Source: Eledone cirrhosa (Eukaryota). From it: a stretch of DNA of 64,000 nt. Positions 1 to 64,000 of the stretch are shown here, one piece after another. The notes under the pieces were generated by a model. That model did not search any database. It was given only the letters and a program-made list of their open reading frames with translations, and was not told where the DNA came from. How positions within the stretch are numbered: position 1 is the stretch's first letter; the number at the start of each line of letters is the position of its first letter. The stretch lies in NCBI GenBank assembly GCA_964016885.1, contig OZ024744.1:58342001-58406000 (forward strand), in the 5' to 3' direction. The translations under genes and the position numbers were made by a program.

Positions 1-1190
1 CCATCACTGGCCAAGTCAGAACCACGCCGACCGACACTGTGCTAGCAGAATCCCAGTTACCTACGCTCTCTTCCAGATTCTCAACATTTGCACTGCTTAA
101 AGCTGATCACTGGGCAAACCTACCAAAGACGGACGAACGGCACAAAGTTTTTAATACCAGCTGCCCAAAAAGGCTAAAAAAGACAGACTGGAGAGGCACC
201 TAATCCCAGGACCTGGCCCGACTACATCTTATCCCCCCGACACCCCTACCCAAAGACCCAGAACCTCCCTCATACATGTAATCTACACCAATACCTCAAA
301 GTCCCAAAACGCAAACCAACAACTGACGTCAGCCTGAGACACCATATCAACCCTCGCCCAGTCAGATGTTCAAATCTACACCGATGGGTCTACAAAAGAA
401 GGTACTACCGATGGCGGAGCTGCTAGTATGGTCATTATGAAAGATGGTGAGGTCGTCCAGGAGTGGCGTACAGCAACAGGCGCTAGAACTAGCTCCTTTC
501 ACTTAGAAAAAGCTACGCTTAGAGAAGCCATCCACTGGTTACAAACCAATGACGCAAAATGGACTTCGGCGACCATCATCTGCGACTGTAAATCTCTAGT
601 TGAGGCAATCGACAACTCTGCCCCCAAAGATCCCACTATAACAGAACTCCAGGCAGCAGTTAACCTCGGAGAAGACAAAAACCTAACTGTTGTATGGGTC
701 CCTGGTCACTGTAATCTACAAGGGAATGAACTAGCAGACAAACTCGCAAAGCAGGGCTCCTCACTTCCACAACCTAACACCCCTGCTGACCATGCCACGA
801 GACAAGCTCTCATCAAAAGGGAGTGTAGACCAGCACCCTTCACCCACGAGAGAACTATCCAAACCTTCAGCAAACCGCCGGACGAGAGAGTCGAAAACGC
901 TATAGACAAGGCTGATCTCACCCACCTTATCCGCTTCAGAAGTGGGCACCATCCAGCACTTGGCAGGTGGCAGCTACTGACTGACAAATGTGAAGACAGC
1001 CCTTGCAGACTCTGCGGTGAAGAGGAGGAGGAATCTGAACACTTCTGGCTACGATGCCCTGCATTGGCGATCGAGAGATACCAACACCAACTTGGCACAT
1101 TCTTAGAGGACTTAGTTCGTCTCCCAGTCGCATCTCTAGCGCTTCTGAGGAGGATCTTCAGGCGCCTGAGGTGAATCAACAACAACAACA
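1..1190 (+). mobile_element. 3' part of an RNase H-encoding non-LTR retrotransposon (I/Nimb/Ingi/Loa-like group), with (CAA)n tail
   Basis: Frame open 338-1174: RNase H motifs IYTDGS, ICDCKS, WVPGHCNLQGNELADKLAK, then a C-terminal zinc knuckle CRLCGEEEEESEHFWLRC. TGA is followed almost directly by a CAACAACAACAA tail. In-frame stop at 335-337 upstream. Confidence 0.85.
338..1174 (+). pseudogene. RNase H + CCHC zinc-knuckle portion of LINE ORF2
   Basis: ORF 428..1174 plus its in-frame upstream extension containing YTDGS; RT region upstream is disrupted or outside the window. Confidence 0.8.
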
Positions 1191-2104
1191 GCAGCTGTTC
1201 GACATAGCTCCACAAGTCAGCAATCCTATGGGCACGTCGGGCGGGACCTGGGTCACTTTGACCCTCACACTTTTCTGCCCGCAGTAGGAGGGCACCAAGA
1301 ATATCTCCTCACTCTTTAGGGTTTCCAAAGCGTGAGACTTCGCCTCTGGGGGGGGGGGGGGGAGTACGTCTACTGTGGCGTATTTTTTGCCTCGGGTGAT
1401 GTGGGTTTTGCGCGCCCAGACGCACCCCAAGGCCTTTTGGATTTGAGCCTCAGTGGCTCTTTCCACCCGATGTGACATTTTGCTTACGGTGCGGTAAGTC
1501 ACCGTGCGCAGCTGCTGGCCTTTGAAGAAATCGGGTGGAGGTTTCAGGGAGACTCTATTTTCGTTTCTTGTCACCATGGCTCTTGCGACTGCCATCTCCT
1601 CCCCCGTGACTAGCACTGTCTTTATATTTCGGTCCACACCTGCGAAAGAAGTGGCCCATTTTTCAGCGGCACCATTATTGCTGCCGCTACGGCTGTTACT
1701 GGTCTTGCTATTGGTGCTGTTGCTGTTGCTACAAACGGTGTTGTTGGTGTTGTTGCTGTTATCACTGTTGTAGTTGGTTGTGTTTTTGGTGCCACCGTTG
1801 TTCTTGTTTTCGGTGAAATTTGTATTGTTGCTGTTGGTGTTGTCGTTGTTTATTTTCTTGTTATTGGTGTTAATATCGTCGTTGCATTTGTTGTCATTTT
1901 TTTCTGTTGTCTGTATTTTGGTTGTCGTTGTTATTGTTGTAGATGGTGTGGTAATGTTTTCAAAATTAGTGTTCTCAGTGTTGTTGTCTTTGTTCACGTT
2001 GTTTGTGGTGTTGTTTGTTGTATGAATTTCACTAACCCTCCTCCCACTTTTACGCCGTTGTCACACGATAGCAGACATATTGCTGGTGGGCGTGGCTCAG
2101 CCAT
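1191..2104 (-). pseudogene. Probable ORF1 (RRM-like, Asn/Thr-rich N-terminus) of an L1/Tx1-type element, truncated by the RNase H LINE
   Basis: ORF 1176..1997: N/T-rich low-complexity leader, then LRTVTYR...RGKKYATVDV...VRVKVTQVPPDVP, reminiscent of Tx1 ORF1. Out-of-frame ATG at 2104. Same strand as the adjacent Tx1 pieces. Confidence 0.5.
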
Positions 2105-2105
2105 G

Positions 2106-2320
2106 TTTTTTTTTATTTTTTTATTTTCAAAAGTAAAATGTTCAAATATTATTCAAATATTTGGGCCAAAAGGCCCAAATATTATACTTTCCCCTTTACA
2201 GGGCAAACATGCCAAGGGCTTATATCCCTTACACAACAAGAAAAAATTAACAACAAATAATTTTAACAGACAAATAAAGCGACTTTACTGGGAGCGAGCA
2301 AAAGACGTCCGATTAGACCA
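2106..2320 (-). mobile_element. A-rich-tailed 3' end of an unidentified retroelement
   Basis: T-rich tract at 2106-2127 (A tail on minus strand); internal inverted repeat ATATTTGGGCC-AAAA-GGCCCAAATAT near 2156-2182. Confidence 0.4.
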
Positions 2321-2339
2321 ATAATAATAATTATTATAA

Positions 2340-3232
2340 TGTTTTCTTTATTAACCACAAGGGCTGACATAAAATATAACATTAAGGACAGCACAGGATG
2401 GTACAAATGGGCATTTCTGCGGGTAAAGAAAAAAACAAAGGAAATGACAAAAATTCCCCAATAGGGAGGGAGAAACCCCGAGGGACACTCGTGGAGAAAG
2501 CCTATTAAAAAGGGCACGGTGATCCTGAGCCCCTCTCCCAGTTTTCCACCTTCTGTACTCAGAGCAGGCCCACTCACTCGGGTGATGCTTGCCTCTCTCA
2601 CCCCTCTTTCAACAAATTTCCTTTTCAAATGAAATTTGAAAAAGTTAATCAGGGCATCACCGAAGAGGCGAGTGCTCGTCTTCAGCCTTACACACGATCA
2701 CTTTCGCCATGGCCACCAAGCAGATAAAAACTGCCTGCCCTTCCCGGCTAAAGGAAAACGGCGGGGCAATCCTCACGATGGACTCAGCTGATAGTCGGAT
2801 CAGTCCTACACGCGACAGCAGGTGTTCGACATAAACCCACAAGTCAGCAATGCTCGGACACTGGACAAGTGTGTGCAGGATGATTTCGTCGCCCTGCGCG
2901 CATCTCGGACTGGCCCTGCTGACGGCACTTCCATGGCTGTAGAGTTTATCCCGAACTGGCAAAGCTCCTCGTTAAAACTGCTAGGCCAGGGATTTCTGGA
3001 AGTTGTCCATAGACCCCAGCCCGAAAGTTCTCTCGAAGAGATTGGCTAGTTGATTTTCGTCGTTTCCCAGAGTCTTCCCAAGGATGTCGTCGCTCTTTTC
3101 CTCCACTAACCCTCTATAGAACACCAAGGTGGAGTTTCCACTGATCACATTGCCCGACTGGTCGAGGGCTGTAAGCGCCAAAAGACATTCCAGTCTCCAA
3201 GCGCTCCCTCTCGGTGTATATGACCGTTCGAA
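2340..3232 (-). mobile_element. 5'-truncated Tx1-clade LINE (ORF2 C-terminus + 3' UTR), degenerate
   Basis: ORFs 2981..3370 and 2657..2962 (FYRGLV..LANLFERTF..MDNFQKSLA, LPVRDKLY, PRCAQGDEIILHTLVQC) align by eye with the C-terminus of ORF 29867..31819. The 3' end CTTGTGGTTAATAAAGAAAAC matches the other copies. Confidence 0.85.
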
Positions 3233-3248
3233 CATGTATGCATGTATG

Positions 3249-3766
3249 TCAGGGCGCTCTCGAGTGCTACTGGTAACATGTAACCCAGTACAACATGTCT
3301 CATGGTTGGGTCGTCGGCGACTAAACCGGCAACCCCACCAAGCTTGAGGAGGGTGATATTTGGACACCATGCGGGATGAAATACAAGAACCGGCAAATGG
3401 CCGAGGAACTAAGCAGAGTCAACAGCCATCCAAATATTACCTTTTTTTACCTGGGAGTGAAAGGCCTCAGTTGCTGTCACAACACCTTTCTAAGAGAGGG
3501 AAACTCTGAAAAAAAAAAAAAACCCTGCAGCTTCGGAAGCATCCGATGGTGTTGATCAGTGCTCCTTTTCGGGTAGTGTTTTCGATGCTCAGAAAGTGGT
3601 ACTGGTCAAATGAAAGTCCTTTCCCCACTTAAAAAGTCTTCAAAGCACAGGCATTGCTTGTTCAGGATCTGTTAAGGTTTGTGTGGCTGGCCTTAACCTA
3701 AAAGTGCACCACTTTCAGTAATCTGACAAGCGATTGCAATACTCTTAGCAGAGTTTGCAGCCATCA
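3249..3766 (+). mobile_element. Non-autonomous RTE-derived element A with (TATG)n tail
   Basis: Ends GCAGCCATC-(ATGT)n like the RTE LINE at 6507; its 5' region is homologous to 3801-3945; no ORF. Confidence 0.65.
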
Positions 3767-3800
3767 TGTATGTATGTATGTATGTATGTATGTATGTATG

Positions 3801-4351
3801 GTCGGGTCGTTGGCGACTAAACTGGCAACCCCACCAAGGTTTCTTGGTGAGGAGGGTGACTTTGGACATCCTGCAGGACTAAAAACAAAACCTGTCAAAG
3901 GGCAAGGGAGCTCTTAAGACTCAATAGCCATCCAAAATCACCGGGAGAGATGACCCCTTAGCCTTTGTCAAGGCAGAATTCTAGGAGAAGGAAAACTCTG
4001 ATATAACACCTGCAACCCTGATGGTATCCAATGATGTTGACTTGTTCTTCTTTTTGGTAAATATCATCTTGGTTAAGAGAGTGGGACTGGCTTTGTGCAG
4101 TGCCTTTGCTCACTATAAAAGCTTCACAGCACAGGCATTGCTTTATATCTGGAGATCTCTCTGCACTTGTCATCACATGGTACCATGGGCCCTGCACTAT
4201 GTGTCAATAATGGTCACAAGTGTAGTCTTTTTACCAGAGTTTTCAAGTCGCTGGCTGGACTAAAAAGTCACATTCGTTCAGCGCATCGGTAGGGATTCTC
4301 CTACATGGATATAAAGTAGTGGCCGTACTCGAAAACGAGTTGGCAGCCACC
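3801..4351 (+). mobile_element. Non-autonomous RTE-derived element B with (TATG)n tail (4352-4438)
   Basis: Ends ACTCGAAAACGAGTTGGCAGCCACC-(ATGT)n; internally deleted copy at 56975-57132. Confidence 0.7.
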
Positions 4352-4438
4352 ATGTATGTATGTATGTATGTATGTATGTATGTATGTATGTATGTATGTA
4401 TGTATGTATGTATGTATGTATGTATGTATGTATGTATG

Positions 4439-6395
4439 TGAGTGCTGAACGGACCACCGCCTGGTACGCGCAAAAGTAAAACTAATCACTAAACGTAAAA
4501 TCCGGGTTCCTGGTGTTGCTCTGCCCAGAAGATTGAATGCTGCTCGTCTTAGGGATAAAAATGTGAAGAGGACATTGCGAGAAGAGATGCAGGTTGCAGT
4601 TCTTGGTGAGGCTTGGCCGACCCTTAAAAAGTCGGTTTATGATGTAGGCAGGTGTGTTCTGGGATTGGTGCAGAGAAAACATCAGGACTGGTTTAATGAG
4701 AATGATGTACATATAGAAGACTTGTTGGCTGATAAGAGGTGTGCTCTGTCACGCTACTTGACAGCAAAACCACAGGAGAAGAATATGTTGCATAAGGAAC
4801 TCAGGGATGTAAAATCACGTGTTAGGCGGAGTCTTTCTCAGATGAAGGATCAGTGGTGGAGTGAGAAGGCTGATTCCAATAACACAAAGCTGTTGTACAG
4901 TCTCTTGCGTGAAGTTTATGGACCGTCTTCTTCTCTGGTGACACCGCTTCGCAGCAAGGATGGCAAAGAACTTCTTCGGGACTCACAAGGAATTCTGCGA
5001 ATTTCCTCAATCCCATTCCTGAAAAACCTGTGAAAGTAGCTCTCGCAGAACCACCGACGCTTGTGGAGGTTGCAGTGGTTATCTCGAAGCTGAACAGTGG
5101 AAGGTCTCCAGGTATAGATGGCAAAAATGCAGAGCCCCTACAGCTCCAGGAGAAGTGCATGGAACAAGGCTTGGATCTGTATCAGGTTTTTGTCGATCTG
5201 ACAAAAGCTTTCGATACTGTTAACAGAAATGCATTGTGGAAGGTTCTCCAGAAGCTTGGTTGCCCTGATATGTTCCTTGCTTTGGTTAGGTCTTTCCATG
5301 ACGACATGAAGGCTTGGGTTAATGTCAGAGGTAACATATCGGAGCCTATCTTAGTAAAAAAAATGGAATGAAACAGGGGGATATTCCAGCACCGACCCTA
5401 TTTGCCATATACTTTGCATTCAGGCATTGCGACCCTGTTTGCCATATATATTGCATTCAGGAATTGCGAGCATGGTGTTTACATCCAATATCGAACCTGA
5501 GCATGGTGTTTACATCCAATATCGAATATTAACATCAGGCGCTTCGTTGTAAAAACAAAAGTATTTACATCAATCATAAGAAACCTCTTGTATGCAGATG
5601 ATTGCGATCTTGTAGCGCACACAGAAAGTGATATGCAGCACACTTTGAATGCATTTTCTGATGCTTGCACTGCCCTGGGATTGACTGTCAGTCTCAAGAA
5701 AACCGTCATCATGTACCAACCTGCCCCTTGTAAGCAGTACAGTGAACCAAATATCTATGTGTATGGTAAACGACTTGGAGTGGTTGATCAGTTTATCTAC
5801 CTGGGAAGCACGGTCAATCGATACAGCAACCTTGATAATGAAATTCCACTCAGGATTAGGAAAGCATGTGATGCTTTCGGAAAACTAGAAAGGCGACTCT
5901 GGGGTCGGCGAGACATATGCAAGAAGACAAAGGTAAAGGTGTACAAGGCATGTGTGCTCTCTTCTCTTCTTTATGCCTGCGAGACCTGGGTCACATATCA
6001 ACACCACCTTAAACAATTGGAGCGTTTCCATCAGATGTGTCTCAGACGGATCCATGGCGTTCACTGGAGGGACCACATCAGTGATGTCGAGATTTTGGAA
6101 AGCTCTATGTGTGACAGTATAGAAGCTCTTGTGCTTAAGCAACGACTCCGTTGGAGTGGTCATCTTGCCAGGATGAAGGATTCTAGAATACCAAAACAAC
6201 TCTTTTATGGAGAGTTGGTTAAAGGAAAACGACCTCCACATAAACCAAAAAAGATATATAAGGATTCGTTGAAAGCCTCTTTGAAAGACGCTAACATCTC
6301 TGCTGATACATGGGAAAATGTTGCTGCTGATCGTAATAAATGGAGAAAGACTGTATGTGTGTGTGTGTATGTACATATAGACATGTATATATGTG

Positions 6396-6428
<33 letters not shown>

Positions 6429-6530
6429 TATTATTATTATTACTGTCGTTATGTTTTTTGGGTTTTTTTCGTGCAATGGCCATACTCGATAACGAGGGGG
6501 CAGCCATCATGTATGTTGGTATGTATGTAC
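4439..6530 (+). mobile_element. RTE-clade LINE, 5'-truncated, with internal deletions and frameshifts
   Basis: RKHQDWFNEN, SGRSPGIDG, FVDLTKAFDTVNR, KQGD, LYADD, FIYLGS, LLYACETW, RLRWSGHLARM..RIPKQLFYGEL. Tail GAGGGGGCAGCCATC(ATGT)n. GT/TA microsatellite at ~6352-6440. Confidence 0.9.
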
Positions 6531-6532
6531 GT

Positions 6533-8630
6533 TCTTCTGGTTTGGTTATTTTATAAATGTTTACCAATAGAGAGAAGGAGAGTCAGTTTCTAACTTAGAA
6601 ACAAGACTCTTTCAGTGGAATTTAGACATCAACTAGGCAAATACGTGTGCATTTCTGTATGTGTTTGTGGCTTGGGTGTGTGTAGGTATGGATGTTATTA
6701 AATGTGTGCATCTACATGTTTTGAGTTATGTTTCTGCATGTTTCTGTGTCTATACAAGTGTATGTGCAGTTATTACAATCAGAATTTTTTGAATGTTTTA
6801 CATATTTTTACTGTTCCATTGATGGATTGTACTTGTAATTTCCTAACTAGTTGTGTTCTTTCTGTTTCTGTGAAGCCTAGCTTCTCAAGATTTGTATTGA
6901 GGCAGTTACTAACATATCCAAGTGCCCCAATAATCACAGGCATACATCTGAAGGTGTAATCAGGGTGGAGTATCTGTAGATTTCTCATTAGTCCTGCATA
7001 GATATTCTCCTTTTCGCTAATCTTTAGCATCATATCAACATCTGTGGGCAGCTGATTTCCACTGCTCTGCATGCCTTCTTTCTCTGTCCTATATCACTGT
7101 CTGGTCTGCATTTTATTGGGGGTTTTACTGGAACATCCCACCAGTACTCTTTTCTATTATGTATATATATGTATTCCACATTGCTGTAACTTATATCTTT
7201 ATTATCAGATCTATCTTTTCCATAGATTGCATTGCATTGTGCTTTGGCCACATAGGTAGATAGTTTCATGATGACATCTTTGGACAGCTATTTATGACAT
7301 GGGTGACATCTTTGATATTAATTCCGCAGAATCTACATCAATTGTCACATCTAGGTGTTTTGCCTGCATCCCTACCTTTTTGTTGTGCATCAGATTATTT
7401 CCTGTTCTTGGATTGTAAAAGCATATCCTTCAAAGTGAAAGCCAATGCACCAGTTGTTGGTCCAAGATAGATTACTTTGCTTATCTATACTACTCTCACT
7501 TTAGAGCTTCCTGATAACATATCCATGCATGATTTTTTTGCTGATATACATGCAGCTTTTAAGCAATGGATTTATTGCTGTATTACTGTGCAATTTACCT
7601 GGGTGTGAAGCTTTGGTTATCATGCAGGGAGTATTTTTCAGGGAGATCCCTCCCAACTCTTATGATGCTATATGTCTCGTGTAGAAAGATTTGTTCTAAA
7701 GATGGGCTTCTATGCTTGGTGGTTCGTAGGATATGATGCGACACTCAATTGTTGCTTGGATTGATGTTAAGCCTCTACCTCCCTGTTTACGTTTCAGGTA
7801 GGGGCGGTTTATGTCACTGTTGATGTAGAAATTTCCAGTGCTGGTTAGAACTTTTCAGGTATTAACATCAATAGCTCAGATATCATCTAGTGACTAGTCA
7901 AGTAGTCCGATTGTAGGTGTCAACACAGACACAGTATACACATTGTGGGCCACTGATTTATTGGGCACAGAAAGTTCTGAAGACCATGTTCTTCATTATT
8001 TGGGTATTCGTGCCAACCCTTATCTATAGTCACGAATCTTAAGTAATGACTGAAAGAATACGATCGGGAATACAAGAAGCCGAAATGAGGTTCCTACGAA
8101 GGCTCTTCGGAGTGACGTTACTCAAAGAGTGCGTAGTTCAGCGACCAGAGAGTCACTCCAGGTAGAGCCGCTATTTCTCCGAATGGAGATCACAGTTCAG
8201 ATACTATGGGCATGTAGTTAGAATGTCTCAGGAAAGAATTGCTGGACAGATTTTACGGGCAAAACCAACCGACAGGAGACCCAGGGGTAGACTCAGAGCA
8301 AGATGATTGGATAACAGGCATGAGCTTGGCTGGTCTTGCTTGAGGATCCAGCCAGATCAGTTGAAGACAGATGCTTCTGACAGGACCCACTAGAGGGAGT
8401 GTTTGAAGACTTTGCCGCATTGAGCCTCTCAGGAATAAGTGAGCAAAGAAGAAGAGAAAAAGAAGGGTATTATACTCCCTGATAACTCATTCCTAGTTAC
8501 AAATACCATCATAGGGTATATTTTCATCTAATCCTAAGTATCTGTAACATTCCTCAGCCAGGACATTGATAGATATGTTCCTAGATTGACTTGTAGATTT
8601 TCCTCGCTTTACAATAATATAAGATTAATA
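6533..8630 (-). mobile_element. RLE-type non-LTR retrotransposon (R4/Dong-like), degenerate and 5'-truncated, interrupted at ~8010-8465
   Basis: Minus strand shows a YRYLG RT motif (~8520-8550), a CCHC knuckle CRFCG..DVTHVINSC (~7280-7340), and a restriction-like endonuclease RPD..VEISCP..K.EKENIY..PVIIGALGYV. (TATG)n on both flanks. Confidence 0.7.
8010..8465 (+). mobile_element. 3' end of a second RTE-like LINE nested in the RLE element
   Basis: TLIYSHES.VMTERIRSGIQEAEMRFLRRLFGVT..RYYGHVVRM..RRPRGR; GAA-rich tail. Confidence 0.75.
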
Positions 8631-9063
8631 TATGTATGTATGTTCGTATGTATGTGCGAGTGTGTGTGTGTGTGTGTGTGGTGGGGGTGGGGGGGGGGGG
8701 TATGTATGTGCTTTCATTATTTAAATATATATGTCTCTATGAACACTTTAAACCACTGTTTCCTAAAAGTTTTCATATCACCTTCCTCCATTTAGAGAAT
8801 ATATTTCATAAGCCTACCCCACCCCCATTTCACCTCCTAATATGACACACTGGAAATTAAATTTGAATAATTTTTTTAATCATTCATTGTATAACGAAAA
8901 ATATAACCGTACAAAACTTTCTAAAATTACTTGATAATTTTGATGTAAATTATGAATCTGACGTGATGAAACTAATTTTTTGTATAACCAAAGAATATAC
9001 TTGTTCAAAAATATCTAAAACTAGTGAAGCCACACCATCAAAATTTATGGTGATTCACACATT

Positions 9064-9272
9064 TACGAATGTCGGTTGAAAGGTTCATAGGCTGACTAAG
9101 AATGACATGGAATGACCAAATGAGGTTTATTTTTCAATATAGTCCCTGGAAAGAAACAATATACAGTTATTAATAAGAAGAGTCTAAATTAATACATGCA
9201 ACATTTCACAGCTCTAGCATCACTCCTTCATAGGCTGACCAAGATACTCTCATGGAATGACCAAATGAGGTT
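9064..9272 (+). mobile_element. mariner-like DNA transposon terminal fragments (two partial direct copies)
   Basis: TACGAATGTCGGTTGAAAGGTTCATAGGCTGAC resembles a mariner TIR; TTCATAGGCTGAC...ATGGAATGACCAAATGAGGTT recurs at ~9085 and ~9228. Confidence 0.5.
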
Positions 9273-9571
9273 GATAACTGGCCATTGGAATTCTTCTGAA
9301 TAAATGTCGTTACGAAAGATCAATACTTTATTAATGTACAATGTTTTAAATAAACTATTTTCTTCTAATTTTACCTTTCCATCTCTGTATCTCCTCCTCC
9401 CCCTCTCTCTCACACACAGAACGCAGTAACAGATCGTCTACAAGGAACAAGAAGAGATGATCTGTTAGTAAAGTCGTAAAAATGAGAAAGAGAGCGAGAA
9501 AATTTTTTTTAGAGGGAGAGAGAGAGAGAGAGAGAAAGAAAGAGAAAGTGAGTGAGAGAAGATAGATAGAT

Positions 9572-9769
9572 TTCTTTATTAGCCACAAGGGCGCAACAAG
9601 AAAGGGGACAATACAAAGACATGCCGGGGATTTTACATACAGTCGTGTAAAAAATATAAAAACAAACAATTTCAACAATCGAAATCCCCAATAGGGGGGA
9701 GGTGCCACAAATGGGTTGTTTAATACCCCGTCGATAGAACAACCCTCAACTCCAGGAGCGTGTTGTGCA
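9572..9769 (-). mobile_element. Extremely 5'-truncated Tx1 3' UTR insertion with 21-bp TSD
   Basis: TSD AGTGAGAGAAGATAGATAGAT at 9551-9571 and 9770-9790; terminus CCTTGTGGCTAATAAAGAA homologous to the 3' ends at 2340 and 29599. Confidence 0.8.
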
Positions 9770-9827
9770 AGTGAGAGAAGATAGATAGATAGATAAAGTG
9801 AGAGACAAAGGGAAAGAAAAATAGCTA

Positions 9828-9915
<88 letters not shown>

Positions 9916-9918
<3 letters not shown>

Positions 9919-10259
9919 AATCTGAGTTTTTCGAATATTAATAATAATATTCGATTCGTTTGCAATTATGCAAACAGCCTCTGATATGCAAATCTAGCTG
10001 ATCAGTGGATCTACTAATATGCAAATCAGGCCAATCAGTCACTGTATATTTTAGAAAATATCATATATTTTCACTAGCTCTAACAGTTGGCAGGTGAACA
10101 GTGAGCTGTACTGATGAAGTGTCTGCAGTTCTGTTTAGATACCAACACAAGTGCAAGAATGAGGGGCTCATTCTACTGACATGGCTTTAAAAATGAGGCT
10201 TGTTTGCATAATTACAAACGAATCGAATTATTATTAATATTCGAAAAACTCAGATTACA
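9916..10259. mobile_element. Foldback element with ~65-bp terminal inverted repeats, between (TA)n tracts
   Basis: TGTAATCTGAGTTTTTCGAATATT...CAAACAGCCTC (9916-9981) pairs with GAGGCTTGTTTG...AAACTCAGATTACA (10195-10259). Confidence 0.75.
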
Positions 10260-10283
10260 TTTATTGTATTCAGCCATGTAGAG

Positions 10284-10352
<69 letters not shown>

Positions 10353-10451
10353 GTAGAGAGAGAAAGAGAGAGAGAGAATGGCAGAACACTGGTGGGTTAT
10401 ATCCGCAGTTGTTGAGCACTCAGTCTATCAGTCCATGGGACAAGTTTGGTG

Positions 10452-10558
10452 GAAGTAGTTCCACATCAGTTAATAAACAATTTCCGGTAACGGAGCTGAT
10501 GATCCGTTAAGGTGAAACAAATTGTCCTCGGCAATGGTTTACTAACTGTTGTGGAACT

Positions 10559-10563
<5 letters not shown>
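10452..10563 (+). ncRNA. Type I hammerhead ribozyme closed by a long extended stem I
   Basis: GAG-CTGATGA(10496-10502)-TCCGTTAAGGT-GAAAC-AAATT-GTC^(10526)-CTC; outer stem GAAGTAGTTCCACA/TGTGGAACTACTTC. Confidence 0.75.
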
Positions 10564-10654
<91 letters not shown>

Positions 10655-10657
<3 letters not shown>

Positions 10658-12020
10658 CTGATCCCATGGAAATTTTGATATTTCCATGGGGTCCTCGGAC
10701 TCAGCTCAAGTTACAGGCCTCGTTGGTATTTTCATCCTTAATACTATCCATAGAAAACTGGCGGAAATTGCCGGAGGTTTATATCGTGACGAAGCACTTT
10801 TTATAGTAAATAACCATAGTAATAGTGCCCTTAATAAGAAAAAGAAAATTATAATTGACTTCTTTAATAATTATGGCCTTAAACTAGAAACGAAAACAAT
10901 AATAAAATAGTCAATTTCTTACACATTACCTTAAATCTTCAATCTGGCCTATACTACCCATTCCATAAGTTAAATGAAAACCTCAATTATGTTAGCATCT
11001 ATTCCAACCACCCTAAAACGTTAAGAAAGCTATAGTTAATAGTGTTCAGCTTAGAATTTCTAGACTCTCTGCTAATAAAGATATATTTGACAACAAGGCA
11101 GAATACTACAATGAGGCGCTATCTAAGGCAGGCTACTCTAATAAAATCAAATACATAGATAAGGATAATTATACCCCCTATTATAAAGAAAATCATTCCT
11201 CTAATATTAATAACATAAATCAACCTTATAACTAGCATGACTTACATATAAACAAAAATAACTGATCGAATAGAAAAGCCAGATCCCGTTCTATAATCTG
11301 GTACTCTCCACCAATATCCTTAGGAATTAAAACTAATTTAGTACAACAGTTCTTTCGCGCTCTCGATAAATATTACCCTAAAACCCATAAACATTACCAG
11401 ATTATTAACAGACATACTATCAAACTATCATACTCAACAACTATGAACATGGCACAAAATATAGCAAAAATTAATAATAGAAATCTTAAAATGAATCAAA
11501 TAGAAATACCCCCAACACAAACAATAGTAATATTGATAATAGCATACACCTTAATAGTAGAGCTGCATCATCAAATAATAACATAAAGAATTGTAATTGT
11601 AAGAACAGTCTATCTTGCCCGTTAAATAATAACTGCCTTGACCGTAATCTAGTGTATAAATGCATTGTTAAAACTAATAATAAGTTGTATAACTATATAG
11701 GTGCTACTTCCTCTAAATTTAAGGAAAGATGGTATAACCATACGCATACATTTCGAAAAATGGATAAGAAATTCTCAGCTTCCCTATCTCAGTTAATATG
11801 GCCTTTAAAAACAAAAATATAGTTTACTCATTATCTTGGCATAAGCTGGCTAACGCCTTACCATATGTAAATTCTTCTATTTATAAAAATTGTAATCTCT
11901 GTAATATCGAAATTCTTCACATTATTGGTAATACAAAATCTATTATTAATAAAAGAACAGAAATTTTCAGCGGCTGCTTGCACAAGATTTCTAGATCTTT
12001 TCACAGAATATATAGCTAAA
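10655..12020 (+). mobile_element. Penelope-like element (RT C-terminal half + GIY-YIG endonuclease), pseudogenised
   Basis: MGSSDSAQVTGLVG, GLYRDEA, FL.ITLNL..YYPFHK, SNHPK, NCNC..CPLNNNCL..LVYKC...YIGAT..FKERWYNH, CNLCNIE..INKRTEIFSGCLH; many stops and frameshifts. Confidence 0.85.
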
Positions 12021-12055
12021 TTTATATATTTGTGTGGTTGATTTAATAGTTATGT

Positions 12056-12163
<108 letters not shown>

Positions 12164-12839
12164 AGTATAATTATAGATTTTCTTAGATATATACATATCT
12201 AAATTGTAACAACATAATAAGTAGTACTATTTATATTCCTTGACATAATACATTCTATATATTATGCTTACATTATAGGCCCCAATAATAAATTCTTATC
12301 CCCCGAACTATTCTTAAAACATTATAGTATAATTTTTATCATAATTAATCAAAGTTCTTCCCCTAAACACATTCATCATTATATTTAATTTATACCTTTC
12401 TTTGTTCGTAACATTAGAATTTAAAATATATATCTCGATCTACCTATATACATATATATAAGCGTATGTATATGTGTGTGTATATATATCTATATGTATA
12501 TATATATATCCCTTTAGTAATAAGATATACACATTTAACGGGGTTTTTTCTGACCAATCTAATTACGCTATTTTTAGAAAACATATGAAGCGTTTAAATT
12601 AACTGTCCTTATTATTTATTTGTTTATTTTTATATTTCCCAATAACTTTACATCCTAAAAAAATTTGAGATTTTGAATCACATACCCGTTTGGAATTGAT
12701 CGGATACGGTCGCTCTTATCAGTATGTCATATAACATTTTATGCATCTAATATTGTATTTTGTCTAAAGAACGAATGCTATAATTTAGCATCCCAGAAAT
12801 ACATATAATGAAATAAATTATAGCATATATACATTCATT

Positions 12840-13790
12840 CACGTGCACCTTCCTCTCTCCTATCCACCCTACTATCACCACTAAACTCTACCCACATCTC
12901 ACCACCCCAAATAACACTACCCCCCCCCCCCCCCTAACCGCCAGCCTTTCCTTCCCCCTCCCCACCCTTCACAAACACACACACACACTCACCAGTATAT
13001 ACACTCACTCACACCGACTTTACCTCCTCACATGTCCCCCCATACATTCTACACACACATACACATAACTCCATACACATACATACTCACATGCCACTCT
13101 CACCCACACACACCTGCCTGTATACACAGCTAACTACCCTCACGCACACATAGTAGTACTACTATCACTCTCACTCACCAAGTTCTGTTCTGCCGGCATC
13201 ACCTCCTCCTCTCCTCTCACACCTTTGACTTGACCATTTCCGGTTGCGTACGCCACACTACCATTTCATTTCCTCATCGCCATTCTCTTCTACTTGAACC
13301 CGGAACTTACCAAAACGCTGAATCCACCCGTTATACCTCCGGATCTTTGCCATCCACACACACACCAATATCAATTCAGAAACTTAGACACACACAGACA
13401 CTTGCACCATTTCCGTACACACGCAACTACGCACCTTACACGAACCCACATCACCTACAGACATACCACGCATCATCTTCTCTAAACCACACAAACACAC
13501 ACACACACATGCACATCTACACATACACCCACACTTCACCCCACACCGCCTCCGGATTTGACAAGATCTCATCTCACCCTATCCACCCCCTCCATCCACA
13601 CACACACACACATACACATCCACCCCCATACAGGGATTTACACACACAGACATACACTCCACCACAATGGTTTTTCAAAACCCACATTCACATACACTCG
13701 CTACCTCCCAGATTCTCATACTTACATCCACACATACACACATAGAGTTACATCTACACATACACACTCACACACCTTACCTTCCGCTAT
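12840..13790. repeat. CA-rich low-complexity tract
   Basis: Degenerate (CA)n/(CACC) runs downstream of the minus-strand PLE. Confidence 0.8.
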
Positions 13791-13819
13791 CCCCGCTCGG
13801 ACTCTAATTTTCTTGCTTC

Positions 13820-15330
13820 TCTGATTTGCCTACCTCTTGAGTCATTTCTATACTTAGATATTATTTTAATTTCTATGTTGTCTATGTTACCATCATGTCT
13901 TTGTCTGGTGTGTTCATATAGTACGGAACGGTGGTTATTTTTTTGGTCCTTTTAGTTTCCCCCAGTGTTGGTCTATTCTTTCTCCTATGCTTCGAGCTGT
14001 CTAACTTATGTATGTCGTTGTCATGTTTCTGCAAATACCCTCTGTACATCTTATGCTATGGACTACATTTCTAGTTTTACAATTTATCTGAGGCTTTATT
14101 CTACATATAACACATTTCTTATTCGTACAGTGGGTTTTCTTGCTGATCAGGGATTTTATGGTAGTTCCTGGCTTTTCTACCACTTTAATCTTTAGATGGG
14201 TCTTTCTTAGGGCCTTTCTACATTGCTTAACTTATTTTCCTCCAGGGGTAGCATCCACGAACATGACACTCTGGTATCTCTGGTTGTCGTACCATGAAGT
14301 GGCTTTCCCTATCTTATGTTTAGTCCTATCTGTGCTATTCCATGATTTGCTCCTGTACAATGGGCAAATTCTTTCATGTCTATTTCTATGACAGTCTTAT
14401 ATTTCTCCGACGCTTCTTTGTATACTCTGATTCTGAGTCTTTGGTGGTAGCCAGAGAACTGCATGCGATTGATGAAGTGTTGGATGTGTCTTTCCATTTC
14501 TGCTGGGTCGCACATGCGGGACACGTTCTTCATCACTCTTACCAAGTCTGCGATCAGAATATAAACATTGCTGAGTTTTTGAGTATCAGATATTTGGAGG
14601 CCATGGGTTTAGCATAGTGTGAGTGGAGAATTTGGGCCCTCTCGTCTGTGGTGTTTATCCAGAGTTCTGTGTCTAATACTGGTAGACTATTGTTAGGGTG
14701 TTTGGAAGGGTAGTCAACGGTTACAGTTATACGCTGGTGTATGGAGTTAGCTATCTGCTGGATACTCTCCATTGTGCTATTTTCTAATTCATGTTTATTA
14801 GTACTCTCTTGTGGGGGTGTTCTTATTACTATATTAATATCGTCTACGTAACGAGAGTACATGACGAGGGCTATGGAGTTCTCTGAGTCTACTCTCCCAC
14901 CATACCATAAATAGATTGGCAACATCGCCAGCTATGCTGAGGCCAATGGCTGCTCCCTCATTCTGGGTGTAGATCTTTTCATTAAATTTAAACATATCGC
15001 CCTTTAGGGTAGTTTTAATACTAACCTCTATTGCATGTGCGACCATTTTTTTCACCTGATCATTGTTTATGGGTGTTCGTATGGCTTTGGTCCATCCATT
15101 CCATCTTCCTATGGGAGTCTTTTTAGTCATTGAGGTTATGGTGGGGTGTTTACCTCTTATAGGTCTACTGGGGCAGAAACAGCTAAAGTTATAATTATCT
15201 AATTATTCAGTATCATAAGTAAGTCCAAGTAGGAGGCCCAGTTCATCTGTATCAACGTCGCAGAACTCCACTTCTCTCTCACTGATTATTTCCAGACATT
15301 TTCCCACAGGTCTTGTTGATGGTCCTGTCG
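13820..15330 (-). mobile_element. Second Penelope-like element (different family), pseudogenised
   Basis: FKFNEKIYTQNEGAAIGLSIAGDVANLFM, SRYVDDINI, LPVLDTELW, HYAKPMAS, MQFSGY, CVICR..NCKTRNVVHSIRC..YI (GIY-YIG N-terminus). Confidence 0.8.
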
Positions 15331-16367
15331 TCGGGTTGTTGGTTGTTTATGGCCTTTGCGGAGCCCATACATTTCCTGGAGATGGACGGGAAAAACAGCG
15401 AGGATAATTACGTTGTAACGTGGAGCGGTGAGAACAATTTCACGCAAAGCTAAGAACATGTTTATGGTATAAAAGAAGTCATTAGACTAATATTCTATTT
15501 AGAATAACCGAATGATTTCTAGCTCTGGAGTTTGCGGATAATGTAAATAAAATTATTGTTATATATAGGAGAGTAAATAAAATTGTTAAACGAAAATGAC
15601 AGAGGTTATTAATAGTAAGAGTAAATAATGGTGAGAACATTATAGTATTGTTATATGATTTAGGCCCGTGCATAAGTATGCGCTTACGCATGCGTACACA
15701 TACATACACACACACACATACATATATATAGAATAAAGAAAAGTGACAAACGAGTTGATATATTTAAACAAATAGTAAAAAAAAAAAATACAGTAGAAAC
15801 ATTTTTCAGTGTAATATCAAACCATTTATTTATAAAGTGGGGATTTCCGCATTTAATCGTGGTACCGGTTTCAGCATTATATGCTTTTTCAACGACGGAA
15901 GTGTGAAGTGCAGTTAAATTGCATATTTATACGAATAATAATAAAATGGAGAAGATAAATTATTATTAATTTTTACATACATATTTAGAGAGGAAAGTTT
16001 CTGTTTCTGTCCAAGACTCTCTTTCGTTCTCTGCTAGTTGACCAACACATATACATACACACACATATATATATATACACATATATATACATATGCACTC
16101 ACATACACATACATATACACATACACACATACATATATATACGTATATATACACATACAAGCGCGCATATCATACTTATATGTATATACATATATATATG
16201 CATATATACACAAGGACGATTTGTTATGCCTTCATTACATTTATTGATTGGTTATGCACGTTTCGCTATTGATCAGCTCAAGGTTCGATCTGTATCGTTC
16301 TGGCCCGACTCTGGAATCAAAAGCTCGTCGGAACTCTTGTAATGACAGAATGTACCACACACGCACG

Positions 16368-16460
<93 letters not shown>

Positions 16461-16485
16461 TTACAGAGAGAGAGAGAGAGAGAGA

Positions 16486-16830
16486 GTAATGACCGAAAGA
16501 ATACGATCGCGAATTTATGTGGTTGAAATGGGATTCCTCCAAAGGGTTTTGAAGTAACGTTACTCGATAGAGTACGAAGTTCGGAGATCTGAAAGCCGCT
16601 ATTTCTCCGAATTGAGAGGTGGACAAGATGTGGTTAGAATGCCGAAAGAAAGAATGGCTGGACTGACTTAACGGGCAAAACCAACCGGTAGGAGATCCAG
16701 GGCTAGACCATGAGCAAGATAGTTGGATAACATCCATGAGATTGGTTGGTCTCGCTTGGGTATCCAGCCGAATCAGTTGCTTCTGACCGGACCAGCTGGA
16801 AGGCGTGCGCGAGGATTCAGCCCCACGACA
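16486..16830 (+). mobile_element. RTE-like LINE 3' fragment, same family as 8010-8465
   Basis: GTAATGACCGAAAGAATACGATCG...GGGCAAAACCAACC matches 8043-8280; preceded by (CA)n(GA)n. Confidence 0.7.
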
Positions 16831-17194
16831 ATATTAGAGAGTAGCATCTTTAAATAATCTCATCTGGCTATTTACTGTCAGTTTCTCTTGTTTTGCCAAA
16901 AGGTCCATACCTACACTAAATACACATTGAATTATATATGATAATGGAAATGGAATTAGGAACTTTTCTTTTTCATAAATGATAAATAATCAAAGATAAA
17001 TATTTGTAAGTTGCTGTTGCAACCAGAAATGGTGTTACTCATTTTTAAATTTGAACTTCAACTTTTTAATTCAATCAATTTTTGGAATTGAAGTTTTCTT
17101 CCTCAACATGTGAAAATCAATCAAAATCCTAATCTGGAATCTTTATAGAGAGAATGTCTTCAAATCATTCAAGAAGTCCTTCCAAATTATAATA

Positions 17195-17350
17195 GACTTA
17201 GTGGCTAGGTTGTTTGCTTCATGATCATGAGTTCAATTTCCGGCGGCACGTTATGCCCTTGAGAAATACATTTTACTTCACGTTGTTCCAGTCCTCTCAG
17301 TTGACAAAAATATTAGGTTCTGTCGCACACTGTGTTATGCTGAACCTTCA
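17195..17350 (+). mobile_element. Degenerate tRNA-derived SINE
   Basis: CTTAGTGGCTAGG...GAGTTCAATTTCC A/B boxes, then ACATTTTACTTCACGTTGTTCCAGTC core. Confidence 0.55.
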
Positions 17351-18383
17351 TAAGAACAACGTTCAAACAACTTGAACACTCTTTATTGCAACCGACGGAG
17401 TTTCAAAACAGACTGTGATGTCTTCATCACGTATTTCTGTCTTTTCCCTGACTACAGAAATCTTCGGGAACTGGTAAGATTCCTTGTGTCCCAAGTTGTG
17501 TTTTAAGCGAACATGTTTTGAAATTCGTGTACATGTAACGGCTTATTCTAATTTAATTCACTTCTTTCCTTTCAACTGTTACGAAAGGAGACGAATAAAA
17601 AATATTTTATTCCACGTTGTTCTAATCTACTCAGCTGAAAGTAGGTACCACCAACAGTAGCAGCTGGAGGGAGGGGAAATTAAACCTACGATTGACTGGT
17701 GTCTCGTCCATGGGTGAGTATTTTCAGTCACATAACACTAATAAGCTCTGGTCTGATAAACCCCAGGGCTTGGGAGAGACTTTAACCTTTGTTTAAACCT
17801 ATGGAGTAAACATAGAGTAATGTAAAAAGTCTGTGTTGAAGACGTCTAATCAGGCAGAAATAGCGATATTCACAGACAGACTTCTTAATCGATATAAACT
17901 TATTGATTTTAATATTCTCTTCTATTAAAAATGTCAGGAAGACATGACAATTATTTGAAGTTATTGTTGTTTCACTACGGTGATCTATACAGTCATCTCC
18001 CCCCCCTCTCTCTCTCTCGCTCCTCCCCTCCTACCGGGTATGTTCACAGATCGACCAGCTAGAACTCTTTAACAATGTTTCTTTAAATTACAGTACGGCA
18101 TTCAAATATTTCAATGGATAAATCTTTGAAACGGATAAGCTTCTCCAAATTGACTTGGCTTAAAAGAAAATAGGGAATGTTAATCTCGTTAGCACGATTA
18201 GATATTCTCATGGACCTAAATTGAATCTAGTTCATCTTATCTTTCTTTCAACTCAACAACTATTTGTAAACGAGATATCTAGTAGTGTTCCAACTACTCT
18301 ACATCTTATGTAGACATTACTTTGAATTTGTAGAACATAATACAGGGGTTCATCTTTTTCTTTTACGTTATTTATCTTAATGG

Positions 18384-18590
18384 TGAAGGCGCGCGGCCTA
18401 ATGGTTACGTTGTTGGGCGTACAATCGTAATGTCTCGTGTTCGATTCCTGGATAGGTTTGGTGTATTGTGATCTTGAGCAAAACATTCCATTTCATGTTG
18501 CTCCATTCAACTCAGCTGGTACTTAACCCTGTAATAGACGAGGAGTCTTAACACCGGGATAAACTTCCGCCTGATGAAGACCTACTTATA
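18384..18590 (+). mobile_element. tRNA-derived SINE
   Basis: GGCGCGCGGCCTAATGGTTA (A box)...GTTCGATTCC (B box); same family as 60210-60330. Confidence 0.75.
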
Positions 18591-21500
18591 GAAAGAATGT
18601 ATATTTGGAAGTGAGAGTGGGGGATTGTGTGTGTGCGTGTGTGTCTTGACTGCAATATATGTTAATAATTCGATGCCACTGTATTTTATCGAACCTGAAA
18701 AGATGAAAGTAACATTGCCCAGAAGAAGAATTTGAACTCAGAAGACATTTTGTCCAACATCCTAACGATTCTGCCATAATCTATCGACCTGAATACTTAG
18801 GCATTCATATTACATAGTGTTTTGTTTAATATATAGAAGTCACAAATACAATAAGAGAGAGAGAGAGAGTTAGCAAAGCAAGGCTCAATTCAAACAGATC
18901 ACGGATTTTGACTAGTTAGACGTGAATTCTAATTGTGTTTACATTCTTGCGAAATACCAAGAAAATTAAACTCGAATGTATAGATACAGTGTGTAGAAGT
19001 TAGCTAGATATGTAGAGATGCGATGCATTTATATAGACTGCGTGAAATTGTGGTGTGGATATATAGACATACAGTGTATAGAGGTTGACAGTGTGTGTAA
19101 ATGTACATGTTAACTAGAGATATAGACACAGACTGTAGATGTTGACTGAATATATAGACACTGTGTGTAGACGTTAAGTGGATTTATAAGACACAGTCTG
19201 TAGATGTTAACTAGATATATAGATACAGTGTGTAGATGTTAACTAGATATATAGAAATAGTGTGTATATGTTAACTAGATATATAGATACAGTGTGTAGA
19301 CGTTGACTGGATAAATAGACACTGTGTATATGTTAACTGGATATATAGACATAGTGTGTAAATGTTAATTGGATAAATAGACACAGTGTGTAGATATAAA
19401 CTAGATATATAGACACAGTGTGTATATGTTAACTGGATATATAAGACACAGTGTGTAGATGTTAACTGGATATATAAGACACAGTGTGTAGATGTTAACT
19501 ACATATATAGAAACAGTGTGTATATGTTAACTAGATATATAGACAGTGTTGGCATTAACTGGATATATAGACACAGTGTGTATATGTTAACTAGATATAT
19601 AGATATTGTGTAGATGTTAACTAGACATATAGACACATTGTGTAGACATTAACTAGATATATAGACACAGTGTGTAGATGTTAACTAGACATATAGACAC
19701 ATTGTGTAGACATTAACTAGATATATAGACAGAGTGTGTAGATGTTAACTAGACATATAGACACAGTGTGTAGATGTTAACTGGATATATAGACAGTGTG
19801 TGTAGATGTCAACTAGATATATAGACACCACAGTGTGTATATGTTAACTAGATATATAGACACGGTGTGTAGACATTAACTAGATATATTGACACAGTGT
19901 GTAGATGTTAACTGGATATATAGACCCAGTGTGTAGATGTTAACTAAATATACAGACACAGTTTGTAGATGTTAACTAGATATATAGACACAGTGTGTAG
20001 ATGTTAACTAGATATACAGACACAGTGTATATATGTTAACTGGATATATAGACACGGTGTGTAGAAATTAAGTAAATATTTAGACACAGTGTGTAGATGT
20101 TAACTGGATATATAGAAAATGTTTAGATGTTAAATAGATATATAGTCACAGTGTGTAGATGCTGACTGGATATATAGACACGGTGTGTAGATATTGACTG
20201 GATATATAGACACAGTGTGTAGATGTTAACTAGATATATAGACAGAGTGTGTATATGGTAACTAGATATATAGACACAGTATGTAGATGTTAACTAGATA
20301 TATAGACAGTGTGTAGATGTTGTGTAGATATATAGACACAGTGTGTAGATGTTAACTACATATATAGACAGTGTGTAGATGTTAACTAGATATATAGACA
20401 CAGTGTGTAGATGTTATCTAGATATATAGACACAATGTATATATGTTAACTAAATATATAAACACAGTGTGTATATGTTGACAGGATATATAGACAGTGT
20501 GTGTTGATGTTAACTAGATATATAGACACAGTGTATATATGTTAACCGGATATATAGACACAGTGTGTAGACATTAACTAAATATATAGACACAGTGTGT
20601 AGATGTTAAATAGATATATAGACACAGTGTGTAGATGTTAACTAGATATATAAGACCCAGTTTGTATACGTTAACTAGATATATAGACAGTGTTTAGGTG
20701 TTAACTAGATATATAGACACAGTGTGTAGGTGTTTAACTAAATATATAGACTCAGAGTGTAGATGCGAACTGGATATAAAGACACAGTGTGTAGATGTTA
20801 ACTAGATATATAGACACAGTGTGTATATGTTAACTAGATATATAGACAGTGTAGACATTAACTGGATATATAGACACAGTGTGTATGTGTTAAGTAGATA
20901 TATAAACACAGTCTGTAGATGTTAACTAGATATATTGACAGAGTTTGTCGATCTTAACTAGACATATAGACACAGTGTGTAGATGTTAACTAGATATATA
21001 GATAAAGTGTGTAGATGTTAACTGGATATATAGGCACAGTGTGTAGATGTTACCTAGATATATAATCATAGTGTGTAGATGTTAACTAGATATATAGACA
21101 TAGTGAGTAGATGTTATGTAGATATATAGACAGTGTGTAGATGTTAAGTGGATATATAGACACAGTGAGTAGAGGTTAACTGGATATATAGACACAGTCT
21201 GTATATATTAACTAGATATATAGACACAGTGTGTAGATGTTAACTAGATATATAGACAGTGTGTAGATGCTGTCTAGATATATAGACACAGTGTCTAGGT
21301 GTTAACTGGATATATAGACAGTGTGTGTAGATGTTAATTAGACATATAGACACAGCGAGTATATGTTTACTAGATATATAGAGACAGTATGTATATGTTG
21401 ATTGGTTATATAGAGAGTGTGTGTAGATATTAACCAGATATATAGACACAGTGTATATATGTTAACTGGATATATAGACACTGTTTAGATGTTTGCTAGA

Positions 21501-24500
21501 TATATAGACACAGTGTGTAGATGTTAACTGGATATATACACACTGCTTAGATGTTAACTAGATATATAAGACACAGTGTGTATATGTTATCCAGATAGAT
21601 AGACACAGTGTGTAGATGTTAATTATATATATAGACACAGTGAGTAGAGGTTAACTGGACATATAGACACAGTGTGTAGATGTTAACTGGATATATAGAC
21701 ACAGTGCTTATATGTTAACTGAATATATAGTCACAGTGTGTAGATGTTATCTGGATATATAGACACAGTGTGTAGATGTTAACTTGATATATAGACACAG
21801 TGTGTAGATGTTAACTTGATATATAGACAGTGTGTAGATGTTAACTAGATATATAGACACAGTGTGTAGATGTTAACTAGATATCTAGACACAGTGTGTA
21901 TATGTTATTTAGATATATAGACACAGTGTGTAGATGTTAACTGGATATATAGACACATTGTGTGTATGTTAACTAGATATATAGACACAGTGTGTATATG
22001 TTATCCAGATATATAGATACAGTTTGTAGATGTTAACTAGATATATAGATACAGTGTGTAGATGTTAACTGGGTATGTACACAGTGTGTGTAGATGTTAA
22101 TTAGATATATAGACACGGTGTGTATATGTTGACTGGATATATAGAGTGTGTGTGTAGATATTGACTTAGATCTATAGACACGGTGTATATATGTTAACTG
22201 GATATATAGACACGGTGTGTAGACATTAACTAAATATATAGACACAGTGTGAAGATGTTAACTGGATATATAGAACCAGTGTGTAGATGTTAACTAGATA
22301 TATAGACACAGTGAATAGGTGTTAACTAGATATATAGACACTGTGTGTAGATGTTAACTAGATATACAGACACAGTGTGTAGATGTTACCTAGACATACA
22401 GACACAGTGTGTAGATGTTAACTAGATATATAGATACAGTGTGTAGATGTTAACTAGATATACAGACACAGTGTGTAGATGTTAAATAGATATATATACA
22501 GAGTGTGTATATGTTTACTGGATATATAGACACAGTGTGAAGATATTAACTAGATATATAGACACAGTGTGTAGATGTTAACTAGATATATAGACAGAGT
22601 GTGTATATGTTTACTGGATATATAGACACATTGTGTAGATGTTAACTAGATATATAGACACAGTGTGTAGATGTTAACTAGATATATAGACAGAGTGTGT
22701 AGATGTTAACTGGATATATAGAAACAGTGTATAAATGTTAACTAGATATATAGACAGTGTGTGTTGATGTTAACTAGATATATAAACAGAGTGTATACCT
22801 GTTAACAAGATATATAGTCACAGTGTGTAGACGTTAACTAAATATATTGACATAGTGTATATATGTTAACTAGATATATAGACAGTGTGTGTTGATGTTA
22901 ACTAGATATATAGTCACAGTGTGTAGACATTCACTAGATATATAGACCCAGTGTGTAGATGTTAACTAGATATAGGGACACAGTGTGTAGATGCTAACTA
23001 GATATATAAGACACAGTGTGTATATGTTAACTAGATCTATAGACATTGTGTAGATGTTAAATAGATATATAGACACACTTTGTATATGTTAACTAGAATT
23101 ACAGACACTGTGTAGATGTTGACTGGATATATAGACCCAGTGTGTAGATGTTAACTAGATGTATAGAGCCAGTGTGTAGACATTAACTAGATATATAGAC
23201 ACAGTGTATATATTTTAACTAAATATATAGACAGTGTGTATATATGTTAACTGGATATATAGACACAGTGTATATACGTTAACTAGATATATAGACACAG
23301 TGTGTAGATGATAATTAGATATATAGACACAGTGTGTATATTTTAACTAGATATATAGACACAGTGTGTATATGTTGCCTGGATATATAGACAGTGTGTG
23401 TAGATGTTAACTAGATATATAGACACAGTGTACATGTGTTAAATGGATATATAGACATGGTGTGTAGACATTAAGAAAATATATAGACAGTGTGTGTAGA
23501 TATTAACTAGATATATAGACAGTGTGTAGATGTTAACTAGATATATAGACAGAGTGTGTAGAGGTTAAGTGGACATATAGACAGTGTGTAGATATTAACT
23601 GGATATATAGACACAGTGTGTAGATGTTAACTAGACATTTAGACAGTGTGTAGATGTTGACTGGATATATAGACCAGTGTGTAGATGTTATCTGGATATA
23701 TAGACACAGTGTGTAGATGTTAACTTGATATATAGACAGTGTGTAGATGTTGACTGGATATACACACACACTGCGTAGATGTTGAATGGATATATATAGA
23801 CCCAGTGTGTATATGTTAACTTGATATATAGACCCAGTGTGTAGATGTTAACTAGATATATAGACACAGTGTGTATATGTTGACTGGATATATAGACACA
23901 GTGTGTAGATCTTGACTGGATATATAGACCCAGTGTGTACATGTTAACTAGATATATAGACACAGTGTGTCGATGTTAACTAGGTATATAGGCACAGTAT
24001 GTAGACGTTAACTAAATATATAGACACAGTGTATATATGTTAACTAGATATATAGACAGTGTGTGTTGATGTTAACTAGATATATAAACAGAGTGTATAC
24101 CTGTTAACAAGATATATAGTCACAGTGTGTAGACGTTAACTAAATATATAGACACAGTGTATATATGTTAACTAGATATATAGACAGTGTGTGTTGATGT
24201 TAACTAGATATATAAACAGAGGGTATAGCTGTTAACTAGATATATAGACACAGTGTGTAGATGTTAACTGGATATAGAGACACAGTGTGTATATGTTAAC
24301 TAGATATATAGACACAGTGTGTATATGTTAACTAGATATATAGACAGTTTAGACATTAACTAGACATATAGACCCAGTGTGTAGATGTTGACTGTATATA
24401 TAGAAACAGTGTGTATATGTTAACTAGATATACAGACAGTGTTTAGATGTTAACTAGACATATCGACACAGTGTGTAGACATTAACTATATATATAGACA

Positions 24501-27500
24501 GAGTGTGTAGATGTTAACTAGATATATAGACACAGGGTGTAGATGTTAACTAGATATATAGACACAGGGTGTAGACGTTAAATAGATATATAGATAAAGT
24601 CTGTAGATGTTAACTGGATATATAGACACAGTGTGTAGATGTTAAATAGATATATAGACACAGTGTGTAGATGTTAACTAGATATATAGACATAGTGTGT
24701 AGATGTTAACTATATATATAAGACACAGTGTGTATATGTTGACTGGATACATAGACACGGTGTGTAGACATTAACTCAATATATAGACACAGTGTGTAAA
24801 TATAGACTGGATATATAGACCCAGTGTGTAGATGTTATCAAGATATATTTTGACACAGTGTGTAGATGATAACAAGATATATAGACACAGTGTGTATATG
24901 TTAACTAGATATATAGACAGTGTGTAGATGTTGACTGATATATAGACCCAGTGTGTAGATGTTATCTAGATATATAGACATAATGTGTATATGTTACCTA
25001 AATATATAGAAACAGTGTGTATATATTAATTGGATATATAGACACAGTGTGTATATGTTGACTAGATATATAGACACAGTGTGTATATGTTGACTAGATA
25101 TATATAGACATAGTGTTAACTATATATATAGACACTCTGTGTATATGTTAACTAGATATATAGACAGTGTGTAGACGCTAACTGGATATATATACACAAT
25201 GGTATATGTTAACTAGATATATAGACACAGTGTGTATATATTGACTAGATATATAGTCACAGTGTGTATATATTGACTAGATATATAGACACAGTGTGTA
25301 GATGTTAACTAGCTATATAGACATAGTGTGCAGATGTTAACTAGATATATAGATACACTGTGTAGATGTTAACTGGATATATAGACACAGTGTGTAGATG
25401 TTAACTATCTATAGAGACAATGTGTATAGACATTAACTAAACATATAGACAGTGTGTAGATGTTAACTGGATATATAGACAGTGTGTAGATGTTAACTAG
25501 ATATATAGACACAGTGTGTATATTTTAACTAGATATATAGACACAGTGTGTATATGTTGACTGGATATATAGACAGTGTGTGTAGATGTTAACTAGATAT
25601 ATAGACACAGTGTACATGTGTTAAATGGATATATAGACATGGTGTGTAGACATTAACAAAATATATAGACAGTGTGTGTAGATGTTAACTAGATATATAG
25701 ACAGTGTGTAGATATTAACTAGATATATAGACAGAGTGTGTAGATGTTAACTAGACATATAGACAGTGTGTAGATGTTGACTGGATATATAGACCAGTGT
25801 GTAGATGTTATCTGGATATATATACACAGTGTGTAGATGTTAACTAGATATATAGACACAGTGTGTAGATGTTAATTAGATATCTAGACACAGTGTGTAG
25901 ATGTTAACTAGACATATAGACAGCGTGTATATGTTATTCAGATATATAGACACAGTGTGTAGATGTTAACTGGATATATAGACACATTGTGTATATGTTA
26001 ACTAGATATATAGACACAGTGTGTATATGTTATCCAGATATATAGACACAGTTTGTAGATGTTAACTAGATATATAGATACAGTGTGTAGATGTTAACTG
26101 GGTATGTACACAGTGTGTGTAGATGTTAATTAGATATATAGACACAGTGTGTATATGTTGACTCGATATATAGAGAGTGTGTGTAGATATTAACCAGATA
26201 TATAGACACGGTTTATATATGTTAACTGGATACATAGACACGATGTGTAGACATTAACTAAATATATAGACACAGTGTGTAGATGTTAACTGGATCTATA
26301 GTCAGTGTTTAGATGTTAACTAGATATATAGACACAGTGTGCAGATGTTAACTAGATATACAGACACGGTGTGTAGATGTTAACTAGATATACAGACACA
26401 GTGTGTATATGTTAACTAGATATATAGACACAGTGTGTATATGTTGACTGGATACTTAGAGAGTGTGTGTAGATATTAACCAGATAGATAGACAGAATGT
26501 ATATATGTTAACCGGATATATAGACACGGTGTGTAGACATTAACTAAATATATAGACACGGTGTGTAGACATTAACTAAATATATAGACACAGTGTGTAG
26601 ATGCTAACTGGATATATAGACAGTGTTTAGATGTTAACGAGATATATAAGACACAGTGTGTATATGTTATCCAGATATATAGACACAGTGTGTATATGTT
26701 AACTAGATATATATACACAGTGTGTAGATGTTATCCGGATATATAGGAACAGTGTGTAGATGTTAACTAGATACATAGACAGTTTGTAGATGTTAACTAG
26801 ATCTATAGACACAGTGTGTCGAAGTTAACTCGATATATAGACACAGTGTGTATATATTAACTAGATATATAAGACCCAGTGTGTATATGTCAACTAGATA
26901 TATAGCCACAGTGTGTATATGTTATCCAGATATATAGACACAGTTTGTAGGTGTTAACTAGATATCTAAACACACAGGTATATGTTAACTAGATATATAG
27001 ACAGTGTATAGATGTTAACTAGATATATAGACACAGTGTAGATGGTAACTAGATATATAGACATTGTGTGTAGATGTTAACTAGATATATAGCCAGAGTG
27101 TGTAGCTGGTAACAAGATATATAGACACAGTGTATATATGTTAACTAGATATATAGACAGTGTGTGTTGATGTTAACTAGATATATAAACAGAGGGTATA
27201 GCTGCTAACTAGATATATAGTCACAGTGTGTAGATGTTAACTAGATATATAGACACAGTGTGTAGATGTTAACTAGATATATAGACACAGTGTAGATGTT
27301 AACTAGATATATAGACACAGTGTAGATGTTAACTAGATATATAGACACAGTGTAGATGTTAACTAGATATATAGACACAGTGTGTAGATATTCACTAGAT
27401 ATATAGACACAGTGTGTAGATGTTAACTGGATATATAGACACAGTGTGTAGATATTCACTAGATATATAGACACAGTGTGTAGATGTTAACTAGATATAT

Positions 27501-29598
27501 AGACACAGTGTAGATGTTAACTAGATATCTAGACACAGTGTGTAGATGTTAATTAGATATCTAGACACAGTGTGTAGATGTTAACTAGACATATAGACAG
27601 TGTGTATATGTTATTCAGATATATAGACACAGTGTGTAGATGTTAACTGGATATATAGACACGTTGTGTATATGTTAACTAGATATATAGACACAGTGTG
27701 TATATCTTATCCAGATATATAGACACAGTTTGTAGATGTTAATTAGATATATAGATACAGTGTGTAGATGTTAACTGGGTATGTACACAGTGTGTGTAGA
27801 TGTTAATTAGATATATAGACACAGTGTGTAGGTGTTAACTAGATATACAGACACAGTGTGTAGATGTTAACTAGATATATAGATACAGTGTGTAGGTGTT
27901 AACTAGATATATAGACACAGTGTGTATATGTTGACTGGATACTTAGAGAATGTGTGTAGATATTAACCAGATATATAGACACGGTGTATATATGTTAACT
28001 GGATATATAGACACGATGTGTAGACATTAACTAAATATATAGACAGTGTGTAGATGTTAACTGGATCTATAGACAGTGTTTAGATGTTAACTAGATATAT
28101 AGACACAGTGTGCAGATGTTAACCGGATATATGGAACCAGTGTGTAGATGTTAACTAGATATATAGACAGAGTGTATATATGTTAACCGGATATATAGAC
28201 ACGGTGTGTAGACATTAACTAAATATATAGACACAGCGTGTAGATGTTAACTGGATATATATATAGACAGTGTTTAGATGTTAACGAGATATATAAGACA
28301 CAGTGTGTATATGTTATCCAGATATATAGTCACAGTGTGTATATGTTAACTAGATATATATACACAGTGTGTAGATGTTATCCGGATATATAGAAACAGT
28401 GTGTAGATGTTAACTAGATACATAGACAGTGTGTAGATGTTAACTGGATCTATAGACACAGTGTGTAGAAGTTAACTCGATATATAGACACAGTGTGTAT
28501 ATATTAACTAGATATATAAGACCCAGTGTGTATATGTTAACTATATATATAGCCACAGTGTGTATATGTTATCCAGATATATAGACACAGTTTGTAGGTG
28601 TTAACTAGATATCTAGACACACAGGTATATGTTAACTAGATATATAGACAGTGTGTAGATGTTAACTAGATATATAGACACAGTGTGTAGATGGTAACTA
28701 GATATATAGACACAGTGTGTAGACATTAACTAGATATATAGGCAGAGTGTGTAGATGTTAACTGGATATATAGGCAGTGTTTAGATGTTAACTAGATATA
28801 TAGACACAGTGGGTAGGTGTTAAATAGATATATTGACAGTGTGTAGATGTTAACTAGATATATGGACACAGTGTGTATATGTTAACTGGATAAACAGACA
28901 GAGCGTGTAGATGTTAAATAGATATATAGACACAGTATGTATATGTTGACTAGATATATAGACACAGTGTGTATATGCTGACTGGATATACAGACTGTGT
29001 GTGTAGATATTAACTAGATATATAGACACAGTGTATATATATTAAGTGGATATATAGACACGGTGTGTAGACATTAACTAAATATATAGACAGTGTGTAG
29101 ATGTTAACTAGATATATAGACACAGTGTGTAGATGTTAACTGGATATATAGACACAGTGTGTAGATGTTAACTGGATATATAGACACAGTGTGTAGATGT
29201 TAACTGGATATATAGACACAGTGTGTAGATGTTAACTGGATATATAGACACGGTGTGTAGATGTTAACTGGATATATAGACACAGTGTGTAGATATTAGC
29301 TAGATATATAGACACAGTGTGTATATGTTAACTGGATATTTACACACAGTGTGCAGATGTTAACTGGATATATAAACCCAGTGTGTAGATGTTAACTAGA
29401 TATATAGACACAGTTTGTTGATGTTAACTAGATATATAGACCCAGTGTATAGACATTAACTAAATATATAGACAGTGTGTAGATGTTAACTAGATATATA
29501 GACAGTGTGTATAGACATTAACCAGATATATAGATACAATGTGTAGATGTTAACTGGATATATAGACAGTGTGTAGATGTTGACTATATATATAGATA

Positions 29599-32500
29599 TG
29601 TTTCTTTTATTTGCCACCAGGGCATCAAAAGTGGGACAAGTACAATGGGGGGAGTTTACAAAACAAGGCGTCCTCAATAAGGAGGAGGCAATAACAAAAT
29701 ATAAAAATAAAATAAAATAACAGAATAAAATTTATAACAAAATCCTCAATAGAGAGGAGGCGCCTTGGGGGGGTCGCGCCCCCCCCCCCCCCCGAAAAAA
29801 AGTGTGCAAGCCTTTTCCTCAGGATCACAGAGAAGGGGTGCTCCCTTGGTCTTTCATCTTCCTCACCTATAGTCTGATGTAGAGTGAAGGCCTATTCACA
29901 CGGGCCATTCTCGCCACTTTCACCCATCTTTCATAAAAGCGGCTGGCGTGCAGCACCTCTCTCTCCATCCTAATCCTTCTTCCGAAATGATATCGGAAGA
30001 AACGGACCAGTTGTTGGCCAGAGAGAAAGGTGTCTGACCTCAGTCCTTTCATACGCGTCCACCATACAACCTCTTTCGCCATGGCTATTACGCACAGAAA
30101 CACCGCCTCTTCTTCGTTTTTGAAGAGGGGAGGCGGCTTGATCGTTACAATAGACTCGGTGGTCAACCGGATCGGTCCCACCCTTGACAGCAGTTGTTCG
30201 ACATATCCCCACAGATCGGCAATGCCCGAGCAGTGTACCAATGCGTGTGCAACGGTTTCCTCGTCGCACACGCATCTGGGACAGATCTTTTTCGAGGGGT
30301 CCCTACCCGGGCGCCTGTGTCTGTAGAGCCTTTCTCGAACGGGCAGAGCCCTTCTGTAGCATTGCCAGGCCAGGGACCTCTGGAAGTTATCCATGGGTCC
30401 CGGGCTGAATGTCCTACCGAACAGGTTGGCCAGTTCGTCTTCCTCCATGCCTAGGGCTTCTCCGGGGGCGTCGTCGCACCTGCTAACCACCAGCCCTCTA
30501 TAGAATGACGAGGTGGATTCTCCACTGACGGCCGGGTTCGCCTGCCAGAGAGCCGTGAGCGCCTGGGCACACTCGGTGTGCCAGGCGCCCAGTTTTCTCG
30601 GTCTTTGCTTGACCCAGGATTGCAGCTCGGTGAGTGAGACGAGTCTGGGAAAGGCTCGCCTCACAAACGGGGCCCACACCGGTTGACCGGAGAGGAATAC
30701 CTGAAGGTGCTGTAGCCTTAATGTGTGTTTACGTATCATTAGCCACGGCATCCCCAGCCCTCCTTTCGAAGGGTGTTGACAGCAGATGGATCTCCTCACC
30801 ATAGGAGCCCGCTTCTTCCAAAGGAATTGGAAGAGTGCGCGCTCCATTTTGGCGAGCGTTTCCCTTGAGCAAGGCACAACGGTCAGGCGGTAGTAGATGA
30901 CGGACGCTATATAAGTGTTCGCCACCTCCGCCCGACCTTTCAGCGACAGTTTGCACTCGGCCCACTTCTGGGTCAGTGCAAACACCCTGTTCGTTACCTC
31001 CCCCCAGTTCTTCTCCACCTGGAGGTCTGGTCCGAACCAGACCCCGAGCAACTTCACCGGGCCCTCCGTCCAGCGCCCGACGACGCCATCGGAGGGCATC
31101 GATCTGCCCCTCCACGTGCCGAGTTGCAGACCGATCGACTTGTCCCGGTTCAGCTTAGCCCCTGTAAACCTTTCGTACTCCTCCAGTAAGGTGCCGATCG
31201 CCCCGATTTCCGAGGCCGTCGACACCATTACTGTTACGTCATCGGCGTAGGCTGACACCGCTTTCCGCAATCCCGGTTCCAACGGGATACCCTGCAACAA
31301 CTCCAACTTCCGCAGCAGTGGCTCTAGAATCATTACATACAGAAGGGAGGAGAGAGGGCACCCCTGTCGGATGGATCGCGCGATTTCGAACGGCTCCGAG
31401 AGGTAGCCGTTCACCTTGACCCTAGAGCAGATGCGGCTGCTGTGCATGGCATTGATCCAGCCCCTGAAAACGGGTCCGAAGCCTGCCGTCGCTAGCACCG
31501 CATCCAGGTAACCATGGTCGACCCTATCGAATGCCTTAGATTGATCCAAGTTGATCAGGGCCCCACCAAAGCCGGGTTCGTTCCCAACCCTCTCTATGAT
31601 GTATCGCATGAGGTGGAGGTTGTCGTGGATGGACCTGGACGGGATAGCACATGTCTGCGCATCTCCCACCAGGTTACCCACGACAAGCGCCAACCACTTT
31701 GCTAGCACCTTGGCCAAAATCTGTAACTCTGTATTTAGCAGAGTTATGGGCCTGAAATTATTTATATCGTCCTCCTTGTTCTCGTCCTTCCTCACTAGCG
31801 TGACTACGCCCTTGGTCACAGCACAGGGAATTCTGTTGCCAGTTGCAGTAGACCGCCTCGAGGATATCGGGGAACAAGTCCGGCATAGCTAGATATAGTT
31901 CGTATGGAAGCCCATCGAGACCCGGGGATTTGCGTTTGCCGCATTGGCTCAGCACGTCCTCTATCTCAGCGGCTGAAATCGGCTCCTCGCAGGACTTCGC
32001 CTCCCTGTCCGAGAGACGCGGCAGGCCGTCGAGGTATGGACCGAAGTCCACATCCCCAACCGGCTCCCCGCCCCTTCTGAACAATCCGGCAAAGTGCTTT
32101 TGAAAAGCCTCGCACATCTGCTTAGGTTCAAGGATCACCCGTCCATCCTGGTCTCGCAAAGACCGGATAGTGGATCTGCTCCATCTTTTGGCTTCTGTCA
32201 CGCGGGCCCAACTAAAAGCTTTGGTCCCCTCGTTTCCCAGAGCACGTATTTTGCTTCGGACGATGCAGCCTTCGTGTTTCGCGTCGAAGAACTGGCCCAG
32301 GGCCGTTCTCGACGCTAGCACTCTGGTCACGTCGCCGCTTCTAATTGCCTCTTCTACACTATCTACCAAATCCCTTTCCTTCCTATTTCTATTTGAGGCT
32401 AACTCCTTACTAAATTCTATAGAGACTACTCTAATCTCTCTTTTGAGAGATCCCCACCACCTGCTGTTGACGATGGCGCCTGTCAACCGCTCCTTAACTA

Positions 32501-33340
32501 AAGTGCTAATCCGGTTCCTGTAAGCCTTACTTGCCGGTAAGGACAAGTTGAGCTTCCAGTAACCGGGTCCCTGTCTATGAGTTCTGTCAAGGTTGACCAT
32601 GCAGGTCACTAACTTGTGGTCTGAATAGCCAACCATGCGCATTTTTGGACAACTTAAAAAGTCCTTATCCTTAATTCTAACTAAGAACCTATCTAGGTAC
32701 GACCTAGATGATCCGCTACGATTTGCCCAAGTCCAGGTTGGCGCAGTCGGAAAATCTAGTCGATATCTATCGGCCAGATCAAATCGACCGATTAACCCTT
32801 TGAGGCTATTACACCACTCTCTATCGGGACAGGCCCCTACGTAGTCCCAGCGTGCATCTAGGATACCATTCCAGTCCCCCACTAATAGCAAGGAGCGGGA
32901 CGTCCCTAGAAAAGTCTCCAGACGATGGAAGAAGTCCAGCCGCATTGACCCGAAAGGGCCGTAGGCGGCTACCAACATAAACGCTCCGCCTTTACCACTG
33001 CCAAGGTCCAGAACCACTAGTCGACCCTCCGGGTCCAAATGTACCATGTGTGTTGAGAGACCCAGATGTTTTTGCAGCAGAACGACAACCCCACCCCCAA
33101 CTCCGGGCTGACAGAGAGATGCGTGCATCTCAAAGTCATCAAAGGTGGGGGCCAGCTGTCGCACGTTGCTGATCCGGGCCTCGCAAATAACCATCACATC
33201 TATACGTTGTGACATGAGGTCATTTAGAAGCATTGCTTGCTTCCAAGTTGAGCCTAGGCCACGCGCATTTAAACAGCCTACTCTTAGCATGGCCATGTTG
33301 GTGGTGAAGAGAAAAGGCACTTACCTCTCTGCGTCCCGGG
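29599..33340 (-). mobile_element. Tx1-clade LINE, ORF2 essentially complete, 5'-truncated ~45 bp upstream of the ORF2 start
   Basis: APE endonuclease + RT + zinc knuckle; TATATAGATA on both sides (29589-29598, 33341-33350) as putative TSD; GC-rich against the AT-rich satellite. Confidence 0.93.
29867..33296 (-). pseudogene. ORF2 APE endonuclease-reverse transcriptase, one frameshift near 31830
   Basis: CLNARGL, ICEAR, VGDWN, SYLDRFLV, SDHK (APE); SPGLDGLPYE; FRPITLLN, LDQSKAFDRVDH, IRQGCPLS, AYADD, KLLGVWF; CPRC..ETVAHALVHC. Confidence 0.92.
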
Positions 33341-36300
33341 TATATAGATAGTGTGTATAAATGTTAACTGGATATATAGAATCAGTGTGTATATGGTAAC
33401 TAGATATATAGACACAGTATGTAGATGTTAACTGGATATATAGACACAGTATGTAGATGTTAACTAGATATATACACACAGTGTGCAGAGGTTAACTGGA
33501 TATATACACACAGTGTGCAGAGGTTAACTGGATATATAGACACAGTGTGTAGATGTTAACTAGATATATAGACACAGTGTGTAGATGTTAACTAGATATA
33601 TAGACACAGTGTGTAGATGTTGAGTGGATAAATAGACAGTGTGTAGATGTTAACTGGATATGTAGACACAGTGTGTAGATGTTAACTAGATATATAGACA
33701 CAGTGTGTATATATTGACTAGATATATAGACACAGTGTGTAGATGTTAACTATATATATATACACAGTCGTATATGTTAACTAGATATATAGACACAGTG
33801 TGTAGATGTTGACTGGATAAATAGACAGTGTGTAGATGTTAAATGGATATGTAGACACAGTGTGTAGATGTTAACTAGATATATAGTCACAATGTGTAGA
33901 TGTTAACTAGAGATATAGACAAAGTGTATATATGTTAACTAGATATATAGACAGTGTGTAGACATTAACTGGATATATAGACACAGTTTGTAGATGTTAA
34001 CTAGACATATAGACAGTGTGTAGATGATAACTTGATATATAGACACAGTGTGAAGAGGTTAACTGGATATATAGACACAGTGTGTATATGGTAACTAGAT
34101 ATATAGACACACTATGTAGATGTTAACTAGATATATAGACAGTATGTAGATGTTAACTAGATATATAGACACAGTGTGTATATGTTAACTAGATATATAG
34201 ACACACTATGTAGATGTTAACTAGATAGATAGACAGTGTGTAGATGTTAACTAGATATATAGACACAGTGTATAGATGTTCACTGGATATATAGACAGTG
34301 TGTAGATGTTAACTAGATATATGGACACAGTGTGTATATGTTAACTAGATATATAGACACAGTGTGTATATGTTGACTGGATATATAGACGGTGTGTGAA
34401 GATGTTAACTAGATATATAGACACAGTGTATATATGTTAACTGGATATATAGAGACGGTGTTTAGACATTAACTAAATATATAGACACAATGTGTAGAAG
34501 TTAACTGGATATATAGACACAGTGTGTAGATGTTAACTAGATATATAGACACAGTGTGTATATATTGACTAGATATATAGACACAGTGTGTAGATGTTAA
34601 CTATATATATATACACAGTGGTATATGTTAACTAGTTATATGGACAGAGTGTGTAGATGTTAACTAGATATATAGACGCAGTGTGTAGATGTTAACTAGA
34701 TATATAGACGCAGTGTGTAGATGTTAACTAGATATATAGTCACAATGTGTAGATGTTAACTAGATATATAGACATAGTGTGTATATGGTAACTAGATATA
34801 TAGAAACAGTGTGTACATGTTGTCTAGATATATAGACACAGTGTGTATATGTTGAATGGATATATAGAGAGTGTGTGTAGATGTTAACTAGATATATAGA
34901 CACGGTGTATATATGTTAACTGGATATATAGACACGGTGTTTAGACATTAACTAAATATATAGACACAGTGTGTATATGTTGCCTGGATATATAGACAGT
35001 GAGTGTAGATGTTAACTAGATATATAGACACTGTTCATATGTTAAATGGATATATAGACATGGTGTGTAGACATTAACAAAATATCTAGACAGTGTGTGT
35101 AGATGTTAACTAGATATATAGACAGTGTGTAGATGTTAACTATATATATAGACAGAGTGTATAGAGGTTAAGTGGACATATGGACACAGTGTGTAGATGT
35201 TAACTAGATATATAGACACAGTGAGTAGATGTTATCTAGATATATAGACATAGTGTGTATATGTTAATTAATATATAGTCACAGTGTGTATATGTTGACT
35301 AGATAGATAGACACAGTCTGTAAAGGTTAACTACATATATAGACGCAGTGTGTAGATGTTAACTAGAGATATAGACAAAGTGTATATATGTTAACTAGAT
35401 ATATAGACAGTGTGTAGACATTAACTGGATACACAGACAGTGTGTAGATGTTAACTAGACATATAGACAGTGTGTAGATGATAACTTGATATATAGATAC
35501 AGTATGTAGATGTTAACTAGATATATAGACACAGTGTGAAGAGGTTAACTGGATATACAGACACAGTATGTAGATGTTAACTAGATATATAGACAGTGTG
35601 TAGATGTTAACTAGATATACAGACACAGTGTGTAGATGTTAAGTAGATATATAGATACAGTGTGTCGATGTTAACTGGATATATAGACACAGTGTGTATA
35701 TGTTGACTGGATATATAGACACAGTGTGTAGATGCTAACTAGATATATAAGACTCAGTGTGTAGATGCTAACTAGATATATAAGACTCAGTGTGTATATG
35801 TTAAATAGATATATAGACAGTGTGTAGATGTTAACTAGATATATAGACACAGCGTGTAGATTTTAACTTGATATATTGACGTCATGTGTATATTTTAACT
35901 AGATATATAGATACAGTGTGTCGATGTTAACTAAGTATATAGGCACAGTATCTGGACGTTAACTAAATATATCGACACTGTGTATATATGTTAACTAGAT
36001 ATATGGACAGTGTGTGTAGATGTTAACTAGATATATAAACAGAGTGTATAGCTCTTAACTAGATATATAGTCACTGTGTGTAGACATTAACTAGATATAT
36101 AGTCACAGTGTGTAGATTTTAACTAGTTATATAGACACAGTGTGTAGATGTTAACTAGATATATAGACACAGTGTGTAGATGGTAACTAGATATAGAGAC
36201 ACATGTGTAGATGTTAACTAGATATATAGATACAGTGTGGAGATGTTAACTAGATATAGAGATACAGTGTGTAGATGTAAACTGGATATATAGACACAGT

Positions 36301-39300
36301 GTGTATATATTAACTAGATATATATACAGTGTGTAGATGTTAACTAGATATACAGACACAGTGTGTAGTTGTTAACTAGATATATAGATACAGTATGTAG
36401 ATGTTAACTAGATATATAGATACAGTGTGTATATGTTGACTGGATATATAGACAGTGTGTAGATGCTAACTAGATATATAAGTCCCAGTGTGTAGATGAT
36501 AACTAGATATATAGACACTGTGTGTATATGTTAACTAGATATATAGACACAGTGTGTCGAATTTAACTAGGTATATAGGCACAGTGTGTAGACGTTAACT
36601 AAATATATAGACACAGTGTATATATGTTAACTGGATATATAGACAGTGTGTGTTGATGTTAACTAGATATATAAACAGAGTGTATAGCTGTTAACTAGAT
36701 ATATAGTCACAGTGTGTAGATGTTAACTGGATATATAGAAACAGTGTATAAATGTTAACTAGATATATAGACAGTGTGTGTTGATGTTAACTAGATATAT
36801 AAACAGAGTGTATACCTGTTAACTAGATATATAGTCACAGTGTGTAGACATTCACTAGATATATAGACACACTGTGTAGATGTTAACTAGACATATAGAC
36901 ACAGTGGGTAGATGTTAACTAGATATATAGACACAGTGTGTAGATGTTAACTAGATATATAGACAGTGTGTAGATGTTATCTAGATATATAGATACAGTG
37001 TGTAGATGTTAACTGGATATATAAACACAGTGTGTATATATTAACTAGATATATAGCCACAGTGTGTAGATTTTAACTAGATATATAGACACAGTGTGTA
37101 GATTTTAACTAGATATATAGCCACAGTGTGTAGATTTTAACTAGATATATTGACACAGTGTGTAGATGTTAACTAGATATATAGACACATGTGTAGATGT
37201 TAACTAGATATATAGATACAGTGTGTAGATGTTAACTGGATATATAGAAACAGTGTATAAATGTTAACTAGATATATAGACAGTGTGTGTTGATGTTAAC
37301 TAGATATATAAACAGAGTGTATACCTGTTAACTAGATATATAGTCACAGTGTGTAGACATTCACTAGATATATAGACACAGTGTGTAGATGTTAACTAGA
37401 CATATAGACACAGTGGGTAGATGTTAACTAGATATATAGACACAGTGTGTAGATGTTAACTAGATATATAGACAGTGTGTAGATGTTATCTAGATATATA
37501 GATACAGTGTGTAGATGTTAACTGGATATATAAACACAGTGTGTATATATTAACTAGATATATATAGCCACAGTGTGTAGATTTTAACTAGATATATAGA
37601 CACAGTGTGTAGATTTTAACTAGATATATAGCCACAGTGTGTAGATTTTAACTAGATATATTGACACAGTGTGTAGATGTTAACTAGATATATAGACACA
37701 TGTGTAGATGTTAACTTGATATATAGATACAGTGAGTAGATGTTAACTGGATATAAAGACAGTGTGTATATATTAACTAGATATATAGCCAGAGTGTGTA
37801 GATTTTAACTGGATATATACACACAGTGTGTAGATTTTAACTAGATATATAGACACAGTGTGTAGATGTTAACTAGATATATAGCCACAGTGTGTATATG
37901 TTGCCTGAATATATAGACCCAGTGTGTAGATGTTAACTAGATATATAGACACAGTGTGTAGATGTTAACTAGATATATAGACAGAGTGTGTAGATGCTAA
38001 CTAGATATATAAGACTCAGTCTGTATATGTTAAATAGATATATAGACAGTGTGTAGATGTTAACTTGATATATTGACACTGTGTGTATATTTTAACTAGA
38101 TATATAGATACAGTGTGTCGATGTTAACTAAGTATATAGGCACAGTGTCTAGACATTAACTAAATATATAGACACAGTGTATATATGTTAACTAGATATA
38201 TAGACATTGTATGTAGATGTTAACTAAATATATAAACAGAGTGTATAGCTGTTAACTAGATATATAATCACAGTGTGTAGACATTAACTAGATATATAGT
38301 CACAGTGTGTAGATTGTAACTAGTTATATAGACACAATGTGTAGATGTTAGCTAGATATATAGACACGGTGTGTAGATGTGAACTAGATATATAGACAGA
38401 GTGTGTAGATGGTAAGTAATATGGATACAGTGTGTAGATGTTAACTGGATATATAGACACAGTGTGTAGATGTTAACTAGATATATAGACACAATGTGTA
38501 GATGTTAACTAGATATATAGATACAGTGTGTAGATCTTGACTCTATATATAGACCCAGTGGGTAGATGTTAACTAAATGTATTGACACAGTGTGTAGATG
38601 ATAACTAGATATATAAGACATAGTGTGTATATGTTAACTAGATATATAGACAGTGTGTAGATGTTAACTAGATATATAGACACACTTTGTATATGTTAAC
38701 TAGAATTACAGACATTGTGTAGATGTTGACTGGATATATGGAGCCAGTGTGTAGATGTTAACTAGATGTATAGACCCAGTGTGTAGACATTAACTAGATA
38801 TATAGACAGAGTGTGTAGATTATAACTAGATATATAGACAGAGTGTGTAGATGTTAACTGGATATATAGCCACAGTGTGTAAATGTTAACTAGATATATA
38901 GACACAGTGTGCAGATTTTAACTAGATATATAGACACAGTGTGTAGATGTTAACTAGATATACAGACACAGTGTGTAGATGTTAACTAGATATACAGACA
39001 CAGTGTGTAGATGTTAACTAGATATACAGACACAGTGTGTAGATGTTAACTAGATATATAGATACAGTGTGTAGATGTTAACTGGATATATAGACACAGT
39101 GTGTAGATGTTAACTAGATATATAGAAACAGTGTGTAGATGTTAAATAGATATATAGACACACTTTGTATATGTTAACTAGAATTACAGACAATGTGTAG
39201 ATGTTGACTGGATATATAGACCCAGTGTGTAGATGTTAACTAGATGTATTGACCCAGTGTGTAGACATTAACTAGATATATAGACACAGTGTATATATGT

Positions 39301-39535
39301 TAACTAGATATATAGACACGGTGTGTAGATGTGAACTAGATATATAGACAGAGTGTGTAGATGGTAAGTAATATGGATACAGTGTGTAGATGTTAACTGG
39401 ATATATAGACACAGTGTGTAGATGTTAACTAGATATATAGACACAATGTGTAGATGTTAACTAGATATATAGATACAGTGTGTAGATGTTGACTCTATAT
39501 ATAGACCCAGTGTGTAGATGTTAACTAAATGTATT

Positions 39536-39998
39536 AATAATAATAATAATAATGAAATTATTGTGTAAAGTGCTCAGGTGCACTACAACTCGTCAATATA
39601 GTACATAGAATAATACACAAATGCTAGGGAAGTACATGTTTGTATGTGTTAGCTGTAGTGTTGGCGGATCTCGGGAAGCATGGAGGCCTTAAAGGATGCA
39701 GTGTCTCGACAGCTAACAACTGATGCAGGTAGTTTGTTCCATGCTTCAGCAACTCTGAGCGTGAAAAAATGTTTCCGAAAGTCATGGAAACTGTGCTGTT
39801 TTCTTACTTTGTGGGCATGTCCACGTGTGTTAGACACATGGAAATCGAAAAGGCACTCAGGGTTGTTGTTGGCAACATGGTTAACAATTTTGTGGGTGTT
39901 TACCAAGTCAGTTGCCAGACGTCGGAGCTTCAATGAATCCATGCCCAGGGAAGCAAGGCGCTCAGAGTATGGTAGATGCCTGATGGAGGGTATTCGCT
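39536..39998 (-). mobile_element. CR1-clade LINE 3' end with (TTA)n tail inserted in the satellite
   Basis: RRLATDLV..TRGHAHKVRK..RKHFFTLRVAEAWNKLP; TSD TATT (39532-39535, 39999-40002); empty site at ~38571-38600. Confidence 0.9.
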
Positions 39999-42474
39999 TA
40001 TTGACACAGTGTGTAGATGATAACTAGATATATAAGACATAGTGTGTATATGTTAACTAGATATATAGACAGTGTGTAGATGTTAACTAGATATATAGAC
40101 ACACTTTGTATATGTTAACTAGAATTACAGACATTGTGTAGATGTTGACTGGATATATGGAGCCAGTGTGTAGATGTTAACTAGATGTATAGACGCAGTG
40201 TGTAGACATTAACTAGATATATAGACAGAGTGTGTAGATTATAACTAGATATATAGACAGAGTGTGTAGATGTTAACTAGATATATAGATAAAGTGTGTA
40301 GATGTTAACTGGATATATAGCCACAGTGTGTAAATGTTAACTAGATATATAGACACAGTGTGTAGATGTTAACTAGATATATAGACACAGTGTGTAGATG
40401 TTAACTAGACATATAGATACAGTGTGTAGATGTTAACTAGATATATAGACACCGTGTGTATATGTTAACTAGATATATAGCCACAGTTTGTAGATGTTAA
40501 CTTGATATCTAGACACAGTGTGTAGACATTCACTAGATATATAGACACAGTGTGTAGATGTTAACTAGATATATAAACACAGTGTGTAGATGTTAACTAG
40601 ATATATAGACACTGTGTGTAGATGTTAACTAGATATATAGACACTGTGTGTAAATATTAACTAGATATAAAGCCACAGTGTGTCAATGTTAACTAAGTAT
40701 ATAGGCACAGTGTCTAGACGTTAACTAAATATATAGACACAGTGTATATATGTTAACTAGATATATAGACAGTGTGTGTAGATGTTAACTAAATATATAA
40801 ACAGAGTGTATAGCTGTTAACTAGATATATAGTCACTGTGTGTAGACATTAACTAGATATATAGTCAGTGTGTAGATTTTAACTAGTTATATAGACACAG
40901 TGTGTAGATGTTAACTAGATATATAGACACAGTGGGTAGATGTTAACTAGATATATAGACACAGTGTGTAGATGTTAACTGGATATATAGACACTGTGTG
41001 TAGATGTTAACTAGATATATAGTCAGTGTGTAGATTTTAACTAGTTATATAGACACAGTGTGTAGATTTTAACTAGTTATATAGACACAGTATGTAGATG
41101 TTAACTAGATACATAGACATAGTGTGTAGATGTTAACTAGATATATAGACAGAGTCTGTAGATGGTAAGTAATATAGATAAAGTGTGTAGATGTTAACTG
41201 GATATATAGACACAGTGTGTAGATGTTAACTAGATATATAGACACAATGTGTAGATGTTAACTAGATATATAGACAGTGTGTAGATGTTAACTAGATATA
41301 TAGACACACTTTGTATATGTTAACTAGAATTACAGACAACGTGTAGATGTTGACTGGATATATAGACCCAGTGTGTAGATGTTAACTAGATGTATAGACC
41401 CAGTGTGTAGACATTAACTAGATATATAGACACAGTGTATATATGTTAATTAGATATATAGACACAGTGTGTAGATGTTAACTAGATATATAGAAACAGT
41501 GTGTAGATGTTAACTAGATATACAGACACAGTGTGTAGATGTTAACTAGATATATAGATACAGTGTGTAGATGTTAACTGGATATATAGACACTGTGTGT
41601 ATATGTTAACTAGATATATAGCCACAGTTTGTAGATGTTAACTTGATATATAGACACAGTGTGTAGACATTCACTAGATATATAGACACAGTGTGTAGAT
41701 GTTAACTAGATATATAAATACAGTGTGTAGATGTTAAATAGATATATAGACACTGTGTGTAGATGTTAACTAGATATATAGACACTGTGTGTAAATATTA
41801 ACTAGATATAAAGCCACAGTGTGTCGATGTTAACTAAGTATATAGGCACAGTGTCTAGACGTTAACTAAATATATATAGACACAGTGTATATATGTTAAC
41901 TAGATATATAGACAGTGTGTGTAGATGTTAACTAAATATATAAACAGAGTGTATAGCTGTTAACTAGATATATAGTAACTGTGTGTAGACATTAACTAGA
42001 TATATAGTCAGTGTGTAGATTTTAACTAGTTATATAGACACAGTGTGTAGATGTTAACTAGAAATATAGACACAGTGGGTAGATGTTAACTAGATATATA
42101 GACACAGTGTGTAGATGTTAACTGGATATATAGACACTGTGTGTAGATGTTAACTAGATATATAGTCAGTGTGTAGATTTTAACTAGTTATATAGACACA
42201 GCGTGTAGATTTTAACCAGTTATATAGACACAGTGTGTAGATGTTAACTAGATACATAGACACAGTGTGTAGATGTTAACTAGATATATAGACAGAGTCT
42301 GTAGATGGTAAGTAATATAGATAAAGTGTGTAGATGTTAACTGGATATATAGACACAGTGTGTAGATGTTAACTAGATATATAGACACAATGTGTAGATG
42401 TTAACTAGATATATAGACAGTGTGTAGATGTTAACTAGATATATAGACACACTTTGTATATGTTAACTAGAATT

Positions 42475-45400
42475 ACAGACACAGTGTGTAGATTATAACT
42501 AGATATATAGACAGAGTGTGTAGATGTTATCTAGATATATAGATACAGTGTGTAGATGTTAACTGGATATATAGACACCGTGTGTATATGTTAACTAGAT
42601 ATATAGCCACAGTGTGTAGATGTTAACTAGATATATAGACACAGCATGTATATGTTGACTGGATATATAAACAAAGTGTATAGATGTTGACTGTATATAT
42701 AGAAACAGTGTGTATATGTTAACTAGATATACAGACAGTGTTTATATGTTAACTGGATATATAGACACAGTGTGCAGATGTTAACTAGATATATAGACAC
42801 AGTGTGTAGATGTTAACTAGATATATAAACACAGTGTGTATATGTTAACTGGATATATAGACACACTGTGTATATGTTAACTAGATATATAGATAAAATG
42901 TGTAGATGTTAACTGGGTAAATAGACAGTGTGTAGATGTTAACGAGATATATAGACACAGTGTGTATATGTTAACTATATATACATAGAGTGTGTAGATG
43001 TTGACTGGATATATAGACACAGTGTGTAGATTTTAACTAGATATATAGACAGTGTGTAGATGGTAACTATATATATATATATATATATATATACAGTGTG
43101 TAGATGTTCCTGTGTGTAGATGTTAACTGGATATATAAACAGTGTGTCTAGATGTTAAGTAGATATATAGACACAGTGTGTATATGTTAACTAGATATAG
43201 AGACACAGTGTGTATATGTTAACTAGATATATATACACAGTGTGTAGATGGTAACTGGATATATTGACACAGTGTGTATATGTTAACTGGATATATAGAC
43301 ACAATATGTAGATGTTAACTAGATATATAGACACAGTGTGTATATGTTAACTAGATATATAGATACAGTGTGTAGATGTTAACTGGATATATAGACACTG
43401 TATATATATTAACTGGATATATAGATACAGTGTGTAGATGTTAACTAGATATATAGACAGTGTGTTTGTGTTAACTAGATATATAGACACAGTATGTATA
43501 TGTTATCTGGATATATAGACACAGTGTGTATATGTTAACTCGATATATAGACACATTGTGTATATGTTAATTAGATATATAAACAGTGTGTAGATGTTGA
43601 CTAGATATATAGACACAGTGTATAGATGTTAACTAGATATATAGACACAGCGTGTAGATGTTATCTAGATATATAGACACAGTTTGTAGACATTAACTAG
43701 ATATATATACACAGTTTGTAGACATTAACTAGATATATAGACACAGTGTGTAGATGTTAACTAGATATATAGACCCAGTGTGTAGATATTAACTAGATAT
43801 ATAGACACAGTGTGTAGATATTAACTAGATATATAGACACAGTGTGTAGATGTTAACTAGATGTATAGACCCAGCGTGTAGACATTAACTAGATATATAG
43901 ACACAGTGTATATATGTTAACTAGATATATAGACACAGTGTGTAGATGTTAACTAGATATACAGACACAGTGTGTAGATTATAACTAGATATATAGACAG
44001 AGTGTGTAGATGTTATCTAGATATATAGATACAGTGTGTAGATGTTAACTGGATATATAGACACCGTGTGTATATGTTAACTAGATATATAGCCACAGTG
44101 TGTAGATGTTAACTAGATATATAGACACAGCATGTATATGTTGACTGGATATATAAACAAAGTGTATAGATGTTGACTGTATATATAGAAACAGTGTGTA
44201 TATGTTAACTAGATATACAGACAGTGTTTATATGTTAACTGGATATATAGACACAGTGTGCAGATGTTAACTAGATATATAGACACAGTGTGTAGATGTT
44301 AACTAGATATATAAACACAGTGTGTATATGTTAACTGGATATATAGACACACTGTGTATATGTTAACTAGATATATAGATAAAATGTGTAGATGTTAACT
44401 GGGTAAATAGACAGTGTGTAGATGTTAACGAGATATATAGACACAGTGTGTATATGTTAACTATATATACATAGAGTGTGTAGATGTTGACTGGATATAT
44501 AGACACAGTGTGTAGATTTTAACTAGATATATAGACAGTGTGTAGATGGTAACTATATATATATATATATATATATATACAGTGTGTAGATGTTCCTGTG
44601 TGTAGATGTTAACTGGATATATAAACAGTGTGTCTAGATGTTAAGTAGATATATAGACACAGTGTGTATATGTTAACTAGATATAGAGACACAGTGTGTA
44701 TATGTTAACTAGATATATATACACAGTGTGTAGATGGTAACTGGATATATTGACACAGTGTGTATATGTTAACTGGATATATAGACACAATATGTAGATG
44801 TTAACTAGATATATAGACACAGTGTGTATATGTTAACTAGATATATAGATACAGTGTGTAGATGTTAACTGGATATATAGACACTGTATATATATTAACT
44901 GGATATATAGATACAGTGTGTAGATGTTAACTAGATATATAGACAGTGTGTTTGTGTTAACTAGATATATAGACACAGTATGTATATGTTATCTGGATAT
45001 ATAGACACAGTGTGTATATGTTAACTCGATATATAGACACATTGTGTATATGTTAATTAGATATATAAACAGTGTGTAGATGTTGACTAGATATATAGAC
45101 ACAGTGTATAGATGTTAACTAGATATATAGACACAGCGTGTAGATGTTATCTAGATATATAGACACAGTTTGTAGACATTAACTAGATATATATACACAG
45201 TTTGTAGACATTAACTAGATATATAGACACAGTGTGTAGATGTTAACTAGATATATAGACCCAGTGTGTAGATATTAACTAGATATATAGACACAGTGTG
45301 TAGATATTAACTAGATATATAGACACAGTGTGTAGATGTTAACTAGATGTATAGACCCAGCGTGTAGACATTAACTAGATATATAGACACAGTGTATATA

Positions 45401-46035
45401 TGTTAACTAGATATATAGACACAGTGTGTAGATGTTAACTAGATATACAGACACAGTGTGTAGATTATAACTAGATATATAGACAGAGTGTGTAGATGTT
45501 ATCTAGATATATAGATACAGTGTGTAGATGTTAACTGGATATATAGACACCGTGTGTATATGTTAACTAGATATATAGCCACAGTGTGTAGATGTTAACT
45601 AGATATATAGACACAGCATGTATATGTTGACTGGATATATAAACAAAGTGTATAGATGTTGACTGTATATATAGAAACAGTGTGTATATGTTAACTAGAT
45701 ATACAGACAGTGTTTATATGTTAACTGGATATATAGACACAGTGTGCAGATGTTAACTAGATATATAGACACAGTGTGTAGATGTTAACTAGATATATAA
45801 ACACAGTGTGTATATGTTAACTGGATATATAGACACACTGTGTATATGTTAACTAGATATATAGATAAAATGTGTAGATGTTAACTGGGTAAATAGACAG
45901 TGTGTAGATGTTAACGAGATATATAGACACAGTGTGTATATGTTAACTATATATACATAGAGTGTGTAGATGTTGACTGGATATATAGACACAGTGTGTA
46001 GATTTTAACTAGATATATAGACAGTGTGTAGATGG

Positions 46036-46072
<37 letters not shown>

Positions 46073-46835
46073 TGTGTAGATGTTCCTGTGTGTAGATGTT
46101 AACTGGATATATAAACAGTGTGTCTAGATGTTAAGTAGATATATAGACACAGTGTGTATATGTTAACTAGATATAGAGACACAGTGTGTATATGTTAACT
46201 AGATATATATACACAGTGTGTAGATGGTAACTGGATATATTGACACAGTGTGTATATGTTAACTGGATATATAGACACAATATGTAGATGTTAACTAGAT
46301 ATATAGACACAGTGTGTATATGTTAACTAGATATATAGATACAGTGTGTAGATGTTAACTGGATATATAGACACTGTATATATATTAACTGGATATATAG
46401 ATACAGTGTGTAGATGTTAACTAGATATATAGACAGTGTGTTTGTGTTAACTAGATATATAGACACAGTATGTATATGTTATCTGGATATATAGACACAG
46501 TGTGTATATGTTAACTCGATATATAGACACATTGTGTATATGTTAATTAGATATATAAACAGTGTGTAGATGTTGACTAGATATATAGACACAGTGTATA
46601 GATGTTAACTAGATATATAGACACAGCGTGTAGATGTTATCTAGATATATAGACACAGTTTGTAGACATTAACTAGATATATATACACAGTTTGTAGACA
46701 TTAACTAGATATATAGACACAGTGTGTAGATGTTAACTAGATATATAGACCCAGTGTGTAGATATTAACTAGATATATAGACACAGTGTGTAGATATTAA
46801 CTAGATATATAGACACAGTGTGTAGATGTTAACTA
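42475..46835. repeat. Three near-identical ~1.49-kb higher-order repeat units of the satellite
   Basis: Marker TGTTCCTGTGTG at 43105, 44591, 46081; unit starts near 42475, 43961, 45447. Confidence 0.9.
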
Positions 46836-47069
46836 GATATATATATACAGTGTGTAGATGTTAACTGGATATATTGACACTGTGTGTATATGTTAACTAG
46901 ATATATATAGACACAGTGTGTAGACATTAACTAGATATATAGACACTGTGTGTAGATGTTAACTGGATATATAGACACAGTGTGTAGATGTTAACTGGAT
47001 ATATAGTCACAGTGTGTTGGTATTGATTGACTGGATACATATTGAAAGTATTGGCTTGACAGATAAATA

Positions 47070-47170
47070 CAGGATGTTCCCTCAAAATGTATACACACTG
47101 CAACAGCTGTCTAATAAATATTGCCGCTACAGGTAATCAAAGTGTGTATACATTTTTGGGGGATACTCTG
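47070..47170. mobile_element. 101-bp Tc1/mariner-type MITE
   Basis: TA|CAGGATGTTCCCTCAAAATGTATACACACT ... AGTGTGTATACATTTTTGGGGGATACTCTG|TA; ~30-bp imperfect TIRs and TA TSD. Confidence 0.75.
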
Positions 47171-47699
47171 TATATTATGAAGATTGTGATTGACATGCAG
47201 TGTATATTGTTGATTGGATACATAGACGTTATGTGTAGATGTCTTTTTTAATGACGTGACATGGAATATGTCGTACCAATGGCGTTTGCATGGCATCCGA
47301 AGCTGGTCGTTGATGCTTAGTGTTCCTGTTGAATAGTTGTAGGTTGATGGCTACTTTAAGAATATAGCCATGCAGGGAATTCTAAAGGGTAGAGATTCTT
47401 GGAGAAAGTCCTGAGAATAAGTGGTTAGTCGGTGCCTGGCATCTGGGAGTGAACACAGTGTGGGTGAACACAGTGTGGGTGACGAAAGAGGAAATATCCG
47501 AATGGAGATAAAACCAGCTAACCAGCCATGTAGAAGAGAGACCACCGAAGTCGCAGTAGAAGAGCCACAATGAGGAAACATGTGGGTCAGTGGTTGGAAT
47601 GTGGGTCAGCGGTTGGAATGTATTATTAGGGGGTTATTTATCCAGCACCCTTGATTATTTTCATGAAGAATAGTTATCATTCATAATCAGATATGTGAA

Positions 47700-48250
47700 G
47701 AGTAAAGATAACTGCTTTTCTATTTAAGAACGCTTTATAATATTTCATGATTTTTTCAGAATAACAGGTGAAGAAACTTCAAAGAAAATATTAGACTTCT
47801 TGGTTAAGTCTCAATCCAAATTTTAAAAACTGCGTATGTCAAGTATATGCACAGGTTATTTTAAAGAAGAATAAGCTCTGCTAAGTAAAGGCACAAATTA
47901 GACAACAGAATTCAAATCTGATATTTGGGGTTATTAAACATATTTAGATACATTTGTATGTGTATTGAATTAAAGTTCTCACATTAGTCCTTCATATCAA
48001 CTTTGTAAATAGAGTCTCAAGATGCCCTATTAGATGATTAGACATGGCAAGGATTGACATTGATCAATTCCGAGCAGATATCCTGAAACAGAGAAATGGA
48101 ATGCTATACTTGAAGAAGCAATTATTTCAGAATGAATCTGTTCAACAAAATAGCTGGTTGTGTTGCTGATTGTTATTAATGCCACTTTTCTGTAGCCAGG
48201 GTCATTTGAGGAATATTCGATTTTGTAGCACTTCAAGCAATTAAAAGAGA
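47700..48250 (+). pseudogene. Possible highly decayed hAT-like transposase fragment
   Basis: Broken frames give ITGEETSKKILDFL, NFKNCVCQVY, GLTL, PETEKWNAILEEAI, loosely like hAT motifs TGE.., CRGQ.YD, ETRW. Confidence 0.3.
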
Positions 48251-48469
48251 ATAATTTGTCGCGAAAAGTCAAACAGTTTCAGCTGCGATACTCAAGACAT
48301 TCAAAATTAAGTGTTCCTTCTTAAAATAAATTCTAATGTGAATTTCAAGCTCGATGCTGTTTTATCGAAAACAAATTATGGTGAAATATTGATTTCAAAT
48401 TTAGGTGACACTCTACTAATTCTATTCATTCACTCCTCCTCTTGTTGGTACCAATAAATATTTATTTCT

Positions 48470-48660
48470 AATTTAGGTCCAAGGCCATCGAATTTGAGGA
48501 AGGGCAAAGATGATTAAATCAACCTCAGTACTTGGCTAGTACTTTATTTTATCGATCACAGAAAGAAGAAAGGTAAAGTTGAGCTCAGAATGTAAAGAAT
48601 CAGAACAAATACCACAATGACATTTTAACCGACGTTCTACCAATTCTGCCAATCCATCAC
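48470..48660 (-). mobile_element. tRNA-derived SINE (Octopus-type)
   Basis: Reverse complement GATGGATTGGCAGAATTGGTAGAACGTCGG...TTCTGAGCTCAAC...GATCGATAAAATAAAGTAC. Confidence 0.75.
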
Positions 48661-48878
48661 TCTTGTTGCTCGCACCAATATTGACGATGTTTACAAACAA
48701 TGACCGCCATTCAGAGTAGCTCATATAACAGATTGTATCAATCAATGTCCGACTAAAAGCAACAAAAGTTTGCTCCTCTCCATTTCTCTTCTAACTATTT
48801 TTTGTGTTTTTTCTTTTTCTTTTCCTTTTTTTCTTACTCTTTTTGTTTTGTTTTGTTATTATAATATTGTAAACCAGG

Positions 48879-49225
48879 ATGGTGGATTGGCAGTATCGGT
48901 AGGGCGTCGGACAATATGCTTTGCAGCATATAGTTACGTCCCTTTACGTTCTGAGTTCGAATCCCGCCGAGATTAGGTTTGCCTTTCAATCTTATAGGAT
49001 CGATAAAATAAAATGCCAGTTACGGACTGGGGTCGATTTAATTGACTTTTCCCTCCCCTATAATGCTGGCCTTGTGCCTATATAAGAAACCATTATTATC
49101 CCTTTATGGTCTGAGTTCAAATCCCGCCGAGGTTAACTTTGCCTTTCATCCTTACGGGGTCGATAAAATAAATTACCAGTAATGCACTGGGTAATTGCTG
49201 GCCTTGTGCCAAAAGTAGAAACAAT
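48879..49225 (+). mobile_element. Tandem tRNA-derived SINE copies (full + partial)
   Basis: GGTGGATTGGCAGTATCGGTAG...GAGTTCGAATCCCGCCGAG...GTCGATAAAATAAA...GCTGGCCTTGTGCC. Confidence 0.8.
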
Positions 49226-49490
49226 TATTATATTAAACGGAAAAAATGAAACGAAATTTCATTTCCCACTCTTAGTACGGCTGTTACTTAAATATAAGTA
49301 TGTACACGTACATACATATATGTATACAGACGTCCAGTAGCATGTATATATATATATACATACATACACACATATATATATGTACGTATGGGTTCACCGA
49401 ACATTTATTATAATGCTCAGCGTGTCTGTAAACAAACATCCCGTATTAAGCCGTAGTGTCTAGCAACCACCGTTGCTCGTTTGTTCAACA

Positions 49491-49559
49491 CTGACAAAGG
49501 AACGGTGTACTAGTTTCAAGCTTATTAGCTATCGTCAGCAACGTATACCTTCCTGCCAG
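49491..49559 (-). ncRNA. Type I hammerhead ribozyme
   Basis: Reverse complement CGTTG-CTGACGA-TAGCTAATAAGCTT-GAAACTAGTA^CACCG. Confidence 0.8.
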
Positions 49560-49883
49560 ATGATTGAACGTCCGAAAGTATATACTTTCCTTATGCATAT
49601 TAACGGCTGAGTAGTCCAATTTGCATATCGAGTGGGTTAATCGGCCGGGTGCACCGAAAACGATAAACGGAAAAAATGAAACGAAATTTCATTTCCCACT
49701 CTTAGTATAGCTGTTACTTAAATATAAGTATGTATACGTACATACATATATGTATACAGACGTACAGTAGTATGTATATATACATACATGCACACACATA
49801 TATATATGTACGTATGGATTCACCGAACATTTATTATAATGCTCGGTGTGTCTGTAAACAAACATCCCGTATTAAGCTGTCAT

Positions 49884-49952
49884 CTGGCAGGAAGGTATAC
49901 GTTGCTGACGATAGCTAATAAGCTTGAAACTAGTACAGCGTTCCTTTGTCAG
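49884..49952 (+). ncRNA. Type I hammerhead ribozyme
   Basis: CGTTG-CTGACGA(49905-49911)-T-AGCT-AATA-AGCT-T-GAAAC-TA-GTA^(49935)-CAGCG; palindromic stem III ACTAGT; extended bulged stem I. Confidence 0.85.
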
Positions 49953-50169
49953 TGTTGAACAAACGAGAAACGGTGGTTGCTAGACACTACGGCTTAATAC
50001 GGGATGTTTGTTTACAAACACACTGAGCTTTATAATAAATGTTCGGTGAACCCATACGTACATATATATATGTGTGCATGTATGTATATATATATACATA
50101 CTACTGTACGTCTGTATACATATATGTATGTACGTATACATACTTATAATTATTATATTGTAAACGTAA

Positions 50170-50350
50170 AAGGTCGGTTGATTGGCAATACCGGACGCTT
50201 TGCTTTGCAGCAAAGAGTTATGGCCCTTTATGATCTGAGTTCAAATCCCGCTGAGGTTAACTTTACCTTTCATCCTTACGGGGTCGATAAAATAAAGTAC
50301 CAGTAATACACTGTGATAATTGCTGGCCTTGTGCCAAAAGTAGAAACAAT
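50170..50350 (+). mobile_element. tRNA-derived SINE
   Basis: GAGTTCAAATCCCGCTGAGGTTAAC...GGGGTCGATAAAATAAAGTACCAG. Confidence 0.8.
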
Positions 50351-51059
50351 TATATTGTAAACGTATTTTTATATATATCAAACTCATATATAAATGAATC
50401 TATAAATGGGGTTTCGATACCTGCCAAGAGTTACCAAATAGTGAAATTGATTTTTTTTTTATGATTCAATTAAGTCACATATTATATATTAAATTTTTCC
50501 TTTTCTTTTCGTTCTTTCTTTCATTCTTCATTTATTTATTGCTTCTGTTCTATATAGAACAAAAAGAAAGAGAAGAATAAGCCTTTATTCTATAAGACGT
50601 TCTTTCGTTTGACCGTTCTGCTTCTCCGAGGGGCAAAACCAATGGTATTGCAAAGGTTTTACCCGGGAGTTGTCATGCAGGATTTAAGAAAAATATTTAA
50701 GAAAATCAGATTGAGTTTTATTTATTTATTTGTTTGTTTGTTTGTTTGTTTGTTTGTTTGTTTGTTTGTTTGTTTGTTTGTTTGTTTGTTTGCTTGCTTG
50801 TTTGTTTGTTTGTTTGTTTGTTTGCTGCGGCTGTTAGTTTGTTTGTTTATTAGTTTATTTGCTGCGGCTGTTTATAAAAGGAAGAAGAAAAAACAGTACA
50901 ACTGCTCGTATTTTTATTAAAGTTTTTATTATTTGTTCATCGTTTTCCGTTATTTGATATAAACTGTAAATTTATAAACTGTATATTTATTTATTTATTT
51001 ATTTATTTATTCATTTTTTATTTTTATTTTACAAACATCGCCTACTGGCGTATTATTAT

Positions 51060-51425
51060 TATGGTGGATTGGCAGTATCGGTAGAGGGTCGGACGCCATG
51101 CTTTGACGCATAGAGTTACGGCCCTTGCCATTCTTAGTTCAAATCCTGCCGAGGTTAACTTTGCCTTTCATCCTTACGGGGTTGATAAAATAAAGTACCA
51201 GTAATGTCCTGGATAATTGCTGGGCTTGTACCAAAAGTAGAAATAATTATTACAAATAGATTTTATATTGAAGACTGGATTATATGTAACAATTATTGAT
51301 ATTATTATTTTTGTTGTTATTGTTGAGGTTAACTTTGCCTTTCATCCTTACGGGGTAGATAAAATAAAGTACCAGTAATACAATAGTTGGTTTGCTGGCC
51401 TGGTGCCAAAAGTAGAAACAATTAG
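51060..51425 (+). mobile_element. tRNA-derived SINE plus partial 3' copy
   Basis: Same family as 48879; second partial copy at 51324-51420. Confidence 0.8.
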
Positions 51426-51749
51426 TTTTGTTGTTATTATAGAAAGGAAGAGAGGGGAGTGAAAGAAGATAAGGCGTAAGAAAAAGATGAGTAACAAGGG
51501 GGGGGGGGGGGAAGGGGAGAAAGAGGAGGAGGAGGAAGAAGAAGAAGAAGAAGAAGAAGAAGAAGAAGAAGAAGAAGAAGAAGAAGAAGAAGAAGAATGA
51601 TCATCATACAATAATGAAACAAGCAAAATAACAACAAAAAGCAAATGTTTTCATTTGTTTAATGACAATGAAATAACGAATTTCACAATTATAACCATGT
51701 TACAATCACAATTACTGGTTAATTAATAAGTAATAATTATATCAACATT

Positions 51750-51816
<67 letters not shown>

Positions 51817-51885
51817 TGCAGCAGTATTGTTCGGGAGACGTATTATTTTTAATGTTAATATTCAGGCTTCCGTTTAGAGGAAGAT

Positions 51886-51916
<31 letters not shown>

Positions 51917-52006
51917 GCATGTATGTATGTATGTATGTATGTATGTATGTATGTATGTATGTATGTATGTATGTATGTATGTATGTATGTATGTATACAT
52001 ACATAC

Positions 52007-52038
<32 letters not shown>

Positions 52039-52777
52039 GTATACCGAAAGGGAAGGAGGGAAAGCGAAATAAAATAAAAGAATCGAAGAGAGTAGTTTGG
52101 GAAGACCGCTTTTTTAAATTCTTAAATGATAAATTCATATTTTTTAAAATATATATGTATACCTTATAAAATGCATAAGAATGACTGCAAAACGTATATG
52201 GCTCACAGAATGACCATCTTGCCATCATAATATTTTCTTTATATAATAATTATATATTTATACATACATACATACATACATACATACATACATACATACA
52301 TACATACATACATACATACATACATGTAGGTGCCTGTATGTATGTGTGTCTATACCATTTTTACCATTTTCATACGAACGGTTAATGCTTGAAAGTAGAT
52401 ATTGAAAAAAATATATTAAGATAAAATAAAATAACCTTCAAGGTGAAAGCTCCAGCAGGACCGCAGCCCAATGATTTAAACCAGTAAAAAATAGCAAAAG
52501 AAAAGAAAACAAAACAAAAAAAAGAGTGAAACAGATAAAAGAAAGAAGAAGAATTCACTATTTCCTTGGAATATATTTTAGCTAAAGAAGTAGGCTTTGT
52601 GTCCCAGAGTTATAGAATAGATTCACACTCACACGTAAAGAACACGTTATGTTGGCTACACACACTCTCACATACACACGCATAAGACACATACACACAT
52701 ATGACATTTATATCTGCACATATACATATACACAGACAGCAATAAGCAATTATCTAGTTGATGTTGTCTAAATTGCC

Positions 52778-52816
<39 letters not shown>

Positions 52817-52925
52817 GTGTGTGTGTGTAAAAGGTAAACATAAATAACAACATAATCGGTATATGAAATATACAGTATATGGAAAGGATATATTAGGTTA
52901 ACGCTTGATATAGCAGGAAGAGGGT

Positions 52926-52960
52926 CTAACGTTTCGGACGCTAGTCTTTTATCAGAAGAA
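52926..52960 (-). ncRNA. Degenerate minimal hammerhead (PLE-type)
   Basis: Reverse complement CTGATAA-AAGAC-TAGC-GTCC-GAAACGTTA; G8 mutated. Confidence 0.4.
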
Positions 52961-53091
52961 AGAATGAGAAATAAGATAGATTAAGGGGACGGGCAAGTTG
53001 GAATTGGAAAAAATGTCTTTAGATGAAAATAACAGGTCCGTTCATATTAACGTCTCTCGCATATATATATATATATATCCTATATATTTAT

Positions 53092-53228
53092 ATATATATC
53101 CCCTGGTGATGTCCAGCAGAAGCAAGGGGGACAACTGTCTATGCATTTCAGGCTTAACTGGCCTTCGCCAGGACAGTCCCTCCCACCGCTTGCGACTGCT
53201 GGACTAGAAGACAGCTGAGAATATATAC
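53092..53228 (+). ncRNA. Degenerate hammerhead with ~95-nt stem II
   Basis: CTGGTGA-T-GTCCAGCAG...CTGCTGGAC-TA-GAAGACAGCTGA; several core substitutions. Confidence 0.4.
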
Positions 53229-53456
53229 TTTTCTCGTCTGTGTAAATGAGGTGATTAATCTCATTTGCATATGAAGCTGCATAAGTTGGCTCAACTTATA
53301 ATAAAAAAGAAATAGGATTTCGCTTCAAGCATAGCTTTATACAATATGTATAAATATTTCGTATCTCCAAAGAAATACGGTTTTATATATATATATATAT
53401 ATATGTGTGTATATACACACATATATATACATATATATATACGTATATATATATAC

Positions 53457-53487
<31 letters not shown>

Positions 53488-53515
53488 CACATATATATAC
53501 ACATATATATACATT

Positions 53516-53568
<53 letters not shown>

Positions 53569-54004
53569 TGATGATGATGATGATGATGCTGATCATGTAA
53601 AACTCTATATAGATGATACAGGTAAGTAAAAAGATAGAATTTTATCGTTTCGAACTTTCAAACAGAAACCCAGTGACCTGAAGTACATATACATCAGATG
53701 GAAAAATATAGTCGCTTGGTTGGTTGGTTGATTGGTTGGTTGATTGGTTGGTTGAGTGGCTAGATGGTATTTGTAGAATGTAATTATTGTCGAAATCAAG
53801 AGAGTGAAGACAGAAAAACAAACACATACAATTGCACACAGATAGATACAAAACATACAAATTACATTTTTTAGGTTAACTCTCGAATGAAAGGAGAACA
53901 TTCTTTTGAATGTACCAGGCTTTAGTCTTTCATCGAGAAAGAAAAGAGAGTCGGAGAGAAGTTATGCAAGACATAGATAGATATATAGATAGATAAATAT
54001 CTGT

Positions 54005-54122
<118 letters not shown>

Positions 54123-54182
54123 GCTATTAGGTTAAACATAGCCTGAGTCGGTATTGGCAGAAACCTAGCAAAGTTATCAAAG

Positions 54183-54214
<32 letters not shown>

Positions 54215-54704
54215 CACATATGCATATATGTGTACGTGACATATAATAAATAAGCAAGAGAAAAAACTATATAAGTTGGCATGTTTTTTTGATTATTGTT
54301 ATTTATTTTTGCCTTACAATTTGTCAAGCTTCAGGTAAATCTGCATCTCATTAATTTACATTTAAATACTTTAAATACTTTACTTGACGAATTACATTCA
54401 CACTCAAACAGACACACACATCGACACACAGTCAAACACACACACAAACACACACACCCAGACACCTATACACCCACCGACATACGCACACTTACAAACA
54501 CTCACCACTACACACGAAAACACACTTACACACACATATACATACACATATACATACACATACATTCTCTCTGAAGCTGTATTTTTTCCTCCTTATTCTT
54601 ATGCGACATTTTATTGTCCAGAAGGTAATGATACGACCGAGAAGATCTGTATGGAATGCTTGTCACACTACATTCACGACGCCATTGTAACACTTTTTAA
54701 TAGT

Positions 54705-54736
<32 letters not shown>

Positions 54737-54792
54737 TTATTTATTCATCTACCTGTATAACAATCCATTCTATACTATCCCTCTTTATATAC

Positions 54793-54839
<47 letters not shown>

Positions 54840-54964
54840 AGCAAAAGGGATATTCAATTTGTTGGTAATTCAACAAATATAAATGTTTATAACTGATTCA
54901 GAGTACTCAACAAGTTTTCTGGAGTATAATATTCGATGATATTAAATAAATGGAAACTATATTT

Positions 54965-55228
54965 ATAAAACCATATTTATTCTATTATATATATTTCAAG
55001 GGTACCAAAACTTTGGTACGCTTTCACCAGATAAACTACAAAGTTTGTTTTATAAATTTTGACATATCCAAGAAGAAGATGCCTTAACTATCCAAGGAAA
55101 ACCTGAACTGTTAAGGTATCTTTTTCTTGATTACGTCAATATTTATAAAACACACTTTGTATTTTATCTGATGAAAGCGTACCAAAGTTTTGGTACCCTT
55201 GAAATATATATAATAGAATAAATATGGT

Positions 55229-55233
<5 letters not shown>
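54965..55233. mobile_element. Foldback of ~124-bp arms, each carrying a hammerhead
   Basis: 54965-55088 is the reverse complement of 55110-55233; 21-bp spacer. Confidence 0.85.
55160..55220 (+). ncRNA. Type I hammerhead ribozyme
   Basis: TATTTTAT-CTGATGA-AAGCGTACCAAAGTTTTGGTACCCTT-GAAATATATATA^-ATAGAATA; all three stems pair. The minus-strand twin (~54978-55038) reads CTGGTGA. Confidence 0.75.
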
Positions 55234-55304
<71 letters not shown>

Positions 55305-55329
55305 CATATATATATATGTATATATATAC

Positions 55330-55376
<47 letters not shown>

Positions 55377-56597
55377 CACACATATATAGGTATACAGTGT
55401 ATACAATGTATACAATGTATATATATATATGTATATATATATACACACATATATAGGTATACAGTGTATACAATGTATACAATGTATACATACATACATA
55501 TATGTGTATGTGTATTCACAAAAGCACATGTAATTTTACTTGTGCATTACATTAAATAAATAGGAATTTGAGACGGACGGTTTGTCGGTACTCTCAAATG
55601 CACATACACACACTTATATCTGTGTTTATGTATGCGTGCGTACATACGTATACACACACACATATACATATATATATATGTGTGTGTGTATATGTGTGTG
55701 TGTATGTGTGTATATGTGTGTGTATGTGAGTGTGTGTATAAGTTAGGTCAAATATCACTTTAAAGTGAGAGATACAATGTTATCTTGACATTATTTTAGA
55801 ATTCTTCGCCTCTCCATTAATTTCCCTTCATTAATTAGTCAGTCTCTCTCGTCATGTACAGTCATTGCCCAACAGATTATTTTTTTCTCATCTTGCAAAA
55901 ATAAAATAAAAATGTGTCTCTTCTCTTTTCATTCCACCATGATCTTATTCCAAACACCAACTTAATAATGAGAAAATTAGCTATGTTATTAAACCCCTCT
56001 AATTTCTTGATTATTTTCAGAATTATAGGCAGTCTCTTTCATGAGAAATATGGTAATGAAAAGGTTAAGAAAAGGGATGTGTTGACTAGCACCAGAAGTC
56101 GGTCACAACTTTATCTCATGGCACATTATTAACATATATTTCTTTCGATTCATACCGACAGCAACTACAGCTGGTCAATCACTAATTCTAGTGACCGTCC
56201 TTCTGAATCTGAGCCAATTTTTTTGTTCTTTCTCCTTTGCCAAATTCAGCAAATGTCTTCTATATCCGTTTCCACAGTAACCAGCCATTATCATCGTTAT
56301 GTATATTTTTTTTTATCTAAGAGTTTAATTTCCTAAGTTATTCCGGGTGTTGGCAGATAATTCTAATTAATTACATGATTTTTCATGACAGCGTGTATCC
56401 ATCAATGGGCGATGAGATCTATTTTATGCTAGATAAGACTAGTTATTGTTGCTGTTGATGTTTTAGTCAAGTCAACTCTGTCGAGTATAAACGTCTTCGT
56501 TGGGATTATTACGTATGTCTAATATCCATTCTCGACCTAAATATTTATCACGTACTACCCTGATTTGAGGTCATAGCGATCCAATATGCTCAGGACA

Positions 56598-56600
56598 TAT

Positions 56601-56670
<70 letters not shown>

Positions 56671-56975
56671 GTGTGTGTATGTATGTGTGTATGTATGTAT
56701 GTATGTGTGTATGTATGTGTATGTATGTATGTGTGCATGTATGTATGCATGTATGTATGTATGAATGTACGTATGTATGTACGTATGTACGTATGTATGT
56801 ATGTATGTATGTACGTATGTATGTGTGTATGTATGGATATATGTATGTATGTGTGTATGTATGTATGTACGTATGTATGTACGTATGTATGTACGTATAA
56901 TGAGGGGGCAGCCATCATGTATGTATGTATGTATGTATGTGTGTATGTATGTATGTATGTATGTATGTATGTATG
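56598..56975. repeat. (GT)n/(TATG)n microsatellite containing an ~18-nt RTE 3' terminus
   Basis: AATGAGGGGGCAGCCATC at ~56899-56916 between TATG runs. Confidence 0.85.
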
Positions 56976-57133
56976 TTCTTCTCTTTGGTAAATATCATCT
57001 TGGTTAAGAGAGTGGGACTGGCTTTGTGCAGTGCCTTTGCACTAAAAAGCCACACTTGTTCAGCGCATCGGTAGGGGTCCTCCTACATGGATATAAAGTA
57101 GTGGCCGTACTCGAAAACAAGTTGGCAGCCACC
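56975..57133 (+). mobile_element. Internally deleted copy of RTE-derived element B
   Basis: Matches ~4045-4112 joined to ~4259-4351; (TATG)n tail. Confidence 0.85.
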
Positions 57134-57322
57134 ATGTATGTATGTGTGTATGTATGTATGTATGTTCTCTCTTTCTCTTAATTTCGAGTATATTTTTGAC
57201 CGGCCTCCTTCCTGGTGGCAAGGTTGTAAAAGAAAAGAAATTGTCATCCTTTGAATCGCAAGAATGTTTTGCAAATTTTGAAGGTGCCAGCTATCGCAGC
57301 CATTTGTAGACTATGAATGTAT

Positions 57323-57756
57323 GTTCTTCTGGTTTTATAATTTCACAAATGTTTTCCCAATAGAGAGAGAGTCGGTTTCTAACATACACAAGACTCTCTC
57401 ATTGGAATTTACACAACATCAACTAGGTAGATTATGTCTGCACGCCTGCATGTGTAGATATGGATGTTATTGTATGCGTGGATGTGGATGTTTTGAGTTG
57501 TATGTGTGCATGTGTATATTCTTTGTATCTGTACATGTGTGTATGCAGTTATTAAATGCAAAATATTTGGAATGTTTTACATATTTTTACTGTTCCATTA
57601 ATGGATTGTACTTGTAATTTCCTAACTAGTTGTGTTTCTGTTCCTGTGAAGCCCAGCTTCTCAAGATTTGTATTGAGGCAGTTACTAACATACCCCAGTG
57701 CCCCAATAATCACAGGCATAAATCTGAAGGTGTAATCAGGAGTATCTGCAGATTTC
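57323..57756 (-). mobile_element. Second copy of the R4/Dong-like element 3' end
   Basis: PDYTFRFMPVIIGALGYVSNCLNTNLEKLGF nearly identical to ORF 6779..7072; TATG on both flanks. Confidence 0.85.
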
Positions 57757-58004
57757 GTATGTATGTATGTATGTATGTATGTATGTATGTATGTATGTAT
57801 GTATGTATGTATGTATGTATGTATGTATGTATGTATGTATGTATGTATGTATGTATGTATGTATGTATGCATGTATGCACACACACACACACACACACAC
57901 AAATACATATATATATATTACTTATGTCCGCCAACATACACCGATTGGAAAATTTACGTAAACGACCGAGAGAGCTTAAATTGTCATAGCTAGGGTAAAA
58001 ATGT

Positions 58005-58043
<39 letters not shown>

Positions 58044-58295
58044 TATATGTTGGTTTTTTACCGACACCTCAGTATGCGGATTGGAGCACTCGACGAAGTA
58101 CGCAGGTTGGTTTGGTTACTCCGAAGTAATGTAAAGTAATTAAGTCAAATATATAAAATTTGGCTTCGTTTATTAAAGATGTACTGCTATATATATTTCG
58201 GTGACAGCCATCATTGGCTGTGACTTCTTCAGGCAGTCCAAATTAGTGTGGTAGAGACAGGTACACATGTTGTTAAAGTGTTTTACTCCGTCAAT

Positions 58296-58410
58296 ACTCC
58301 GATATGTCCAGCTCCTGGTTGGGTTGTTGTTTCTCTGAGGAACTGGAATCATATAAGATTCCAGTTCCTCGAGAAATAACAACCCAACCAGGAGCGGGAC
58401 ATATCGGAGT
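58296..58410. other. 115-nt near-perfect hairpin (55-bp arms, 6-nt loop)
   Basis: ACTCCGATATGTCC...GGAACTGGAATC-ATATAA-GATTCCAGTTCC...GGACATATCGGAGT. Confidence 0.9.
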
Positions 58411-58823
58411 GGTCTTTGAAATATGTATAATAAAATAAATATGGTTTTATAAATATAGTTTCCATTTCTTAATATATTGTATATATATATATATAACGAA
58501 GGAGGAGTGGTAAGGAACCAGATGGACAATAACGCACCAGAGTACAGAAATAGCCGTCGAAACGGCTTGAGCTCTGCCGTCGGGGTCTAACATTTTCATA
58601 TATATATATATATACATATATATATATGTATGATTTATGTGTGTGTGTGTGTGCATACATATTTGTATGTACATTTGTATGTATATACATGTACATATAT
58701 GTATGTACACACACACACATACACACACACTCACATATATATGTATATATGTTATATATATATATGTTATATATATATATAAATGTTATATATATATATA
58801 TGTGTGTGTACATATATGTGCTC

Positions 58824-58904
<81 letters not shown>

Positions 58905-59179
58905 CGAGCACATATATGTACACACCCACTGACTCTGTGACAGATCAGAAACATGTAGAACGACAATCAAGTGTCAACAAACAAACACCCTCACCCTCTT
59001 TACAAATTTAGCCAAGCTACAACCCACTCCACGCATGCGTGCCACCGAATTTGCCCTGTAATAGCAACCATTGTGATTATTTTATTCTCCTCTGCTAATC
59101 TAAACATGGTTTCACTGGTCAGAATTTATAGATTCTATTCTCTCACTTTCCTTCTTTGTGTAGTTAATAGTGACTTCGA

Positions 59180-59372
59180 ATTAAGACATAAGGCCAACAA
59201 TTTGTGGAAGAGGGGAAAGTCGATTAAAATAACTCCAGTATTTAATTGAGAGTTTATCTTTTTGGCCTCAGAAAGATGAAAGGCAAAGTTGACCTCAGCA
59301 GGATTTAAACTGCGAACATAGATACTTCTGAAGAAATACCACAAAATACTTTGTCCGACGCTCTAACGATTC
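59180..59372 (-). mobile_element. tRNA-derived SINE
   Basis: GATGAAAGGCAAAGTTGACCTCAGCAGGATTTAAACT...GTCCGACGCTCTAACGATTCT is the reverse of the 48879 family. Confidence 0.75.
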
Positions 59373-59507
59373 TCCCTCTCGGTGAAGTTAATAAAAAAAA
59401 AACGTTGGTTACTAAGTTACCGAAGTTTCTTCGCCTTGCAAATTACTCTGACAATACGCAAGACGAAACTTTGATATCTCAGTAATCAACTGTTTTTCAC
59501 GAGTTAG

Positions 59508-59593
<86 letters not shown>

Positions 59594-60209
59594 TATGTAT
59601 TCTAATGTAGTAAGCTAATTTTGTATGAGTCTGTGTATTTTTGTTGGGAAGCGGAATGTCAAACAAACTGTTATACATACACACATACGCATGTATGTAT
59701 GTATGTATGTATGTATGTATGTATGTATGTATGTATGTATGTATGTATGTATGTATGTATGTATACATTCTTTGTGGGGCGTAGACAGGTAGACAAGTAA
59801 ACAATGTTGAAGAATGTCTTACTGATATTTCTAATATTTGATGTGTGGACTAACTCTGTTTGAGCACCAATCCTTGAAATACTTCTGCTGTCCAGATACA
59901 CACATACACATAAGTGCGTGCACACACACGCACACACATATACGCTCAAGCTCAAGCTCACACACCTACATTATCTGTCAAGTGTTATATAACACATAGT
60001 TATTATTATTTTCACCTTTTATCCATCCGATGACAAAAAATGCAAGCACTGGTAGTGTGTTTCGTGGGACATCCGTCGGTTACGACGATGAATGCTCCAG
60101 GTTGATCAACAGAACAGCTAGGTTGTGTAAGTAACAAGCATGTGGTTGAGCATTCTACAGGCATGTATACCTCTGACGAGGTTCTCAGAGTGATTTGGTG
60201 TGATATTGT

Positions 60210-60330
60210 GAAGGCGCGTGCCTGAGTGGTTAGAGTATTGGATTCGCAATCGTGAGGTTGTGAGTTCGATTCTTGGGCAATGCGTTATGTACTTGATCAA
60301 GACACTTTGTTTCACGTTGCTCCTACCTGG
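60210..60330 (+). mobile_element. tRNA-derived SINE head
   Basis: GGCGCGTGCCTGAGTGGTTAG...GAGTTCGATTC; same family as 18384. Confidence 0.75.
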
Positions 60331-60924
60331 AGTTGCGACCGATAGATAGTATTAGCAATTGGAAAGACCAATGGAAACATTGTTTCCATTGGTCCGATTT
60401 GACGAAAGTCGATCGACTGTCGACAGTGTGTGACAAGGATTGCTTTTTGAAATATATTTACGACTGATTTTTCCACAGCTAAGAGGAAAGGAGCAGCCTG
60501 AAATAAAGAGAGCACGGCGCGCCAAAACTTGAACTTACGACCTTACGACCGTAAACCGAACACTCTAAGCCATGCTCATTTTCAGTCCAGCCACAGAAGA
60601 ATGCTGTATCAATCAAACTAATTTCATCTTTTCCTATACTATTTTGTTGAATTTATGTATTAGACTTGACTGTGCTAATCTCTTATGAAAGGCATTCCAG
60701 GCGAGACCTTTATTTTGTACCACAGGAAGTACACAGTTGTGTGTCATTACTGTTATAAAACTGCAGTATGCTTAATTTGAGTAAGATTTGGTTGCTATTT
60801 CTAGCCAGAGCGGACGTCTAATGTAAACCTTCTAATCGTGATCATCTATCTTTATAGAACAGGGACTTCATTCTCTCGGGGATTTTTCTTGTTTGAAGGC
60901 GGTAGAATAATGTTTGAAGAAGCT

Positions 60925-61500
60925 ATATATACATGTATATATTTATATATATATACATATATATATACATATATATATACATATATATATACATATATAT
61001 GTATGTATATATACATATACATATATACATATATATGTATGTATATATACAGATACATATATATATATACATATATATGTATGTATATATACAGATACAT
61101 ATATATATATACATATATATGTATGTATATATATATATATACATATATTTATATATATATATATGTATCTATATATACATATACATATATGTATATATAT
61201 GTATGTATGTATACATATATATATATACATATCTATATATACATATATATGTATGTATATATACATATACATATATATATATATATACATATATATCTAT
61301 GCATTTATACATATACATATATATATATATATACATATATATGTATGAATATATACATATACATATATATATACATTATATGTATGTATATATACATATA
61401 CATATACGTTATATGTATGTATATATACACATACATATACATATATATATGTATGTATATATACATATACATATATGTATATATATGTATGTATATATAC

Positions 61501-61531
<31 letters not shown>

Positions 61532-62162
61532 CATATATGTATATATATGTATGTATATATACATATATATATGTATATATATATGTATGTATACATATAC
61601 ATATATATATATGTATATATATATGTACGTATATATACATATACATATATATATGTATATATATATACATATATATATGTATATATATATGTATGTATAT
61701 ATACGTATATATATGTATATATATATGTATGTATATATACATATATATATGTATATATATATGTACATATATATGTATGTATATATACATATATATATGT
61801 ATATATATATGTAAAGTATATATACATATACATATATATATATGTATATATATATGTATGTATATATACATATACATATATATATATGTATATATATATG
61901 TATGTATATATAAATATACATATATATATGTATATATTTATGTATGTATATATAAATATACATATATATATGTATATATTTATGTATGTATATATATATA
62001 CATATACATATATATATACGTATGTATATATACACATACATATATATATGTACATATATATGTATGTATATATACATATACATATATATATGTATATATA
62101 TATATACATATACATATATATATATATACATATATATATGTATATTTATATATACATATACG

Positions 62163-62203
<41 letters not shown>

Positions 62204-62370
62204 GTATATATATATACATATACATATATATATAAATACATATACATATACATACATATATGTATATATATATATACATATACATATATATATACATATA
62301 CATATGTATATATACATATACCTATGTATATGTATATATATATATATATATACATATACCTATATATATG

Positions 62371-62401
<31 letters not shown>

Positions 62402-62475
62402 GTATATATATATGTATATATAGGTATATATATATACATATACCTATATATATATGTATAAATATATATATATAC

Positions 62476-62521
<46 letters not shown>

Positions 62522-62606
62522 ATATATGTATATATATATATACATATATATATACATATAGACACATATATATATACATATACATATATATATATACATA
62601 TATATA

Positions 62607-62648
<42 letters not shown>

Positions 62649-62894
62649 ACATATACATATATATATATATACATATACATATACATATATATATACATAT
62701 ACATATACATATATATATATATACATATACATATACATATACATATATATATATTCATATACATATACATATACATATATATATATACATATACATATAT
62801 ATATACATATATATATATACATATACATATACATATATATATATACATATACATATACATATATATATATACATATATATATATATACATATAC

Positions 62895-62925
<31 letters not shown>

Positions 62926-62992
62926 CATATATATATATACTTATAAATATATATATATACATATACATATACATATATATACATACTTATAC

Positions 62993-63023
<31 letters not shown>

Positions 63024-63155
63024 CATATATATACATACTTATACATATATATATATACATATATATATACATATATATACATACTTATACATATATATAT
63101 ATACATACATATACATATATATATATACATATACATATACATATATATACATACT

Positions 63156-63191
<36 letters not shown>

Positions 63192-63204
63192 TATATACAT
63201 ATAC

Positions 63205-63235
<31 letters not shown>

Positions 63236-63318
63236 CATATACATATACATATATACATATATATATATATATACATATACATATACATATATATATATAT
63301 ACATATACATATATATAC

Positions 63319-63350
<32 letters not shown>

Positions 63351-63434
63351 ATACATATACATATATATACATATACATATACATATATATATACATATAC
63401 ATGTATATATATATGTATATATATATATGTGTAT

Positions 63435-63466
<32 letters not shown>

Positions 63467-63505
63467 GTATATGTATATATATATATGTATATATATATGT
63501 ATATA

Positions 63506-63548
<43 letters not shown>

Positions 63549-63558
63549 GTATATATAT

Positions 63559-63627
<69 letters not shown>

Positions 63628-63683
63628 TGTATATATATATATATGTATATATATATGTATATATATATATGTATATATATATG

Positions 63684-63720
<37 letters not shown>

Positions 63721-63727
63721 GTATATA

Positions 63728-63758
<31 letters not shown>

Positions 63759-63856
63759 GAATGTATATATATATATATATATGTATGTATATATATATAT
63801 GTATGTATATATGTATATATATATATATGTATATATATATGTATATACACATATAA

Positions 63857-63887
<31 letters not shown>

Positions 63888-64000
63888 CATATATATATAC
63901 ATATATATATACATATACATATATATATACATATATATATATACATATATATATACATACATATATATATACATATATATATATATACATATACATATAT
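60925..64000. repeat. >3-kb compound (TA)n/(TATACA)/(TATG) microsatellite, running off the window
   Basis: Direct inspection; the long Y/I-rich ORFs here are artefacts. Confidence 0.97.

Follow-up and report, generated by a model that had tools for sequence, protein, structure and literature searches.

A noncoding, hammerhead-bearing repeat of a cephalopod genome with probable marks of Penelope-type insertion

A 913-bp insert in the genome of Eledone cirrhosa, with an outer span of 49223-50159 in our 64-kb window (i.e., the whole stretch of DNA that was analyzed), is probably a dispersed copy of an abundant, noncoding tandem unit—a non-LTR retrozyme—that was placed at an AT-rich site by a Penelope-like reverse transcriptase (RT)/GIY-YIG endonuclease acting in trans. 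It adds one more family to the non-LTR retrozymes already described, and its signs of Penelope-type insertion are unusually clear. Retrozymes of this kind are already known from corals, mussels, amphibians, and fish, and a further family is unsurprising; this one is of use as a test case. In their available text, the papers treat as hypotheses both the identity of the enzyme that mobilizes animal retrozymes and the circularity of its template. Here, a noncoding unit shows the tail and the inversion specific to Penelope insertions and predicts two exact start sites and one cut site; it is also a high-copy repeat that Rfam misses.

How is the insert built? Its left target-site duplication, the 12-bp AATTATTATATT at 49223-49234 (+), ends on a T that doubles as the first letter of the unit; the right duplication, again AATTATTATATT, at 50148-50159 (+), overlaps the end of the inverted copy by its first five letters, four of which match. 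A 12-letter match at the insert boundaries was reached in 23 of 20,000 shuffles. Three segments lie between the duplications. The full unit (49234-49663) is 430 bp long with 38% GC and no coding frame, and its ribozyme sense is the minus strand. Beside it stands a 5′-truncated tandem copy (49664-49880, minus strand) of its first 221 positions (49234-49454), which has the tail and stops before the ribozyme, followed by an inverted, 5′-truncated copy (49880-50152, plus strand) that runs from unit position 49563 down to 49289 and has the ribozyme without the tail. Along the minus strand, in ribozyme sense, the inverted truncated copy comes first, then the truncated tandem copy, and the full unit last. 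Against the unit, the partial tandem copy has 11 differences in 217 aligned letters and the inverted copy 9 in 268, the third comparison among the segments giving 7 in 157; the opposed arms are 97% complementary. Both tandem pieces end at 49234, whereas the inverted piece stops 55 nt earlier, at 49289. The 55-nt tail that separates the two ends (49234-49288, minus strand) has a predicted hairpin and lies between two putative RT start sites, 49234 and ~49289. A TA/CA-rich, self-complementary segment (49290-49389, minus strand) is predicted to form a long hairpin and is the source of spurious microRNA matches. No stop-to-stop frame wholly within the insert exceeds 76 aa, and two longer frames, of 86 and 102 aa, extend from it into the flank. 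The layout and the frames agree with the sequence-only reading, which had described a 430-bp monomer with a partial tandem and an inverted copy, free of open reading frames (ORFs) and flanked by a 12-bp duplication.

Each strand of the insert holds one complete catalytic core (CUGANGA, GAAA, and NUH), as had been claimed from the motif CUGACGA...GAAAC-UA-GUA in both orientations. The first copy, a predicted type I hammerhead at 49496-49552 on the minus strand, has its C3 at 49538 and a predicted cut after A49508; the second, predicted at 49891-49947 on the plus strand, has its C3 at 49905 and a predicted cut after A49935, the two cores being ~370 bp apart. Both follow one design: a helix I of six pairs with a UAU/U internal loop and further pairs beyond, a helix II of four pairs over a U.U at its base, and a helix III of two pairs (AC-UA-GU) with a palindromic 2-nt loop. 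The plus-strand copy has helices I/II/III of 6/4/2 pairs, with all six proximal stem I pairs intact, and the minus-strand copy keeps five of six in helix I, with one U x C mismatch from a G at 49505, a letter carried by about 1% of family reads or fewer. Stem III ACUAGU, the U.U pair closing stem II, and the bulged stem I of the sequence-only reading are therefore all present, with the qualification of that mismatch. Our structural descriptor for the hammerhead found no match in 60 shuffled 64-kb windows. The Rfam search that had been suggested as a check was negative, although a match to a model is not what defines the fold: it gave no hit in the window at the gathering score, and at E ≤ 10 over 49150-50250 no hammerhead family was among the 101 matches, with TA-hairpin microRNA noise instead. 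By free-energy folding of short pieces, the predicted lowest-energy fold is not the ribozyme, and the plus copy has a z of −0.3 to −1.2.

Judged by its predicted helices, the ribozyme is the canonical metazoan type I form and not, as first proposed, the minimal one: as described in PMC4209133, the minimal form is without helix III and has a helix II of 7-8 bp, and the canonical metazoan form has 6/4/2-type helices. The same source describes opposite-strand hammerhead pairs 100-700 bp apart, and with 5′ inverted copies also published (PMC8557442), no special meaning of the two opposed ribozymes is supported. Because the partial copy carries no ribozyme, the ribozyme at this locus, as far as its sequence predicts, could neither release a monomer nor form a dimer in cis.

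Is the predicted fold conserved outside this genome? Exact-pattern scans yielded no match in a metagenome collection and none in a viral collection. A looser pattern returned one metagenome contig (L001), which keeps 30 of 31 core letters and has a predicted ribozyme at 739-795 (+). Between this contig and the unit, both sides have changed in 7 of 15 pairs, including all six in proximal stem I, with pairing kept—a covariation that rests on one outside sequence, found with the pattern that fixed the core. One of 500 shuffles reached such re-pairing, and slid controls were 24-47% paired, as against 98%. A very loose pattern gave 118 loci in the viral collection, which were used as a control only; none of the 117 with enough flank to score reaches a stem I of at least 5 with a stem II of at least 3. 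The conserved pairing suggests selection on the ribozyme. The contig itself has a 78-nt terminal direct repeat (1-78 and 1076-1153) and a possible tandem unit of ~1,075 nt, carries TAACCC-like repeats, lacks any frame as long as 100 aa, and is perhaps another ribozyme-bearing repeat family. A second, weak match to the unit, which covers 43 nt at 74% with an E of 0.005 and runs opposite to the contig's ribozyme, was treated as chance.

How would such a structure arise? In published accounts, Penelope-type insertions consist of a full copy with a truncated tandem copy ahead of it; an inverted copy, also truncated, often adjoins, and a tail of 30-40 bp stands at one end (PMC8557442). In vitro, the protein cuts and extends both strands with a preference for ATT, and reverse transcription starts at two internal RNA sites, the tail being the stretch between them (PMC11167929). 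The insert has the partial tandem copy, the adjacent 5′ inverted copy, and the one-end tail listed among integration features in PMC8557442. Mobilization by Penelope RT/GIY-YIG, as the first reading had it, stands as the best reading, since the tail, the 5′ inversion, and the AT-rich target match published integration. Both putative primer ends read ATT, a triplet common in such DNA and weak alone.

We propose a cycle in which tandem source loci would be transcribed and two ribozymes would pair through their palindromic stem III, cutting out 430-nt monomers; these may be ligated into circles, which would stay uncut since stem III is weak in a single copy. The endonuclease would then nick both target strands 12 nt apart. 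One strand would prime at start site 1 (49234) and copy 647 nt, or 1.5 units; the other would prime at start site 2 (~49289), with a 4/5 match to the target end, and copy ~275 nt. Joining of the two truncated cDNAs at 49880 would produce both the inversion and the opposed ribozymes, which are likely an insertion scar. This copy was probably dead on arrival and is unlikely to give a monomer: each strand has a single ribozyme, which in a read-through RNA would be bound up with its own antisense arm.

What served as the template—a circle or a tandem RNA? The 1.5-mer fits both equally well, in keeping with the earlier statement that either was compatible. Because both cDNAs cross the predicted cut site, the template would have been either religated or uncut. 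We lean slightly toward a monomer circle rather than an uncut tandem RNA: both cDNAs run through the cleavage site, and a weak helix III allows efficient cutting as a dimer and poor cutting alone (PMC4209133, PMC7229834). The alternative is an uncut linear tandem transcript with no circle, the ribozyme being slow or a passive passenger and only the template step differing; we rate it somewhat below an even chance. In PMC11167929, as far as its available text goes, ribozyme mutants were without effect on insertion in vitro, making the ribozyme dispensable, and unprocessed linear RNA was the main substrate; in 10.64898/2026.07.22.740005, eight of nine predicted dimers did not cleave, a result noted against the circle. 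At 49426, moreover, the inverted copy has the family's common letter, and the unit agrees with the partial copy on one that ~0.3-2.5% of the family carry, which would suit different template units. However, an RNA with two ribozymes should be cut as a dimer (according to PMC4209133 and PMC7229834), yet both cDNAs run across the cut site. The segments also agree on minority letters at 49266, 49395, 49470, and 49563, which is what a single template would give; one back-mutation or conversion would explain 49426, and the conserved pairing described above suggests a ribozyme under selection. The three segments, which disagree at 49426 and 49419 and are not perfectly star-like, may stem from one template or from several.

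How does the unit occur elsewhere? Reads from 4 of 23 public runs were mapped on 49223-49663 (441 bp) at 85% likeness: 10,477 contigs from X1, which may be the window's own source; 127 contigs from X5; 2,980 contigs from X4, which carries a second organism label; and 75,392 raw reads from X21, which comes from another sample and study. The other 19 runs were left out; they come from among X2-X3, two other RAD runs, and 16 runs with a smaller share or from the same sample. Among the joints listed, the head-to-tail joint 49663 → 49234 is the best supported in all four runs, including the second organism (17 contigs in X1, 1 in X5, 3 in X4, and 1,300 reads from at least about 128 start places in X21). 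In X21, where the depth at 49658-49663 is 2,874, this joint and three near variants account for 1,547 reads (54%), which is probably an undercount because reads with a short overhang cannot be placed. Since the junction is fixed and reads cross it into the next unit, 430 nt is the length of a unit and not the product of chance truncation of a coding element. At the other end, 67 contigs of X1 have loose ends at 49234 that run into TA repeats (agreement 0.6). Because these ends recur at one place, the copies are not randomly permuted at the 3′ end, and random circular permutation is not supported. The same 67 contigs speak for start site 49234; start site ~49289 is thinly represented, by this locus, by one X5 contig with a loose end at 49289 that likewise runs into TA repeats, and by four weak strand-switch joints in X21 (49278-49281 → 49522-49561), which fall at the tail boundary with one or two start places each.

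These reads bear on an improbable alternative, in which the insert would be no more than the 3′-terminal pseudo-LTR of a coding Penelope-like element, randomly truncated, and 430 bp simply the length at which this copy ended. The layout is indeed that of a textbook truncated Penelope insertion, the window contains a broken Penelope-type coding sequence and hammerhead-like stubs, and the loose ends listed are 24 of 779. However, the joint recurs in every run and under both organism labels, the point variants around it look inherited, and it makes up at least 54% of the depth at the unit end in X21. None of the 24 of 779 loose ends listed lies at 49663 or provides a constant alternative continuation past it, and the unit holds no coding remnant. 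Nor does the insert contain an ORF, or the remnant of one, for an RT and GIY-YIG between pseudo-LTRs. The pseudo-LTR reading is largely refuted. The condition under which the sequence-only reading would have been refuted, a coding element joined to every copy, was not seen: reads at the unit's end mostly enter the next unit.

Is the ribozyme kept across the family? Among the variants listed (40 of 86, on which the following P values and counts rest), none affects the 26 positions that make up the core and stems II and III, with 37 variant places among 375 covered. The probability of such avoidance is 0.06 over the unit and 0.003 against the local 106 nt, a window chosen afterwards; the 11 invariant core positions alone, also free of listed variants, give P = 0.31, without significance. 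In the ribozyme centre, only N7 and loop II vary among the variants listed. At the stem I pair 49541/49505, the letter frequencies of three of five read sets are consistent with an exchange of U.G, A-U, and G.U, and those of X1 and X4 show a poor covariation fit; frequencies are not haplotypes. The fixed junction and a core free of listed variants uphold the earlier picture of a ~430-nt, nonautonomous unit with a type I hammerhead conserved across copies. In X4, the depth peaks over the ribozyme, with 102,966 at 49508-49522 against 809 at 49463-49477 (~100-fold), read depths not being copy numbers.

Other features of the mapped reads point to diversity within the family or to the libraries. 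X21 holds diverged subfamilies, with constant alternative sequence before 49298 (24,203 reads) and before 49480 (11,395 reads). In X5, two contigs continue differently behind 49326, a sign, perhaps, of a partner or of a sister element. Read ends in X21 at 49258, 49618, and 49621, along with large loose ends at 49254-49255, were rejected as element ends because they coincide with AATT sites, and appear to be restriction-library effects.

A possible promoter lead lies ~80 nt upstream of the ribozyme, where the octamer ATGCAAAT occupies 49619-49626 on the minus strand; this motif may be an snRNA-type promoter element. It occurs four times in the 64-kb window, with 0.027 expected per 430 nt, and X4 has a depth peak at 49598-49627, the segment that holds it. 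The promoter of newt satellite 2 has an octamer element. That promoter is of the snRNA type, as reported in PMC2220036. On the unit's sense strand, patterns for the Pol III A and B boxes gave no match. Put together, the insert could come from a cephalopod retrozyme that records its whole cycle—octamer-promoted unit, dimer cutting, circle, and Penelope reverse transcription from two fixed sites past the ligated cut site—a composite that we advance tentatively and hold to be rather less probable than its failure at some step.

The reading least able to survive, that the family is a satellite spreading as DNA and the locus a product of DNA repair with fold-back or of assembly error, is very improbable: the locus's own inversion junction is absent among the 15 of 80 joints listed from the mapped reads, no mapped read or contig spans the stretch, and the best-covering run may be the window's own source, but the 12-bp duplication stands at both ends, the three segments differ mutually by 3-5%, which an assembly duplication would not give, and the family's ends recur at 49234 beside TA repeats.

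Is there an autonomous partner? None was found in the window. A broken Penelope-type gene at 13830-15307 on the minus strand has RT pieces, a thumb, a cysteine cluster, and a GIY-YIG-like end, interrupted by frameshifts and stops. Its best relative is P0001, a predicted protein of 803 aa that bears the name of Octopus vulgaris, to which four pieces are 57-64% identical; P0001 matches RVT_1 weakly, and another relative matches GIY-YIG weakly at its C terminus, in each case below Pfam's cut-offs, and the remnant pieces themselves match no Pfam family at E < 0.05. This remnant was rejected as a demonstrated partner of the unit: the two share no DNA, and 23 related proteins gave no match to the insert better than E 0.07.

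The surroundings of the insert are rich in other repeats. Copies of an octopus-like short interspersed element (SINE) cluster round it at 48871-49222, 50169-50348, 51090-51424, and 48501-48667 (−); together with the best relative of the Penelope-type remnant, they make an octopus the probable host. On either side of the copy at 50169-50348 lies a 17-letter repeat (at 50152 and 50349) that overlaps the retrozyme's right duplication, so that insertions are nested at one AT-rich site. The sister SINE tail that had been pointed out at ~50341-50363 as an uninterrupted counterpart does fit the reconstructed empty site; it is in fact one copy of this 17-letter repeat, which is probably the next SINE's own duplication. 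A second, unrelated hammerhead-like motif at 55160-55225 (+) has a long stem II and a palindromic AUAUAUAU stem III, with a damaged-looking inverted partner ~150 bp away at ~54975-55030 (−); by its sequence it is probably another Penelope-type inverted stub. A third such motif, at 58180-58240 (−), lies near a 115-bp, near-perfect palindrome (58296-58410), and a short sequence at 58430-58475 is common to the 55-kb stub. Two hammerhead-core-like motifs, at 10485-10545 (+) and 18571 (+), both fail the strict descriptor, the former lying within a ~190 bp segment between TA/GA and CT/TA microsatellites. Long frames judged by eye from their translations to be LINE-like endonuclease/RT or RNase H-like are found at 29867-33320 (−), 338-1174 (+), and 4449-6556 (+). 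About 24 kb, at ~20000-30000 and 34000-48000, has a strong and steady GC skew of ~+0.25 to +0.4 and no long frames, and is perhaps a tandem array.

How does the insert compare with known systems? By title or abstract start, we found no literature on cephalopod retrozymes, whereas supplements of survey papers may list octopus hammerheads, and none on retrozyme tails or twin priming. With the metazoan non-LTR retrozymes described in PMC7229834 (coral, 220-245 nt; mussel, 350-390 nt; axolotl, 330/350 nt), the insert shares a noncoding head-to-tail unit, a GC content below 50%, a canonical type I ribozyme, a target-site duplication longer than 4 bp, and Penelope-like elements in the same genome; its U.U at the base of helix II and its two-pair helix III resemble axolotl HHR_Amex2 of the same source. 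It differs in the length of its unit, which at 430 nt stands at the top of the 150-450 bp range, in having 1.5 units and an inverted copy with one ribozyme per strand, in its cephalopod host, and in that its circles and cleavage are predicted. Among features tested as marks of a retrozyme, we found a unit of 150-450 bp, GC below 50%, a fixed junction, and a duplication above 4 bp; two or more consecutive ribozyme-bearing units are absent at this locus, and for the family the mapped reads and contigs are too short to show them. The locus likewise lacks the two consecutive ribozymes by which 10.64898/2026.07.22.740005 defines an active retrozyme.

Penelope-like insertions, as set out in PMC8557442 and PMC11167929, have in common with the insert a partial tandem, an adjacent 5′ inverted copy, a one-end tail, AT-rich or (TA)n targets, putative nicks at ATT, and a ribozyme near the end. 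Unlike them, the insert has no ORF, nor any sign of one past the unit, its tail is 55 nt rather than 30-40 nt, and its junction is fixed across copies. With the hammerheads of PMC4209133, it shares the type I fold, a palindromic helix III suited to dimers, and opposite-strand pairs 100-700 bp apart; from the minimal form described there it differs in being canonical, with a helix II of 4 bp rather than 7-8 bp and a helix III that is present. Vertebrate non-LTR retrozymes, presented as Penelope derivatives in 10.64898/2026.07.22.740005, are nonautonomous monomers or short tandems as well, with Penelope machinery likewise proposed. The evidence of that preprint is co-occurrence and the phylogeny of pseudo-LTRs, and tails and inverted copies play no part in its main text ("tail" and "mollus" occur 0 times there, and "inverted" only in a reference). 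If the circle cycle holds, the insert would add evidence at the level of a single locus that animal retrozyme circles are templates of a Penelope enzyme—a role that the available literature has so far argued from co-occurrence and homology.
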